Below, one piece after another: positions 1-64,000 of a DNA stretch of 64,000 bases; the first letter of the stretch is position 1; every line of letters starts with the position of its first letter. The position numbers were made by a program, and so were the translations under genes. The notes under the pieces were generated by a model that was not told the DNA's origin, ran no database searches, and saw only the letters and a list, made by a program, of their open reading frames with translations. The DNA comes from Alphaproteobacteria bacterium (GTDB taxonomy: Bacteria > Pseudomonadota > Alphaproteobacteria > Caedimonadales > UBA9215): positions 25,495 to 89,494 of the forward strand of contig JAACSN010000005.1 in assembly GCA_009993885.1 (NCBI GenBank). The letters run 5' to 3'.

Positions 1-1
1 C

Positions 2-1549
2 CAAGAGTTTTTTTCCAACGTTCTTTTACTCGATTCAAAGCATATGGACGCCCAGTTTGAATTGGCCACGGCCTCCTATCACTTGGGTGACCTTAAAACC
101 GCCGCCATGAGCATTGATCGCGTTATGACGGCTCAACCCGATGAAGCGCGCAATATACGCGCGGCAGCTCTCATTTACGCAGCCCTTGGCAGGAAAGAGC
201 AAGCTCAAATTTACCTTGCCAAATATAGTACGTTGCCCATTGGGAAGCGGCACAAGAAATACCTTGAGCGACGTGTACAAGATTGGGAAGATCTTCATAA
301 TTCGGGTCGCCTTGTTGCTCAAGCCGATACTGCGCCGGCAGCCGGGTCGGAAACAGCCCCTGCCCCTGCGGAAACAACTGCAGCCGAACCCGCCGCTGAA
401 ATCGCACCGGAGCCTGTGGCCCCCGCTCCTGCTCCAACGGTCACCCCCGTTGCAGAAGCCCCTAAAGCAGAGCAAGAAAACCAAGTTATCATTAAAGATT
501 TCCAAGAAGATATGATTGTGGTCGACGCTGTGATTATGCGGGTTTCGGAAGCAGGAAAAACATTCAAAGGTAACAATATCATGGAAACTTTCACCATGTC
601 GTTGTCTCCCTTTAACTATTTTAGGGCGCGAAATACTTCAGGTCCAATCGCGGCAGGTGCTCCTATTTTTCCCACAAACAACTCGTCCACATCCAGTAAC
701 ACCTCTCTTGGGGGAGCTGCTGATGCAGGTGAAGCTCTAAAAGGTGGCACAGCCAGCCTCATCACCCAAGGTATTTCCTTTGGAACCCTGAACTATTCCC
801 TTAATATCGCGAACTCCAGCGATGAAGTTGTTGAAATTATTGGACGCCCCACCCTAACCGCAACTGTCGGTAAAGCGGCAGACTTCTTCTCAGGTACAAA
901 TAAACACATTGCCCTTGCAGGCCAATTTGGCGGTAATATTACAGAAACACCTATCGGTACGGAATTAATTGTAACGCCTGTAGAATACAAAGACGGCTTT
1001 ATTACCCTGGACGTCGAACTCAGGGGAAGTAGTATTACCCAAGTGGTCGGAAGTATCATTGCCGATAATTCCACGGCCGTTGAATTTGATATTTTAAAGG
1101 ATCACGTTAAAACAACGGTCAAGGTCAAAGCCGGTGAAACGATAATGTTGGCCGGTATTACCCAACGCGAGCTTAAAACCAGCAAACAGGGTTTCCCCAT
1201 TTTGCAAAATATTCCGGTGATTCAGTACCTCTTTTCCGAAGAAATTTCCCTAAGCGATCGAAAGTCTGTGATGTACCTTTTAACACCGCGAAGTTACAGC
1301 AGAACCATTACGGAAACAAAGCGCTTTTTTGCGAAGGGTGAAGAATACGGTAAACGCCCGCGTCTTGATGAACTCGAAACACGACACAAGGATTGGTATG
1401 ATCCCAGCATCAATAACACACTGATTTTGCAACACCTTGCTCCTGTTTACGATGAATTTAGAACCGGCGACCTCCATGAAATCAAATGGGGTCATGATGA
1501 TGATGTTGCTAAGCAATTAACTTCCATTGCTAATTTCTTATGGTACTAG
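2..1549 (+). CDS. Secretin-family outer-membrane channel (type II secretion / type IV pilus type) with N-terminal TPR-like region; 5' end runs off the window
   Basis: The frame is open from nt 2, with no stop before the first Met at 44. The C-terminal half carries a secretin signature (GETIMLAGITQRELKTSKQGFPILQNIPVIQYLF...SVMYLLTPR). The N-terminus has TPR-like helices followed by a Pro/Ala-rich linker (APAAGSETAPAPAETTAAEPAAEIAPEPVAPAPAP). Confidence 0.75.
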   Translation, partial: QEFFSNVLLLDSKHMDAQFELATASYHLGDLKTAAMSIDRVMTAQPDEARNIRAAALIYAALGRKEQAQIYLAKYSTLPIGKRHKKYLERRVQDWEDLHNSGRLVAQADTAPAAGSETAPAPAETTAAEPAAEIAPEPVAPAPAPTVTPVAEAPKAEQENQVIIKDFQEDMIVVDAVIMRVSEAGKTFKGNNIMETFTMSLSPFNYFRARNTSGPIAAGAPIFPTNNSSTSSNTSLGGAADAGEALKGGTASLITQGISFGTLNYSLNIANSSDEVVEIIGRPTLTATVGKAADFFSGTNKHIALAGQFGGNITETPIGTELIVTPVEYKDGFITLDVELRGSSITQVVGSIIADNSTAVEFDILKDHVKTTVKVKAGETIMLAGITQRELKTSKQGFPILQNIPVIQYLFSEEISLSDRKSVMYLLTPRSYSRTITETKRFFAKGEEYGKRPRLDELETRHKDWYDPSINNTLILQHLAPVYDEFRTGDLHEIKWGHDDDVAKQLTSIANFLWY

Positions 1550-1570
1550 AGTATCAAAAGAACTCTAGAT

Positions 1571-1602
1571 AAAAAAAGAGAGGATAAATCCTCTCTTTTT
1601 TA
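1571..1602. terminator. Bidirectional rho-independent terminator between convergent genes
   Basis: Stem AGAGAGGA (1577-1584), loop TAAA, stem TCCTCTCT (1589-1596). An A-run lies on the left and a T-run on the right. It sits between the secretin stop (1549) and the stop of the minus-strand ORF (1617). Confidence 0.6.
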
Positions 1603-1616
1603 TTCAGATATCCCTG

Positions 1617-2090
1617 TTATTGCATAAAATCGGTAACACGATCTGCTAAGTCCGAATTCTTGGCGGCAATTAGACGTCTATGTGTCGGAGCAAGAAAACG
1701 GCTGTAAATCGTTATTTTTTGCATCTCAAGGTAATCTTCATCTAACGGATTGGAACCCCTCAAGCTGTTGTAAAAACAGTGAATATGCTCCGTTTCTTTT
1801 TCAACGGACAAGCGGCGCGCCGGCTTATCCGAATCTAAAGCTTCCTCATAGCCGTCATAAATTGCCGACCACCCGACTTTAAAATCATCCCACAGATCAT
1901 TATGAACCAAAGATTTAAACCCTTTTAGAAATTCTTCCAAAGAATAGGGAACGTCACGCATGGGAAAAACCTCGTCCACACTAGGTATCTTAACAAGGAC
2001 ATCCTCTACCTCTAAAACATTTTCAGATGACGACGCATTTGCAGACAAAGGACACATCAAGAGCATTACAGTAATTAGTATTTTTTTCAT
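1617..2090 (-). CDS. Hypothetical secreted protein (157 aa)
   Basis: The N-terminal signal peptide is MKKILITVMLLMCPLSANA. I recognise no conserved domain. Confidence 0.5.
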   Translation of the reverse strand: MKKILITVMLLMCPLSANASSSENVLEVEDVLVKIPSVDEVFPMRDVPYSLEEFLKGFKSLVHNDLWDDFKVGWSAIYDGYEEALDSDKPARRLSVEKETEHIHCFYNSLRGSNPLDEDYLEMQKITIYSRFLAPTHRRLIAAKNSDLADRVTDFMQ

Positions 2091-2189
2091 AGACTTAACC
2101 TCCTCGAGAGTTATTTTTTGAGCTTAATAACATTGCCTTTTAAAAACAAGCCTATATGATGAAAAGATAGCTTATACAGGGTTTTACTA

Positions 2190-2879
2190 ATGTCTCCGGT
2201 TCTCTTTTTTCGACACGTTGCAACGAAACGTCTCAAGGCATTCAGCCTTGTAGAACTTGCCATATCTCTTGTTATCATCGGTCTGCTCATTGGCGGGATT
2301 CTAAAGGGTCAGGAACTTCTTGAAAGCGCTCGCCTAAAAACCATTATGACTCAGCTGAACCAATATCGTCTAGCCGCAAATACCTTTGTTGATCGTTACG
2401 GAGCTCTTCCCGGGGATTATGATAAAGCCTCTTCGTACCTAAAAGCAGGTCTTAAAAACGGCAATAACAACGGCATGATTGAAGGCTTCGGCCTTTCCGC
2501 CTCCGGAGGCGCTTCCGGCCATGAAGCTCTCTCTTTTTGGGAGCACCTTGCCGCCGCGGAACTCCTCCCCAACAGTACACCGCCCTCCACCAAGTTAGGC
2601 GGCCTTGTGACCGTTGCCTATGCACCGCTCGACGGCATGCAAGGACATTGGTTTGTGATCGGGAATGCCAACGGCAGTAAAAATGACGGCGCTCTTTTAA
2701 CCCCTCTTCAATGTCTGACCATTGCTAAAAAACTGGATACGGAAGACCCTTTTTCCGGCAACGTCCAAATTAGGAACGGAGTTCAAAAAGGAGGAAAGGG
2801 CGGGCACTGCTTAAAAGATAATAAAATCTTGAATACGGCAACAAAAGATCCGGCTTGTGTCCTTTATGTTAAACTTTAG
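2190..2879 (+). CDS. Prepilin-type N-terminal cleavage/methylation domain protein (pilin or pseudopilin)
   Basis: The class III signal motif is KA|FSLVELAISLVIIGLLIGGIL, with Glu at +5 and a hydrophobic helix. The gene lies close to the secretin gene. Confidence 0.75.
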   Translation: MSPVLFFRHVATKRLKAFSLVELAISLVIIGLLIGGILKGQELLESARLKTIMTQLNQYRLAANTFVDRYGALPGDYDKASSYLKAGLKNGNNNGMIEGFGLSASGGASGHEALSFWEHLAAAELLPNSTPPSTKLGGLVTVAYAPLDGMQGHWFVIGNANGSKNDGALLTPLQCLTIAKKLDTEDPFSGNVQIRNGVQKGGKGGHCLKDNKILNTATKDPACVLYVKL

Positions 2880-3681
2880 AAAACATTTCCGCGCCCCTAA
2901 AATACAAGCTTTTTCTCTGATCGAGATGTCTCTTGTCTTAGCTATCATGGGAACCCTTGCCAGTCTCTCTTTGCCGATGCTTCTGGACTATAAAAGCACG
3001 CAAAAACGCCAACATACAACAAAACATATCGACCTTGTTTTATCGGCAACGGGGACTTTTGCCGCAGCACACCGTGTTCTTCCTTGCCCGGCTTCGAAAA
3101 CCTCTAGGGGGGAACCCGTTGTCTGCACAACCGAAACCCTTAATCTTGCCACAGGTTATGTCCCCTATAAAACCCTTGGTTTAAGTGAGGCCTCTAGCAA
3201 AGACGGCTTTGGCAATCCGTTGCGTTATGCCATAAACCCTCGGCTTTCTTCCCATGAAACTTTTTATGACAATACACATATATCGCCTCTAAAAGTTGTT
3301 GATAATGAGGAAAGAAGTGTTTTTGACCTTCAAAACGATAAAGATAAATTAGCGGTAGTTGTCTTGAGCGAAGGAGAAGCTTTTCGAACCCCCCAAAGCT
3401 CTTTTGAGCGTCGGAACACGGACGAAAGGCTGACTTTTGTAGAGGCTCCCTATTCCGTCAATAAAGAAAATCCCTTTCGCCACATTGTGCGCTGGAGCAC
3501 CCGTAATAATTTATTAACTTACTACGGAAAGTCTGCACCGCTTTCTCAACCGCAAAATGCTTTAGAAAATAATCAGGACGACAGGAGACTGCCCCGGATA
3601 GTGCCTCATGACAGGATTGTGCCCCCTCCTCGGAATCCGCTTCAAAACCCGTTAGGCGGGGATTTTGAGAGTATTTTTTAA
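2857..3681 (+). CDS. Prepilin-type N-terminal cleavage/methylation domain protein (second pseudopilin)
   Basis: The motif is QA|FSLIEMSLVLAIMGTLASLSL. The ORF-track start is GTG at 2857, and ATG at 2866 is an alternative. The gene overlaps the end of the preceding pilin gene. Confidence 0.7.
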   Translation: MSFMLNFRKHFRAPKIQAFSLIEMSLVLAIMGTLASLSLPMLLDYKSTQKRQHTTKHIDLVLSATGTFAAAHRVLPCPASKTSRGEPVVCTTETLNLATGYVPYKTLGLSEASSKDGFGNPLRYAINPRLSSHETFYDNTHISPLKVVDNEERSVFDLQNDKDKLAVVVLSEGEAFRTPQSSFERRNTDERLTFVEAPYSVNKENPFRHIVRWSTRNNLLTYYGKSAPLSQPQNALENNQDDRRLPRIVPHDRIVPPPRNPLQNPLGGDFESIF

Positions 3682-4904
3682 GACATTTTCGTTAGTTTTC
3701 CTAGGGTAATTTTAAGACGTTCGAGGGATTTCTCAAGGGTATTTCTGTCCGTTGCATAAGAAATCCTAAAATGGGGAGAACGTCCAAAAGCACTGCCCGG
3801 TACGGTCGCGACACCTGCTTCATCCAAAAGATAAGCACAGAAATCTTCATCGCTCTCGATATGATCTCCATGGGGTGTGGTTGCTCCCATATAGTCTGAA
3901 CAAGAGGGGTAAGCATAAAAAGTTCCATGGGGTACAAGGCACTGAAGACCGTCAATTTCGTTAAGCCCTGCAACCACAAAATCCCGTCTGTCTTGAAATT
4001 CTTGCACCCATTGTTTTAAGAAATCTTGAGGTCCTTCAAGGGCCGCAAGAGCCGCTGCCTGTGAAATAGAACACGCATTTGACGTGCTTTGAGATTGCAA
4101 AACGGACATAGCTTTAATAAGCCATAAAGGCCCTCCGGCATAACCGATGCGCCAACCGGTCATTGAATAAGACTTTGAAACACCATTCAACATTAAGGTA
4201 CGATCTTTAAGCTCTTTTTCTATATCCGCAAGGGCATGAAACTTATTGCCGTCAAACGTAATATGCTCATAAATATCATCACTCATAATTAAGACATGGG
4301 GGTGACGGCGAAGTACCTGAGCCAACTGCCACAACTCGTCATAACTATACATGGCTCCCGTCGGGTTAGAGGGAGAATTTAAAATAAACCATTTGGTTTT
4401 CGCCGTAATGGCCTTTTCCAATTGCTCGGGGGTGACTTTAAAGCCTTGGGATTGGGGACAAGACAGAAATACCGGCGTCCCTTCGGCAATTTCAACAATA
4501 TCGGGATAGGAAACCCAATAGGGGTCGGGAATGATAACTTCATCCCCCCTGTTGACCGTTGCCAAAATTGCATTGAAAATAATCTGCTTTCCGCCTGTTC
4601 CCACAATAATCTCATTAGGCGTATAATCCACATGATTATCTCGTGCAAATTTTGTCACAATAGCTTGGCGCAGCTCCGGTGTGCCGGCAACTGCCGTGTA
4701 CTTTGTTTGTCCGGCAGCCATAGCCTTTGTTGCAGCCTCACAAACCCACGGCGGCGTATCAAAATCAGGCTCTCCTGCCGTTAAAGACAAGATATCTTTA
4801 CCCAACGCCCGAAGTTCTGCCGCTTTTTGAGTCAGGGCAAGGGTCGGAGACGGTTTAATTGTTGCAAGGCGGTGAGCAATAAAAGGATGGGGGGCTGTCA
4901 TCAA
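3678..4904 (-). CDS. Aspartate aminotransferase (class I PLP-dependent aminotransferase)
   Basis: The full-length 408-aa product has the PLP-lysine region NGVSKSYSMTGWRIGY plus SPSNPTG and the typical AspAT N-terminus (IKPSPTLALTQKAAELRALGKDILSLTAGEPDFDTP). Confidence 0.9.
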   Translation of the reverse strand: MMTAPHPFIAHRLATIKPSPTLALTQKAAELRALGKDILSLTAGEPDFDTPPWVCEAATKAMAAGQTKYTAVAGTPELRQAIVTKFARDNHVDYTPNEIIVGTGGKQIIFNAILATVNRGDEVIIPDPYWVSYPDIVEIAEGTPVFLSCPQSQGFKVTPEQLEKAITAKTKWFILNSPSNPTGAMYSYDELWQLAQVLRRHPHVLIMSDDIYEHITFDGNKFHALADIEKELKDRTLMLNGVSKSYSMTGWRIGYAGGPLWLIKAMSVLQSQSTSNACSISQAAALAALEGPQDFLKQWVQEFQDRRDFVVAGLNEIDGLQCLVPHGTFYAYPSCSDYMGATTPHGDHIESDEDFCAYLLDEAGVATVPGSAFGRSPHFRISYATDRNTLEKSLERLKITLGKLTKMS

Positions 4905-4984
4905 AAGGCTTCCGTTGAGTTATTTTAACCTTCTTACTATAACACTTCAAAGGAATGCACAACAGAGCCTCAATACTTTTCGGC

Positions 4985-5362
4985 TCAAATTTCTTGGTAT
5001 TTGTGAGGTTGAGAGCGGCAATGCGCAACAAGGCGATCTTCGTCTTTAAGGTCAATGATCTCGGCAAAAACACGACGTTCAAAACCGCCCCTCTTTTGCT
5101 GTTTATTAGCCTGAGCCTCTGAAATATCCGTTTTTGAGAAACCCAGATTTTTAGCCAAGGCTTCTATGATGTCTTGGGCATCGGCAAGCTCTTCAAGAAC
5201 TTCTTCCAAGGTAGCCGCTGCCATAACTTCTTCTGCTTCTTCAACAAGTTTCCGTTTAAGTTCATGGGTAAACTCGCTTTTAGACAACACGCGAATGCCC
5301 TGCCAATGATCAAGATCGGCAAATTTATCTCTAATAAGCTTACGAACAAGGAATTTAGGCAT
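4985..5362 (-). CDS. MazG-superfamily nucleotide pyrophosphohydrolase (phosphoribosyl-ATP pyrophosphohydrolase-like small protein)
   Basis: KLIRDKF...LVEEAEEV...EELADAQDIIEALA...KQQKRGGFERRVF matches the house-cleaning NTP pyrophosphatase pattern as I recall it. Confidence 0.55.
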   Translation of the reverse strand: MPKFLVRKLIRDKFADLDHWQGIRVLSKSEFTHELKRKLVEEAEEVMAAATLEEVLEELADAQDIIEALAKNLGFSKTDISEAQANKQQKRGGFERRVFAEIIDLKDEDRLVAHCRSQPHKYQEI

Positions 5363-5402
5363 AAAGAACTTAACGTTATGGGGGGATCATGACCAAAAAA
5401 AA

Positions 5403-5479
5403 TGGTCGGGGTGGAGAGATTCGAACTCCCGACATCCTGCTCCCAAAGCAGGCGCGCTACCAGGCTGCGCTACACCCCG
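5403..5479 (-). tRNA. tRNA-Pro (anticodon UGG), CCA encoded
   Basis: The reverse complement reads CGGGGTGTAGCGCAGCCTGGTAGCGCGCCTGCTTTGGGAGCAGGATGTCGGGAGTTCGAATCTCTCCACCCCGACCA. It folds by hand into a 77-nt cloverleaf with a 7-bp acceptor stem, D stem GCGC/GCGC, anticodon stem CCTGC/GCAGG, loop TTTGGGA and T-loop TTCGAAT. Confidence 0.93.
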
Positions 5480-5537
5480 ACTGATATCTTCTAATTACAC
5501 CATAGCGCAGAAGACATCAAGGTATTTTTTGAAAAAT

Positions 5538-6890
5538 TTACGCAGCTTTTTTCCGTATCGCTTCCCGCTTAAAAGCATTGTGAGCATAATAAAGGAGAAT
5601 ACAATTCGGCAAGCATACAAGGGCTGTGAGGAGATAATAATCACTCCAGATCAGATGATCCGCTGCCCATCCCGAAAAATAAGAAAAAATAACACGGGCA
5701 AAGGAGGCAATAGACGTTAGGAAAGCAAAATGAGCGCCCGCGTGCTCGCTCCGACAGATCATGGATAAATAAGTAATAAAAGCCGCAAACCCCATACCGT
5801 TAGACAAATTATCTAATCCGATGGTTGCAAACAAAAAATAAATATTATGGCCTACTTGGGTTTGAACATAAAAGAAAACAGCCGATGTAAGTTGTAAAAC
5901 GGCACACAAAAAGAGAGTTTGCCTTAAGGGACGTTGGCTTAAAAGAACCCCTGCAAAAAGCCCCCCCGCAATCATAGCGCCGATACCGAAGGATTTACCG
6001 ACGTGGGCGATCTCAATTTTACTAAAGCCGATTTCTAACATAAAAGGCACAGCCATAACATTTAAAGCCGTATCGGCTAATTTAAAAAAGATAATGTAAG
6101 AAAAAATCACCCCCCAATCCGTGCGGCCTTTTAAATGGGTCGCCGTTTTCTTAAAACTTTGGAAAATCGCGTTGAGGATTCCCCGCAAAGGGCGTGGCGT
6201 CTTCTTAAGGGAAAGAATGTTCTCGAGGGAGCGTTCTATGTTCGGCTCATGACTCAACAGAGCTGTCACGATGCCAAGCAACATGCACGCCGCCATAAAT
6301 CCGTAAACGGCAGCCCAAGAAAAAGAGGAGGCCAAATAAAGGGCTCCTGCTCCCGATGCCCACATTCCCAAACGATACCCGAGGTTTGAGGCTCCGGCTC
6401 CAAGACCCACTTCATTATCTTCCAACCGCTCCACACGATAGGCTTCAACGCCGATGTCTTGGGTGGCCGAAAAGAAGGAAACCCCGAGGGCTGCAAGGGC
6501 TGTTGAAAAAATATTTTGAGCAGGATTTGTATTCCCGAGAATAACAAGGGCAACCATCAACATAAGTTGGCTTAAAATCATCCATGCCTTTCGGTGCCCC
6601 AAAAGCCGTCCCAGAACGGGAACTCGGAATTGGTCAATAAGCGGAGCCCAGATGAATTTTAAGCTATAAGGTAGAGTCACAAGGGCAAACAAGCCGATGG
6701 TGGTTTTGTTTACTCCCACTTCGGTGAGCCACACATGCAGGGTGGCAAGGGTAAGTAAAAAAGGAAGGCCGCTCGCAAAACCAAGAAAAAGGATTCCTAA
6801 AATACGGGGTTCTCGATAGAGGGCCGCAGAATGCAACCAAGCCTTTTTAGATTCTTTTTCAGGTGCTTTCTGTAAATAACGAGAATCCAT
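5538..6890 (-). CDS. ampG: AmpG-family muropeptide MFS transporter
   Basis: The 450-aa polytopic membrane protein has an AmpG-like N-terminus (LGILFLGFASGLPFLLTLATLHVWLTEVGV) and IWAPLID. Confidence 0.8.
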   Translation of the reverse strand: MDSRYLQKAPEKESKKAWLHSAALYREPRILGILFLGFASGLPFLLTLATLHVWLTEVGVNKTTIGLFALVTLPYSLKFIWAPLIDQFRVPVLGRLLGHRKAWMILSQLMLMVALVILGNTNPAQNIFSTALAALGVSFFSATQDIGVEAYRVERLEDNEVGLGAGASNLGYRLGMWASGAGALYLASSFSWAAVYGFMAACMLLGIVTALLSHEPNIERSLENILSLKKTPRPLRGILNAIFQSFKKTATHLKGRTDWGVIFSYIIFFKLADTALNVMAVPFMLEIGFSKIEIAHVGKSFGIGAMIAGGLFAGVLLSQRPLRQTLFLCAVLQLTSAVFFYVQTQVGHNIYFLFATIGLDNLSNGMGFAAFITYLSMICRSEHAGAHFAFLTSIASFARVIFSYFSGWAADHLIWSDYYLLTALVCLPNCILLYYAHNAFKREAIRKKAA

Positions 6891-7042
6891 AAAAAATGGG
6901 CCCCAACTTAATTCTTAAAACGCATATTACTCCAGTCTAACGCTTTTTATGCAAGATGCCAACTTATATGCGTCTTTTGGCAAAAATCCCTTTTTTCCTT
7001 GCAAAACCCCAAGGGGTTTGACATACTCCGTGAGCATTATGG

Positions 7043-7576
7043 GTGTTTTATAAAATGACTGAAAAAAGTAGATTCAAAAGCTTTGAAGAACTCACGGCGA
7101 AATCACGCAAGAGTACTGAAAAAACCCTAAAACCCCGCCGGGGCAGTCGTTATGAGCGCTACCGTGTCGCACGCTTGATGGCTGTGCAAGCTGCCTATGA
7201 AGCAAATCAAAACCGCCTTCCCTATCAGCGAGTTACAAAAAGTTTTCTTGAATTTCGCTTTAAAAATCACGACCACCCTATCATTCCCGACCGTGAACTT
7301 TTCCTCCACCTCATGAAGAGTCTTGAAACACGCAAAGATCAAATCGACGATATTCTCGAAAAAATCGTCGTCGGCACATGGACTCTTGAGGCCTTAGATG
7401 CCGTCTTAAAAAGCATTCTGACTGTTGGCATTGCGGAACTCCTTGATCCCTATAAAGATGCCCCAAAGCCCCTTTTGATTAGCGAATATGTTGAGGTGGG
7501 CAAAGGATTTTTTGATGATAAAGAAGCAGGATATATCAATAGGGCTCTGGATAGTGTCCTTAAAAAACTCTCCTAG
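7043..7576 (+). CDS. nusB: Transcription antitermination factor NusB
   Basis: RVARLMAVQAAYE...LDAVLKSILTVGIAELL...EYVEVGKGFFDDKEAGYINRALDSV is the typical NusB pattern. The start may be the Met at 7055. Confidence 0.85.
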   Translation: MFYKMTEKSRFKSFEELTAKSRKSTEKTLKPRRGSRYERYRVARLMAVQAAYEANQNRLPYQRVTKSFLEFRFKNHDHPIIPDRELFLHLMKSLETRKDQIDDILEKIVVGTWTLEALDAVLKSILTVGIAELLDPYKDAPKPLLISEYVEVGKGFFDDKEAGYINRALDSVLKKLS

Positions 7577-7674
7577 CTAGAAAAGCTCCCGCTTTCTTAA
7601 AGGAAATCGTATTAAAGGCTAGTCCTTCTTTTCCTTTTTATAGAAACTTTGAATGCAAAAAATCTCTGAAAAAT

Positions 7675-8256
7675 TCACGGTGTCCCCTTTTCACGAGCCG
7701 CTTTAAAGGCATTCCCGTACCAGCTAAGCTCTTTGATAAATTGGTTAGATTTTTTTGTAAGGGAGTCATCAAGGCTTTTCCCGTCTTCATCCAATTTATT
7801 CTGAATCATCCCGATACCGAAAATTGTCGGAATGGGGCTCATCCCAAAAATACAAAGGGTTGTTAACAGATGCATCGATACGCGCGCCCCACCCAAGGCT
7901 CCCATGGAATAGGTGACTAAACCGACGGGTTTGTGAAAAAATTCTATATAAAAATGATCCATTAAGTTCATCAGACCCGGTTGCATAGTGCCGTTGTATT
8001 CGCCGGAAACAATCACAAATACATCCGTCTTATTTTGCAATAAATCATGCAGCTCTTCCATTTCCCGCGGTGCCGTACCGGTTTCATAGTCAATATAGCG
8101 TTTTTTTAAAATCGGAAAATCATAAGCCATTGCATCCACAAAAGTAACAATATGTCCTTGAGACTTCAAAGCTTTTTGGAGATGCCTAACGGCTTTAATT
8201 CCTTGGCGGCCTTCTCGATAAGAGCCGTAAAGAAGAGTAATATGAAGAGCCGTCAT
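7675..8256 (-). CDS. NAD(P)H-dependent FMN reductase family oxidoreductase
   Basis: The flavodoxin-like N-terminus ITLLYGSYREGRQG and the SGEYNGTMQPGLMNLMDH pattern are typical of the FMN_red family. Confidence 0.75.
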   Translation of the reverse strand: MTALHITLLYGSYREGRQGIKAVRHLQKALKSQGHIVTFVDAMAYDFPILKKRYIDYETGTAPREMEELHDLLQNKTDVFVIVSGEYNGTMQPGLMNLMDHFYIEFFHKPVGLVTYSMGALGGARVSMHLLTTLCIFGMSPIPTIFGIGMIQNKLDEDGKSLDDSLTKKSNQFIKELSWYGNAFKAAREKGTP

Positions 8257-8423
8257 TGCACTTTACTCATGCAAACGTGAATTTCAAACTTAGAACCTAT
8301 AAGCTTAGGCCACATATGTTGGGAGTGAATCCCCCTTTTTATATCATTTTTCATCAAACCGAAAGGCTCCTGTTTTTCATATCCTTTGATTCTATTATAG
8401 ATAGATTGATAATCCGTTAAAAG

Positions 8424-8458
8424 AACAAAAAAATGCCGTCGACCAAGCAACAGCATTT
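8424..8458 (-). terminator. Possible rho-independent terminator downstream of the Cys-rich protein gene
   Basis: On the minus strand the sequence reads AATGCTG-12 nt loop-CGGCATT followed by a T-run. The stem includes one G-U pair and the loop is long. Confidence 0.35.
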
Positions 8459-8487
8459 TAAGAAAGTTATAAAAAACCTTTATAAAG

Positions 8488-8811
8488 TTACATTTTATTC
8501 ACGCAATTTTTAACATCGTTCGGAGGGCACATTAACTTACAGGCCTCACCGACTTTTTTCTTTGTACCTGATTTTCCACAAGTAAAACGACCGCATCCCT
8601 TTTGGCAAAGAAGTTTGATGGCTGTTTTTGCCTTTGAATCCGCAATATCATCATAATTCTTAGAGGCTTGATAAGCCTTTGCGGCATTAAAATATCCCTT
8701 TGCTTTCTCGGCATAGCCCATTGCCGTTTCGGTCAGACCTGCAGAAGCCTCTTGAACACCCGTAAAGGCTAGCAAAAATGCAAAACTTATTAGTTTGACT
8801 ATTTTTTTCAT
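8488..8811 (-). CDS. Small secreted cysteine-rich protein (107 aa), unknown function
   Basis: The signal peptide is MKKIVKLISFAFLLAFTGVQEASA. The C-terminal half is Lys-rich and has 7 Cys (CQKGCGRFTCGKSG...CKLMCPPNDVKNC). Confidence 0.55.
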   Translation of the reverse strand: MKKIVKLISFAFLLAFTGVQEASAGLTETAMGYAEKAKGYFNAAKAYQASKNYDDIADSKAKTAIKLLCQKGCGRFTCGKSGTKKKVGEACKLMCPPNDVKNCVNKM

Positions 8812-8863
8812 TTCATTATATCTCCTGTTTTCAATAGAATATCTTATTTATTAACTTTAATTA

Positions 8864-8878
8864 TTAATAAATAGTTAA
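8864..8878. promoter_or_regulatory. TTAA-N7-TTAA motif (CtrA-box consensus) upstream of the Cys-rich protein gene
   Basis: TTAATAAATAGTTAA lies 53-67 nt upstream of the ATG at 8811 on the minus strand. The surrounding sequence is very AT-rich, so a chance match is plausible. Confidence 0.3.
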
Positions 8879-9123
8879 ATTATAATTGTAATGATTGATT
8901 TTTCCTTAAGGTGTTGAAAAAAATGACTCCTTAAAAATTTTATAAAAGAAAAGTGAGTCAATCGGTTGCCTAAGACAGTTTCTTGCCTACCTACGATTCT
9001 CCGGCCCTGACACTCACCAATACCCTCGGTCAATTTATTGATAAACGCCATAGAGCGGACGGTCTTATCCGAATTCCGAGATTCCTCCATCCCGTGCCTT
9101 TCATGGGAGAATTAAAGATTTTT

Positions 9124-9138
9124 TTAATTAGGATTTAA
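9124..9138. promoter_or_regulatory. TTAA-N7-TTAA motif (CtrA-box consensus) upstream of the YjeF_N gene
   Basis: TTAATTAGGATTTAA lies 59-73 nt upstream of the ATG at 9197. Confidence 0.25.
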
Positions 9139-9196
9139 TGCTTTATAAAGCTTTTGTTCCTATACTGGAATTAAGCGTAGGATTCCGGAGGTCTCT

Positions 9197-29203: not shown

Positions 29204-30160
29204 TTAATCTAAAAGCACATCTTCTTCTTTGAGATCCAATTGCTCGAGGAACTCACGCCATTCTCTCTCTGTCATTCCTTTTTCAGTTGAGGAAATTTTT
29301 TGACCTTTAACCAACTTTTTCACAATTTCAGCTGCCGGTTGACTCAGGTGCATAGCCTGTTGACGGTACTTCACAAAAGCCTCATAAGAGAGAGGAACCC
29401 ATTTCTTCACAAGCTCGAGCATGGTATTTGCATAAGCTTGAATTTCATATTGCGCATGTGAATCGGCGCGCAAGCTCAAGAAGTGAAAGAGGTTGTGCAG
29501 GTCAACTTTCCAATACCATTCCGTGTAATAATTCATAGTAAGGTTCATCCTTGCCAATTCACGTGTCAGCCCGGAACGTGTCGGATCAAGGACAGTCTCA
29601 TTTGCATCCTCATTGAGCATTTCTTGATAATGCTCGTAACAACGCTCGGAATCACCCCGTAGAATTTCTAAAACACGAGCAGAATCTTTGGCATTTAAGG
29701 TTTCCCCTCGTCCCTGTTTATTAATAGTGGATTGGACTGCCAGTTTCTCGGGCTCGGGGATATAGAATTCCTTACTCAAAATAGAATAACGCGCAGAATA
29801 TTCATTCACATTAGCCGTGCGGTGACGAATCCATTGGCGAGCTATAAAAATAGGAAGCTTCACATGAAATTTAATTTCACACATTTCAAAGGGCGTTGTA
29901 TGACGATGGCGCATAAGGTAATTAATAAGCCCCTTATCTTGGTTCAGCATTTTTGTGCCTTTACCATAGGAAACCCGAGCGGCCTGTGTGACAGCCGCAT
30001 CATTACCCATATAATCAATGACCCTCACAAAACCTTTATCAAGAACGGGAAAGGGCTCATACAACACCTTGTCCAATTCTTGTGACATAGCACGTCTTGT
30101 TTCAAAAACGTCGGCTTGCATCTTGTCCTGTTCCTCTTTTTGTTTAAAGGCCGGTGTCAT
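29204..30160 (-). CDS. thyX: FAD-dependent thymidylate synthase ThyX
   Basis: The ThyX motif [15 protein letters not shown] is present, with QWIRHR just upstream. Length is 318 aa. Confidence 0.9.
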
Positions 30161-30313
30161 GGGGTAATCTCCTTAAAAATTTATCAAAACTCCCCTCTAT
30201 TTATACATATTTTTTCACAAGTCGAAAGTAAATCTTATTCAAAAGAAGGCGTTGAAAAAAGAAAATCTTAAGGCTACATTGGATTCTAGGAAACTCTACA
30301 CTGAGGAAAAAGA

Positions 30314-31285
30314 ATGATAAAAAAACTCTTCATCACCCTTCTAACATCCGGCTTTCTTCTATCACCTTCAACTTACGCAACGACAGGAGAAACAGAGATG
30401 ACCTTTCGGATTACACCTTATGAAAGCGTTTTAAATGAAGATATTCAACGGGGAGATAAAAATTCCGAAGCCTTCAAAAAGTTAAAAAAAGACTGGGGGC
30501 GCTCTTCTCCGATTCCTCTTTACCGCCTTAAACTGGTAACGTTTTCCTACGTTGATTTCAAAGGGAAACAGCACCAAAACGGTGAATGCGTTGTTATGGA
30601 TGCGGTTGCCCCACGCGTTTTACAGATCTTTAAAGAACTTTATAAACGTCAATTCCCGATCCACCAAGCCAAACGCATAGAATTCTTTGAAGGGAATGAC
30701 GATAAATCCATGAATGCTAATAATAGCTCTTCTTATAATGCCCGTACGATTACCGGCGCTTCAAGTAATCTGTCCATGCATGCTTATGGCCTTGCCGTTG
30801 ATATTAATCCCGTACAAAATCCCTTCCACAGCTTTGAAAATGATGCAGCAGAAAAACAAGGTATTCGCCGGACAAAACCCGCTGCCGGAAGCAATCAATA
30901 TATCAATCGCCGGCGTGCTCAAAATGACAAACTACCGGGCTTAGCTGAAGATATCATTGATATATTTGATAAAAACGGCTTTAACACTTGGGGCGGTGAC
31001 TGGAATGTCCCCATTGACTGGCAACACTTTCAAACCTCAAGAGCTCTCGCAAATCTCCTAAGCGTCATGAGCCCTCAAGATGCAGAAATCTTTTTTGAAA
31101 TGCATGCGGAAACACCTGCTCTAATGAGCTCTTTTCCTGCGAAAGAAACACTCCTCACAGAACTTTATCAAGAAAACCCTGAAAAATTTATGGCTATATT
31201 TGTGACAAACCCAAACCTTTTCGCTATGTCTGACTCGGCTCTTGCAATACAATCCGTAAAAGAAGAATGGAAAAAAACGACATAG
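30314..31285 (+). CDS. M15-family peptidoglycan metallopeptidase with signal peptide
   Basis: The signal peptide is MIKKLFITLLTSGFLLSPSTYA. The zinc ligand pattern is SMHAYGLAVDINP ... WGGDWNVPIDWQHFQ. Confidence 0.7.
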   Translation: MIKKLFITLLTSGFLLSPSTYATTGETEMTFRITPYESVLNEDIQRGDKNSEAFKKLKKDWGRSSPIPLYRLKLVTFSYVDFKGKQHQNGECVVMDAVAPRVLQIFKELYKRQFPIHQAKRIEFFEGNDDKSMNANNSSSYNARTITGASSNLSMHAYGLAVDINPVQNPFHSFENDAAEKQGIRRTKPAAGSNQYINRRRAQNDKLPGLAEDIIDIFDKNGFNTWGGDWNVPIDWQHFQTSRALANLLSVMSPQDAEIFFEMHAETPALMSSFPAKETLLTELYQENPEKFMAIFVTNPNLFAMSDSALAIQSVKEEWKKTT

Positions 31286-31288
31286 GAA

Positions 31289-32236
31289 CTAAAAACTTAG
31301 GCCTCTTTGACGACGACGGTATAAAAGTGCCGTCGCACGAGGCAAGAGCACATCGCCGCGTAAATAGGTAACAAGAAGAAGCACACCTGCCATAAAAGGA
31401 GAGAGGACCTCGGCTTTCAACCAATTAGTTACAGCTATCTTTTGAAGTTTATTCAAAAAATCAGAGAACTTAAAGCCTTTTTGCAGAGTCGGTTCCGGTG
31501 TTTTAGGAGGTAAACAGACCTTAGAAAGCCTCGGGTATGCGGGCGATACGCCTTTATCAACCCTTATATCACTTTCGGCGATCCCCTTAAATGCGTTAAC
31601 CTTTGATGAGGGAAAAGCAGAAACAAAAGCAAAAGAGTCAAAGCTCATCCCCCCAAACATATTTCTATTTTCTTGGATGCCGTCCCCTCCTGAAGGAGAG
31701 GAAGGAAAAGAAAGTGCGTCCAACGGATCATCGTTTTCTTGTTCGACCCGATTGCAGCTCTCTTTAAAGTTAATTTGCGCCTCTTCTCCTATTGAAAAAG
31801 AGGTCAACAAAGTTGCCCTTGGTCTCATTTGAATAGGATCTTTATAAACCGGTGTTTCTCTTAAAACGGGCTCTTCTCTTTGCGTCCTTTGCTCTGCCTC
31901 CTGAGCGAGCGTTTGGGGTTCAAAGCCACAAACAACTTCTCCTAAATTATTAGCAACCAATTGCATTATGGATTCAAAACGGTTTTGCAAAACGCTATCA
32001 GCCTCGGGATGCAAACGTATCGTCCAATTGAGAGATGAAACGGTAGGCTCGATCTCCCGGGCAATTTGAATATTTGATTGCGATAAGTCAACCCTGACTG
32101 TGCAAAATAGTTTCATGGCTTCCAGCTCTATGAAGGGCTCGGCCATAGCAGCATGGGGCAAACTTGCTGTTCCGGTCATCGGGACGGCTAGCAGAGCGCC
32201 GGTGACAAGACCGAAAGATAAAGAGCGTTTTTTCAT
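31289..32236 (-). CDS. Hypothetical secreted/anchored protein (315 aa)
   Basis: It has a signal peptide (MKKRSLSFGLVTGALLAVPMTGTA) and a C-terminal hydrophobic segment (LSPFMAGVLLLVTYL) followed by a basic tail. I recognise no domain. Confidence 0.5.
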   Translation of the reverse strand: MKKRSLSFGLVTGALLAVPMTGTASLPHAAMAEPFIELEAMKLFCTVRVDLSQSNIQIAREIEPTVSSLNWTIRLHPEADSVLQNRFESIMQLVANNLGEVVCGFEPQTLAQEAEQRTQREEPVLRETPVYKDPIQMRPRATLLTSFSIGEEAQINFKESCNRVEQENDDPLDALSFPSSPSGGDGIQENRNMFGGMSFDSFAFVSAFPSSKVNAFKGIAESDIRVDKGVSPAYPRLSKVCLPPKTPEPTLQKGFKFSDFLNKLQKIAVTNWLKAEVLSPFMAGVLLLVTYLRGDVLLPRATALLYRRRQRGLSF

Positions 32237-32341
32237 GATGACAACCTCCGTATGAATGACAAAAACACGCTAGAGGAAAAAAAGAGAGGTGTATAGGGTA
32301 AAAAAAAATGCTAAAAATTACAGATAGACGGTTAAGCTTTA

Positions 32342-33232
32342 GTGACTCTAATGAAACATCCTTTTGTAAAAATGCACGGCCTTGGAAATGACTTTGTGAT
32401 CTTGGATCATCGCGAAGAAGAGTTTTCATTAACACCGGAGAAAATTCAACTTCTGGCAAATCGTCGTTTCGGTATCGGTTGTGACCAGTTGATCGTGCTT
32501 GAACCTTCTTTTCATCCTAGGGCGGACGTTTTTATGCGCATTTATAACCCCGACGGCAAAGAAGCCGGCGCTTGCGGTAATGCGACACGCTGCCTTGGCT
32601 CTTTGTTATCCGACGAATTCAAACGACCTTCTTGTACCGTTGAAACCGTCTCAGGGCTCCTCACCACGACAAAACTTTCCGATGACTTAATCCAAGTCAA
32701 CATGGGAGAACCTCGTTTAGCTTGGCAAGATATCCCCCTTGCAAAAGAATGCGATACCTTGCACCTCCCCATTCAACGCGGGGTTCTGTCGGATCCTGTA
32801 GCCGTTTCCATGGGCAATCCCCATATGGTCTTTTTTGTCCGAGATGTTCAGGGCATCGATGTCTATAATTTAGGAAAGCAACTAACTGCTCACGAACTCT
32901 ATCCCGAACAAGCTAACGTAGAATTTGTTGAAGTTATCGATAGAGAAACCCTTCGGGTGCGAGTCTATGAGAGAGGAACCGGCGTTACCATGGCATGTGG
33001 CACAGGAGCCAGTGCGGCCGTTGTTGCCGCAACACACCGCGGACTCATTGATAATCACGCAACGGTGATTCTTGATGGCGGAAAGCTTGACATTGTTTAT
33101 GAAAAAACGGTAATGATAACAGGTCCCGTCGGCTATGCTTTTGAGGGCAGTTTTACCAATCGATTATTTGAGAGCTCATGTCAAACGCAACCAACTCCCC
33201 AAACACCCCCTCTTCAAAGAACCGCTCTGTAA
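32342..33232 (+). CDS. dapF: Diaminopimelate epimerase
   Basis: The sequences VKMHGLGNDFVILD and GNATRC are followed later by the second active-site Cys region, MACGTGASA. A C-terminal extension rich in Gln, Thr and Pro overlaps mtaB. Confidence 0.92.
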   Translation: MTLMKHPFVKMHGLGNDFVILDHREEEFSLTPEKIQLLANRRFGIGCDQLIVLEPSFHPRADVFMRIYNPDGKEAGACGNATRCLGSLLSDEFKRPSCTVETVSGLLTTTKLSDDLIQVNMGEPRLAWQDIPLAKECDTLHLPIQRGVLSDPVAVSMGNPHMVFFVRDVQGIDVYNLGKQLTAHELYPEQANVEFVEVIDRETLRVRVYERGTGVTMACGTGASAAVVAATHRGLIDNHATVILDGGKLDIVYEKTVMITGPVGYAFEGSFTNRLFESSCQTQPTPQTPPLQRTAL

Positions 33233-34509
33233 ACAAAAGCAGCATAGAGGTTGTGACACTTGGATGTCGCTTGAATACCTATGAATCGGAAGTGATGCGT
33301 GATCACGCGCAAAGCAACGGTCTCGAGAACACAATTATCATCAACACATGCGCCGTGACAAATGAGGCGGAGCGCTCTTCCCGTCAATCTATCCGAAAGG
33401 CTAAAAAAGCCAACCCTACGGCTAAAATTATTGTGACAGGCTGCAGTGCACAAATTAATCCCGGCATGTATAAAGAGATGCCTGAAGTTGACCTTGTCCT
33501 CGGTAATCAAGAAAAAATGCTTCGAGAAAGCTTTGTCTTTGATAAGATGTCTATGCACAAAGAAGCCACCGTGCGTGTCAATAATATCATGGAAATTGAA
33601 GAAACAGCGCACCACCTTATTTCAGGTTTTGAAAATCAAGTGCGCGCCTTTATCCAGATTCAAAACGGATGCGATCACCGCTGCACCTTCTGCACCATTC
33701 CCTACGGACGCGGCAACAATCGTAGTGTTCCCATGGGTGAAATCCTTCTACAAGTGAAAAAGCTTGTTGCAAACGGCTGCAAAGAAGTTGTGTTTACGGG
33801 TGTTGATATTACCGGCTACGGCAGTAATTTACCCGGCAACCCGAGTCTTGGGCAAATGACAAAACGTATTCTGGCTCAAGTTCCCGAACTCAAGCGCCTT
33901 CGCCTTTCCAGTGTCGATCCCGTTGAAATCGACAATGATCTTTTTCTACTTATCCAAAACGAACCCCGCCTAATGCCCCATATGCATATCAGTCTTCAAG
34001 CCGGAGACGATATGATCTTAAAACGCATGAAACGTCGCCACTTACGTCAAGATGCCCTTGATTTTTGCGCAAAGGTTCGAGACCTTCGCCCCGATGTCGT
34101 TTTTGGCGCCGATATCATTGCAGGCTTTCCAACGGAAACAGACGAGATGTTTGAAAATACTCTCAACCTTGTACGGGATTGCAACCTAACGTACCTCCAT
34201 ATCTTCCCCTACTCTGCCCGTAAAGGCACACCTGCCGCCCGCATGCCTCAAGTTCCCATGCCCCTTCGAAAAGAACGTGCAGCCAAATTACGCCAAGTCG
34301 GCAAAGATCAAACACACGCTTTTTTTGCTTCGAGAGTCGGAACAAAAGCCTCTATACTCGTTGAAGTTCAGGGTAAAGGCCATACGGAACATTTTGCCCC
34401 CGTAACCCTAGAGGATAATAGAGGTGAAAGTCTTAATGCAAAGCTGGTTGAAGCCGTCATCACCGGATATAATGAGACCGGCTTAACCGCTAAATTAATC
34501 AAAAGTTAG
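33178..34509 (+). CDS. mtaB: tRNA (t6A37) methylthiotransferase MtaB (MiaB-like radical SAM enzyme)
   Basis: It has the UPF0004 N-domain (VVTLGCRLNTYESE), the radical SAM motif CDHRCTFCTIPYGRG and a TRAM-like C-terminus. The dapF-mtaB-ftsY order is conserved. The exact start is uncertain. Confidence 0.85.
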   Translation: MSNATNSPNTPSSKNRSVNKSSIEVVTLGCRLNTYESEVMRDHAQSNGLENTIIINTCAVTNEAERSSRQSIRKAKKANPTAKIIVTGCSAQINPGMYKEMPEVDLVLGNQEKMLRESFVFDKMSMHKEATVRVNNIMEIEETAHHLISGFENQVRAFIQIQNGCDHRCTFCTIPYGRGNNRSVPMGEILLQVKKLVANGCKEVVFTGVDITGYGSNLPGNPSLGQMTKRILAQVPELKRLRLSSVDPVEIDNDLFLLIQNEPRLMPHMHISLQAGDDMILKRMKRRHLRQDALDFCAKVRDLRPDVVFGADIIAGFPTETDEMFENTLNLVRDCNLTYLHIFPYSARKGTPAARMPQVPMPLRKERAAKLRQVGKDQTHAFFASRVGTKASILVEVQGKGHTEHFAPVTLEDNRGESLNAKLVEAVITGYNETGLTAKLIKS

Positions 34510-34517
34510 ACAGTAAC

Positions 34518-35453
34518 ATGACAGACGACAAAAACGAAAAAAAAGGCTGGTTTTCAAAGCTCAAAGACGGTCTTAAAAAATCATCTTCCAAACTAACGGA
34601 AGGCATTTCGGCTATCGTTACCAAACGTAAACTGGATGAGGACATGTTAGAAGAGCTGGAAGAGCTCTTGATTACCGCCGATATCGGTGTTGAAACAGCA
34701 AGTTCTTTAACGGCCGAGCTTTCTAAAAGCCGCTTTAACCAAGAAATTTCCCCCGAGGACGTCAAAGAGTTCTTCGCCACGGAAATCGCAAAAAAAATAG
34801 AACCCGTCGCGCAAGAATTAACCGTTGATTCTTCTAAGCATCCCTTTGTCCTTATGGTTGTCGGCGTCAATGGCGGTGGCAAAACCACAACAATCGGCAA
34901 GCTTTCTAATTATTGGGCAAAACAAGGCCTCAAAGTCCGTGTTGTTGCCGGAGATACCTTTCGCGCTGCTGCCGTTGCTCAACTGGAAACTTGGACGAAT
35001 CGCGCCAATGTACCTTTGATTAAAGGCACTGAACAAGGGGATGCCGCCGGTCTTGTTTACAGCGGCCTTGAGATTTCAAAGAGCAAAGGAGACGATATCC
35101 TTATTATTGACACGGCAGGTCGTCTTCAAAATAAAGGACACCTTATGGAAGAACTCTCTAAAATTGAGCGTGTTATCAAAAAAATTGACCCCGAAGCGCC
35201 CCATGCTTGCGTCCTCGTGCTGGATGCCACAACAGGTCAAAATGCCCACTCACAGGTTGAACTCTTCAAGAAAACCGTTAACCTCACAGGCCTTGTGCTT
35301 ACAAAATTAGACGGTACGGCCAAAGGCGGTGTTCTCGTAAGCTTAGCTCAAAAACACGCTCTTCCCGTCCATGCCGTTGGTGTGGGCGAAGGTATCGACG
35401 ACCTACGTCCCTTTAACCCCCACGACTTTGCCAAGGGGCTTTTGGGGATTTAG
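34518..35453 (+). CDS. ftsY: Signal recognition particle receptor FtsY
   Basis: The SRP GTPase motifs are present: GVNGGGKTTTIGKL, DTAGRL, TKLDGTAKGG. Confidence 0.95.
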   Translation: MTDDKNEKKGWFSKLKDGLKKSSSKLTEGISAIVTKRKLDEDMLEELEELLITADIGVETASSLTAELSKSRFNQEISPEDVKEFFATEIAKKIEPVAQELTVDSSKHPFVLMVVGVNGGGKTTTIGKLSNYWAKQGLKVRVVAGDTFRAAAVAQLETWTNRANVPLIKGTEQGDAAGLVYSGLEISKSKGDDILIIDTAGRLQNKGHLMEELSKIERVIKKIDPEAPHACVLVLDATTGQNAHSQVELFKKTVNLTGLVLTKLDGTAKGGVLVSLAQKHALPVHAVGVGEGIDDLRPFNPHDFAKGLLGI

Positions 35454-35477
35454 CGTCTAAAAAAATATAAAATAACA

Positions 35478-35506
35478 TTGAGGGATTTTAAAACACCTCC
35501 TATAAT
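35478..35506 (+). promoter_or_regulatory. Sigma-70-type promoter candidate for hisS
   Basis: TTGAGG (35478-35483), a 17-nt spacer, then TATAAT (35501-35506), about 30 nt upstream of the hisS ATG. Confidence 0.5.
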
Positions 35507-35536
35507 ATCTTATTCTTATTTTTTAATGAAAGCCAC

Positions 35537-36811
35537 TTGTCCATGTCTTCTGCCTTAAAGTCAAGCGAATCAAAAGCACAGCCCGTTCGTGGAACGCGCG
35601 ATCTTCTTGGCGAGGAAAAGCGCCGACAGTCTTATGTGACGGCTCAAGCTCAACAAGCCTCGGCTCTTTTTGGCTGTGAAGAAATTGAAACCCCTTTATT
35701 TGAGGAGACGGGCGTCTTTTATCGTTTGGGGGAAAGCTCTGATATTGTAACAAAAGAGACCTATACCTTTGAAGACCGGGGCGGCAGCTCTTTGACTCTG
35801 CGCCCGGAAGGAACGGCCCCCGTCGCTCGGGCCTTGATTTCAAACGGTTTGACCCAAACTTTACCTGCAAAGTTCTTTTATGCAGGGCCCATGTTTCGCT
35901 ATGAACGGCCTCAAAAAGGACGCTATCGCCAGTTTACGCAAGTCGGCGTCGAAATCTTTGGCCTTAATTCCTATCATGGCGACATCGAAACCATTCAAAT
36001 TGCTGAGAATTTCTTAGAACGCTTGGGGTTACGGGCTCAAGTCAGCCTTGAACTCAATAGCTTGGGGGATGCGGCTAGCCGAGAAGCGTACCGTGAAAAA
36101 TTAGTAACTTATTTCACCCGCTATCAAAATGATCTGTCGGAAGACAGCCGACATCGCCTTAAGCAAAACCCTTTGCGTATCCTCGATTCCAAGGATGAAG
36201 GAGATCGCAAACTTCTCAAGGACGCCCCTCTTTATGGAGATTCTCTAACTGTTGAAGCCCGAAGCTTTTTTGATCAAGTCCTAAAAACCCTCGAAAACCT
36301 TGGCATTCAATACCGCCATAATCCTTACTTAGTACGAGGCCTTGATTATTACTGCCATACGGCCTTTGAGTACGTCTCAACGGACTTAGGCGCTCAAGGA
36401 ACGGTTCTTGCGGGCGGACGCTATGACGGCCTTGTAAAAAACCTCGGCGGCCCCGAGGTATCCGGTGTCGGATGGGCAGCGGGCGTTGACCGTTTAGCGC
36501 TCTTACTCAAAGGAGATTTTACCGCTCCTCGCCCCGTTGTTATTCTCCCCATGGGAGACGCGGCCGAAGCCAAAAGTTTTGAGATTGCCAACCTATTGCG
36601 CGCTCAAAATACTGTGACGGAAATCCTTTATGGGGGGAACATCGGCAAACGCCTTAAGAAAGCAACAAAAGCAAATGCTCATACGGCCTTAATTATCGGA
36701 GACGATGACTTAGCGCAAAACCAAGCTCAAGTTCGGATTTTAGACCGAGGTACAGAAGAGGCGGTTGCTTTTGACAAGCTGGCCGCGTATATAAAAGACA
36801 TAACATCCTAA
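35537..36811 (+). CDS. hisS: Histidine--tRNA ligase
   Basis: The class II motifs are present: [40 protein letters not shown]. Confidence 0.95.
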
Positions 36812-36824
36812 GAAAGAAAAGCGC

Positions 36825-37904
36825 GTGAGCAGTTTCAAAAATACATTAACACAAGTCCTTAAACAACATACCGAGATCTCTAAAAAGCTTTCCGGCGGTG
36901 TGGACGATTCTAAAGAATTTGTGCGCCTTTCTAAAGAATATGCCGAACTTGAACCCGTCGCCGTAGCCATTCAAGCCCTTAAAACAGCCGAGTCCGAGCT
37001 TGAAGGAGCCACTGAGATGCTTAAAGAAGCAGGCGCTGATGCGGACATGAAAGAAATGGCCGAACACGAAGTTATGACCCTTAAAAAGCTGATTCCGAAT
37101 CTTGAACATCAAGTGCAAGTCCTTCTTTTGCCAAAAGATAAAGACGATCAACGTAATGCGATCCTTGAAGTCCGAGCCGGAACGGGAGGCGATGAAGCCG
37201 CCTTATTTGCGGCCGATCTTTTACGCATGTACCAACGGTTTGCGGAAACCCAAGGTTGGAAAGTTGAAATTCTTGATATGAATAGCACGGGCATTGGCGG
37301 CCTTAAAGAAGTAAGTGCCACAATTTCCGGAAAAGGCGTTTTTTCGAAACTAAAATTTGAATCGGGCGTACACCGTGTACAGCGTGTTCCCGATACGGAA
37401 TCAAGCGGGCGCATCCATACATCGGCTGCAACCGTTGCCGTTCTCCCGGAAGTTGAAGAAGTTGACATTCAAATTGAAGATAAAGATCTTCGCATCGATG
37501 TTTTCCGCTCCAGCGGCCCCGGGGGACAATCGGTTAACACAACGGACAGTGCCGTTCGCATTACCCACATCCCGACGGGCTTAGTTGTCTCGCAACAAGA
37601 TGAAAAATCCCAACATAAAAACAAAGCTAAAGGCATGAAAGTCCTGCGTGCCCGTCTTTATGACCTTGAACGACAAAAAAAGGAAGCTGCTCGTGCCAAA
37701 GATCGCCAAAGTCAAATCGGTTCGGGGGATCGATCCGAACGCATTCGCACCTATAATTTCCCCCAAGGTCGCGTTACCGATCACCGCATTAATCTTACCC
37801 TGTATAAACTTGATCAAGTCCTTGCCGGCGAAGCCTTAATAGAGCTGATTGAGGCTCTAACCTCAGCTGATCAAGCCGATAAACTTGCTTCTCTCGGATC
37901 TTAG
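36825..37904 (+). CDS. prfA: Peptide chain release factor 1
   Basis: It has the GGQ motif ([23 protein letters not shown]) and the PAT-type tripeptide region (AATVAVLPE). The start is GTG. Confidence 0.95.
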
Positions 37905-37922
37905 CCCGGAAAGAGAGATCTC

Positions 37923-38771
37923 ATGCCGAGCCTTTACGAGATTTTAAAGACAGCGACCACAGCCCTTAAAAAGGTAGCTGTCTCAAGTCCCGACCTCGAT
38001 GCGCGCCTTCTGTTAGAAGATGTCCTTCAAAAAGATAAAAGTTTTGTCCTGCTGCATCCCCATTACGTCTTAACAGACTCCGAGGAAAAACTTTATGAAA
38101 GTTACGTCAAACGACGTTTACAAAGGGAGCCTGTTTCAAAAATTCTAGGAATAAAAGAATTTTGGAGCCTTTCTTTTAAAACCACGAAAGATACCCTTGA
38201 TCCGCGCCCCGATAGCGAAACCCTTATTGAGGCTGTTTTAGAACAATTCCCTGATACATCAAAACCCTATAAAATTCTTGATCTTGGAACGGGAACAGGC
38301 TGTTTGCTTTTAGCCCTTTTAAGCGAGTATAAAAAGGCAACAGGGATTGGTGTTGATTTCTCGTCAAAAGCCCTGACCGTTGCAACACACAATGCAATAA
38401 GCTTGAATATGGAAACACGCGCAAAATTCCTGCAATCCAATTGGTGTGAGAACCTTAACGGCCGATTTGATATCATCATCTCGAATCCTCCTTATATCCC
38501 CCCGAGCCATGAGAAGACCCTTGAACCCGAATTAAGTTTTGATCCCAAAGAAGCCCTTTACGGAGATTCTTGCGACGGCCTTGAAGCTTACCGCCTCTTG
38601 GGCCTTCAACTTAAAAAACACCTTCCTCCCCAAGGAAAGATTTTTCTTGAGTTCGGTAAAGACCAACACGACGACGTGGAAAAAATTATGACAGCGGCAA
38701 ATTTCTCGCCTATAAAATACTATAAAGACTTAAACCAAATTAGTCGCTGTGGTGTTTTTCATGACCTCTAA
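37923..38771 (+). CDS. prmC: Release-factor glutamine N5-methyltransferase PrmC
   Basis: The SAM-binding site DLGTGTGCL and the catalytic NPPY (IISNPPYI) are present, and the gene lies immediately downstream of prfA. Confidence 0.9.
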
Positions 38772-40749
38772 CCCCTTTAAAGTGCATTCGGACTTTCAAC
38801 CGGCAGGCGATCAACCGGCGGCAATCAAAGCTCTCTTAAAAGGCATTCAAGAGGGAGAACGAAATCAGGTTCTCCTTGGCGTAACGGGATCCGGTAAAAC
38901 CTTTACCATGGCTAAAGTCATCGAAAACTTAGGCCGCCCCACCCTGATTTTAGCGCCCAACAAAACACTTGCAGCACAACTTTACTCGGAAATGAAAGAA
39001 TTTTTTCCAAATAACGCCGTTGAGTATTTTGTCTCTTACTATGACTATTATCAACCGGAAGCCTACGTTGCGCGAACAGATACTTATATCGAAAAAGAAA
39101 GCGCTATCAACGAACAAATTGACCGAATGCGTCACAGCGCGACGCGTTCTTTGTTAGAACGCTCCGATGTTATTATCGTTGCCAGTGTTTCATGCATTTA
39201 TGGTATTGGCGACGTTGAATCCTACGCAAAAATGATCCTTGAGCTCAAAAAGGGTCGGGAAATTGAACGGACTGGCCTCATGCGAGACTTGGTTGCTCTT
39301 CAATATAAACGCAATGACATCGGCTTTTCTCGAGGCACTTTTCGAGTTTCAGGGGACACTATAGAAATCTTTCCTTCCCATCTTGAAAACCGAGCATGGC
39401 GTTTGTCTTTCTTTGGAGACGACCTTGATGAAATCCATGAAATAGATCCCTTAACAGGGGCAAAAATACAAAATCTAACAGAGGTAAAACTCTACGCAAA
39501 CAGCCACCACGTCATTCCAAAACCCACTATGGAACAAGCTCTAAAGCAAATTAAAATTGATCTGAAAGCCCGCGTAGCGGAATTCGAAGCTGAGGGAAAA
39601 CTTCTCGAAGCCCAACGCATTAATCAACGGACAACCTTCGATATCGAAATGATGAGTGCCACGGGAATGTGTCCGGGTATTGAAAATTATTCCCGTTATT
39701 TTACAGGGCGCAATGCAGGTGACCCTCCCCCGACCCTTTTTGAATACCTTCCCAAAAATGCCCTCATTGTCATTGATGAAAGTCACGTTGCCGTCCCCCA
39801 GCTTAACGGTATGTATAAAGGCGACGCGGCCCGTAAACGTAACCTGTCGGACTACGGCTTCCGTTTACCGGCTTGTAAGGACAATCGCCCGTTGAAGTTC
39901 GAAGAGTGGGAAGCCATGCGTCCTCAAGCGGTTTTTGTTTCAGCAACGCCCGGCCCTTGGGAGTTAGAGCAAACTCAAGGCATTTTTATCGAGCAGGTCA
40001 TTCGCCCCACGGGCTTGATCGATCCGCCTTGCCTTATCCGACCGACAGAGCATCAAGTAGATGATTTGATCCATGAATGCTTAGAGGCCGCTAAGAAGAA
40101 TCAGCGGGTTCTGGTCACGACTTTAACCAAGAAAACGGCCGAAGCCTTAACGGAGTATTTTGCAGAAGCCGGTATTAAAGCCTCTTATATTCACTCTGAC
40201 GTTGACACCTTAGAACGCATTGAAATCATTCGAGAGTTACGCCTTGGAACTTTTGATGTTTTAATCGGCATTAACCTTCTGCGTGAGGGGCTTGATATTC
40301 CCGAGTGTGCCCTTGTTGCTATTTTAGATGCAGATAAAGAAGGCTATTTGCGCTCAAAAACCTCCCTTATTCAAACCGTCGGGCGGGCGGCTCGTAACGT
40401 TGAAGGGCGCGCTATTTTATATGCGGATAAGATTACTAAATCCATGCAAGGTGCCTTGGATGAAAACGACCGACGTCGTGAAAAACAACAAGCCTATAAT
40501 ATAACCCACGGCATTACACCGGAAAGCATTAAGAAATCTATCGGTGATATTTTAACCGGCGTTTATGAAAAAGACCATGTCACCGTTCCTCGCTATGCGG
40601 CCTCCGAGCTGAGCGGAAAAGAACGGAAAAAACATATGGATAAGCTTAGAAAACAAATGATAGAAGCGGCTACAAACCTAGAGTTTGAGGAAGCTGCCCG
40701 ACTCCGCGATGAAATTCAAGCCCTTGAGACTGAAGAATTGGGCCTTTAG
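38761..40749 (+). CDS. uvrB: Excinuclease ABC subunit B
   Basis: It has [17 protein letters not shown], Walker [16 protein letters not shown] and the C-terminal UVR domain ([12 protein letters not shown]). The ORF track offers 38749; the ATG at 38761 is preferred. Confidence 0.96.
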
Positions 40750-40799
40750 AAATAGTTATATACTAAGTAGAAACCTTTTTAAAAATTGACATTGCGCTT

Positions 40800-41762
40800 A
40801 TGAGTACGTTAAAAACAAGAATGAAAAAAGAAATTAATCACATCACATCCGATGCCCTAGAGAGAGCGCAACAAACGCTTCGAAACGGTGACCTTATCGG
40901 ATTGCCGACAGAAACGGTTTACGGACTGGCGGCCAATGCCCTGAGCGACAAAGCTGTTGCAAAGATTTATACCTTAAAAGAGCGTCCCCGTTTCAATCCC
41001 CTTATTGCTCATTTTCCCAATGCCGCCGAGGCTCAAAAATATGTGCATTTTAATGAGTGGGCCAAAACACTTTCCGAGACTTTTTGGCCCGGCCCCCTCA
41101 CCCTGATTCTTAAAAAGAAAGAAGACTGCGGCATTTCTCTTCTCGCGACAGCAGGTCTTGATACCCTTGCCGTTCGAGTGCCTGCTCACCCGATTGCTCA
41201 ACTGCTTTTACAAGGCCTCGAGTTTCCCTTGGTTGCTCCCAGTGCGAACCCGTCGGAATCTTTAAGCCCGACAACAGCTCAACATGTTAAGCGTTCTTTT
41301 CCCGATCTCCTTGTCGTAGACGGAGGTTCCTGCACCGTCGGCCTTGAATCAACCATTGTAGATCTGACAGGAAACATTCCTGTTATTTTACGCCCGGGGC
41401 TCTTAACTAAAAATGATATTGAAAAAGCCCTTCTTCTTACCCTTGGCGATAAAGCTGAAAGCAACGTCATCAAAGCACCGGGGCAGCTTAAACGTCATTA
41501 TGCCCCCTCTATTCCCTTACGCCTTAATATAAAAAATCTTCATGAAGGTGAAGCGCTGTTGTCCTTTGGCCCTCACACTTTTACGGCTCGAAAGGAAATC
41601 AACTTAAGCCTCACTTGCAACCTTGAAGAAGCAGCAGGCAATCTTTTTGCAGCGTTAGCAGAGCTCGATTCTTCTCAATATAAGGGCATTGCCGTTATGC
41701 CTATTCCAAACGACGGCATTGGTCTTGCCGTTAATGATCGCCTGAACCGTGCTTCGGCTTAA
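40800..41762 (+). CDS. tsaC: L-threonylcarbamoyladenylate synthase (Sua5/YwlC/TsaC family, long form with Sua5 C-domain)
   Basis: GDLIGLPTETVYGLAANA, KERPRFNPLIAHF, PGPLTLIL, APSANPS and the C-terminal Sua5 domain are present. Confidence 0.88.
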   Translation: MSTLKTRMKKEINHITSDALERAQQTLRNGDLIGLPTETVYGLAANALSDKAVAKIYTLKERPRFNPLIAHFPNAAEAQKYVHFNEWAKTLSETFWPGPLTLILKKKEDCGISLLATAGLDTLAVRVPAHPIAQLLLQGLEFPLVAPSANPSESLSPTTAQHVKRSFPDLLVVDGGSCTVGLESTIVDLTGNIPVILRPGLLTKNDIEKALLLTLGDKAESNVIKAPGQLKRHYAPSIPLRLNIKNLHEGEALLSFGPHTFTARKEINLSLTCNLEEAAGNLFAALAELDSSQYKGIAVMPIPNDGIGLAVNDRLNRASA

Positions 41763-41769
41763 CACTCTT
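41707..41769. repeat. Direct repeat copy 1 (63 bp): last 18 codons of tsaC, the stop codon and 7 nt
   Basis: CAAACGACGGCATTGGTCTTGCCGTTAATGATCGCCTGAACCGTGCTTCGGCTTAACACTCTT is identical at all 63 positions to 43559-43621. The flanking bases differ on both sides. Confidence 0.95.
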
Positions 41770-41770
41770 A

Positions 41771-43459
41771 TCAAGAAACGCCTTTGGAAAGGCAACACGT
41801 TCTAAAAGCGTTTCGTAGAAAGTATTTCAACGTTTTCAAAGGAAATTCCTCCGAACCGGAGTGAGGAATATGAACCGTAAACCTTAGATAAGGATTACGC
41901 GCCCTTGTATCTGACAAATTTGGCAACCAATACCCAACAGCAGACCCCGGCTTGGGTTTGCTATCATATTTACCGTTGACGGCTTTCAAAAAAGAATCAA
42001 AATCGGTCTTAGAAACAGGTCTTGTACCCGCTCCTATAACGGCTTTATAAAATGCCTCGGCTTTCTCACCGAAATTAAATTTCGGAAGTGTATTACCAAC
42101 TGTAGCAGCAGAAAATTCAACAGAAGGTAAGGCCGCATCTTCTTCATTTCTTATATAGGCCGGAATAATGCGAGATACAACTTCTTCAAAATACCATTCG
42201 TCAAAATGAAACTCCGAAAGCGCTTCATCTCCTTCAAAAGCAGCGGCAACATTAGTTTCTTCTACCTTACTGCCTTCCTCTGCCACAACGACTTTTTCAA
42301 TAGTTTCAGCATCTATAACAACAAGGGGCATAATATCCGAATTCTTTATAATAGGTTCTCCCGCAGCTGATGCAGACTCTATAGAAACTCTATGGAGTGA
42401 TCTCCCTCTTTTTTGAGAGTTCTTTTTTTTTGCCTTACGTCTCGCTTTCTTTTTGCCTTTACTTTGATTTTCGGCCTTCATTTTAAGATTTTTGACTTCA
42501 GGTTTTGAGGGATTTTCTATAGAAACGAGATCTCCATAGCTTTCTAATAAAAATTCATGAATAAACGTGCCAATATTCCCTTCCATTTCTGAGAATTTAA
42601 ATTTTCCTCTCTCCAAAAAATTTGAGAACATGAGGTTACGATATTTCTCACTGATATTTGTGTGAATATTAAACATCTTGTGAGACCTAATATAGGTTCG
42701 AGCATGGGAAAATAGAAGGCTTTCTAAGGCAGACCATTCATAGGCTGATCTTTGGCCTTTAGGAGTTGGGAAAACAGACTCTAAAAGCACTATGATATTT
42801 ACGAATAACTTGGAACAAAAGAGATTATTCTCTCCTTCATATAGCTCTGATAAAAGAGCTTCTTCCTTATCACTTAGCCCGTGAAAAACATTAGGATAAG
42901 AAGAAACATCACCACTTGAAAGAACGTCGAACATTCTCTTCACCAAGGATCCTAAATCAGAATTTTCAAATTCTCTATCCTCCGATTTTAAATTACAGCA
43001 GTTATAGAAAGATCTAATCGCCCCCCTAAGAACAGCAGTGATGTCTTGTTTGACACGTCCGACCAGTTCTGCAGAAATTTCTTCATTTCGATGCTCAAAT
43101 AAAAGTTCCATGGAAGCATAAAGCCCCTCAGAAAAACAATAATCAGTAAAACGATCTTGCACCTGAAAGAAATAGAAAGGTAAATAAGAAGGGCAGTTGA
43201 AATCTCTATAGAAATCCACAGCAGACTGTGGAATGTCCGTCTTAATTTCTGAAACACGTACCGGGTCTATTTCCCCTTGTCGGGTATGTACGTCTAAATA
43301 CTCCAAGTGCGCTGCTGTCCAAGCGCGATACTCTTCTAACTCCTCCCATACTTTTGTAAGAACTTTAAGCTTAGACATATCATTATCATCAATCCTAGTC
43401 CCGTTAGAAAGACTTATAAAAAAACAAAAAGAAATGAGAAACCGAAATATAAATGACAT
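41771..43459 (-). CDS. Hypothetical secreted protein (562 aa) with NLS-like basic cluster and HicA/YcfA-like C-terminal region
   Basis: The signal peptide is MSFIFRFLISFCFFISLSNG. The basic cluster KGKKKARRKAKKKNSQKRGR spans residues 334-353. The C-terminus DFDSFLKAVNGKYDSKPKPGSAVGY...LRFTVHIPHSGSEEFPLKTLKYFLRNAF resembles the HicA fold pattern as I recall it. The gene is visibly more AT-rich than its neighbours. Confidence 0.6.
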   Translation of the reverse strand: MSFIFRFLISFCFFISLSNGTRIDDNDMSKLKVLTKVWEELEEYRAWTAAHLEYLDVHTRQGEIDPVRVSEIKTDIPQSAVDFYRDFNCPSYLPFYFFQVQDRFTDYCFSEGLYASMELLFEHRNEEISAELVGRVKQDITAVLRGAIRSFYNCCNLKSEDREFENSDLGSLVKRMFDVLSSGDVSSYPNVFHGLSDKEEALLSELYEGENNLFCSKLFVNIIVLLESVFPTPKGQRSAYEWSALESLLFSHARTYIRSHKMFNIHTNISEKYRNLMFSNFLERGKFKFSEMEGNIGTFIHEFLLESYGDLVSIENPSKPEVKNLKMKAENQSKGKKKARRKAKKKNSQKRGRSLHRVSIESASAAGEPIIKNSDIMPLVVIDAETIEKVVVAEEGSKVEETNVAAAFEGDEALSEFHFDEWYFEEVVSRIIPAYIRNEEDAALPSVEFSAATVGNTLPKFNFGEKAEAFYKAVIGAGTRPVSKTDFDSFLKAVNGKYDSKPKPGSAVGYWLPNLSDTRARNPYLRFTVHIPHSGSEEFPLKTLKYFLRNAFRTCCLSKGVS

Positions 43460-43558
43460 AACAAAAATCCATATACTAAATATTTAAAATATTTAAAATA
43501 TATATAACATTATAAAAAATAAATAAAGAAAATAATTTATTTTATTTTATAATTGCTT

Positions 43559-43621
43559 CAAACGACGGCATTGGTCTTGCCGTTAATGATCGCCTGAACC
43601 GTGCTTCGGCTTAACACTCTT
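43559..43621. repeat. Direct repeat copy 2 (63 bp), an orphan tsaC 3' fragment in an AT-rich intergenic region
   Basis: It is identical to 41707-41769. The upstream flank is non-coding, very AT-rich sequence. Confidence 0.95.
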
Positions 43622-43675
43622 TAGAACCTTCCTTATCCCCTCTCAAAATAAAAAATACAATATAAAATCATCAAA

Positions 43676-43690
43676 TTAATATTTTTTTAA
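43676..43690. promoter_or_regulatory. TTAA-N7-TTAAC motif (full CtrA-box consensus) upstream of the nucleotidyltransferase gene
   Basis: TTAATATTTTTTTAA is followed by C and lies 49-63 nt upstream of the ATG at 43739. Confidence 0.35.
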
Positions 43691-43738
43691 CAAAAAGAAT
43701 GTAATTTTAAATTGAATAATAACTTAAAAGGTGTATTT

Positions 43739-45964
43739 ATGTTTCGTTATTTATGTTTAACCTCAGCTTTTTCATTAATTACTTCAAGTGTTGCCTTGGC
43801 TGAAATGCCAACGGAAGACTCGATATTTACAGAACCCCAAAGCACTCAAAAGACAGAGCGGGGAAAAATAACGCCGGAACGTCTTGAAAATCTACAAAAA
43901 CTCATGAACAAAGGAAGCGAAGCTCCTGCCCCCAAAGAACATGAACCCGTTGGTAAACTTTCGAAAGAACGTATAGAGGTTTTTGGAGAATCCGTTTTAA
44001 AAGAACAGGGTGAGGCCATAAAAAAAGAGACTGTTTCCAAGACCGTTGAAACACCAAAAGCAGATACGGAAAATGAAGGAATAGTCTCGTCAAAGACAGG
44101 TCAAAAATCGATAGAATTAACACAAGAACAAGAAAAAGCAATGAGGGGAAAGTCAGGACACTCCTATTTTGAGGAATTGACTCACGATCTCTACACGTCT
44201 CCTCTAGGGAAATGGCTTTCTGATGTTTATGGTGCGTCACGTGAGGAAATAACACGCTGGTTCAGTGAAACCGAGGCCGATCGCTATGGCTTAAAACGCT
44301 TACGTGATAATGCCATTGACGAATATGATTACGAAGTGCGAAAAGCAGCCCCTCAATACAACCAAATCACTAAAGACATTTCTGACGAAAACATTAAATG
44401 GGTTGGGAAGATCATAGACAGTATTGTAAAGGATCTTGGTGTGGAAACACCTCCGGGATTTAGTATCTTTACCATGGGCTCCCTTGCACGGGGCGAAAGC
44501 GGTTTCTACACGGATCTCGAGATTGGCTTTTTAGTTAATGACGATGCCATGACACCTGAAAATATGAAAACACTTCTTTTAATTGCGAATTCTTTAAACC
44601 AACGCCTTTTCTTCCTAGGGGAACACCCCGACTACGGCGGCTACGGTATGCGTCTTGATGAAGCTGCCAATGCCCCGTTATACCTCAGGTTTGGATATGA
44701 TAAGTTGACACCGGAAGAAGCTAGAAAACAAATGGTTTCTGCTCTAACCAATTATGATTTCGAAAAAATCCCTTGGGGGGGAAGCCGTCTCTTTATTTCA
44801 ACACCATCGAAATTGGCGGCACACTCAGATCCTGACTACATAGAAAAAGCAGATAGTGAAGATGCCTATCTCAATGGTCAAAAACGCAAGAAAATGATTG
44901 AGGATGAGTACAAGAAAGCACGCTCCGACCCTAAGAATGCAGGAATCTCGAATACACAGTTAAAAGAAGGTATTCGCTATTTAGTGGATCTCATCGAAAA
45001 ACCTCTTGGGGTAAAGGATCGCCGCGAATCCAACAACATTGTTGTTTTAGGTCGCAATATGATGAATATTTACGGTGAGCAAGAAACCTTTGACACTTTT
45101 ATAAAGGCCAGAGAACCCTTTTTATCCGGAACGGCAAAAGATAACGCTGATCGCTATGTCTCTCGTCGCCACGAGCTTGCAATGGAAACAATGAAAGAAG
45201 ATATTATAAAACGTGGCGGAGACCCTTCAAGCATCTTCCTTACAGGGAAGTTGGGAGACAAGGTCGACATTAAACGCGAACTCTACCGTTTTAGCGAACA
45301 GTTTGTAACAAACCTAGGATTTTATTTTGATATCAAAACACAAAATACAATAGACATTGTTGGCGAACTGATGGAACAAGGCATTATTTCCCAAGAAATT
45401 GGAGAAAAACTTCAAGACTACATGAACTTTATGGTCGGATTGCGCCTTAAACAACAACGGGTTTTAAGTTCACAAGCACATGCCGTGTACCTAAATGAAG
45501 AAGCCTTTCAAAAAGATATTAGAAAGCTGCAAGAAGAGAATTCTGCCCTTGAGAAAAATCTAGCTTTCTTAGAAGAGAGTCAATCTTCAAAAAAAGCTCT
45601 GACGGACGCAAGAAAAGCCGTAACAGACAAAAAACATGAAATTGACGAACTTAAAAAAATGGCACCCGGTAAGATCGTGTCAACGGAAGAAATTGATATA
45701 CTCAATACAAAATACCTTCCTTTTGCTATAGAGCTTTTCCAACTGTCAAAGGATTGGATTTCAGGAAAAGACAATGCCCTTGGCGGCAAAGGTGCAGCAA
45801 TCGGCATTAAAGCCATCGCGCCTTCTCTCCCTACCTCGGAGGGGACAGATACTGAGGGTTCTTCTTCCGAAAAGAAGCTTCCCCTAATAGAAAGGCCGAA
45901 TTTGCCCGGCCCGGGAATCATTCCTTCAGAAACTGAAAGTGCTACGGCAGCCCCGGCAGCCTAA
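43739..45964 (+). CDS. Signal-peptide protein with DUF294-type nucleotidyltransferase core and DUF294_C-like helical domain plus C-terminal coiled coil
   Basis: The signal peptide is MFRYLCLTSAFSLITSSVALA. The NTase motif is FTMGSLARGESGFYTDLEIGFLV (GS-x10-D-x-E), followed by GEHPDYGGYGMRLDEAANAP. The later segment DIKRELYRFSEQFVTNLGFYFDIKTQNTIDIVGELMEQGIISQEIGEKLQDYMNFMVGLRLKQQ resembles the DUF294 substrate-binding domain. The ORF track starts at TTG 43712; the ATG at 43739 is preferred. Confidence 0.65.
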   Translation: MFRYLCLTSAFSLITSSVALAEMPTEDSIFTEPQSTQKTERGKITPERLENLQKLMNKGSEAPAPKEHEPVGKLSKERIEVFGESVLKEQGEAIKKETVSKTVETPKADTENEGIVSSKTGQKSIELTQEQEKAMRGKSGHSYFEELTHDLYTSPLGKWLSDVYGASREEITRWFSETEADRYGLKRLRDNAIDEYDYEVRKAAPQYNQITKDISDENIKWVGKIIDSIVKDLGVETPPGFSIFTMGSLARGESGFYTDLEIGFLVNDDAMTPENMKTLLLIANSLNQRLFFLGEHPDYGGYGMRLDEAANAPLYLRFGYDKLTPEEARKQMVSALTNYDFEKIPWGGSRLFISTPSKLAAHSDPDYIEKADSEDAYLNGQKRKKMIEDEYKKARSDPKNAGISNTQLKEGIRYLVDLIEKPLGVKDRRESNNIVVLGRNMMNIYGEQETFDTFIKAREPFLSGTAKDNADRYVSRRHELAMETMKEDIIKRGGDPSSIFLTGKLGDKVDIKRELYRFSEQFVTNLGFYFDIKTQNTIDIVGELMEQGIISQEIGEKLQDYMNFMVGLRLKQQRVLSSQAHAVYLNEEAFQKDIRKLQEENSALEKNLAFLEESQSSKKALTDARKAVTDKKHEIDELKKMAPGKIVSTEEIDILNTKYLPFAIELFQLSKDWISGKDNALGGKGAAIGIKAIAPSLPTSEGTDTEGSSSEKKLPLIERPNLPGPGIIPSETESATAAPAA

Positions 45965-45994
45965 GGACTCTGACATAAACGGACAAGGAGACAT

Positions 45995-46026
45995 AAAAAA
46001 AGCTCGGCTTATGCCGAGCTTTTTCT
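45995..46026. terminator. Bidirectional rho-independent terminator between the NTase gene and rpsA
   Basis: An A-run precedes stem AGCTCGGC (46001-46008), loop TTAT, stem GCCGAGCT (46013-46020), then TTTTT. Confidence 0.75.
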
Positions 46027-46043
46027 TGAAAGATAAAAGAGAT

Positions 46044-47831
46044 TTATTCCTCTTCGCCTTTTTCTTTTGCAGACGCTTTTTTAGCAGGTGCTTTTTTCTT
46101 AGCGGCCGGCTTTTCAGCAGCCTCATCGGAAACCTTTGCTTTATCAAGGGCAGCACCCAAGATATCACCGAGGCTTGCACCGCTATCAGCAGACCCGTAA
46201 GTTGCCATTGCTTCTTTTTCTTCAGCCATTTCACGTGCCTTAACGGAAAGAGAAATAGCACGTGTTTTCTTATCGATGTTCATCACACGCGCATCAATCT
46301 TTTCACCAATGGCAAAACGATCCGGACGTTGTTCGGAACGATCACGAGCAAGATCGGCCTTACGAATGAATCCCTTAGCGTCTCCAACGGAAACATCAAG
46401 ACCGGCATCAAGGATCTTTGTGATTTCACAAGTAACAATGCTTCCTTTTTTGATGCCGTCAACAGCTTCGGAGAACGGATCGGCAACAAGTTGTTTAACA
46501 CCGAGGGAAATACGCTCTTTTTCAGCGTCAATTTCAAGAACTTTAACCCTAATGGCTTCACCAACTTTATAATCCTTAATGGCTTCGTCAGCGTTTTTCT
46601 CCCAAGAAAGGTCAGACATATGAACCATACCGTCAAGATCATCATTCACAGCAACAAACAAACCGAATTCCGTAATATTACGCACGGTACCGTCAATTTC
46701 CGCACCGGGTGCGAAGTCATCGACAACTTTAGCCCAAGGATTCTCGGAACATTGCTTTAGACCCAAGGCAATACGACGCTTAGCCGTGTCGATTTCAAGA
46801 ATAGAAGCTTCAATTTCTTGGCTGGTTGATAAAATTTTACCGGGATGAACGTTCTTTTTGGTCCAGCTCATTTCAGAAACGTGGATTAACCCTTCAACAC
46901 CGGGTTGGATTTCAACGAAAGCCCCATAGTCGGTAATATTCGTAACCTTACCGGAAACTTTATCGCCGACACTGAGTTTCTCGATGGCTGATTGCCAAGG
47001 ATCGCTCTCAAGTTGTTTCATACCGAGGGAGATACGCCCCGTGTCACGGTTGTAACGAATCACTTGAACATTAATATTTTGACCGACTTGGATCATTTCA
47101 CTCGGATGCCCCAAACGTGTCCAAGACATATCCGTAATATGCAAGAGACCGTCAACACCGCCAAGATCGACGAATGCACCGTAGTCAGTGATATTTTTAA
47201 CAACGCCTTCCATTTGAACGCCTTCGGCAACCTTACCAAGAACTTCGTCACGAAGACCCGCTCTTGATTCTTCAAGAATTGCGCGACGTGAAACAACGAT
47301 GTTGCCGCGTGAGCGATCCATTTTCAAAATCATAAAAGGTTGTTCGATATTCATCAAAGATGTCACATCCTTAATAGGACGTACATCAAGTTGGCTACCG
47401 GGCAAGAAGGCAACAGCTCCCTTAAGGTCCACGGTAAACCCGCCCTTAACACGACCGAAAATCGTACCGGGAACTTGCTCTTCGGCTTTATGGAGCTTCT
47501 CGAGATCAATCCACGAGGCTTCACGGCGGGCTTTTTCATGGGAGAGGCCGATCATGCCGTCTTTGTCTTCCATGCGCTCGATATAAACGTCGATTTCATC
47601 AAACTTCTTAATCTCAGGCGCTTTATCGCCATAAGCGAATTCCTTTAAAGGAACACGGCCTTCAGATTTTAAGCCGACGTCAACGATGGCACTATCACCG
47701 ATAACGTTGACAACAACACCTTTAATCACGGTTCCGACAAGATCCATAGAAGCAAGAGGTGTTTCATTAAGGAGAGCTTCAAAGCTTTCCATAGATATAT
47801 TTTCTTCAGTTTTTTTATTCTGTGCAGTCAT
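46044..47831 (-). CDS. rpsA: 30S ribosomal protein S1
   Basis: The 595-aa product has six S1 repeats (e.g. GKVTNITDYGAFVEI, GTVRNITEFGLFV) and an acidic/basic tail. The cmk-rpsA order is conserved. Confidence 0.96.
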   Translation of the reverse strand: MTAQNKKTEENISMESFEALLNETPLASMDLVGTVIKGVVVNVIGDSAIVDVGLKSEGRVPLKEFAYGDKAPEIKKFDEIDVYIERMEDKDGMIGLSHEKARREASWIDLEKLHKAEEQVPGTIFGRVKGGFTVDLKGAVAFLPGSQLDVRPIKDVTSLMNIEQPFMILKMDRSRGNIVVSRRAILEESRAGLRDEVLGKVAEGVQMEGVVKNITDYGAFVDLGGVDGLLHITDMSWTRLGHPSEMIQVGQNINVQVIRYNRDTGRISLGMKQLESDPWQSAIEKLSVGDKVSGKVTNITDYGAFVEIQPGVEGLIHVSEMSWTKKNVHPGKILSTSQEIEASILEIDTAKRRIALGLKQCSENPWAKVVDDFAPGAEIDGTVRNITEFGLFVAVNDDLDGMVHMSDLSWEKNADEAIKDYKVGEAIRVKVLEIDAEKERISLGVKQLVADPFSEAVDGIKKGSIVTCEITKILDAGLDVSVGDAKGFIRKADLARDRSEQRPDRFAIGEKIDARVMNIDKKTRAISLSVKAREMAEEKEAMATYGSADSGASLGDILGAALDKAKVSDEAAEKPAAKKKAPAKKASAKEKGEEE

Positions 47832-47924
47832 AATATTTAATTTTCCTTAAGTCATAGGAGATACCCGAGCAAGTCTTAGGGGTTCCGACAGCAAATCTTA
47901 GAAAAAATCTACCGGCGACTAAGG

Positions 47925-48569
47925 TCAGGCAAGGGCTTTGTCGATTGCCTTGGCGGCAAGTGCGACAACGTCAGCAGGACTCATGTCCGAGGTATCGATG
48001 AGAATGGCATCTTCCGCCGCAACAAGGGGGGAATCTTGACGCTCACGATCACGACGATCCCGTTGGATCATTTCCTGCAAAACTTCTTCGAATATAACGG
48101 GTATACCTCTACTTTGCAACTCTTTTAAACGCCGTTTTGCGCGTTCTTCAGGGGTTGCCGTCATGAAAAATTTAAGGTCGGCTTGAGGATATACAATGGT
48201 TCCGATATCTCGGCCGTCTAACACAGCCCCGGCCCCTTGTTTCAAGTGCTTTTCGGCAAATTCCCTCATGTAAGAAACAAGGGCGGCACGAACCTTGGGA
48301 AGTACTGCAATTTTCGAAGCGACTTGACCGTTAATTTCCGAACGCAATTCATTAACGGGCTCAAAATCCGAGGGTTCAAGGCTTTTTACAACCTCAATAA
48401 GGCCGTTTTCGTCATCCACTGCAACGCTCTTCAAAGTTGATTTAAGAGCCGTTGCGCGGAATAAAAGTCCCGTATCAAGGAATGCAAAACCATATTTTTT
48501 ACAAAGAGCTTGGGATAAAAACCCTTTCCCTGCTCCCGAAGGGCCGTCAATTGCAACTAAAATAGACAT
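47925..48569 (-). CDS. cmk: Cytidylate kinase
   Basis: The P-loop IAIDGPSGAGKG and the LDGRDIGT and RRDRERQDSPL patterns are present. Confidence 0.92.
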   Translation of the reverse strand: MSILVAIDGPSGAGKGFLSQALCKKYGFAFLDTGLLFRATALKSTLKSVAVDDENGLIEVVKSLEPSDFEPVNELRSEINGQVASKIAVLPKVRAALVSYMREFAEKHLKQGAGAVLDGRDIGTIVYPQADLKFFMTATPEERAKRRLKELQSRGIPVIFEEVLQEMIQRDRRDRERQDSPLVAAEDAILIDTSDMSPADVVALAAKAIDKALA

Positions 48570-48614
48570 AAATGCTCACTTGTCATTAAAATTCGTGTTC
48601 TGAAACTTATCGGA

Positions 48615-49070
48615 TTATCGTAATTTTTGAAAGAAGGTTTTTAATAAAACCGTGCATTTTTCTTCCTCAATCCCCCCGTAGACCTCGGGTTTATGGTGAC
48701 AAGTAGAATGATCAAAAATTTTTGCACCATGCTCAACCCCACCCCCCTTGGGGTCATAAGCCCCAAAATAGAGGCGCCGAACGCGCGCATGGGCAAGAGC
48801 CTGAGCACACATGGCACAAGGCTCAAGTGTTACATAAAGATCACAGTCTACGAGACGCACATCCCCGAGAGCTTTAGACGCTTGACGAATAGCAAGAAGT
48901 TCGGCATGGGCTGTCGGATCCGTATCACGCTCCACCCGATTTGAGGCCGTTGCGATGATTTTTCCGTCTTTAACGATGACGGCTCCCACAGGCACATCTC
49001 CATTTCCGCCTGCCTGAAAGGCGGCCTCAAGGGCACGGAACATAGGATCTTCTGGACAGGATATTTTCAT
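48615..49070 (-). CDS. tadA: tRNA adenosine(34) deaminase TadA
   Basis: The CDA zinc motifs HAELLAIR and PCAMCAQAL are present. The start may be the internal Met at 49043. Confidence 0.9.
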   Translation of the reverse strand: MKISCPEDPMFRALEAAFQAGGNGDVPVGAVIVKDGKIIATASNRVERDTDPTAHAELLAIRQASKALGDVRLVDCDLYVTLEPCAMCAQALAHARVRRLYFGAYDPKGGGVEHGAKIFDHSTCHHKPEVYGGIEEEKCTVLLKTFFQKLR

Positions 49071-49117
49071 AGGGTTAGACTAGACTTAATCCGATAATAA
49101 AAAAAGAGAAAACAAAA

Positions 49118-50512
49118 ATGACAGTAGCAAAACGCGCAGAATCCGACTCCCTCGGCACCATCGATGTCGCCGACAATGTTTACTGGGGCGCCCAAACACA
49201 GCGTTCTCTTCTGAACTTTAAAATCGGCACGGAAACTATGCCGACTCCTGTTATTCGCGCTCTGGGCATTCAAAAGCGCGCTGCTGCCGTTGTCAACAAA
49301 GCCCTCAAAATGATTGAAGAAGATGTTGCCGACCTGATTATCCAAGCAGCCCAAGAGGTTGTTGACGGAAAATTAGATTCCCAATTTCCTTTAGTCGTTT
49401 GGCAAACCGGTTCGGGCACGCAAAGTAACATGAATGCCAATGAAGTCATTTCCAACCGTGCCATTGAAATCGCCGGAGGACAACGAGGTTCTAAAACGCC
49501 CGTACATCCCAACGATCACGTCAACCGAGGCCAATCGTCCAACGATACTTTTCCGACGGTGATGCATATTGCGACTGCTTGCGAAATCAATCAAAAGCTG
49601 ATTCCGGCCTTACAGCATCTCTTGAAAACCCTTGAAAAAAAACAATATGATTTTAAAGATATCGTTAAAATCGGCCGCACACACCTTCAAGACGCAACCC
49701 CCCTCACCCTCGGTAATGTTTTTAGCAGCTATGCGACACAAATACGCCAAGGGATCGAGCGCATCAAAGCGACTCTCCCCAACCTCTATCAATTAGCCCA
49801 AGGCGGCACTGCCGTCGGGAGCGGCCTCAATACCCACAAAGATTTTGCCCAAAAATTCGCAGCAGAAGTTGCAGGGCAAACCGGTTTGCCTTTTATTACG
49901 GCTCCTAATAAATTTGAAGCTCTTGCCGCCCATGATGCGCTGGTTGAGACTTCAGGCGCTCTTAATGTATTGGCAACCTCTTGTATGAAAATTGCCAATG
50001 ATATTCGCTTATTGGGTTCCGGTCCCCGTTGCGGCATCGGTGAACTTCACCTGCCCGCCAATGAACCGGGATCTTCTATTATGCCCGGCAAGGTAAATCC
50101 CACCCAGTGTGAAGCCATGACCATGGTCTGCGCCCAAGTCATGGGGAATCATGTTACGACCACCATTGCAGGCTCAAACGGCCATTACGAACTTAATGTT
50201 TTTAAGCCTGTCATGATCTATAGCGTTCTACAGTCCGTTCGCCTCTTAACAGATTCTGCTCAAAGTTTTGCGGACAACTGTGTTGCGGGTATCGAAGCCA
50301 ATAAGGGTCGTATCGGTCGCTTGCTCAATGAATCCCTCATGCTTGTCACAGCTCTTAATCCCCATATCGGTTATGATAATGCAGGAAAAATTGCAAAAAC
50401 AGCCTTTGCCGACGGGAGCACCTTAAAAGAAGCTGCTTTAAAACTCGGTCTTGTCACAGCTCAAGAATTTGATGAATGGGTTATACCGGAAAAAATGGTC
50501 GGCACTTTATAG
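49118..50512 (+). CDS. fumC: Class II fumarate hydratase
   Basis: The signature [15 protein letters not shown] is present, along with the typical N-terminus [21 protein letters not shown]. Confidence 0.96.
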
Positions 50513-50549
50513 AATAAGCAATCAGCATTTTCAAGACATCAAAAAAAAA

Positions 50550-50575
50550 CCCACGAAACAGACATCGTGGGTTTT
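50550..50575 (+). terminator. Rho-independent terminator after fumC
   Basis: Stem CCCACGA (50550-50556), 8-nt loop, stem TCGTGGG (50565-50571), then TTTT. An A-run upstream could allow it to work in both directions. Confidence 0.7.
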
Positions 50576-50686
50576 AAAAGCCTTTTTAAAAATTACTTTT
50601 CCAGACTACTTAAGAGAACCGAGTTCCGGAAAATCTGCAACTGCAATTTTATAGGTTTTTATTCTATAAGCATTAGGAAAAACACC

Positions 50687-51373
50687 TTAGGAACCAACGT
50701 TGAGAAAAGCAAAACTCTCGGTTTCACAAGGCAAGCGACTGTCGTCAGAATTCTTCTCCGTTTTGCCGAGAATGCCCATCCCCGGAGTATCCGTGATGCG
50801 CATTGCATCAGGAGTACCGGCAGCGCCGAAATTAAGGGCAAAAGCGCTCTTATTCACAGAGGTTGTTGCCCAATCAATACAGACAGTCGGAGGGATGGTC
50901 TCTTCAGGGACACCATTATAGCTTAACAGGAGACCGTCAGCAGCAAATTGGATAGTCACGTTAGAGTAGGCACGCCCCTTATTGGCACCACTTGTTTGAC
51001 GTATGCCGCCCGGAACCGCATCACCTGCCGTAAGGGTTATATCCCACTCCAAAGGAGTAAGGGTTTTTGCATAAGTCAAAAGAAGATGGTGTCTGCTGGC
51101 AAGAGAATCGGTGACCGACGTATTCACCTCATATGTATGACCGGTGTCTGCATCGGCCGGCAAGCAAACTTGTACGTCAATTTGTGTTGTAGGTCTAAAA
51201 GTACCCCTGGAAGAAGCCGCATTAATAAGTTCAAGTGAATTCGTTCCGTCAGAGATACCAAATTCCTCAAAAGAAGAACAGCGGGCATGATTGCCAGCAA
51301 AAGTCGCCAGGCAAAGAGCACCTACAGATGCAAAATTTATTATTTTTCTTAGACTTACAGTAATATTCGGCAT
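50687..51373 (-). CDS. Hypothetical secreted protein (228 aa), visibly GC-richer than its surroundings
   Basis: The hydrophobic N-terminus is IINFASVGALCLATFAGNHA. No secure family assignment is possible. The GC-rich region also produces overlapping spurious ORFs on the other strand. Confidence 0.45.
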   Translation of the reverse strand: MPNITVSLRKIINFASVGALCLATFAGNHARCSSFEEFGISDGTNSLELINAASSRGTFRPTTQIDVQVCLPADADTGHTYEVNTSVTDSLASRHHLLLTYAKTLTPLEWDITLTAGDAVPGGIRQTSGANKGRAYSNVTIQFAADGLLLSYNGVPEETIPPTVCIDWATTSVNKSAFALNFGAAGTPDAMRITDTPGMGILGKTEKNSDDSRLPCETESFAFLNVGS

Positions 51374-51454
51374 TGTTTTTTTATTCCTTGTTTTTAATTG
51401 GGGCTGTCTTAGATCACTAAGTTAAGTTCTCTCTAACCTCTTTGCTTAGTTGGT

Positions 51455-51556
51455 TTAGCTGCTCTTGGAGTCACTATTGTTAAAACACCATTCACATTCC
51501 TTCAAAAATAGGTGAAAACTCTCCTTTGGTATACCGTTTATTTTCCCTCTCCTCTA
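51455..51556 (-). pseudogene. IS1595-family transposase remnant (C-terminal fragment only)
   Basis: The minus-strand translation RRGKINGIPKESFHLFLKECEWCFNNSDSKSS* matches the conserved IS1595 C-terminus (..KFNGIPK..F.LHLKECEFRFNN..). It is preceded by an in-frame TAG and unrecognisable sequence upstream. Confidence 0.7.
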
Positions 51557-51719
51557 TTCTGAAAGGGAGTAAAAAAAATATGCAAAGAACATACCAAGTT
51601 AAAAGACTCCCCTTAGGATTCCTCTCCTCCGTAGATTCCTCCGGGTTGTTTGTTTTTTACCGTTGCTTTAGATAAGTTATGGAAATATGTTAGAGATATA
51701 TTTTATAAAAGGCCGCCCC

Positions 51720-52571
51720 ATGTATATTAAATCTCTCCATGATGTTATTGATTCCTATGATAATTTTGTCGTAGATGTATGGGGTGTTGTGCACAACGGC
51801 CATACTGTTTTTCCCCATGTTTTGGAAACCCTGCAAGAAATTAAAGATCTCAACAAACATGTGATTTTTTTGTCTAATGCTCCTCGGCGCGCCCATGATC
51901 TTGCACGAGATTTAGAACACTTTGGCGTCACACCCGACCTTTACCGTAACATTCACACATCGGGCGAAGATGCTTACGAACACTTAAGCACTCGAGGAAG
52001 TAACCGTTACCAAGGATTAACTAACAAGTGCTACGCTTTTTTAATGCCCGGCCATACCCATATGCTTGAAGATTGCCGTCTGGAAAGGGTCGGAGACCTC
52101 AACGATGCCTCTTTTATTTTAAACCTACAGCCTCCTCGGGGCGATAATCAAACGAGCGCTGACTACGAGGCTCTCCTGAAGGAGGCTGTTGAAAAGAAAC
52201 TACCTATGGTTTGTGTAAATCCGGATCTTGGTGTTATTTTAGGTGACCAAGTTCACCAATGTGCCGGAACCTTAGCCCAATATTATGAATCTTTGGGCGG
52301 CCTCGTCCATTATCACGGCAAACCCTTTGACTCCGTTTATAAAAGCACCTTGCAAAAATTTCCGACCCCCGATAAAAAACGCACCCTGGCCATTGGAGAT
52401 TCTTTGCGAACAGATATTAAAGGTGCCTTCGATTTTGGCATTGACTCTATTTTAGTTCTCAGCGGCCTTGATGCCCACCATAGCGATCAAGAATCCTTAG
52501 AAAAAAAGGCTCTGGCCTTTTTGAAAGATTCGATTTTAAGGCCGACTTATGTTTGTGCCGAACTGCGTTAA
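51720..52571 (+). CDS. HAD-superfamily subfamily IIA hydrolase (TIGR01459-like)
   Basis: The N-terminus YDNFVVDVWGVVHNG, then FLSNAPR and the C-terminal AIGDSLRTDIKGA are present. The start is moved from the ORF-track 51687 to ATG 51720. Confidence 0.8.
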   Translation: MYIKSLHDVIDSYDNFVVDVWGVVHNGHTVFPHVLETLQEIKDLNKHVIFLSNAPRRAHDLARDLEHFGVTPDLYRNIHTSGEDAYEHLSTRGSNRYQGLTNKCYAFLMPGHTHMLEDCRLERVGDLNDASFILNLQPPRGDNQTSADYEALLKEAVEKKLPMVCVNPDLGVILGDQVHQCAGTLAQYYESLGGLVHYHGKPFDSVYKSTLQKFPTPDKKRTLAIGDSLRTDIKGAFDFGIDSILVLSGLDAHHSDQESLEKKALAFLKDSILRPTYVCAELR

Positions 52572-52603
52572 CTTGTAAGATTAAACTAAACAGGGAGAAT
52601 ATC

Positions 52604-53647
52604 ATGTCAGCTACAAAGCGCTTCGGCGTCCTTTTTTTCACACTCTTTTTCTGTACTGTCGAAAGCAGCTTTGCCTCAAATAACAAAGAGGCTTTTTCTA
52701 TCTCGGAAGACATTCGAGAAAATTTGACAGTCTTGATGCAGGCGCTCTGCCCTCACATTCCATGTGGTGAAGACGGACATTATTTGAGATCCGCTACCCC
52801 TGACGAATACCTTGTTTTTAATGCTGAAACAAAAACCCAAGAAGGTCCTTATTATAATATTGCCGACTGGTTTACGGCTCCTATAGAGCGTTTAACAACA
52901 GATTGTACTTTTGCTTTGTGTGCTTCTTACAAACTTCTTCACCCTGTTGCCCTTAGAACCCCGGAAGAGGAGGAGGAAGGGGAAGGTTTATTTTTTGGTG
53001 AATTCGTCCACTCATTTTTTGACGGTAAAAACAACTTTCTTGGGGTGATTTCCGTAGAGCCCCATAAAACAACAGAACCGGCAACGCCTCATATTAATTA
53101 TTATATCTTCAAGAAACACCAAGGAAAAAAATATTCAACACTCATGATTTCAAGCTTTGTCGAATACCTTAAAGCCTTAGAGGGAAAAGAACTTCCCCAA
53201 ATCACTCTCCCAAAATCCTCTACGTGCCTTGAGATATTAAGAAATACCCTTACCGAAACACCCGACCCGGAAAAATTAAGCCTCTCGGATATCCCCTCTT
53301 CGCTTAATCGTGTCGGCCCTATATGTGCCCATGTCCCTTTAGAAAATCCCCCCTCCTTTGTTCCTGTTAGCAAAGCTCTGTTTTTCACAGGACGTTTTCA
53401 CCTTGAACCGGGATTTGCCGAGGCGCTCGGCTCTCTTATAGAAGGCATCACCGAAGATGAAACAAGAGCCGTCGGCATTCATTTAATTTTTTCAAGTCAA
53501 CCTCCCGATGAAAGCGCATTTTCATACCGTGAAAAAAAACTCATGCTCTACTTTAAAGAATATTGCATGAAAAAACGCGAGGAACGAGCTTCCTTTTATC
53601 CTATCTTACGAGATTATGCCTTTGGCATCGTTGAAAGCGACTATTGA
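52604..53647 (+). CDS. Hypothetical secreted protein (about 347 aa)
   Basis: A GGGAG RBS lies 6 nt upstream of ATG 52604. The signal peptide is MSATKRFGVLFFTLFFCTVESSFA. I recognise no secure domain. Confidence 0.55.
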   Translation: MSATKRFGVLFFTLFFCTVESSFASNNKEAFSISEDIRENLTVLMQALCPHIPCGEDGHYLRSATPDEYLVFNAETKTQEGPYYNIADWFTAPIERLTTDCTFALCASYKLLHPVALRTPEEEEEGEGLFFGEFVHSFFDGKNNFLGVISVEPHKTTEPATPHINYYIFKKHQGKKYSTLMISSFVEYLKALEGKELPQITLPKSSTCLEILRNTLTETPDPEKLSLSDIPSSLNRVGPICAHVPLENPPSFVPVSKALFFTGRFHLEPGFAEALGSLIEGITEDETRAVGIHLIFSSQPPDESAFSYREKKLMLYFKEYCMKKREERASFYPILRDYAFGIVESDY

Positions 53648-53794
53648 AAAAGAGGCCTCTTCGCACTTTAAAGAGAGTGCCTTTAGGCTTTATACGTCCT
53701 TCTGTAATATCTTGTTACAATTCCCCCTCTATTCAAAGGGTAATTCCTAACCTAAAATTTCACTGTAAAATAAAAAGAGTGAGCCTTAAGTATC

Positions 53795-55237
53795 ATGATC
53801 CGCAAGCCAACTTCCCGACAAATCGAAGCCCTTTTCAAACAAATTAAAGATCAAGGCATCATTGATGTGGATTTCCGCTTTACAGACCCTCGGGGGGTCT
53901 GGCACCACATGACTTTTCATATTGACGGATTGAGCAACGATATTTTCGAAAACGGCATTGCTTTTGACGGCTCTTCCATTGCAGGTTGGAAACCTATTCA
54001 CGACTCCGATATGATCATGATTCCCGACCTAAGCCGCATTGTGACAGACCCTTTTGCTAAGAATCCGACACTCATTGTTTTCTGTAATATTCTTGATCCC
54101 GCAACACAAAAAGGCTACGAGCGTGATCCTCGCACCGTTGCCGGAAAAGCAGAAGCATACCTTGTGGAATCAGGACTTGGAACAACTGCCTATTTTGGAC
54201 CCGAGCCTGAATTTTTTGTCTTCGATCGGGTTAATTACGATGTTAATGAAAACTACGCCTTTTATAACCTTCATTCTGAAGAATGCGCGTCGCCAACCAA
54301 CCCTTTTTTCAATAATCACGACCTGCTGACCGACGGCCTTTCCCATCGACCTAATAAAGGAGCGGGGTATGCCCCTGTTGCCCCCGTTGATCGCTTGAGT
54401 GATTTGCGTTCCGACATGCTTCTCGTTCTCAAAGACTTGGGCATGGGCGTCATCAAACATCACCATGAAGTGGCCTCAGCCCAACATGAACTCGGCTTTG
54501 ATTACTCAACCCTTTTGACAACAGCAGATAACCTGCAACTTTTTAAATACGGTATTCTCAACATTTGCCATCAACATGATAAAACAGCAACTTTTATGCC
54601 GAAACCGGTTTCAGGAGACAACGGCTCCGGAATGCATGTTCACCAATCCCTCTGGGACGGAGACACCCCCCTCTTCCTCGGAGACCGATATAATGATCTT
54701 TCCCAAACGGCATTGTATTATATAGGCGGTATTTTAAAACATGCTCGGGCTCTGAATGCCTTTACCAATCCGACAACAAACAGTTATAAGCGTCTTGTCC
54801 CGGGATATGAAGCACCTGTTTATAGAGCTTATTCTGCTCGGAACCGTTCTGCAGCTATCCGAATTCCTTATAGCGCAAACCAAAAAGCAAAACGGATCGA
54901 AGTGCGCTTTCCCGACCCCACAGCCAACCCCTACCTCTGTCTTTCGGCTATGTTAATGGCCGGTATTGACGGCATTAAAAATAAAATCGACCCCGGGGAG
55001 GCCTTAGAAGAAAACCTATATGAAAAAGACATTTCACAACTTGAGGGAGATTTCTTAATGTCCTCTAATTTGCACCAAGCTATGGAATCTCTGAAAGAAG
55101 ACTCGGATTTTTTAACCCAAGGTAATGTTTTTACAAAAGACCAAATTGAAAGCTATATACAACTCAAGAGGCAGGAAATTGACTATGTCAGCCAATGCCC
55201 GAGTCCTGCAGAATTTAAACTTTATTATAGCAGCTAA
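53795..55237 (+). CDS. glnA: Glutamine synthetase type I
   Basis: FRFTDPRGVWHH, FDGSSIAGW, KPVSGDNGSGMHVHQSLW, NSYKRLVPGYEAP and IEVRFPDPTANPYL are present. Confidence 0.96.
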   Translation: MIRKPTSRQIEALFKQIKDQGIIDVDFRFTDPRGVWHHMTFHIDGLSNDIFENGIAFDGSSIAGWKPIHDSDMIMIPDLSRIVTDPFAKNPTLIVFCNILDPATQKGYERDPRTVAGKAEAYLVESGLGTTAYFGPEPEFFVFDRVNYDVNENYAFYNLHSEECASPTNPFFNNHDLLTDGLSHRPNKGAGYAPVAPVDRLSDLRSDMLLVLKDLGMGVIKHHHEVASAQHELGFDYSTLLTTADNLQLFKYGILNICHQHDKTATFMPKPVSGDNGSGMHVHQSLWDGDTPLFLGDRYNDLSQTALYYIGGILKHARALNAFTNPTTNSYKRLVPGYEAPVYRAYSARNRSAAIRIPYSANQKAKRIEVRFPDPTANPYLCLSAMLMAGIDGIKNKIDPGEALEENLYEKDISQLEGDFLMSSNLHQAMESLKEDSDFLTQGNVFTKDQIESYIQLKRQEIDYVSQCPSPAEFKLYYSS

Positions 55238-55291
55238 TTTATAAAATTTTACCAATTCTGTTAAGATAAAATATACCATTTCCATCATAAT

Positions 55292-58042
55292 ATGGTGAAG
55301 GTTAACAAAAAAAAGCCGGGATTTTCTGCATTGGGTAAAGGCGAAACAACAGAAAGTATTGAAACATCCGTTATTCAAAAGCTATTCAAACGCTTTTCCC
55401 ACACCTTTACCCAATTGGAAAAGAAAATGAATGCGGAGAATATCAACTCCCATGTTAAAATTTCAAAATATGTAAGTCGCGTTTTATATAGCTGTTTTAT
55501 TACTACACTTTTTACCGTTACATACCATGTTTATAAAGATAATGAATTTGAGCGTCACTATAACCAACAGTTGGTCTCAAATTTCAATGCACAACTAGAT
55601 AACGCCTTTTATCGCTATTTTGCAATGCTTCATGGTATAAAAGCCGTTTTTTCAATGTCTCCGGATATGACTTTAAATCAATGGACACCCTATGCGCAGC
55701 AAATTTTATACCCGAAGCGCTATCCCGGAATTCATAGCATTGCTGTTATTAAACCTGTTTATAAAAAAGATATTGCAGCCTTTTTAGAACAAGACCGGAA
55801 ACAAAATTCTCGAAATTTAAAAGTAATCTCTCCTGCAGACTATACCCTTGATGAGTTAGGAATCATTCAATATGCTGCCTCTAGGGTTTCCAAATCAGGG
55901 GAAGGTTTGAATGTTCGACAATATAAATCTACCCGCCAAGCGTTAGATTATTCCCGAGATGAAAATAAAACAAAAATGATCTCCGTAAAACACCTAAACG
56001 GAGAAGACCAAGAGAAATTCAAACCTGTTTTTGTTATTTATGCCCCTATTTATCATGCAAATATGCCGATAGATACCCCTCTTTCAAGGCGACAAAATTT
56101 TTACGGATGGGTAGCAACGCCTATTTATATTCGGGAACTTTTCCAAAACGTCTTAAAATCAAACCCCGATTTTAAAAAGCTGCGGGTAACCCTTACCCTT
56201 AATCAAGAAAACCCCATAGACTTTCCGATAACGCCTCGATCATCTCAAAAGCTGACCGTTTTTAATCAAACATTCCACAAAACAATTTCAGGATTAACCT
56301 TTCAAATTCATACGGGATATTACTATCCGGGGCTCACACTTTACGGAGGAAGGCTTACCCTTCCGGGCTCTGTTATCACCGTCTTACTTATTGCTTTCAT
56401 TATAAGTCTGTTGGTTACGGCTTTTTTCTGGTCCGTTCTAACGATGCGCCAGCGGGCACTTGATCTTGCAAACCGAATGACAACTAATCTTTTTCACCAA
56501 GAGCAAAAATACCGCACACTCATTCAAAATGCCCCCGGCGTTATTTTTAGTTGTACCCCCAAACGCAATTGGCGAATGGATTATTTGAGTGAGCAATTTC
56601 AAGAAATTACCGGTTACGACCCCGTTGAATTCCTTAATAATACCCGTCGTTATATCGAAATTATCCATCCTGATGATATCTTGAAAGTTGAAAAAACCAT
56701 CGGCCTTAAGCCGCACCCCAACCACGAATACTTTTTAGATTATCGTCTGATTCATAAGAACGGAAGTATTCGTTGGATGCATGAGCGAGCAAAAGTTGTC
56801 CGTCTACCCCATACCCAAGAACTGCATCTTATGGGCTATTTCTTTGATGTTACCGCCCAAAAAGAAAAAGAATCCGAGTATCGCAACCTTGTTAATGCCC
56901 TTGAAAGTGCCGTTAACGGTGTTGCCTTTATCAATGAAAACGGGTTCCACTTACGTATTAATGAAGCCTATAGCGACATTATGGATGCTAATGCTCAAGA
57001 ACTACAATATAAAAGTTTTTTTGAACTTCTAAGTTCCCGTGATCAAGAAAAGCTCAGAGCTCTTATTGCCAACGGTTTTGAAGATAAAGATCGTGCTCTT
57101 TTAAATGTTGAAGCCTGCACCTTGGAGGGAAAGACCATTTACCTTTCTCTTGTGATTGTACCTGCCTATTCTGATGATCTTACAAAGAAAATGACAGGTT
57201 TTTACGTCTTTGCAAAAGATATGTCTAATGAAGCCCGTCGGGAAAAGCAACTTTCCGAAGCCGTTAAAGCGGCAGAAGCTGCCAATCAAACAAAATCAAC
57301 CTTCCTTGCCACGATGAGCCATGAACTTAGAACGCCGCTTAATGCTATTATCGGCTATAGCGATATGCTTTTAGAAGATGCCCAAGAAAATGAAGATGAC
57401 ATGATTGTGGGAGATCTTACAAAAATTAACAACTCGGGTCGCCACCTTTTATCTATCATTAATGATATCTTGGATGTTTCAAAGCTCGAGGCCGGAAAAA
57501 TGACGGTTCACCTTGAAACCTTTGACATCAAAGAGATTTCAAAAGCAATATTGGATATTATCTATCCCGCTGCTAAAAAGAATAACAATAAAGTCATCCT
57601 TAACCTTCCCGATGATATTGGAGAAATGTACTCTGACCTTACAAAACTACGTCAGATGCTTTTTAACCTTCTCAGCAATGCCTGTAAATTCACAAAAGAC
57701 GGAACGGTCACCATTGATGTTAAAGCCTCTTCAAAAGGCAACAGAGAATTTGTTTCCTTTGTTATTTCCGATTCGGGAATCGGCATTACAGATGAGCAAA
57801 TGGCGAAACTTTTCCAACCTTTTTCCCAAGCCGATAGCTCAACCACGCGTAATTTCGGCGGTACGGGACTCGGCCTTACCATTACGAAAAAATTCTCTGA
57901 AATTCTAGGCGGTAAAATCATCGTCACGAGTAAGACCGGTGTCGGCACAAAATTTACCCTTGTTCTCCCTCGCAATACACGCCAAAATAGTGCCGATGAA
58001 TATAACGGCAACAAAAAAAGCAAGGGACAAAGCGCAGCCTAA
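55292..58042 (+). CDS. CHASE-domain sensor histidine kinase (CHASE-TM-PAS-PAS-HisKA-HATPase, no receiver)
   Basis: A CHASE-like periplasmic region is followed by a TM helix (VITVLLIAFIISLLVTAFFWSVL), PAS regions, the H-box FLATMSHELRTPLNAIIGY, and the G-boxes DSGIGI and GGTGLGLTITKK. The start may be the Met at 55427. Confidence 0.85.
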   Translation: MVKVNKKKPGFSALGKGETTESIETSVIQKLFKRFSHTFTQLEKKMNAENINSHVKISKYVSRVLYSCFITTLFTVTYHVYKDNEFERHYNQQLVSNFNAQLDNAFYRYFAMLHGIKAVFSMSPDMTLNQWTPYAQQILYPKRYPGIHSIAVIKPVYKKDIAAFLEQDRKQNSRNLKVISPADYTLDELGIIQYAASRVSKSGEGLNVRQYKSTRQALDYSRDENKTKMISVKHLNGEDQEKFKPVFVIYAPIYHANMPIDTPLSRRQNFYGWVATPIYIRELFQNVLKSNPDFKKLRVTLTLNQENPIDFPITPRSSQKLTVFNQTFHKTISGLTFQIHTGYYYPGLTLYGGRLTLPGSVITVLLIAFIISLLVTAFFWSVLTMRQRALDLANRMTTNLFHQEQKYRTLIQNAPGVIFSCTPKRNWRMDYLSEQFQEITGYDPVEFLNNTRRYIEIIHPDDILKVEKTIGLKPHPNHEYFLDYRLIHKNGSIRWMHERAKVVRLPHTQELHLMGYFFDVTAQKEKESEYRNLVNALESAVNGVAFINENGFHLRINEAYSDIMDANAQELQYKSFFELLSSRDQEKLRALIANGFEDKDRALLNVEACTLEGKTIYLSLVIVPAYSDDLTKKMTGFYVFAKDMSNEARREKQLSEAVKAAEAANQTKSTFLATMSHELRTPLNAIIGYSDMLLEDAQENEDDMIVGDLTKINNSGRHLLSIINDILDVSKLEAGKMTVHLETFDIKEISKAILDIIYPAAKKNNNKVILNLPDDIGEMYSDLTKLRQMLFNLLSNACKFTKDGTVTIDVKASSKGNREFVSFVISDSGIGITDEQMAKLFQPFSQADSSTTRNFGGTGLGLTITKKFSEILGGKIIVTSKTGVGTKFTLVLPRNTRQNSADEYNGNKKSKGQSAA

Positions 58043-58078
58043 GTTTCCTTCCGTAAAACTTTCCTGTTACAATACGCC

Positions 58079-59935
58079 ATGATGAAAATAAATTCCTCTT
58101 CTCTTTTAGAGACCGGTGTTCAAGCCATTAAAAGCTATATCAAAACCCTGCCCGATAAACCGGGGGTTTATCGAATGCTTAATTCAAAACAAAAAGTACT
58201 CTATGTCGGGAAAGCCCTCAGCTTAAAAAAACGAGTAAATAATTACACCCTTCCCGATAAACTTCCCCTTCGCCTTCAACGAATGATTTCCGAAACCGCT
58301 CGCATGGAGTTTGTTATCACACCTTCGGAAGTTGAAGCTTTATTACTGGAAGCTAACCTTATAAAGCAATACGATCCCCCTTATAATATGCGTCTCAAAG
58401 ACGATAAATTTTTTGCCTACATTCATCTCTCTGATCATCCTTGGCCACGACTCTCAAAATACAGGGGAGATCGCAAAGAAGGAGGGGATTTTTTTGGTCC
58501 CTTTGTTTCATCCGGAGCCATTGATGACGTGATTATCACCCTCCAAAAAACCTTTAAAATACGATCTTGTACCGACTCTTATTTCAAGGCTCGAACACGA
58601 CCGTGCCTGCAATACCACATTAAACGGTGCAGCGCCCCTTGCGTTTCTAAAATCGCCGAAACAGCCTATCAACAGTCTGTTTCACAAGTCAAAACCATTC
58701 TTACGGGTAAAACACAAAAGGTTCAAAAAAGTTTAACAGCCTCTATGTTAAAAGAAAGTGCTCGGCACAACTATGAACGCGCAGCCCTGATTCGGGATCA
58801 AATAAAAGCTCTTACAAAACTGCAATCCCATCAAACGGTCAATATCACAGATCTTAAAAATGCTGATTTTTTTGCTCTGGCAACACTCAACGAACAGACG
58901 TGCATTCAAGGATTCTTCTACCGAAACGGCAGTAATTACGGTACGCATAGCTTTTTTCTCCAAGGAACCGTCGAAGAATCAAAGGAAGATATTTTTGAAG
59001 CTTTTCTCCTCCAGTTTTATGCAGGAAAAGAAATTCCGCCTTATATTTTTACAAATTTTTCCCTAGAGGATCCGCTTTTACAAAAGGCCCTTCAGCAAAA
59101 CCAACCTCACAAAATCACCCTTGCCGCCCCTCAAAGAGGAACGAAAAGAACTGTTCTTGAAACAGCCTTTAAAAATGCCGTCGAGTCTTTGCAACGGCAA
59201 CTCATTTCTAAGAAAAAAGAACAAGAGTATCTTGAAAACCTATCGGACATCCTTGACCTTTCCCGCCCACTCAAACGCATCGAAGTCTATGATAACAGCC
59301 ATATTCAAGGCACAAATGCCATTGGCTCTATGATTGTTTCGGGAATGCAGGGGTTTGAGAAAAAGCACTATCGAAAATTTACTATTAAATCCGCAGAAAT
59401 AACGCCCGGGGATGACTTTGGCATGATGGCAGAGGTTCTAAAACGGCGTTTTCAAGGCTCCCTTACAAAAGATAAAGAACGATCCCCCTTCCCGGATCTT
59501 GTTATCATTGACGGCGGTAAAGGCCAATTAAGTGCAGCTCAAAAAGTCTTCGATGACTTTAATATCGATATCCCCCTCCTCGCTATTGCCAAAGGACCGG
59601 ATCGTAACGCCGGAAAAGAAACTTTTTTTACAAAAAAATCACCTCAAGGGTTCAAACTGAGCCAACACCTTGAGACTCTTCATTACTTGCAACGCCTGCG
59701 AGATGAAGCACACCGATTTGCCGTCACCTTTCACCGCGCAAAGCGCACGAAGGGTTTGCAAAAGTCTCTTTTAGACACTATTTCCGGAATCGGCGCTGCG
59801 CGCAAACGTGCGTTGTTGCAACACTTTGGATCAGCAGTAGCCGTCAAATCAGCAAGTATCGAAGACATACAAAATGTTGAAGGTATTAGCAAAAACCTTG
59901 CAAAAAAGGTTTATCTTTCTCTTCATTCCAGTTAA
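58079..59935 (+). CDS. uvrC: Excinuclease ABC subunit C
   Basis: It has a GIY-YIG N-terminus (PGVYRMLNSKQKVLYVGKA), a UVR domain (YERAALIRDQIKAL), an endonuclease V-like domain and a C-terminal HhH. Confidence 0.95.
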   Translation: MMKINSSSLLETGVQAIKSYIKTLPDKPGVYRMLNSKQKVLYVGKALSLKKRVNNYTLPDKLPLRLQRMISETARMEFVITPSEVEALLLEANLIKQYDPPYNMRLKDDKFFAYIHLSDHPWPRLSKYRGDRKEGGDFFGPFVSSGAIDDVIITLQKTFKIRSCTDSYFKARTRPCLQYHIKRCSAPCVSKIAETAYQQSVSQVKTILTGKTQKVQKSLTASMLKESARHNYERAALIRDQIKALTKLQSHQTVNITDLKNADFFALATLNEQTCIQGFFYRNGSNYGTHSFFLQGTVEESKEDIFEAFLLQFYAGKEIPPYIFTNFSLEDPLLQKALQQNQPHKITLAAPQRGTKRTVLETAFKNAVESLQRQLISKKKEQEYLENLSDILDLSRPLKRIEVYDNSHIQGTNAIGSMIVSGMQGFEKKHYRKFTIKSAEITPGDDFGMMAEVLKRRFQGSLTKDKERSPFPDLVIIDGGKGQLSAAQKVFDDFNIDIPLLAIAKGPDRNAGKETFFTKKSPQGFKLSQHLETLHYLQRLRDEAHRFAVTFHRAKRTKGLQKSLLDTISGIGAARKRALLQHFGSAVAVKSASIEDIQNVEGISKNLAKKVYLSLHSS

Positions 59936-59987
59936 ACTTAGCTATTATCAATAGGGTTTCCCTTCACGTTAAAAAACAGGAACTACA

Positions 59988-60539
59988 GTGTTTAAAATTA
60001 AAAACATCGCCAACATCCTTACCTTAATACGTATTGCGCTTATTCCCGTTTTAATCGGGCTTTTTTATATTGAGGCTCCCTTTAGTTTTATAACGGCTTC
60101 TATTCTGTTTTTAATTGCCTGCCTCACTGATTATTTTGACGGCGTTGTCGCCAGAGCCACCCAACAAGAAAGTGACGTCGGGCGTTTTCTGGATCCCTTA
60201 GCCGATAAGCTTATTATCGCAGCCGCTTTAATTATGCTCGCCGGATTTAATCGCATTAACGGACTAACGCTGATTCCGGCGGTGATTATTTTATGTCGTG
60301 AAATTTTAGTTTCAGGATTAAGAGAACACCTCTCTACTTTGAATATTTCCCTTCCTGTCACGCGCTTATCAAAGTGGAAAACAACCGTTCAAATGTTTGG
60401 TATCGGCTTTTTAATTGTAGGCGATGCCCTGCCCGTTTTCCCCTTTGAAACCGTCGGCCTGTATTGCTTTTGGCTTGCAGGCATCTTGACCCTTATTACG
60501 GGCTATGATTATCTTCGCAAAAGCCTAAAGCACATGTAA
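59988..60539 (+). CDS. pgsA: CDP-diacylglycerol--glycerol-3-phosphate 3-phosphatidyltransferase
   Basis: The CDP-alcohol phosphotransferase motif DYFDGVVARATQQESDVGRFLDPLADK is present. The start is GTG. The uvrC-pgsA order is conserved. Confidence 0.9.
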   Translation: MFKIKNIANILTLIRIALIPVLIGLFYIEAPFSFITASILFLIACLTDYFDGVVARATQQESDVGRFLDPLADKLIIAAALIMLAGFNRINGLTLIPAVIILCREILVSGLREHLSTLNISLPVTRLSKWKTTVQMFGIGFLIVGDALPVFPFETVGLYCFWLAGILTLITGYDYLRKSLKHM

Positions 60540-60573
60540 TACATAGTTATTGAAAAGGATATCAAGGCGAACT

Positions 60574-63500
60574 CTAATGCGCCTCGTCCCAATTATTTCC
60601 TATCACGACATCAACAACTAACGGCACATTAAGATAAATAACTTTTTCCATAAGGTGTTGAATTTTAGGAGAAAGCTCCTCAACCAATTCTTCCTTAATT
60701 TCAAAAATCAGTTCGTCGTGCACTTGCAATAAAAGCCCTGCAGCTTCTCCGGTAAGGCTCTTTTGATTGCACCCGTAAGGACCGACAATAGGACACGTAG
60801 ATTGAGTCAAAGTAATGGTTCCGGGCTCTCGAAGAGTCTTTTTTTCTTCTTTCGGCATTCCTAAACTAACGCCTTCGGGAAGATCAAAAAAATCAAGTTG
60901 AGGAATACTTTTAGCAGATTCTTTTGTCACCGCATCCCCTCTATACTGAGGAAAAACCTCTTCAAAAGAACTCTCTTTTTCAGATGCATTATAAGGGGCT
61001 AAAAGACCTGAAAGACCGTTCATCGCCCGCTTAATAATATCCGCCGAAGACCCTTGAAGCGGAGCGTTAGTTGCCTGACGTTCGGCAAAAGCACGACGCA
61101 TAGGGTTTGTATCATGAAGGCCTTTGATATAACAATGACGTCCCAAAATGGTTTCAATATAACCTTGTTCTCGGGCGATATTTTTTTGCTTTTCCATATA
61201 GCGGCGAATCCCGGGATAGCGCTCGTAATATGTCTCGATATGTTTTGCCGCTTCTTGGCGAGATATGTTCAGTTGGCGCGCTAAACCAAAGGCGCTAATG
61301 CCGTAAATAATTCCAAAATTAATTGCTTTTGCAGAACGCCTCACCTCTGAAGTAACCTCATCCAAAGGGATAGAAAAAATATCAGAAGCCGTGGCTGCAT
61401 GAATATCTCGTCCCTCTTTAAAAGCTTTTTTAAGGGAGTCCATATCTGCCATATGCGCCAATAGCCGCAGCTCAATTTGCGAGTAATCCAAGGACACAAG
61501 TTTGTACCCCTTTTGTGCCGTGAAGGCTTGACGAATTTGCCGACCTTCTTCTGTTCGGATGGGGATATTTTGCAAGTTCGGATCAGAAGACGATAAGCGT
61601 CCCGTTGAGGTTACCGTCAACCCGTAAGTGGTATGAACTCGCCCTGATTCTGTGGAAATTTCATGGGGTAAAGCATCACAATAGGTACTTTTCAGCTTTG
61701 AATAATGGCGCCATTCAAGAACTTTTTCTGCTATTCCATGTCCTTCCTCGGCTAACTTATCCAAGACATCAACGCCCGTGGAGAAGGCGCCCGTTTTGCT
61801 TTTTTTACCGCCGGTGAGTCCCATCTCATCAAAGAGAACTTCCCCCAACTGTTTGGGGGAGGCAATGTTAAATTCACGACCCGCAAGCGTATAAATTTCG
61901 CAGGATAAACGCTCAATATGTTGTGCAAAATCGGTACTCATCTTGCTTAAAATCCGAGGATCAACCAAGACGCCCTTATGCTCCATAAGAGCTAAAACTT
62001 TAACCATGGGTAAATCCACGGTGTAATAAACAGTATGGGCTTTTTTCTCTAAAAGACGCTGACGCAAAAGGTGGAACAACCGAAAAGTATAATCGGCATC
62101 TTCAGCGGCATAGGCTGTTGCTTTACTCAATTCAACATTAGAAAAATTCACATCCTTAGAAGCGCTCTCTTTCTTAATCTCCTCCATAAGGTCTTTAAAT
62201 TTCAACATCTCATGATCAAAATAAGTCAAAGCCAACTCGTCCAATCCGTGGCCGCGGGTAACGCCGTCACAGCAATAGGACATAACCATAGTGTCTTCAT
62301 AAGAGGCAATCTCGATGCCGTAATTCAACATAATTCGCATATCATATTTGAGGTTTTGCCCCACAACTTTTACCGCCGGATTTTGCAATAAATCCTTTAA
62401 AAGGCCGAGCACCTCTTGGAGGTCGACTTGTCCTTCGCAGGGAGTTTCTCTATCACGCCGATGAGCCAACGGAACATAACAGGCCTTACCGATTTCGTAA
62501 CTTAAGGAAAAACCAACCAAATCGGCTTTTGTCGGATTTAAGGCCGTTGTCTCCGTATCAAAGGCTACGATACCTGCATCCCTAGCTTGAAAAATCCATC
62601 GTTTCAATGTTTCTAAATCTTGAATTAAGGTATAGTCTTGAGGCGCTTTTTGGAGATAGGCAATCAAAGAAGTTTCTGTTTGAGAAGGCACTTTTTCCCC
62701 TGCCGGAGGCCGAATAAGGCCACGTTTTAAGAGGCGCCCAATAAGGGTATTAAAACCTTGTTCAATTAAAAACTTATGGAGTTTTTCCGAGTCGGGTTGA
62801 TGCAAAACCAAATCCTGCAAACGCAATTCCAAGGGCGCATCCGTTGCCAACGTTACCAGCTCCCTTGACATTCGCGCATCATCGGCATACTTAATTAAAC
62901 TTTCCCGACGCTTGGGTTGTTTGACGGTATGAGCCAGCTCTAAAAGCCTATCAAGGTCACCAAATTCATTAATCAAAAGGGCTGCCGTTTTAACGCCGAT
63001 ACCGGGAACTCCGGGAATATTATCCGAGGCATCTCCTGCAAGAGCCTGAATATCAACAACTTTATCAGGATGCACGCCGAATTTCGTCTTCACCTCGTCA
63101 TACCCGATAAAGGTATTTTTCATCGGATCCATGAGGCGAACTTTGTCATTGACAAGTTGCATTAAGTCCTTATCGGAACTGACAATAGTAACGTCATTTC
63201 CTTGTTCTACGGCTTGTTTTGCATAGGTAGCGATAATGTCGTCTGCCTCATATCCAAGAAGCTCTATTTGAGGCAAATTAAAAGCCTCGCAAGCTTCTCG
63301 AAACAAAGGAAATTGCGGGATTAAATCTTCGGGCGTTTCCGAGCGGTTGGCTTTGTAATCGGGATAAATATCATGACGATAATTTCCTCGAGCACTATCA
63401 AAAACCACTGCCATATTATCGATGTTGTTTGCATCTAAAAGCTTTAAAATAATATTACAAAATCCCAAAACAGCACCAACCGGGGTGCCGTCTCCCCGTG

Positions 63501-63645
63501 TCAGCGGCGGCAAAGCATGGTACGCTCGAAAAATAAACCCGGACCCGTCAATAAGGTAGATATGCTTTCCGCTTGTCCGAGCTGTGCCTTGGCCGGAGGT
63601 TTTAGAAGTTGCTGATTCTGTTATATTTTTTGAAGGATTTTCCAT
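60574..63645 (-). CDS. polA: DNA polymerase I
   Basis: The 1023-aa product has a 5' nuclease domain (YLIDGSGFIFRAYHALP), a 3'-5' exonuclease domain (VAFDTETTAL), motif A DYSQIELR, motif B RRSAKAINFGIIYG and motif C QVHDELIFE. An extra segment of about 80 aa lies between QGSSADIIKRAM and QVHDE. Confidence 0.96.
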   Translation of the reverse strand: MENPSKNITESATSKTSGQGTARTSGKHIYLIDGSGFIFRAYHALPPLTRGDGTPVGAVLGFCNIILKLLDANNIDNMAVVFDSARGNYRHDIYPDYKANRSETPEDLIPQFPLFREACEAFNLPQIELLGYEADDIIATYAKQAVEQGNDVTIVSSDKDLMQLVNDKVRLMDPMKNTFIGYDEVKTKFGVHPDKVVDIQALAGDASDNIPGVPGIGVKTAALLINEFGDLDRLLELAHTVKQPKRRESLIKYADDARMSRELVTLATDAPLELRLQDLVLHQPDSEKLHKFLIEQGFNTLIGRLLKRGLIRPPAGEKVPSQTETSLIAYLQKAPQDYTLIQDLETLKRWIFQARDAGIVAFDTETTALNPTKADLVGFSLSYEIGKACYVPLAHRRDRETPCEGQVDLQEVLGLLKDLLQNPAVKVVGQNLKYDMRIMLNYGIEIASYEDTMVMSYCCDGVTRGHGLDELALTYFDHEMLKFKDLMEEIKKESASKDVNFSNVELSKATAYAAEDADYTFRLFHLLRQRLLEKKAHTVYYTVDLPMVKVLALMEHKGVLVDPRILSKMSTDFAQHIERLSCEIYTLAGREFNIASPKQLGEVLFDEMGLTGGKKSKTGAFSTGVDVLDKLAEEGHGIAEKVLEWRHYSKLKSTYCDALPHEISTESGRVHTTYGLTVTSTGRLSSSDPNLQNIPIRTEEGRQIRQAFTAQKGYKLVSLDYSQIELRLLAHMADMDSLKKAFKEGRDIHAATASDIFSIPLDEVTSEVRRSAKAINFGIIYGISAFGLARQLNISRQEAAKHIETYYERYPGIRRYMEKQKNIAREQGYIETILGRHCYIKGLHDTNPMRRAFAERQATNAPLQGSSADIIKRAMNGLSGLLAPYNASEKESSFEEVFPQYRGDAVTKESAKSIPQLDFFDLPEGVSLGMPKEEKKTLREPGTITLTQSTCPIVGPYGCNQKSLTGEAAGLLLQVHDELIFEIKEELVEELSPKIQHLMEKVIYLNVPLVVDVVIGNNWDEAH

Positions 63646-63722
63646 GGAATATAAACTGCTGACTTTAATTATGAGACTTGGTATAAGATAACATAAAATG
63701 AAACTTAAACTAGGGAGCTAAC

Positions 63723-64000
63723 ATGATTTCTGACGATATCTCGATTCCCCTGTGTATCGACTTAGACGGTACGCTAATCAAAGAAGATACGACACAAATG
63801 GCTGCCCTGAAATATGGCGGATGGAATCCTTTCAAATGGCTTCAAATCGGCATTTGGTTTCTTTATAAACGTCATGCTTATATGAAGGAAAAACTTGCAC
63901 AACATATTACTCTCACCTCGGATGATTGGACAATCATCCCCTCTATGCTTCAACTCATAAAAGAAGAAGCAAAAGCCGGCAGAAAGATATTTCTTGTCAG
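63723..64000 (+). CDS. HAD-like hydrolase domain protein, 3' end off the window
   Basis: The ATG has a GGGAG RBS. The N-terminal motif is LCIDLDGTLIKEDT (the DxDGT of the HAD family). The frame stays open to the window edge. Confidence 0.55.
   Translation, partial: MISDDISIPLCIDLDGTLIKEDTTQMAALKYGGWNPFKWLQIGIWFLYKRHAYMKEKLAQHITLTSDDWTIIPSMLQLIKEEAKAGRKIFLV

Follow-up and report, generated by a model that had tools for sequence, protein, structure and literature searches.

The segment described here lies in a 64,000-nucleotide stretch of DNA (hereafter the window) from an alphaproteobacterium. In it, the 3' end of tsaC is present twice, on either side of a single gene. Its genes and features, in window coordinates, are as follows.

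40800-41762, plus strand: tsaC, encoding a Sua5-type L-threonylcarbamoyladenylate synthase of 320 aa (Pfam, TIGR00057).
41707-41769, plus strand: repeat copy 1 (R1), made of the tsaC 3' end (last 53 coding nt), the TAA stop codon and 7 nt.
41713-41731, no strand: a perfect inverted repeat within R1, with 6-bp arms and a 7-nt spacer (ACGGCA TTGGTCT TGCCGT).
41771-43459, minus strand: ORF562, encoding an orphan secreted protein with no Pfam or NCBIfam family match.
43460-43558, no strand: s1, the AT-rich spacer upstream of ORF562, with a tandem repeat and a TATAAT.
43559-43621, plus strand: repeat copy 2 (R2), where the tsaC end recurs as non-coding sequence in the promoter region between two divergent genes.
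43622-43738, no strand: s2, the spacer from R2 to the start of the right-hand gene, the first 63 nt of which directly follow the lone repeat copy in contig L016.
43739-45964, plus strand: the right-hand neighbour, 741 aa with a signal peptide, a DUF294/DUF294_C nucleotidyltransferase with weak SidM_N similarity.

The essential gene tsaC matches the Pfam families Sua5_yciO_yrdC (1.1e-53) and Sua5_C (2.7e-20) and scores 170 bits against TIGR00057, above the curated cut-off of 123. It converges with ORF562, and the two stop codons are separated by 8 nt, which leaves no room for terminators between the two genes. As stated in a preliminary description of this DNA, the 1,789 bp between the repeat copies (41770-43558) contain one minus-strand ORF of 562 aa and an AT-rich stretch, the latter being the 99-nt spacer s1. 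The predicted protein begins with a signal-peptide-like segment, followed by a helical domain, a disordered linker that is lysine-rich/acidic, and, at the C-terminus, a conserved domain of 108 aa; the NCBI annotation places its start at 43378 (535 aa). The C-terminal domain has a confident predicted model (pLDDT 92) that matches no solved structure (Foldseek against the PDB, nothing with E < 0.5) and it has no counterpart in Pfam. A profile search of PDB sequences matched only the lysine-rich tails of Nop56. A HicA-like fold of the C-terminal domain, suspected from the motif GS..Y.LPN...VH.PH, was not supported. Upstream of ORF562, s1 holds a 9-nt tandem repeat (AAATATTTA, 4.3 units, 43478-43517), which is one unit shorter in strain S90, and a perfect plus-strand TATAAT (43548-43553) located 5 nt before R2. 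The GC content is 0.26-0.27 around 43350-43800, and the right-hand neighbour is transcribed divergently from ORF562.

The two copies of the repeat (41707-41769 and 43559-43621) are identical at 63/63 nt and in direct orientation. Both edges are abrupt, on the left (C at 41706, T at 43558) as well as on the right (A at 41770, T at 43622), which confirms the perfect and sharply delimited 63-bp repeat reported earlier. The topology that had been proposed, direct repeats of which one completes tsaC, is also right. When up to 3 mismatches are allowed, the 63-nt sequence matches the window at these 2 places only, and no match appeared in 100 shuffles; none of this matching is expected by chance, and no other repeat of comparable quality was found within the window. 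The repeat begins at the second base of codon Pro302, of which it keeps 2 nt, runs through 17 complete codons and the TAA stop, and extends 7 nt beyond it. R2 is preceded by an AT-rich stretch and lies outside every listed ORF. No further tsaC-like sequence was found in s1 or s2, i.e., nothing of a second tsaC was seen outside the 63 bp, and no inverted repeats were found at the segment ends. The 6-7-6 inverted repeat of R1 recurs in R2 (43565-43583). Its folding as DNA is not exceptional (z = -1.46), the palindrome is weaker in the tsaC genes of the related genomes L009 and L011, and we estimate that such a motif occurs by chance in about one in ten such segments.

The preliminary description allowed that the second copy could be an assembly artefact. 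It is true that these are short-read metagenome assemblies (GCA_903984335.1 is presumably a StratFreshDB assembly, made with MEGAHIT on 2x150 reads) and that most of the supporting contigs come from one clone. Indeed, the five further metagenome contigs in which we found both copies, 1,852 nt apart, are 99.98-100% identical to the window. However, these contigs were obtained from four samples, three of JGI and one of ENA; samples with the main clone include JGI 3300008007, 3300025035 and 3300025845, and ENA ERZ27293355. The JGI and ENA assemblies, in which different assemblers were used, agree on the structure, and both types of junction recur in diverged strains with strain-specific substitutions: the R1/ORF562 junction in a strain of 97% identity (S97), and the s1/R2/flank arrangement in another one (S90, contig L007). 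We therefore give practically no weight to an artefact. The contigs of the diverged strains each end short of spanning both copies: L015 and L019 (97%) break off at the ORF562 3' end, either within it or directly behind it, L020 begins 21 nt after R2, and L007 and L008 end 2 nt into R1.

We then considered the machinery that could have produced this structure. Among the ORFs of at least 150 aa in the 64-kb window (N-termini read, with Pfam scans of the orphan ORFs), no recombinase was found. No transposase was found in the window either, and its sole tRNA gene (tRNA-Pro, 5403-5479) is distant from the segment. The absence of an integrase or a tRNA at the segment, pointed out earlier, is confirmed. 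The locus does not have the features of a transposon or an IS with target-site duplication, since there is neither a transposase nor terminal inverted repeats and the duplication measures 63 bp versus 2-14 bp. With an integron cassette, it shares a single ORF closely bounded by a recombination-site-like repeat, for which the recombinase would act in trans. However, the window has no intI, attI, or cassette array, the repeat has no other copy there, and it is simply a gene terminus made of tsaC coding sequence, in which no attC-type paired core sites (GTTRRRY) were seen on reading. With decayed, att-flanked islands at the 3' end of genes and with cis-mobilisable elements (CIMEs), such as the ICESt1-related ones reportedly described by Pavlovic et al. 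in 2004 at fda in Streptococcus thermophilus, it has in common flanking direct repeats of which one completes the target gene, the lack of an encoded integrase, and a related strain with a single-copy allele. The differences from CIMEs are that the 64-kb window yielded neither a cognate integrative element nor a recombinase, that there is one gene only, whose stop codon lies 1 nt away from the repeat, that the placement of ORF562 beside its neighbour is older than the repeat (see below), and that the ORF562 segment shows no sign of mobility.

The two copies could accordingly be the attL and attR sites of a minimal integrase-less cassette or of a stripped, CIME-like island, which would carry ORF562 with its promoter, target the tsaC 3' end, and be moved by a tyrosine or serine recombinase encoded elsewhere. 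The topology fits and the tsaC reading frame is restored; moreover, the repeat ends exactly at a gene boundary, the perfect 6-7-6 inverted repeat resembles a recombinase core site, and an empty-site allele exists in an outgroup strain, S94. We nevertheless hold this explanation to be unlikely. Besides the lack of a recombinase in the window, the R1 side offers no space for arm sites, and neither the chance frequency nor the fold score of the inverted repeat is exceptional. The cargo does not look foreign either: ORF562 is single-copy, every recovered contig shows the same chromosomal context, and no match to it was found in IMG/VR or in plasmid and phage collections. The exact sequence of TsaC was found in about 44 contigs and that of ORF562 in about 45, and no empty site was found among the roughly 44 contigs of the main clone. 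We regard as quite improbable a more specific version, in which the 1.85-kb unit would be a single-gene effector cassette, with the 63-bp tsaC terminus as its recombination site, excised and re-inserted by an unlinked recombinase.

Comparison with close strains revealed three states of ORF562, i.e., intact, interrupted by a nonsense codon, and deleted. In strain S94 (around 94% identity), contig L016 (CAJDWK010000081.1) carries tsaC, exactly one copy of the repeat, and the right flank, and ORF562 is absent from the locus. The allele keeps both outer flanks, and a metagenome-wide scan for the empty-site pattern returned L016 as the sole match. The 97-nt novel tail of this contig has no match among the fetched sequences and contains no tRNA and no Rfam family. 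The preliminary description had called for a search for empty sites, and one was thus found; but since a deletion between the repeats yields the same allele as an attB site, L016 fits either origin. Moreover, S97 and the window strain group together to the exclusion of S94, so that parsimony within the species cannot tell whether the empty or the filled state came first.

In strain S90 (L007), s1, R2, and s2 are in place, and ORF562 contains an in-frame nonsense codon. R2 carries there 4/63 substitutions, a level similar to that of the surrounding non-coding DNA. The presence of R2 with these substitutions in a diverged strain implies that the event that created it is not recent, contrary to what the identity of the two copies had suggested at first. 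ORF562 is fast-evolving: divergence between S90 and the window is highest inside the gene (15-38 mismatches per 100 nt at 42468-43267), versus 1-9 mismatches per 100 nt near both repeats and beyond. With the nonsense codon in S90 and the absence of the gene in S94, this shows ORF562 in decay through ordinary routes in other strains. A cassette swap bounded by the repeats was rejected, since the divergence peaks inside ORF562 and not at the repeat boundaries. Position 44 of the repeat is a C in L009, L011, S94, and copy 1 of S97, whereas either copy of the main strain and copy 2 of S90 have a T. This single informative site suggests that the copies may exchange sequence; it lends slight support to the ongoing homogenisation proposed earlier, and no second site adds to it.

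These strains also bear on a possible regulatory recruitment of R2. Judged from the sequence, R2 could be part of the 5' leader of a transcript of the right-hand gene starting from the TATAAT and, as a perfect complement to an ORF562 read-through mRNA running antisense into R1, could couple the divergent genes or tsaC post-transcriptionally. The proximity of the TATAAT, the convergence of tsaC and ORF562 without space for terminators, and the retention of R2 in two diverged strains would agree with such a role. However, the TATAAT, a common motif in such AT-rich DNA, is not accompanied by a -35 match, R2 of S90 diverges at about the neutral rate, and the arrangement is absent in S94. Such a role seems to us far-fetched.

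More distant relatives give access to the age of the neighbourhood. In L009, whose TsaC is 78% identical to that of the window, the order is tsaC, orf238, orf128, ORF533 (minus strand), a 175-nt AT-rich spacer, and the neighbour (plus strand). ORF533 is the orthologue of ORF562, and it stands head-to-head with the orthologue, represented by its N-terminus, of the same DUF294/SidM_N-like neighbour. No tsaC-like sequence was found in the 175-nt spacer. Since L009 has this adjacency without the copy of the tsaC end, the linkage of ORF562 to its neighbour is older than the repeat. Together with the single genomic context and the divergence peak inside the gene, this does not bear out the recently integrated circular element of the preliminary description: its attL/attR reading stands for the topology, the empty site, and the absence of integrase and tRNA, and it fails for the recent integration. 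The one genome that would polarise the change, from filled to empty, is L009, as far as sequence comparison indicates; the window, L009, and L011 form roughly a trichotomy (TsaC identities of 78, 74 and 75%). In a more distant genome, L021, a member of the ORF562 family is convergent with uvrB and has no flanking repeats. The orf294 of L011 was rejected as a family member (hhalign probability of 0.1%), and the 294-aa ORFs of L021 and L011 are unrelated to each other. We also searched s1 and s2 for homology to the L009 spacer and to the flanks downstream of tsaC in L009 and L011; the scores were no better than those of shuffles, so that the insertion point cannot be placed in an ancestral spacer.

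The interval between tsaC and rpsA holds different orphan genes in different relatives. In this respect, and in its lack of mobility genes, it recalls the Neisseria "minimal mobile elements" that Saunders and Snyder reportedly described in 2002, in which alternative cassettes between conserved flanks are exchanged by homologous recombination; these elements, unlike the ORF562 locus, have no flanking direct repeats. This variable gene content and the coexistence of filled and empty alleles in the species would also fit a Campbell-type insertion, in which a circle from a sibling strain (repeat-ORF562-s1) enters an S94-like tsaC-repeat-s2 locus by a single RecA crossover, duplicating the 63 bp and giving the same topology without a dedicated recombinase. 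Yet several prior events would be required, i.e., a tsaC-ORF562 fusion in the donor, the illegitimate formation of a circle at the exact start of the repeat and end of s1, and its transfer. ORF562 would moreover have to return by chance beside its ancestral neighbour, and 63 bp is about the lower limit for efficient RecA recombination. We consider this scenario very unlikely.

The reading that we favour, with a probability of about 0.5, is that R2 stems from the tsaC terminus, as a relic or an ectopic copy produced by a local duplication or rearrangement, rather than being the att site of an element that integrated recently. It lies in the promoter spacer shared by ORF562 and the DUF294-like gene, two divergent genes for effector-like secreted proteins, both of which would be old and vertically inherited. 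Thus, ORF562 has probably resided at this locus for a long time and can be lost when the repeats recombine, rather than having newly arrived as a mobile element. The most economical origin for both boundaries would be a tandem duplication followed by the loss of the redundant copies, sparing the last 63 bp of the second tsaC; a templated insertion of 63 bp would be an alternative. Tandem duplication-random loss is said to be the classic model for gene-order change in organelles (Moritz in 1987, Boore in 2000). As in that model, a short 3' gene fragment lies near the intact tsaC, as a direct and non-coding copy of the adjacent gene, and the ends of the repeat are explained as a duplication junction and a deletion endpoint. 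The locus differs from the model in that no intermediate genome with two tsaC copies or a longer second tsaC was found, and in that R2 has kept 100% identity with its source, for which either a recent origin or gene conversion is needed.

Short direct repeats undergo deletion and gene conversion, in a RecA-dependent way or by slipped-strand events. R1 and R2 are identical and have the same orientation, and the favoured reading includes both outcomes of their recombination. A deletion would remove ORF562 and s1 (1,852 bp) and leave tsaC intact; from identical 63-bp direct repeats 1.85 kb apart, it would yield precisely the allele of S94, in which one copy is kept. The change was observed only from one strain to another, and no such polymorphism was seen within the main clone. 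Gene conversion between the copies would explain how they stay identical in the main strain when R2 has had time to diverge in S90.

Several observations count against the local-duplication reading. The right end of the repeat falls in the 8-nt gap between the convergent stop codons; this position is predicted by the att model and would be luck for a random templated insertion, and tandem duplication followed by loss also predicts it but takes three events. In addition, gene conversion has one site behind it, the outgroup position of S94 leaves L009 as the sole guide to polarity, the window, L009 and L011 are close to a trichotomy, the spacers show no significant homology, and the 63 bp are all that was found of a second tsaC.

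The consequences depend on the origin of R2. If the cassette reading were true, the segment would stand out by its small size and single gene among elements that are mobilised in trans, and its target would be a protein-coding gene. The effector cassette would then be a minimal integron-like on/off switch for a secreted effector, which leaves the essential tsaC undamaged, in an uncultured, probably host-associated alphaproteobacterium. Should R2 stem from a local duplication, no mobile element is needed to produce a perfect attL/attR-like duplication of the 3' end of a gene, and such duplications should not be scored as islands before a deeper check of synteny. The gene concerned here belongs to a small uncharacterised family of secreted proteins, and a short gene-fragment relic would make such an adjoining effector gene cleanly deletable, thus offering a route to clean gene loss.

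The 63-mer CAAACGACGGCATTGGTCTTGCCGTTAATGATCGCCTGAACCGTGCTTCGGCTTAACACTCTT at 41707-41769, which forms the 3' end of tsaC, recurs at 43559-43621 with 0 mismatches. The window contains exactly two copies, even with three mismatches allowed (0 in 100 shuffles), and scanning the rest of the 64 kb for repeats revealed none close to this 63-bp pair. Identity between the first copy (R1) and the second (R2) ends abruptly at either edge, and the preliminary description of the repeat, the bracketed ORF and the AT-rich spacer proved accurate (63/63 identical positions; sharp edges). On a wider view, the genes run prmC-uvrB-tsaC-B(-)-C(+)-rpsA(-)-cmk, and the features around the repeats are as follows.

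Features of the tsaC-C interval (window coordinates)
40800-41762: tsaC, Sua5-type L-threonylcarbamoyladenylate synthase
41707-41769: R1, final 53 coding nt of tsaC, TAA stop and 7 nt
41771-43459, minus strand: ORF562 (gene B, 562 aa), between R1 and s1, stop codon 1 nt from R1
s1: 99-nt AT-rich spacer between ORF562 and R2
43559-43621: R2, identical second copy of the 63-mer
s2: 117-nt spacer between R2 and gene C
43739-45964, plus strand: C, 741 aa, with a Sec-type signal peptide, DUF294/DUF294_C nucleotidyltransferase matches and weak SidM_N similarity

The ORF562 promoter spacer contains a 9-nt tandem repeat, AAATATTTA (4.3 copies, 43478-43517), one unit shorter in the diverged strain S90, a difference that could change promoter geometry. 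A perfect TATAAT lies on the plus strand at 43548-43553, 5 nt upstream of R2; if a transcript began there, the entire R2 would sit in the leader of gene C.

The locus was compared with that of close strains.

Strains compared at the locus
Main clone (L001-L004, L018): 99.98-100% identical to the window; B present, R1 = R2
S97 (L015, L019, L020): 97.8% over 3.8 kb of prmC-uvrB-tsaC; tsaC-R1-B junction; recovered sequence excludes the R2 region
S94 (L016): 94.1% over the same 3.8 kb; tsaC, single repeat copy, s2; B absent
S90 (L007, L008): 96.4% in the 5' part of C; B-s1-R2-s2-C, B with a nonsense codon; recovered sequence excludes R1

S94 branches as the outgroup, outside S97 and the main clone, and S90 is about as distant from the main clone as S97 is. 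Across these strains, B is thus found intact, interrupted by a nonsense codon, or absent. Two copies of the repeat 1,852 nt apart are present in five further metagenome contigs, whose 99.98-100% identity to the window means that they represent one clone. The diverged strains are better support for a real duplication: the tsaC-R1-B junction recurs in L015 and L019 (~97% identical) with one substitution in R1, and the B-s1-R2-s2-C arrangement in both S90 contigs with four substitutions in R2. An assembly artefact as the source of the second copy is very unlikely, to the point of being almost negligible. The two S90 contigs come from separate ENA assemblies made with different assemblers, and both end at one and the same nucleotide (window 41768, 2 nt into R1), a position that an ordinary break of a de Bruijn graph in a 63-bp repeat would not explain; both assemblies may derive from the same low-coverage reads.

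The four substitutions in the 63 nt of S90 R2 approximate the rate of the surrounding non-coding DNA. This dates R2 to no later than the split between S90 and the main clone, and the earlier suggestion of a recent event does not hold. The alternative suggestion, ongoing homogenisation, fits the pattern at repeat position 44, the third base of an Arg codon, though weakly since this is one site only. This base is C in the more distant loci L009 and L011, in S94 and in S97 R1, and T in both main-clone copies and in S90 R2; the simplest account is that T would have arisen early in R2 and then passed to main-clone R1 by conversion.

The preliminary description read R1 and R2 as attL and attR, that is, as the att sites either of a minimal cassette that is mobilised in trans or of the stripped remnant left by an island. 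This model accounts for the topology, the restored tsaC frame and the repeat boundary at the gene end, and a perfect inverted repeat (ACGGCA-N7-TGCCGT) lies within the 63 bp. It also accounts for an empty allele, which we found in the outgroup strain: contig CAJDWK010000081.1 of GCA_903984335.1 (L016) has the predicted configuration and is the sole match of a metagenome scan for this pattern. It carries tsaC, a single repeat copy, nt 1-63 of s2 and 97 nt of novel sequence up to the contig end, and since its s2 has substitutions of its own, it is no chimera with the main clone. On the other hand, no recombinase is recognisable in the 64-kb window, whose only tRNA is tRNA-Pro (5403-5479), in line with the earlier statement that no integrase, transposase or tRNA is associated. 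The proposed cargo does not look foreign: a search for other cassette copies found B single-copy and in one context only, and no viral, plasmid or phage relatives of B were found. Nor is the main clone visibly polymorphic: contig counts agree (~44 for exact TsaC, ~45 for exact B), with no B-less variant among them at assembly level. The divergence of S90 from the main clone is also unlike that of a cassette, with 15-38 mismatches per 100 nt in the interior of B (42468-43267; all indels multiples of 3) vs 1-9 in the ends of B, both repeats and the flanks.

In L016 (3963-4059), s2 is broken by palindrome-rich sequence with hairpins CCTCCAGC..GCTGGAGG and CGCTTC..GAAGCG. This tail matches none of the compared loci, no tRNA and no Rfam family, and could be a repeat of REP, MITE or IS type.

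The main argument against a recently integrated foreign cassette is the age of the B-C pair. L009 (TsaC 78% identical) reads tsaC-orf238(+)-orf128(-)-ORF533(-)-175-nt AT spacer-start of a C orthologue(+), where ORF533 is the B orthologue (39% protein identity), and no second tsaC-end copy is found in the spacer or elsewhere in the region. B and C orthologues thus stand head-to-head there without the repeat. In a more distant genome (L021), the B-family protein P0134 is encoded convergently with uvrB, without flanking repeats. The B-C pair is thus older than the repeat, and members of the B family have long been resident in the neighbourhood. L011 (TsaC 74%) has neither B nor C (uvrB-orf294(-)-tsaC-orf238(+)-rpsA(-)). 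TsaC is 78, 74 and 75% identical in the comparisons between window, L009 and L011, values that do not settle their branching order, and comparison of the AT-rich spacers for homology gave nothing significant. Taken together, mobilisation in trans is a doubtful reading of the locus.

Orphan genes cluster in the uvrB-tsaC-rpsA interval in this clade, making it a hotspot. In L011, the protein encoded between uvrB and tsaC (6946-7830, minus strand) has a signal peptide and a weak F-box-like match, and orf238 (L009 9035-9751; L011 9005-9721), absent from the window, is 81% identical between the two, above TsaC conservation. The organism is sparsely covered by reference genomes: among 185,579 GTDB species representatives, the nearest TsaC, from a Rickettsiales MAG, shares only 51% identity, and proteins of same-clone NCBI MAGs are labelled Alphaproteobacteria bacterium only.

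We favour, with a probability of about 0.5, a family of explanations in which local rearrangement would have left R2 as a relic, or an ectopic copy, of the tsaC end, with repeat-mediated deletion and conversion to follow. A tsaC-containing unit could have been duplicated in tandem and the redundant copies then lost, in which case the right end of the repeat would mark the junction of the duplication and the left end the endpoint of a deletion. Both boundaries would be explained without coincidence, at the cost of three events, and no intermediate or additional tsaC fragment beyond the 63 bp was found. A templated 63-bp insertion would need fewer events and leave the position of the boundary to coincidence. 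Whichever origin applies, a pair of identical direct repeats spaced by 1.85 kb permits gene conversion between R1 and R2 as well as deletion, and the S94 allele is the exact product of such a deletion, with tsaC intact. Insertion of a circularised fragment by homology (Campbell type) appears improbable.

ORF562 itself is an orphan, a member of a small family. A word-indexed search returned nothing beyond its own cluster and the S90 allele, an exhaustive HMMER search of 1.84 billion representatives returned 19 proteins, and no Pfam or NCBIfam family matched. From N to C terminus, members share a hydrophobic signal-peptide-like segment, a helical domain, a disordered linker, first lysine-rich and then acidic, and a C-terminal domain. 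This last domain (108 aa in ORF562; 41774-42097, minus strand) is conserved and predicted with pLDDT 92 and pTM 0.85; its P59, H76 and H79 are invariant in 17 members, Foldseek found nothing significant for it in the PDB, and L022 has it as a stand-alone protein of 142-175 aa. In S90, B has an in-frame stop (..EISAELA*RVKQ..) in both contigs (ERZ17912254, ERZ27293362). The lysine-rich stretch of ORF562 resembles eukaryotic nucleolar protein tails and, with the SidM_N-like neighbour, suggests, by inference only, that B may be a secreted effector of a host-associated bacterium. The match of C to SidM_N, the N-terminal domain of Legionella SidM/DrrA, is sub-threshold (E 1.8e-4, 21 bits vs a cut-off of 27), and C is possibly a secreted nucleotidyl-transferring effector. 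Elsewhere in the window, the stretch 44-3681 encodes a secretin (PF00263) with TPR and, after it, two prepilin-like ORFs, which points to a putative module for type II secretion or a type IV pilus, and several signal-peptide ORFs without family match lie at 1617-2090, 26296-27981 and 31289-32236.

Among known systems, the locus works in the same way as repeat-flanked deletable segments and has an anatomy similar to that of cis-mobilisable elements (CIMEs). It fails two of the tests that define an integrative element, those for a recombinase and for foreign cargo, and shows no feature by which transposons or integron cassettes are defined. We would file it as a further example of an already known type of structure; the cassette reading, if shown to be true, would be considerably more interesting. 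The finding serves above all to urge caution in island detection and to point to an uncharacterised family of secreted proteins.

Follow-up and report, generated by a model that had tools for sequence, protein, structure and literature searches.

The window, the 64,000-nucleotide stretch of DNA that was analysed, encodes a DUF294-type, GlnE/DrrA-like nucleotidyltransferase (NTase) without sensor modules, an assignment confirmed by profile matches and by a structural model. Based on sequence, the model and analogy with characterised enzymes, we regard it as an evenly balanced proposition that this protein of a Holosporales-related bacterium is exported through Sec and acts as a host-directed nucleotidyl (AMP) transferase with a protein substrate.

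The coding sequence of 741 amino acids was taken from the open reading frame list and its translation, and occupies positions 43739..45964 of the forward strand, including the stop codon at 45962-45964. Two start codons are candidates, TTG at 43712 and ATG at 43739, and a Shine-Dalgarno-like AAGGTG read from the sequence (43728..43733, forward strand) lies 5 nt upstream of the ATG, from which residues are numbered here. A protein identical to the window NTase (P0001) is present on 15 metagenome contigs. Comparison of the gene with the orthologue L001 gave a dN/dS of 0.097 overall, with 0.05 in the core, 0.31 in the signal region, 0.19 in the linker and 0.17 in the tail; the value for the signal region indicates that this region is translated and constrained. 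The 5' intergenic stretch of the gene duplicates the 3' end of tsaC. A structured RNA in this intergenic region was considered and rejected (no Rfam hit, folding z-score -0.98), as was a second copy of the NTase within the window, and a scan for promoters and terminators around the gene gave signal no higher than shuffled background.

Two Pfam families match the protein above their gathering scores. DUF294 (PF03445), a pol-beta-type NTase domain, covers residues 205-302 (44351..44644, forward strand) with 29.4 bits against a gathering score of 21, and the helical DUF294_C (PF10335) covers residues 506-576 (45254..45466, forward strand) with 26.5 bits against 22.5. The latter domain has been assigned to the KNTase_C/inactive-HEPN clan (PMC3710099), and its position bears out the preliminary description, which had likened a helical segment at about 45254-45481 to the DUF294 substrate-binding domain. 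Among the aligned family members, PF03445 matches 34/34 and PF10335 24/34. Furthermore, an AlphaFold model built from a 34-sequence alignment reached a pLDDT of 90.5 and a pTM of 0.86, and was used instead of an earlier, unusable model from a 5-sequence alignment (pLDDT 44.5). Foldseek placed DrrA at the top of the PDB matches (6yx5_B; E 1.8e-6, probability 1.00, TM 0.65 normalised to DrrA), followed by GlnE AT-C (3k7d; E 7e-6) and the GlnE N-domain (1v4a; E about 1e-4), and significant neighbours were limited to DrrA and both E. coli GlnE domains. By sequence too DrrA is the best PDB match, but a marginal one (E 0.01-0.03 in PDB-sized searches), and SidM_N (PF20879) scored 21.4 bits, under its cut-off of 27, with E<=0.01 in 8/34 relatives. 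The NTase-fold hit that had been anticipated was found by Pfam thresholds as well as by the structural neighbours DrrA and GlnE. Identity with GlnE itself was rejected, as only one NTase module is present and PF03710 gave no hit, and identity with GlnD was rejected as well (NCBIfam 11.9 bits, cut-off 631; HD and ACT domains absent).

The catalytic motif G247-S248-L-x9-D259-x-E261 (44477..44521, forward strand) lies within MGSLARGESGFYTDLEIGFLV, residues 246-266 (nt 44474-44536), which falls inside the range of about 44384-44701 where an NTase signature had been claimed. It aligns with DrrA GSLAKAQATEYSDLD, and its spacing is identical to that of the DrrA motif G98-S99-L100...D110-x-D112 (PMC7815794). 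A third metal-binding carboxylate is proposed to be D307 (44657..44659, forward strand), within an MRLDEA motif; we propose D307 as the counterpart of DrrA D150 and GlnE D753, the match to DrrA D150 being drawn from position rather than superposition. The protein thus shows the conserved pol-beta superfamily pattern, G-[GS]-x9-13-D-x-[DE] with a third downstream carboxylate. Full-length relatives retain G247, S248, D259, E261 and D307 without exception (50/50), as they do K512 and R517 of the D510-I-K512-R-x-L-Y516-R517 motif in the DUF294_C region, and D510 and Y516 are kept in 49/50. The catalytic acids named in the preliminary description are real, although their numbers, D268 and E270, had been counted from the TTG and correspond to D259 and E261 from the ATG; a loss of these acids in homologues was looked for, and 50/50 keep them. 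From sequence conservation and the model, the window NTase is apparently a catalytically competent, active enzyme.

The remainder of the protein is arranged around this module. Residues 22-142 (43802..44164, forward strand) form a variable, E/K/T/S-rich linker with the dN/dS given above. It is predicted to be disordered from its composition and from a pLDDT <50 in the earlier model, and is largely deleted in the relatives P0004 and P0005. Residues ~143-233 (44165..44437, forward strand) are modelled by AlphaFold as conserved long N-terminal helices of the catalytic module, where pLDDT climbs above 90 from about residue 180, and it is at these helices (~residue 143) that the signal-less relatives begin. 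Of the roughly 200 novel residues said to precede the NTase, the first part is indeed variable and the second belongs to the conserved core. A family-specific C-terminal extension follows DUF294_C (residues 587-674; 45497..45760, forward strand) and consists of three helices (587-613, 618-639 and 649-674; pLDDT >90) with nearly invariant P643 and P661. This segment had been described as a coiled coil, a description that we replace by that of a conserved, confidently modelled helical extension. The Pro/Ser/Thr-rich tail was correctly noted: a Pro/Ser/Thr/Ala-rich composition marks residues 681-741 (45779..45961, forward strand), which end in ...ESATAAPAA, and the tail is kept in the closest orthologue, L001, as far as ...ESAAAAPAA and is missing from P0004 and P0005, which are 44-46% identical. 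In agreement with the earlier account, a Pfam scan extended to E<=1 found neither a cNMP-binding nor a CBS domain.

The N-terminus of the protein has the layout of a Sec signal peptide. Our rules were a positive n-region, an uncharged h-region of 8-15 residues and small residues at -3 and -1, all within the first ~30 residues. By inspection, residues 1-21 (43739..43801, forward strand) divide into the n-, h- and c-regions MFR, YLCLTSAFSLITSS and VALA/E, the slash marking the predicted cut at an A-x-A site, and cleavage by signal peptidase I is predicted from these rules and from conservation. The highest 19-residue Kyte-Doolittle mean, 1.49, falls on residues 5-23, and no second hydrophobic segment was found along the protein with the same scale and span. 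Despite divergence of the sequence itself, the feature is kept in P0002-P0005, among orthologues at 44-80% identity, and the four closest homologues end this region in VLA/K, IKA/D, AFA/A and AFA/A. A small-x-small site can also be read in most of the listed signal-bearing N-termini from more distant relatives. A rule-based survey scored about half of the full-length family members (24/50) as signal-peptide positive, one relative (P0041) carries the lipobox LTGC, and one derived clade, which includes Candidatus Berkiella, is without signal peptides. The delivery signal appears interchangeable across the family between a Sec signal peptide, a lipobox and none. The cleavable-looking signal peptide of the preliminary description therefore holds by rules and conservation in homologues, and an export signal on the NTase makes action on the host or in the envelope, not inside the bacterium, probable.

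The family is larger than standard searches suggested. Word-indexed protein searches returned 5-7 close relatives, and the family was revealed by an exhaustive profile search, a scan of 1.84 billion proteins that gave 446 representative clusters. Defined by the DrrA-type fold and catalytic triad, it comprises hundreds of clusters, almost all metagenome-only, from Holosporales-like alphaproteobacteria and Candidatus Berkiella, with Neochlamydia as a more distant member, where the taxonomy of the signal-bearing relatives is read from contig content only. Fourteen further deep-search hits were scanned; DUF294 was matched in 12/14 and gave no match in 2/14, and none of the 14 had cNMP or CBS sensor modules. 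The sensor-less architecture is not rare, being common to 34/34 aligned members and 12/14 further hits. A paper describing a sensor-less exported NTase family was not found in the literature; a 2015 in-silico survey provides HMMs for a separate 'DrrA family' (PMC4454073).

The case for host association is built on several of these relatives. Among genomes, the best match was a Holosporales MAG with an orthologue 75% identical, and from this one orthologue the bacterium that carries the window is probably protist-associated. Relatives in Candidatus Berkiella are named 'DUF294 nucleotidyltransferase-like domain-containing protein' by NCBI. Contigs of relatives carry RBR/IBR-RING proteins, a RING protein, and ankyrin and eukaryote-type kinase (Pkinase) genes, and a TLC ATP/ADP translocase is encoded on the contig of a signal-less relative from the sister clade. 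One relative combines ankyrin, DUF294 and TPR modules, and among plasmids the window core matched only a 'TPR protein' of Neochlamydia, at ~24% identity. Within the window itself, no intracellular-lifestyle marker was found.

The genomic neighbourhood offers a few candidates for associated functions. Divergent from the NTase gene is an orphan gene of 562 amino acids (41771..43459, reverse strand), whose N-terminus resembles a signal peptide and whose sequence includes a KR-rich stretch; it had no match in Pfam, NCBIfam or PDB. The adjacency recurs in L001, where the orphan is 42-45% identical, N-terminus included, and the orphan gene was not found beside the more distant homologues; judged from this pattern, the two genes may be linked. 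A conserved partner gene (immunity protein, de-AMPylase or chaperone) was absent across eight contexts. A candidate exit route is the secretin-family outer-membrane protein at 44..1549 (forward strand; Pfam Secretin E 2e-25), whose NCBIfam GspD and PilQ matches are far under their cut-offs. A protein with a prepilin-type N-terminus is encoded at 2857-3681; further type II secretion genes were not seen within the window, nor were dedicated secretion genes seen next to the NTase gene.

The preliminary description put forward a secreted protein nucleotidylyltransferase as a hypothesis, and those of its elements that sequence and modelling could address were supported. We propose the following scheme for a host-directed enzyme. 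The 21-residue signal peptide would direct Sec export and be cut after VALA, leaving a mature protein in which a flexible linker leads into a single compact module. In this module, for which fold and conservation are observed, G247/S248, D259, E261 and D307 would hold Mg2+ and an NTP, and the helical DUF294_C, through K512 and R517, would complete the nucleotide pocket. The protein would then leave the periplasm for a host compartment containing NTPs by a type II-like secretin, in vesicles, or by a Holospora-like periplasmic release. There is a precedent in Holospora, where a periplasmic protein that carries a putative signal peptide is released into the nucleus of the host (PMC9866348). Finally, by analogy with DrrA and GlnE, AMP or another NMP would be transferred to a hydroxyl of a host protein. 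In the signal-less Candidatus Berkiella sister clade the same module would be delivered by another route, perhaps Dot/Icm type IV secretion, which we suspect from Legionellales-like bacteria generally.

Several observations stand against a host-directed enzyme. The secretin is only weakly GspD/PilQ-like, SidM_N stays below threshold and the sequence similarity to DrrA is marginal. The GEF and P4M domains that define the Rab1 biology of DrrA are missing, as is a family-wide partner gene. Additionally, the orthologue of the Holosporales MAG contains an in-frame stop.

An enzyme that is exported and stays in the periplasm would share the signal peptide, and this alternative we consider unlikely. 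The enzyme would use host ATP arriving via porins to modify a protein or glycan of the bacterial envelope by nucleotidylation, and would thereby regulate the envelope according to the energy state of the host. Around a bacterium living inside a host cell, ATP of the host can cross the porins by diffusion and be collected in the periplasm by ATP/ADP translocases, and the TLC translocase in the sister-clade relative points to periplasmic ATP in such organisms. With a signal peptide or lipobox the catalytic domain comes to lie beyond the cytoplasm, the predicted lipoprotein fits retention better than secretion, no dedicated secretion genes adjoin the NTase gene, and the Pro-rich tail, which is conserved, could tether the protein. 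However, the signal-less Berkiella clade is not periplasmic by this route and yet has the same core, and fusions of the domain to ankyrin, TPR and F-box modules point to eukaryotic targets. Precedent is also missing, as we know of no system of periplasmic protein nucleotidylation. A specific version, in which energy-parasitic endosymbionts employ a resident Sec-exported enzyme that spends translocase-bound periplasmic host ATP on nucleotidylating envelope proteins, appears less probable still. If true, it would couple the state of the envelope to the energy charge of the host and would, to our knowledge, be the first periplasmic protein AMPylation system.

The substrate may also be something other than a protein, namely a small molecule, a nucleotide (in a cyclase- or ligase-like reaction), a lipid, a glycan or a nucleic-acid end, which we hold to be decidedly improbable. 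Many members of the pol-beta superfamily act in this manner, the DUF294 family is without a characterised substrate, and the NTase plus KNTase_C/HEPN layout is that of aminoglycoside NTases and MNT antitoxins (PMC3710099). Weak Foldseek matches to TUTases and MNT/HEPN proteins are consistent with such substrates, but these lie lower in the list, at E ~1 or above, whereas the significant neighbours are only protein-(de)adenylylating domains (DrrA, GlnE AT and GlnE AR).

A location in the cytoplasm is very improbable. The N-terminal stretch would then be no cleaved signal, with either a true start at Met23 or an inner-membrane anchor that leaves the catalytic domain facing the cytoplasm, and the target would be bacterial, as for ordinary DUF294, GlnD or GlnE proteins. 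An in-frame Met is present at residue 23 and a glutamine synthetase gene lies 8 kb off (53795-55237). In contrast, the Shine-Dalgarno-like site precedes the ATG at 43739, the hydrophobic N-terminus is kept as a feature, rather than as a sequence, in orthologues and about half of the family, and the signal region has the dN/dS against L001 given above. The membrane-anchor alternative raised in the preliminary description is disfavoured, since the hydrophobic region lacks both the length and the hydrophobicity that a stable anchor would need, the small-x-small site is kept, one relative has a lipobox, and the acidic flank after the hydrophobic stretch (EMPTED) would lie outside by the positive-inside rule. 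Equally remote is a phosphorolytic or hydrolytic de-nucleotidylase that reverses host or bacterial AMPylation, since the adenylyl-removing domain of GlnE (1v4a), with the same fold and acidic triad, is a significant match (E 1.2e-4) but DrrA and the adenylylating domain of GlnE score better, and reaction direction is not readable from sequence.

If host proteins are the targets, as in the host-directed reading that we prefer, the family would give protist symbionts an ancient, widely distributed set of tools for AMPylation (or other nucleotidylation), whose eukaryotic targets are possibly conserved. So far the DrrA-type adenylyltransferase domain has mostly been regarded as a feature of Legionella. 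A periplasmic enzyme would instead define a new compartment for nucleotidylation chemistry. Either way, DUF294, an uncharacterised Pfam family, gains a concrete, testable function.

DrrA AMPylates Tyr77 of Rab1, and GlnE modifies glutamine synthetase. DrrA/SidM (PDB 6yx5, 3nku) combines an NTase with a helical KNTase_C/HEPN-clan domain, as the window protein does, although identity in the structural alignment is ~12% and the second acid is Asp in DrrA and Glu here. Both proteins come from bacteria living in protists, probably so for the bacterium that carries the window, and DrrA is delivered into its host. Delivery of DrrA is by Dot/Icm type IV secretion, whereas the window NTase has an N-terminal Sec signal. 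A Pfam scan shows the window NTase to be without the Rab1-GEF and PI4P-binding P4M domains of DrrA, and unlike DrrA it has extra N-terminal helices, the three-helix C-terminal extension and a Pro-rich tail.

Similarly, the glutamine synthetase adenylyltransferase GlnE (3k7d, 1v4a) and the PII uridylyltransferase GlnD have the fold and metal-binding triad in common with the window NTase (PMC7815794), and presumably also the chemistry, transfer of an NMP to a protein tyrosine. GlnE is a cytoplasmic protein of ~950 amino acids with a tandem AR and AT pair, whereas the window NTase is a single module that is predicted to be exported. Canonical DUF294 proteins usually join cNMP-binding, CBS, DUF294 and DUF294_C domains, in contrast to the window NTase, which has neither cNMP nor CBS domains and is predicted to be extracytoplasmic.

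The occurrence of DUF294 inside effector-like proteins is already published for Neochlamydia, where members of the NEX2 family contain an F-box, sometimes OTU, DUF294 and TPR (Domman et al. 2014; PMC4209131). These putative effectors of amoeba symbionts contain a DUF294-type NTase that, like the window NTase, lacks sensors. NEX2-type proteins reach 1000-1700 amino acids or more and carry eukaryote-like targeting modules, whereas the window NTase is the stand-alone core with a predicted Sec signal.

The 741-aa protein has a nucleotidyltransferase (NTase) fold, belongs to the DUF294 family, conserves its catalytic and nucleotide-pocket residues and carries a conserved export signal. In the ORF list and translation its frame opens on the forward strand with TTG 43712 or ATG 43739 and closes with the stop codon 45962-45964; because AAGGTG (43728-43733) precedes ATG 43739, residues are counted from that codon. 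In Pfam, residues 205-302 match DUF294 with 29.4 bits (gathering score 21) and residues 506-576 match DUF294_C with 26.5 bits (gathering score 22.5), while SidM_N stays below threshold (residues 224-292, 21.4 bits versus 27) and cNMP-binding and CBS domains are absent from the Pfam scan even at E<=1. The best phmmer match among all PDB sequences is DrrA, the Legionella adenylyltransferase effector also called SidM (E 0.026), with NTase GSLARGESGFYTDLE aligned to DrrA GSLAKAQATEYSDLD. These matches, together with a single hydrophobic segment, bear out the preliminary description of a signal-bearing DUF294-type NTase at 43739-45964. The catalytic acids it named are present, but its D268 and E270 become D259 and E261 when counted from ATG 43739.

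A model of residues 130-690 from an alignment of 34 sequences drawn after an exhaustive search reached a pLDDT of 90.5 and a pTM of 0.86 (pLDDT of an earlier five-sequence model, 44.5). A Foldseek search of the PDB gave four significant matches in all: DrrA(16-352) bound to Rab8a (6yx5_B; E 1.8e-6, TM 0.65 normalised to DrrA), two chains of the E. coli GlnE C-terminal domain, which adenylylates (3k7d; E 7e-6 and 9e-6), and the GlnE N-terminal domain, which removes adenylyl groups (1v4a; E 1.2e-4). The matches that follow, to TUTases and MNT/HEPN proteins, lie at E ~1 or above. [quoted passage not shown] The window NTase has G247-S248-L249...D259-x-E261 plus an invariant D307, and its G-to-D spacing of 12 residues is identical to that of DrrA. 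Across 50 full-length members G247, S248, R251, G255, T258, D259, E261, G303, D307, G348, K512, R517 and Q579 are invariant.

The N-terminus (MFR / YLCLTSAFSLITSS / VALA|E) holds the sole hydrophobic segment of the protein, and the signal peptide would be cut after A21. Roughly 200 novel residues had been described after the signal. Those from 22 to 142 are indeed a variable linker, rich in E, K, T and S, weakly conserved, unstructured in the models and mostly absent from relatives at 44-46% identity, but conservation starts at about residue 143, exactly where the sequence of signal-less relatives begins, and the long helices there are part of the catalytic module. The supposed coiled coil (residues 587-674) proved to be three confidently modelled helices (pLDDT >90) with two prolines, P643 and P661, nearly invariant in the family alignment; the model portrays it as a family-specific extension rather than a free coiled coil. 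A Pro/Ser/Thr/Ala-rich tail (residues 681-741) occurs only in the window NTase and its closest orthologue (locus L001, from a Holosporales bacterium UBA9215 MAG), where it is conserved up to the final residues, ...ESA[T/A]AAPAA. The NTase is under purifying selection, with dN/dS against L001 of 0.05 in the core, 0.19 in the linker, 0.23 in the helical extension, 0.17 in the tail and 0.31 in the signal peptide, values that are approximate with dS near saturation (~1.3-1.5).

Word-indexed searches recovered 5-7 close relatives only; the sole one with an organism name comes from the Holosporales MAG (UBA9215) and is the single match in 185,579 species-representative genomes. A profile search run exhaustively over 1.84 billion representatives gave 446 clusters with E<=1e-3, of which 40 reached E<=1e-30, the strong matches being mostly 540-735 aa and spanning the entire core. 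Pfam recognises DUF294 in all 34 aligned members and DUF294_C in 24. None of 14 further profile matches scanned has cNMP or CBS domains, several bear TPR or ankyrin repeats, and two lack a DUF294 match, one of which (P0061) was rejected as a spurious repeat-protein match. In a rule-based survey 24 of 50 full-length members showed a signal-like segment at the N-terminus, and small-x-small cleavage sites are plausibly readable in the listed N-termini of signal-bearing members. One member, P0041 (631 aa), has a lipobox, LTGC (...LVLAMWLTGC|GDR), in place of the signal peptidase I site, which suggests a membrane-tethered extracytoplasmic form of the enzyme. A rough neighbour-joining tree contains 25 signal-less members: 19 fall within one derived clade, to which proteins named by NCBI from Candidatus Berkiella belong, and the remaining six are dispersed among signal-bearing lineages. 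Holosporales and Berkiella are both known from inside protists.

Divergent from the NTase gene lies an orphan gene of 562 aa (41771-43459, reverse strand) with no match in Pfam, NCBIfam or the PDB, in a block of low GC (0.357 in 42001-44000). The N-terminus of its product, MSFIFRFLISFCFFISLSNG, resembles a signal peptide, and the stretch KGKKKARRKAKKKNSQKRGR is KR-rich and NLS-like; the JGI start is placed 27 codons downstream, omitting the signal. The gene pair and the orphan N-terminus are kept in L001 at an orphan identity of just 42-45%, and the gene is therefore fast-evolving. Perfect 63-nt direct repeats (41707-41769 and 43559-43621) flank precisely this gene. The first copy takes in the final 56 nt of tsaC/sua5 and 7 nt more; the second sits in AT-rich intergenic sequence, 118 nt ahead of the NTase start. 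Every contig of the window's population (L005-L007) has the repeat, and L001 lacks it. It resembles an att-type duplication of a gene 3' end, but no integrase lies near it. In L001 the NTase orthologue has an in-frame stop at the position of window Q667 (ELF*LSKDW, L001 ~3960), beyond which the tail is still conserved in frame, and the orphan orthologue is broken by a frameshift (1357-1387). Either the MAG is misassembled at these two sites or both genes have recently decayed in that lineage. The same MAG holds a second, partial NTase copy (P0006, 78% identity).

In the window the NTase is flanked by housekeeping genes (prmC, uvrB, tsaC, rpsA, cmk, tadA, fumC), and comparison of neighbourhoods across relatives' contigs found no partner gene conserved family-wide. 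In L003 (GCA_052915985.1, JBLFLA010075085.1), two adjacent genes whose products carry eukaryote-like RBR-type E3 ligase domains, RING and IBR (257-3071), stand directly upstream of P0010, a signal-peptide-bearing member, on a contig that also encodes hisS, gpsA, uppS and lspA. Contigs of other relatives carry an ankyrin protein with a eukaryote-type kinase, a RING protein, Pkinase genes and a TLC ATP/ADP translocase. The core's single plasmid match, a Neochlamydia 'TPR protein', fits the published NEX2 family of amoeba symbionts, which comprises F-box, OTU, DUF294 and TPR proteins (PMC4209131).

Elsewhere in the window, glnA (53795-55237) precedes a gene for a CHASE-PAS-PAS histidine kinase (55292-58042), and the 64 kb contain no GlnE or GlnD gene. 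Identity of the NTase itself with GlnE (glutamine synthetase adenylyltransferase) or GlnD (PII uridylyltransferase) was rejected, its sole NCBIfam match being GlnD at 12 bits against a cut-off of 631 and the tandem AR/AT arrangement being absent. Four further ORFs may be lineage-specific or host-interaction genes: those of 561 aa (26296-27981, reverse), 364 aa (52553-53647, forward) and 315 aa (31289-32236, reverse) have no Pfam match, the first two no NCBIfam match either, and the 439-aa protein (17202-18521, forward) matches only the final ~50 residues of TraB/PrgY/GumN. A secretin-family gene (44-1549; Pfam E 2e-25, NCBIfam GspD and PilQ scores far below cut-offs) and a gene with a prepilin-type N-terminal cleavage/methylation motif (2857-3681) enclose two ORFs without a family match (1617-2090, reverse, and 2190-2879). 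Judged from sequence, the region 44-3681 is a possible remnant of a divergent type II secretion system or type IV pilus.

The working hypothesis of a secreted protein nucleotidylyltransferase is supported. We infer nucleotidylation of host proteins because the structural neighbours are solely protein (de)adenylylating enzymes, because the family accompanies eukaryote-like effector genes, and because an extracytoplasmic NTase needs NTPs, which outside the cytoplasm are found only in the host cell or where host cytosol bathes the periplasm. The enzyme would leave the periplasm and transfer an NMP group from ATP or another NTP to a hydroxyl on a host protein. Holosporales offer a precedent, in which a protein of the periplasm, bearing a putative signal peptide, is released to the host nucleus (PMC9866348), and the secretin and prepilin-like genes are a possible, if tenuous, candidate exit route. 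The main rival holds that the enzyme resides in the periplasm and uses host-derived ATP, as the lipoprotein member and the TLC gene context would favour, but the signal-less clade argues against such residence, as does the fusion of the domain with ankyrin, TPR and F-box modules.

The novelty of this putative secreted nucleotidylyltransferase is less than it first appeared, since an architecture without sensor modules is widespread and published work already describes DUF294 in effector-like proteins of symbionts. Our literature search found no report of a stand-alone Sec-signal-bearing DUF294 family, of its phylogenetic division between lineages that bear the signal and a clade that lacks it, or of its structural tie to DrrA. 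The window NTase is formally a member of the uncharacterised Pfam family DUF294/DUF294_C, yet it lacks the usual sensor modules. Its fold and catalytic motif resemble those of the adenylyltransferases DrrA and GlnE, although it stands outside the DrrA family (SidM_N below threshold, GEF and P4M domains absent) and, without the tandem arrangement, outside the GlnE family. The C-domains of DUF294_C, GlnD and GlnE have been classed as inactive HEPN-clan domains and DrrA described as an NTase-HEPN fusion (PMC3710099), a scheme that agrees with the two-part core of the window NTase.
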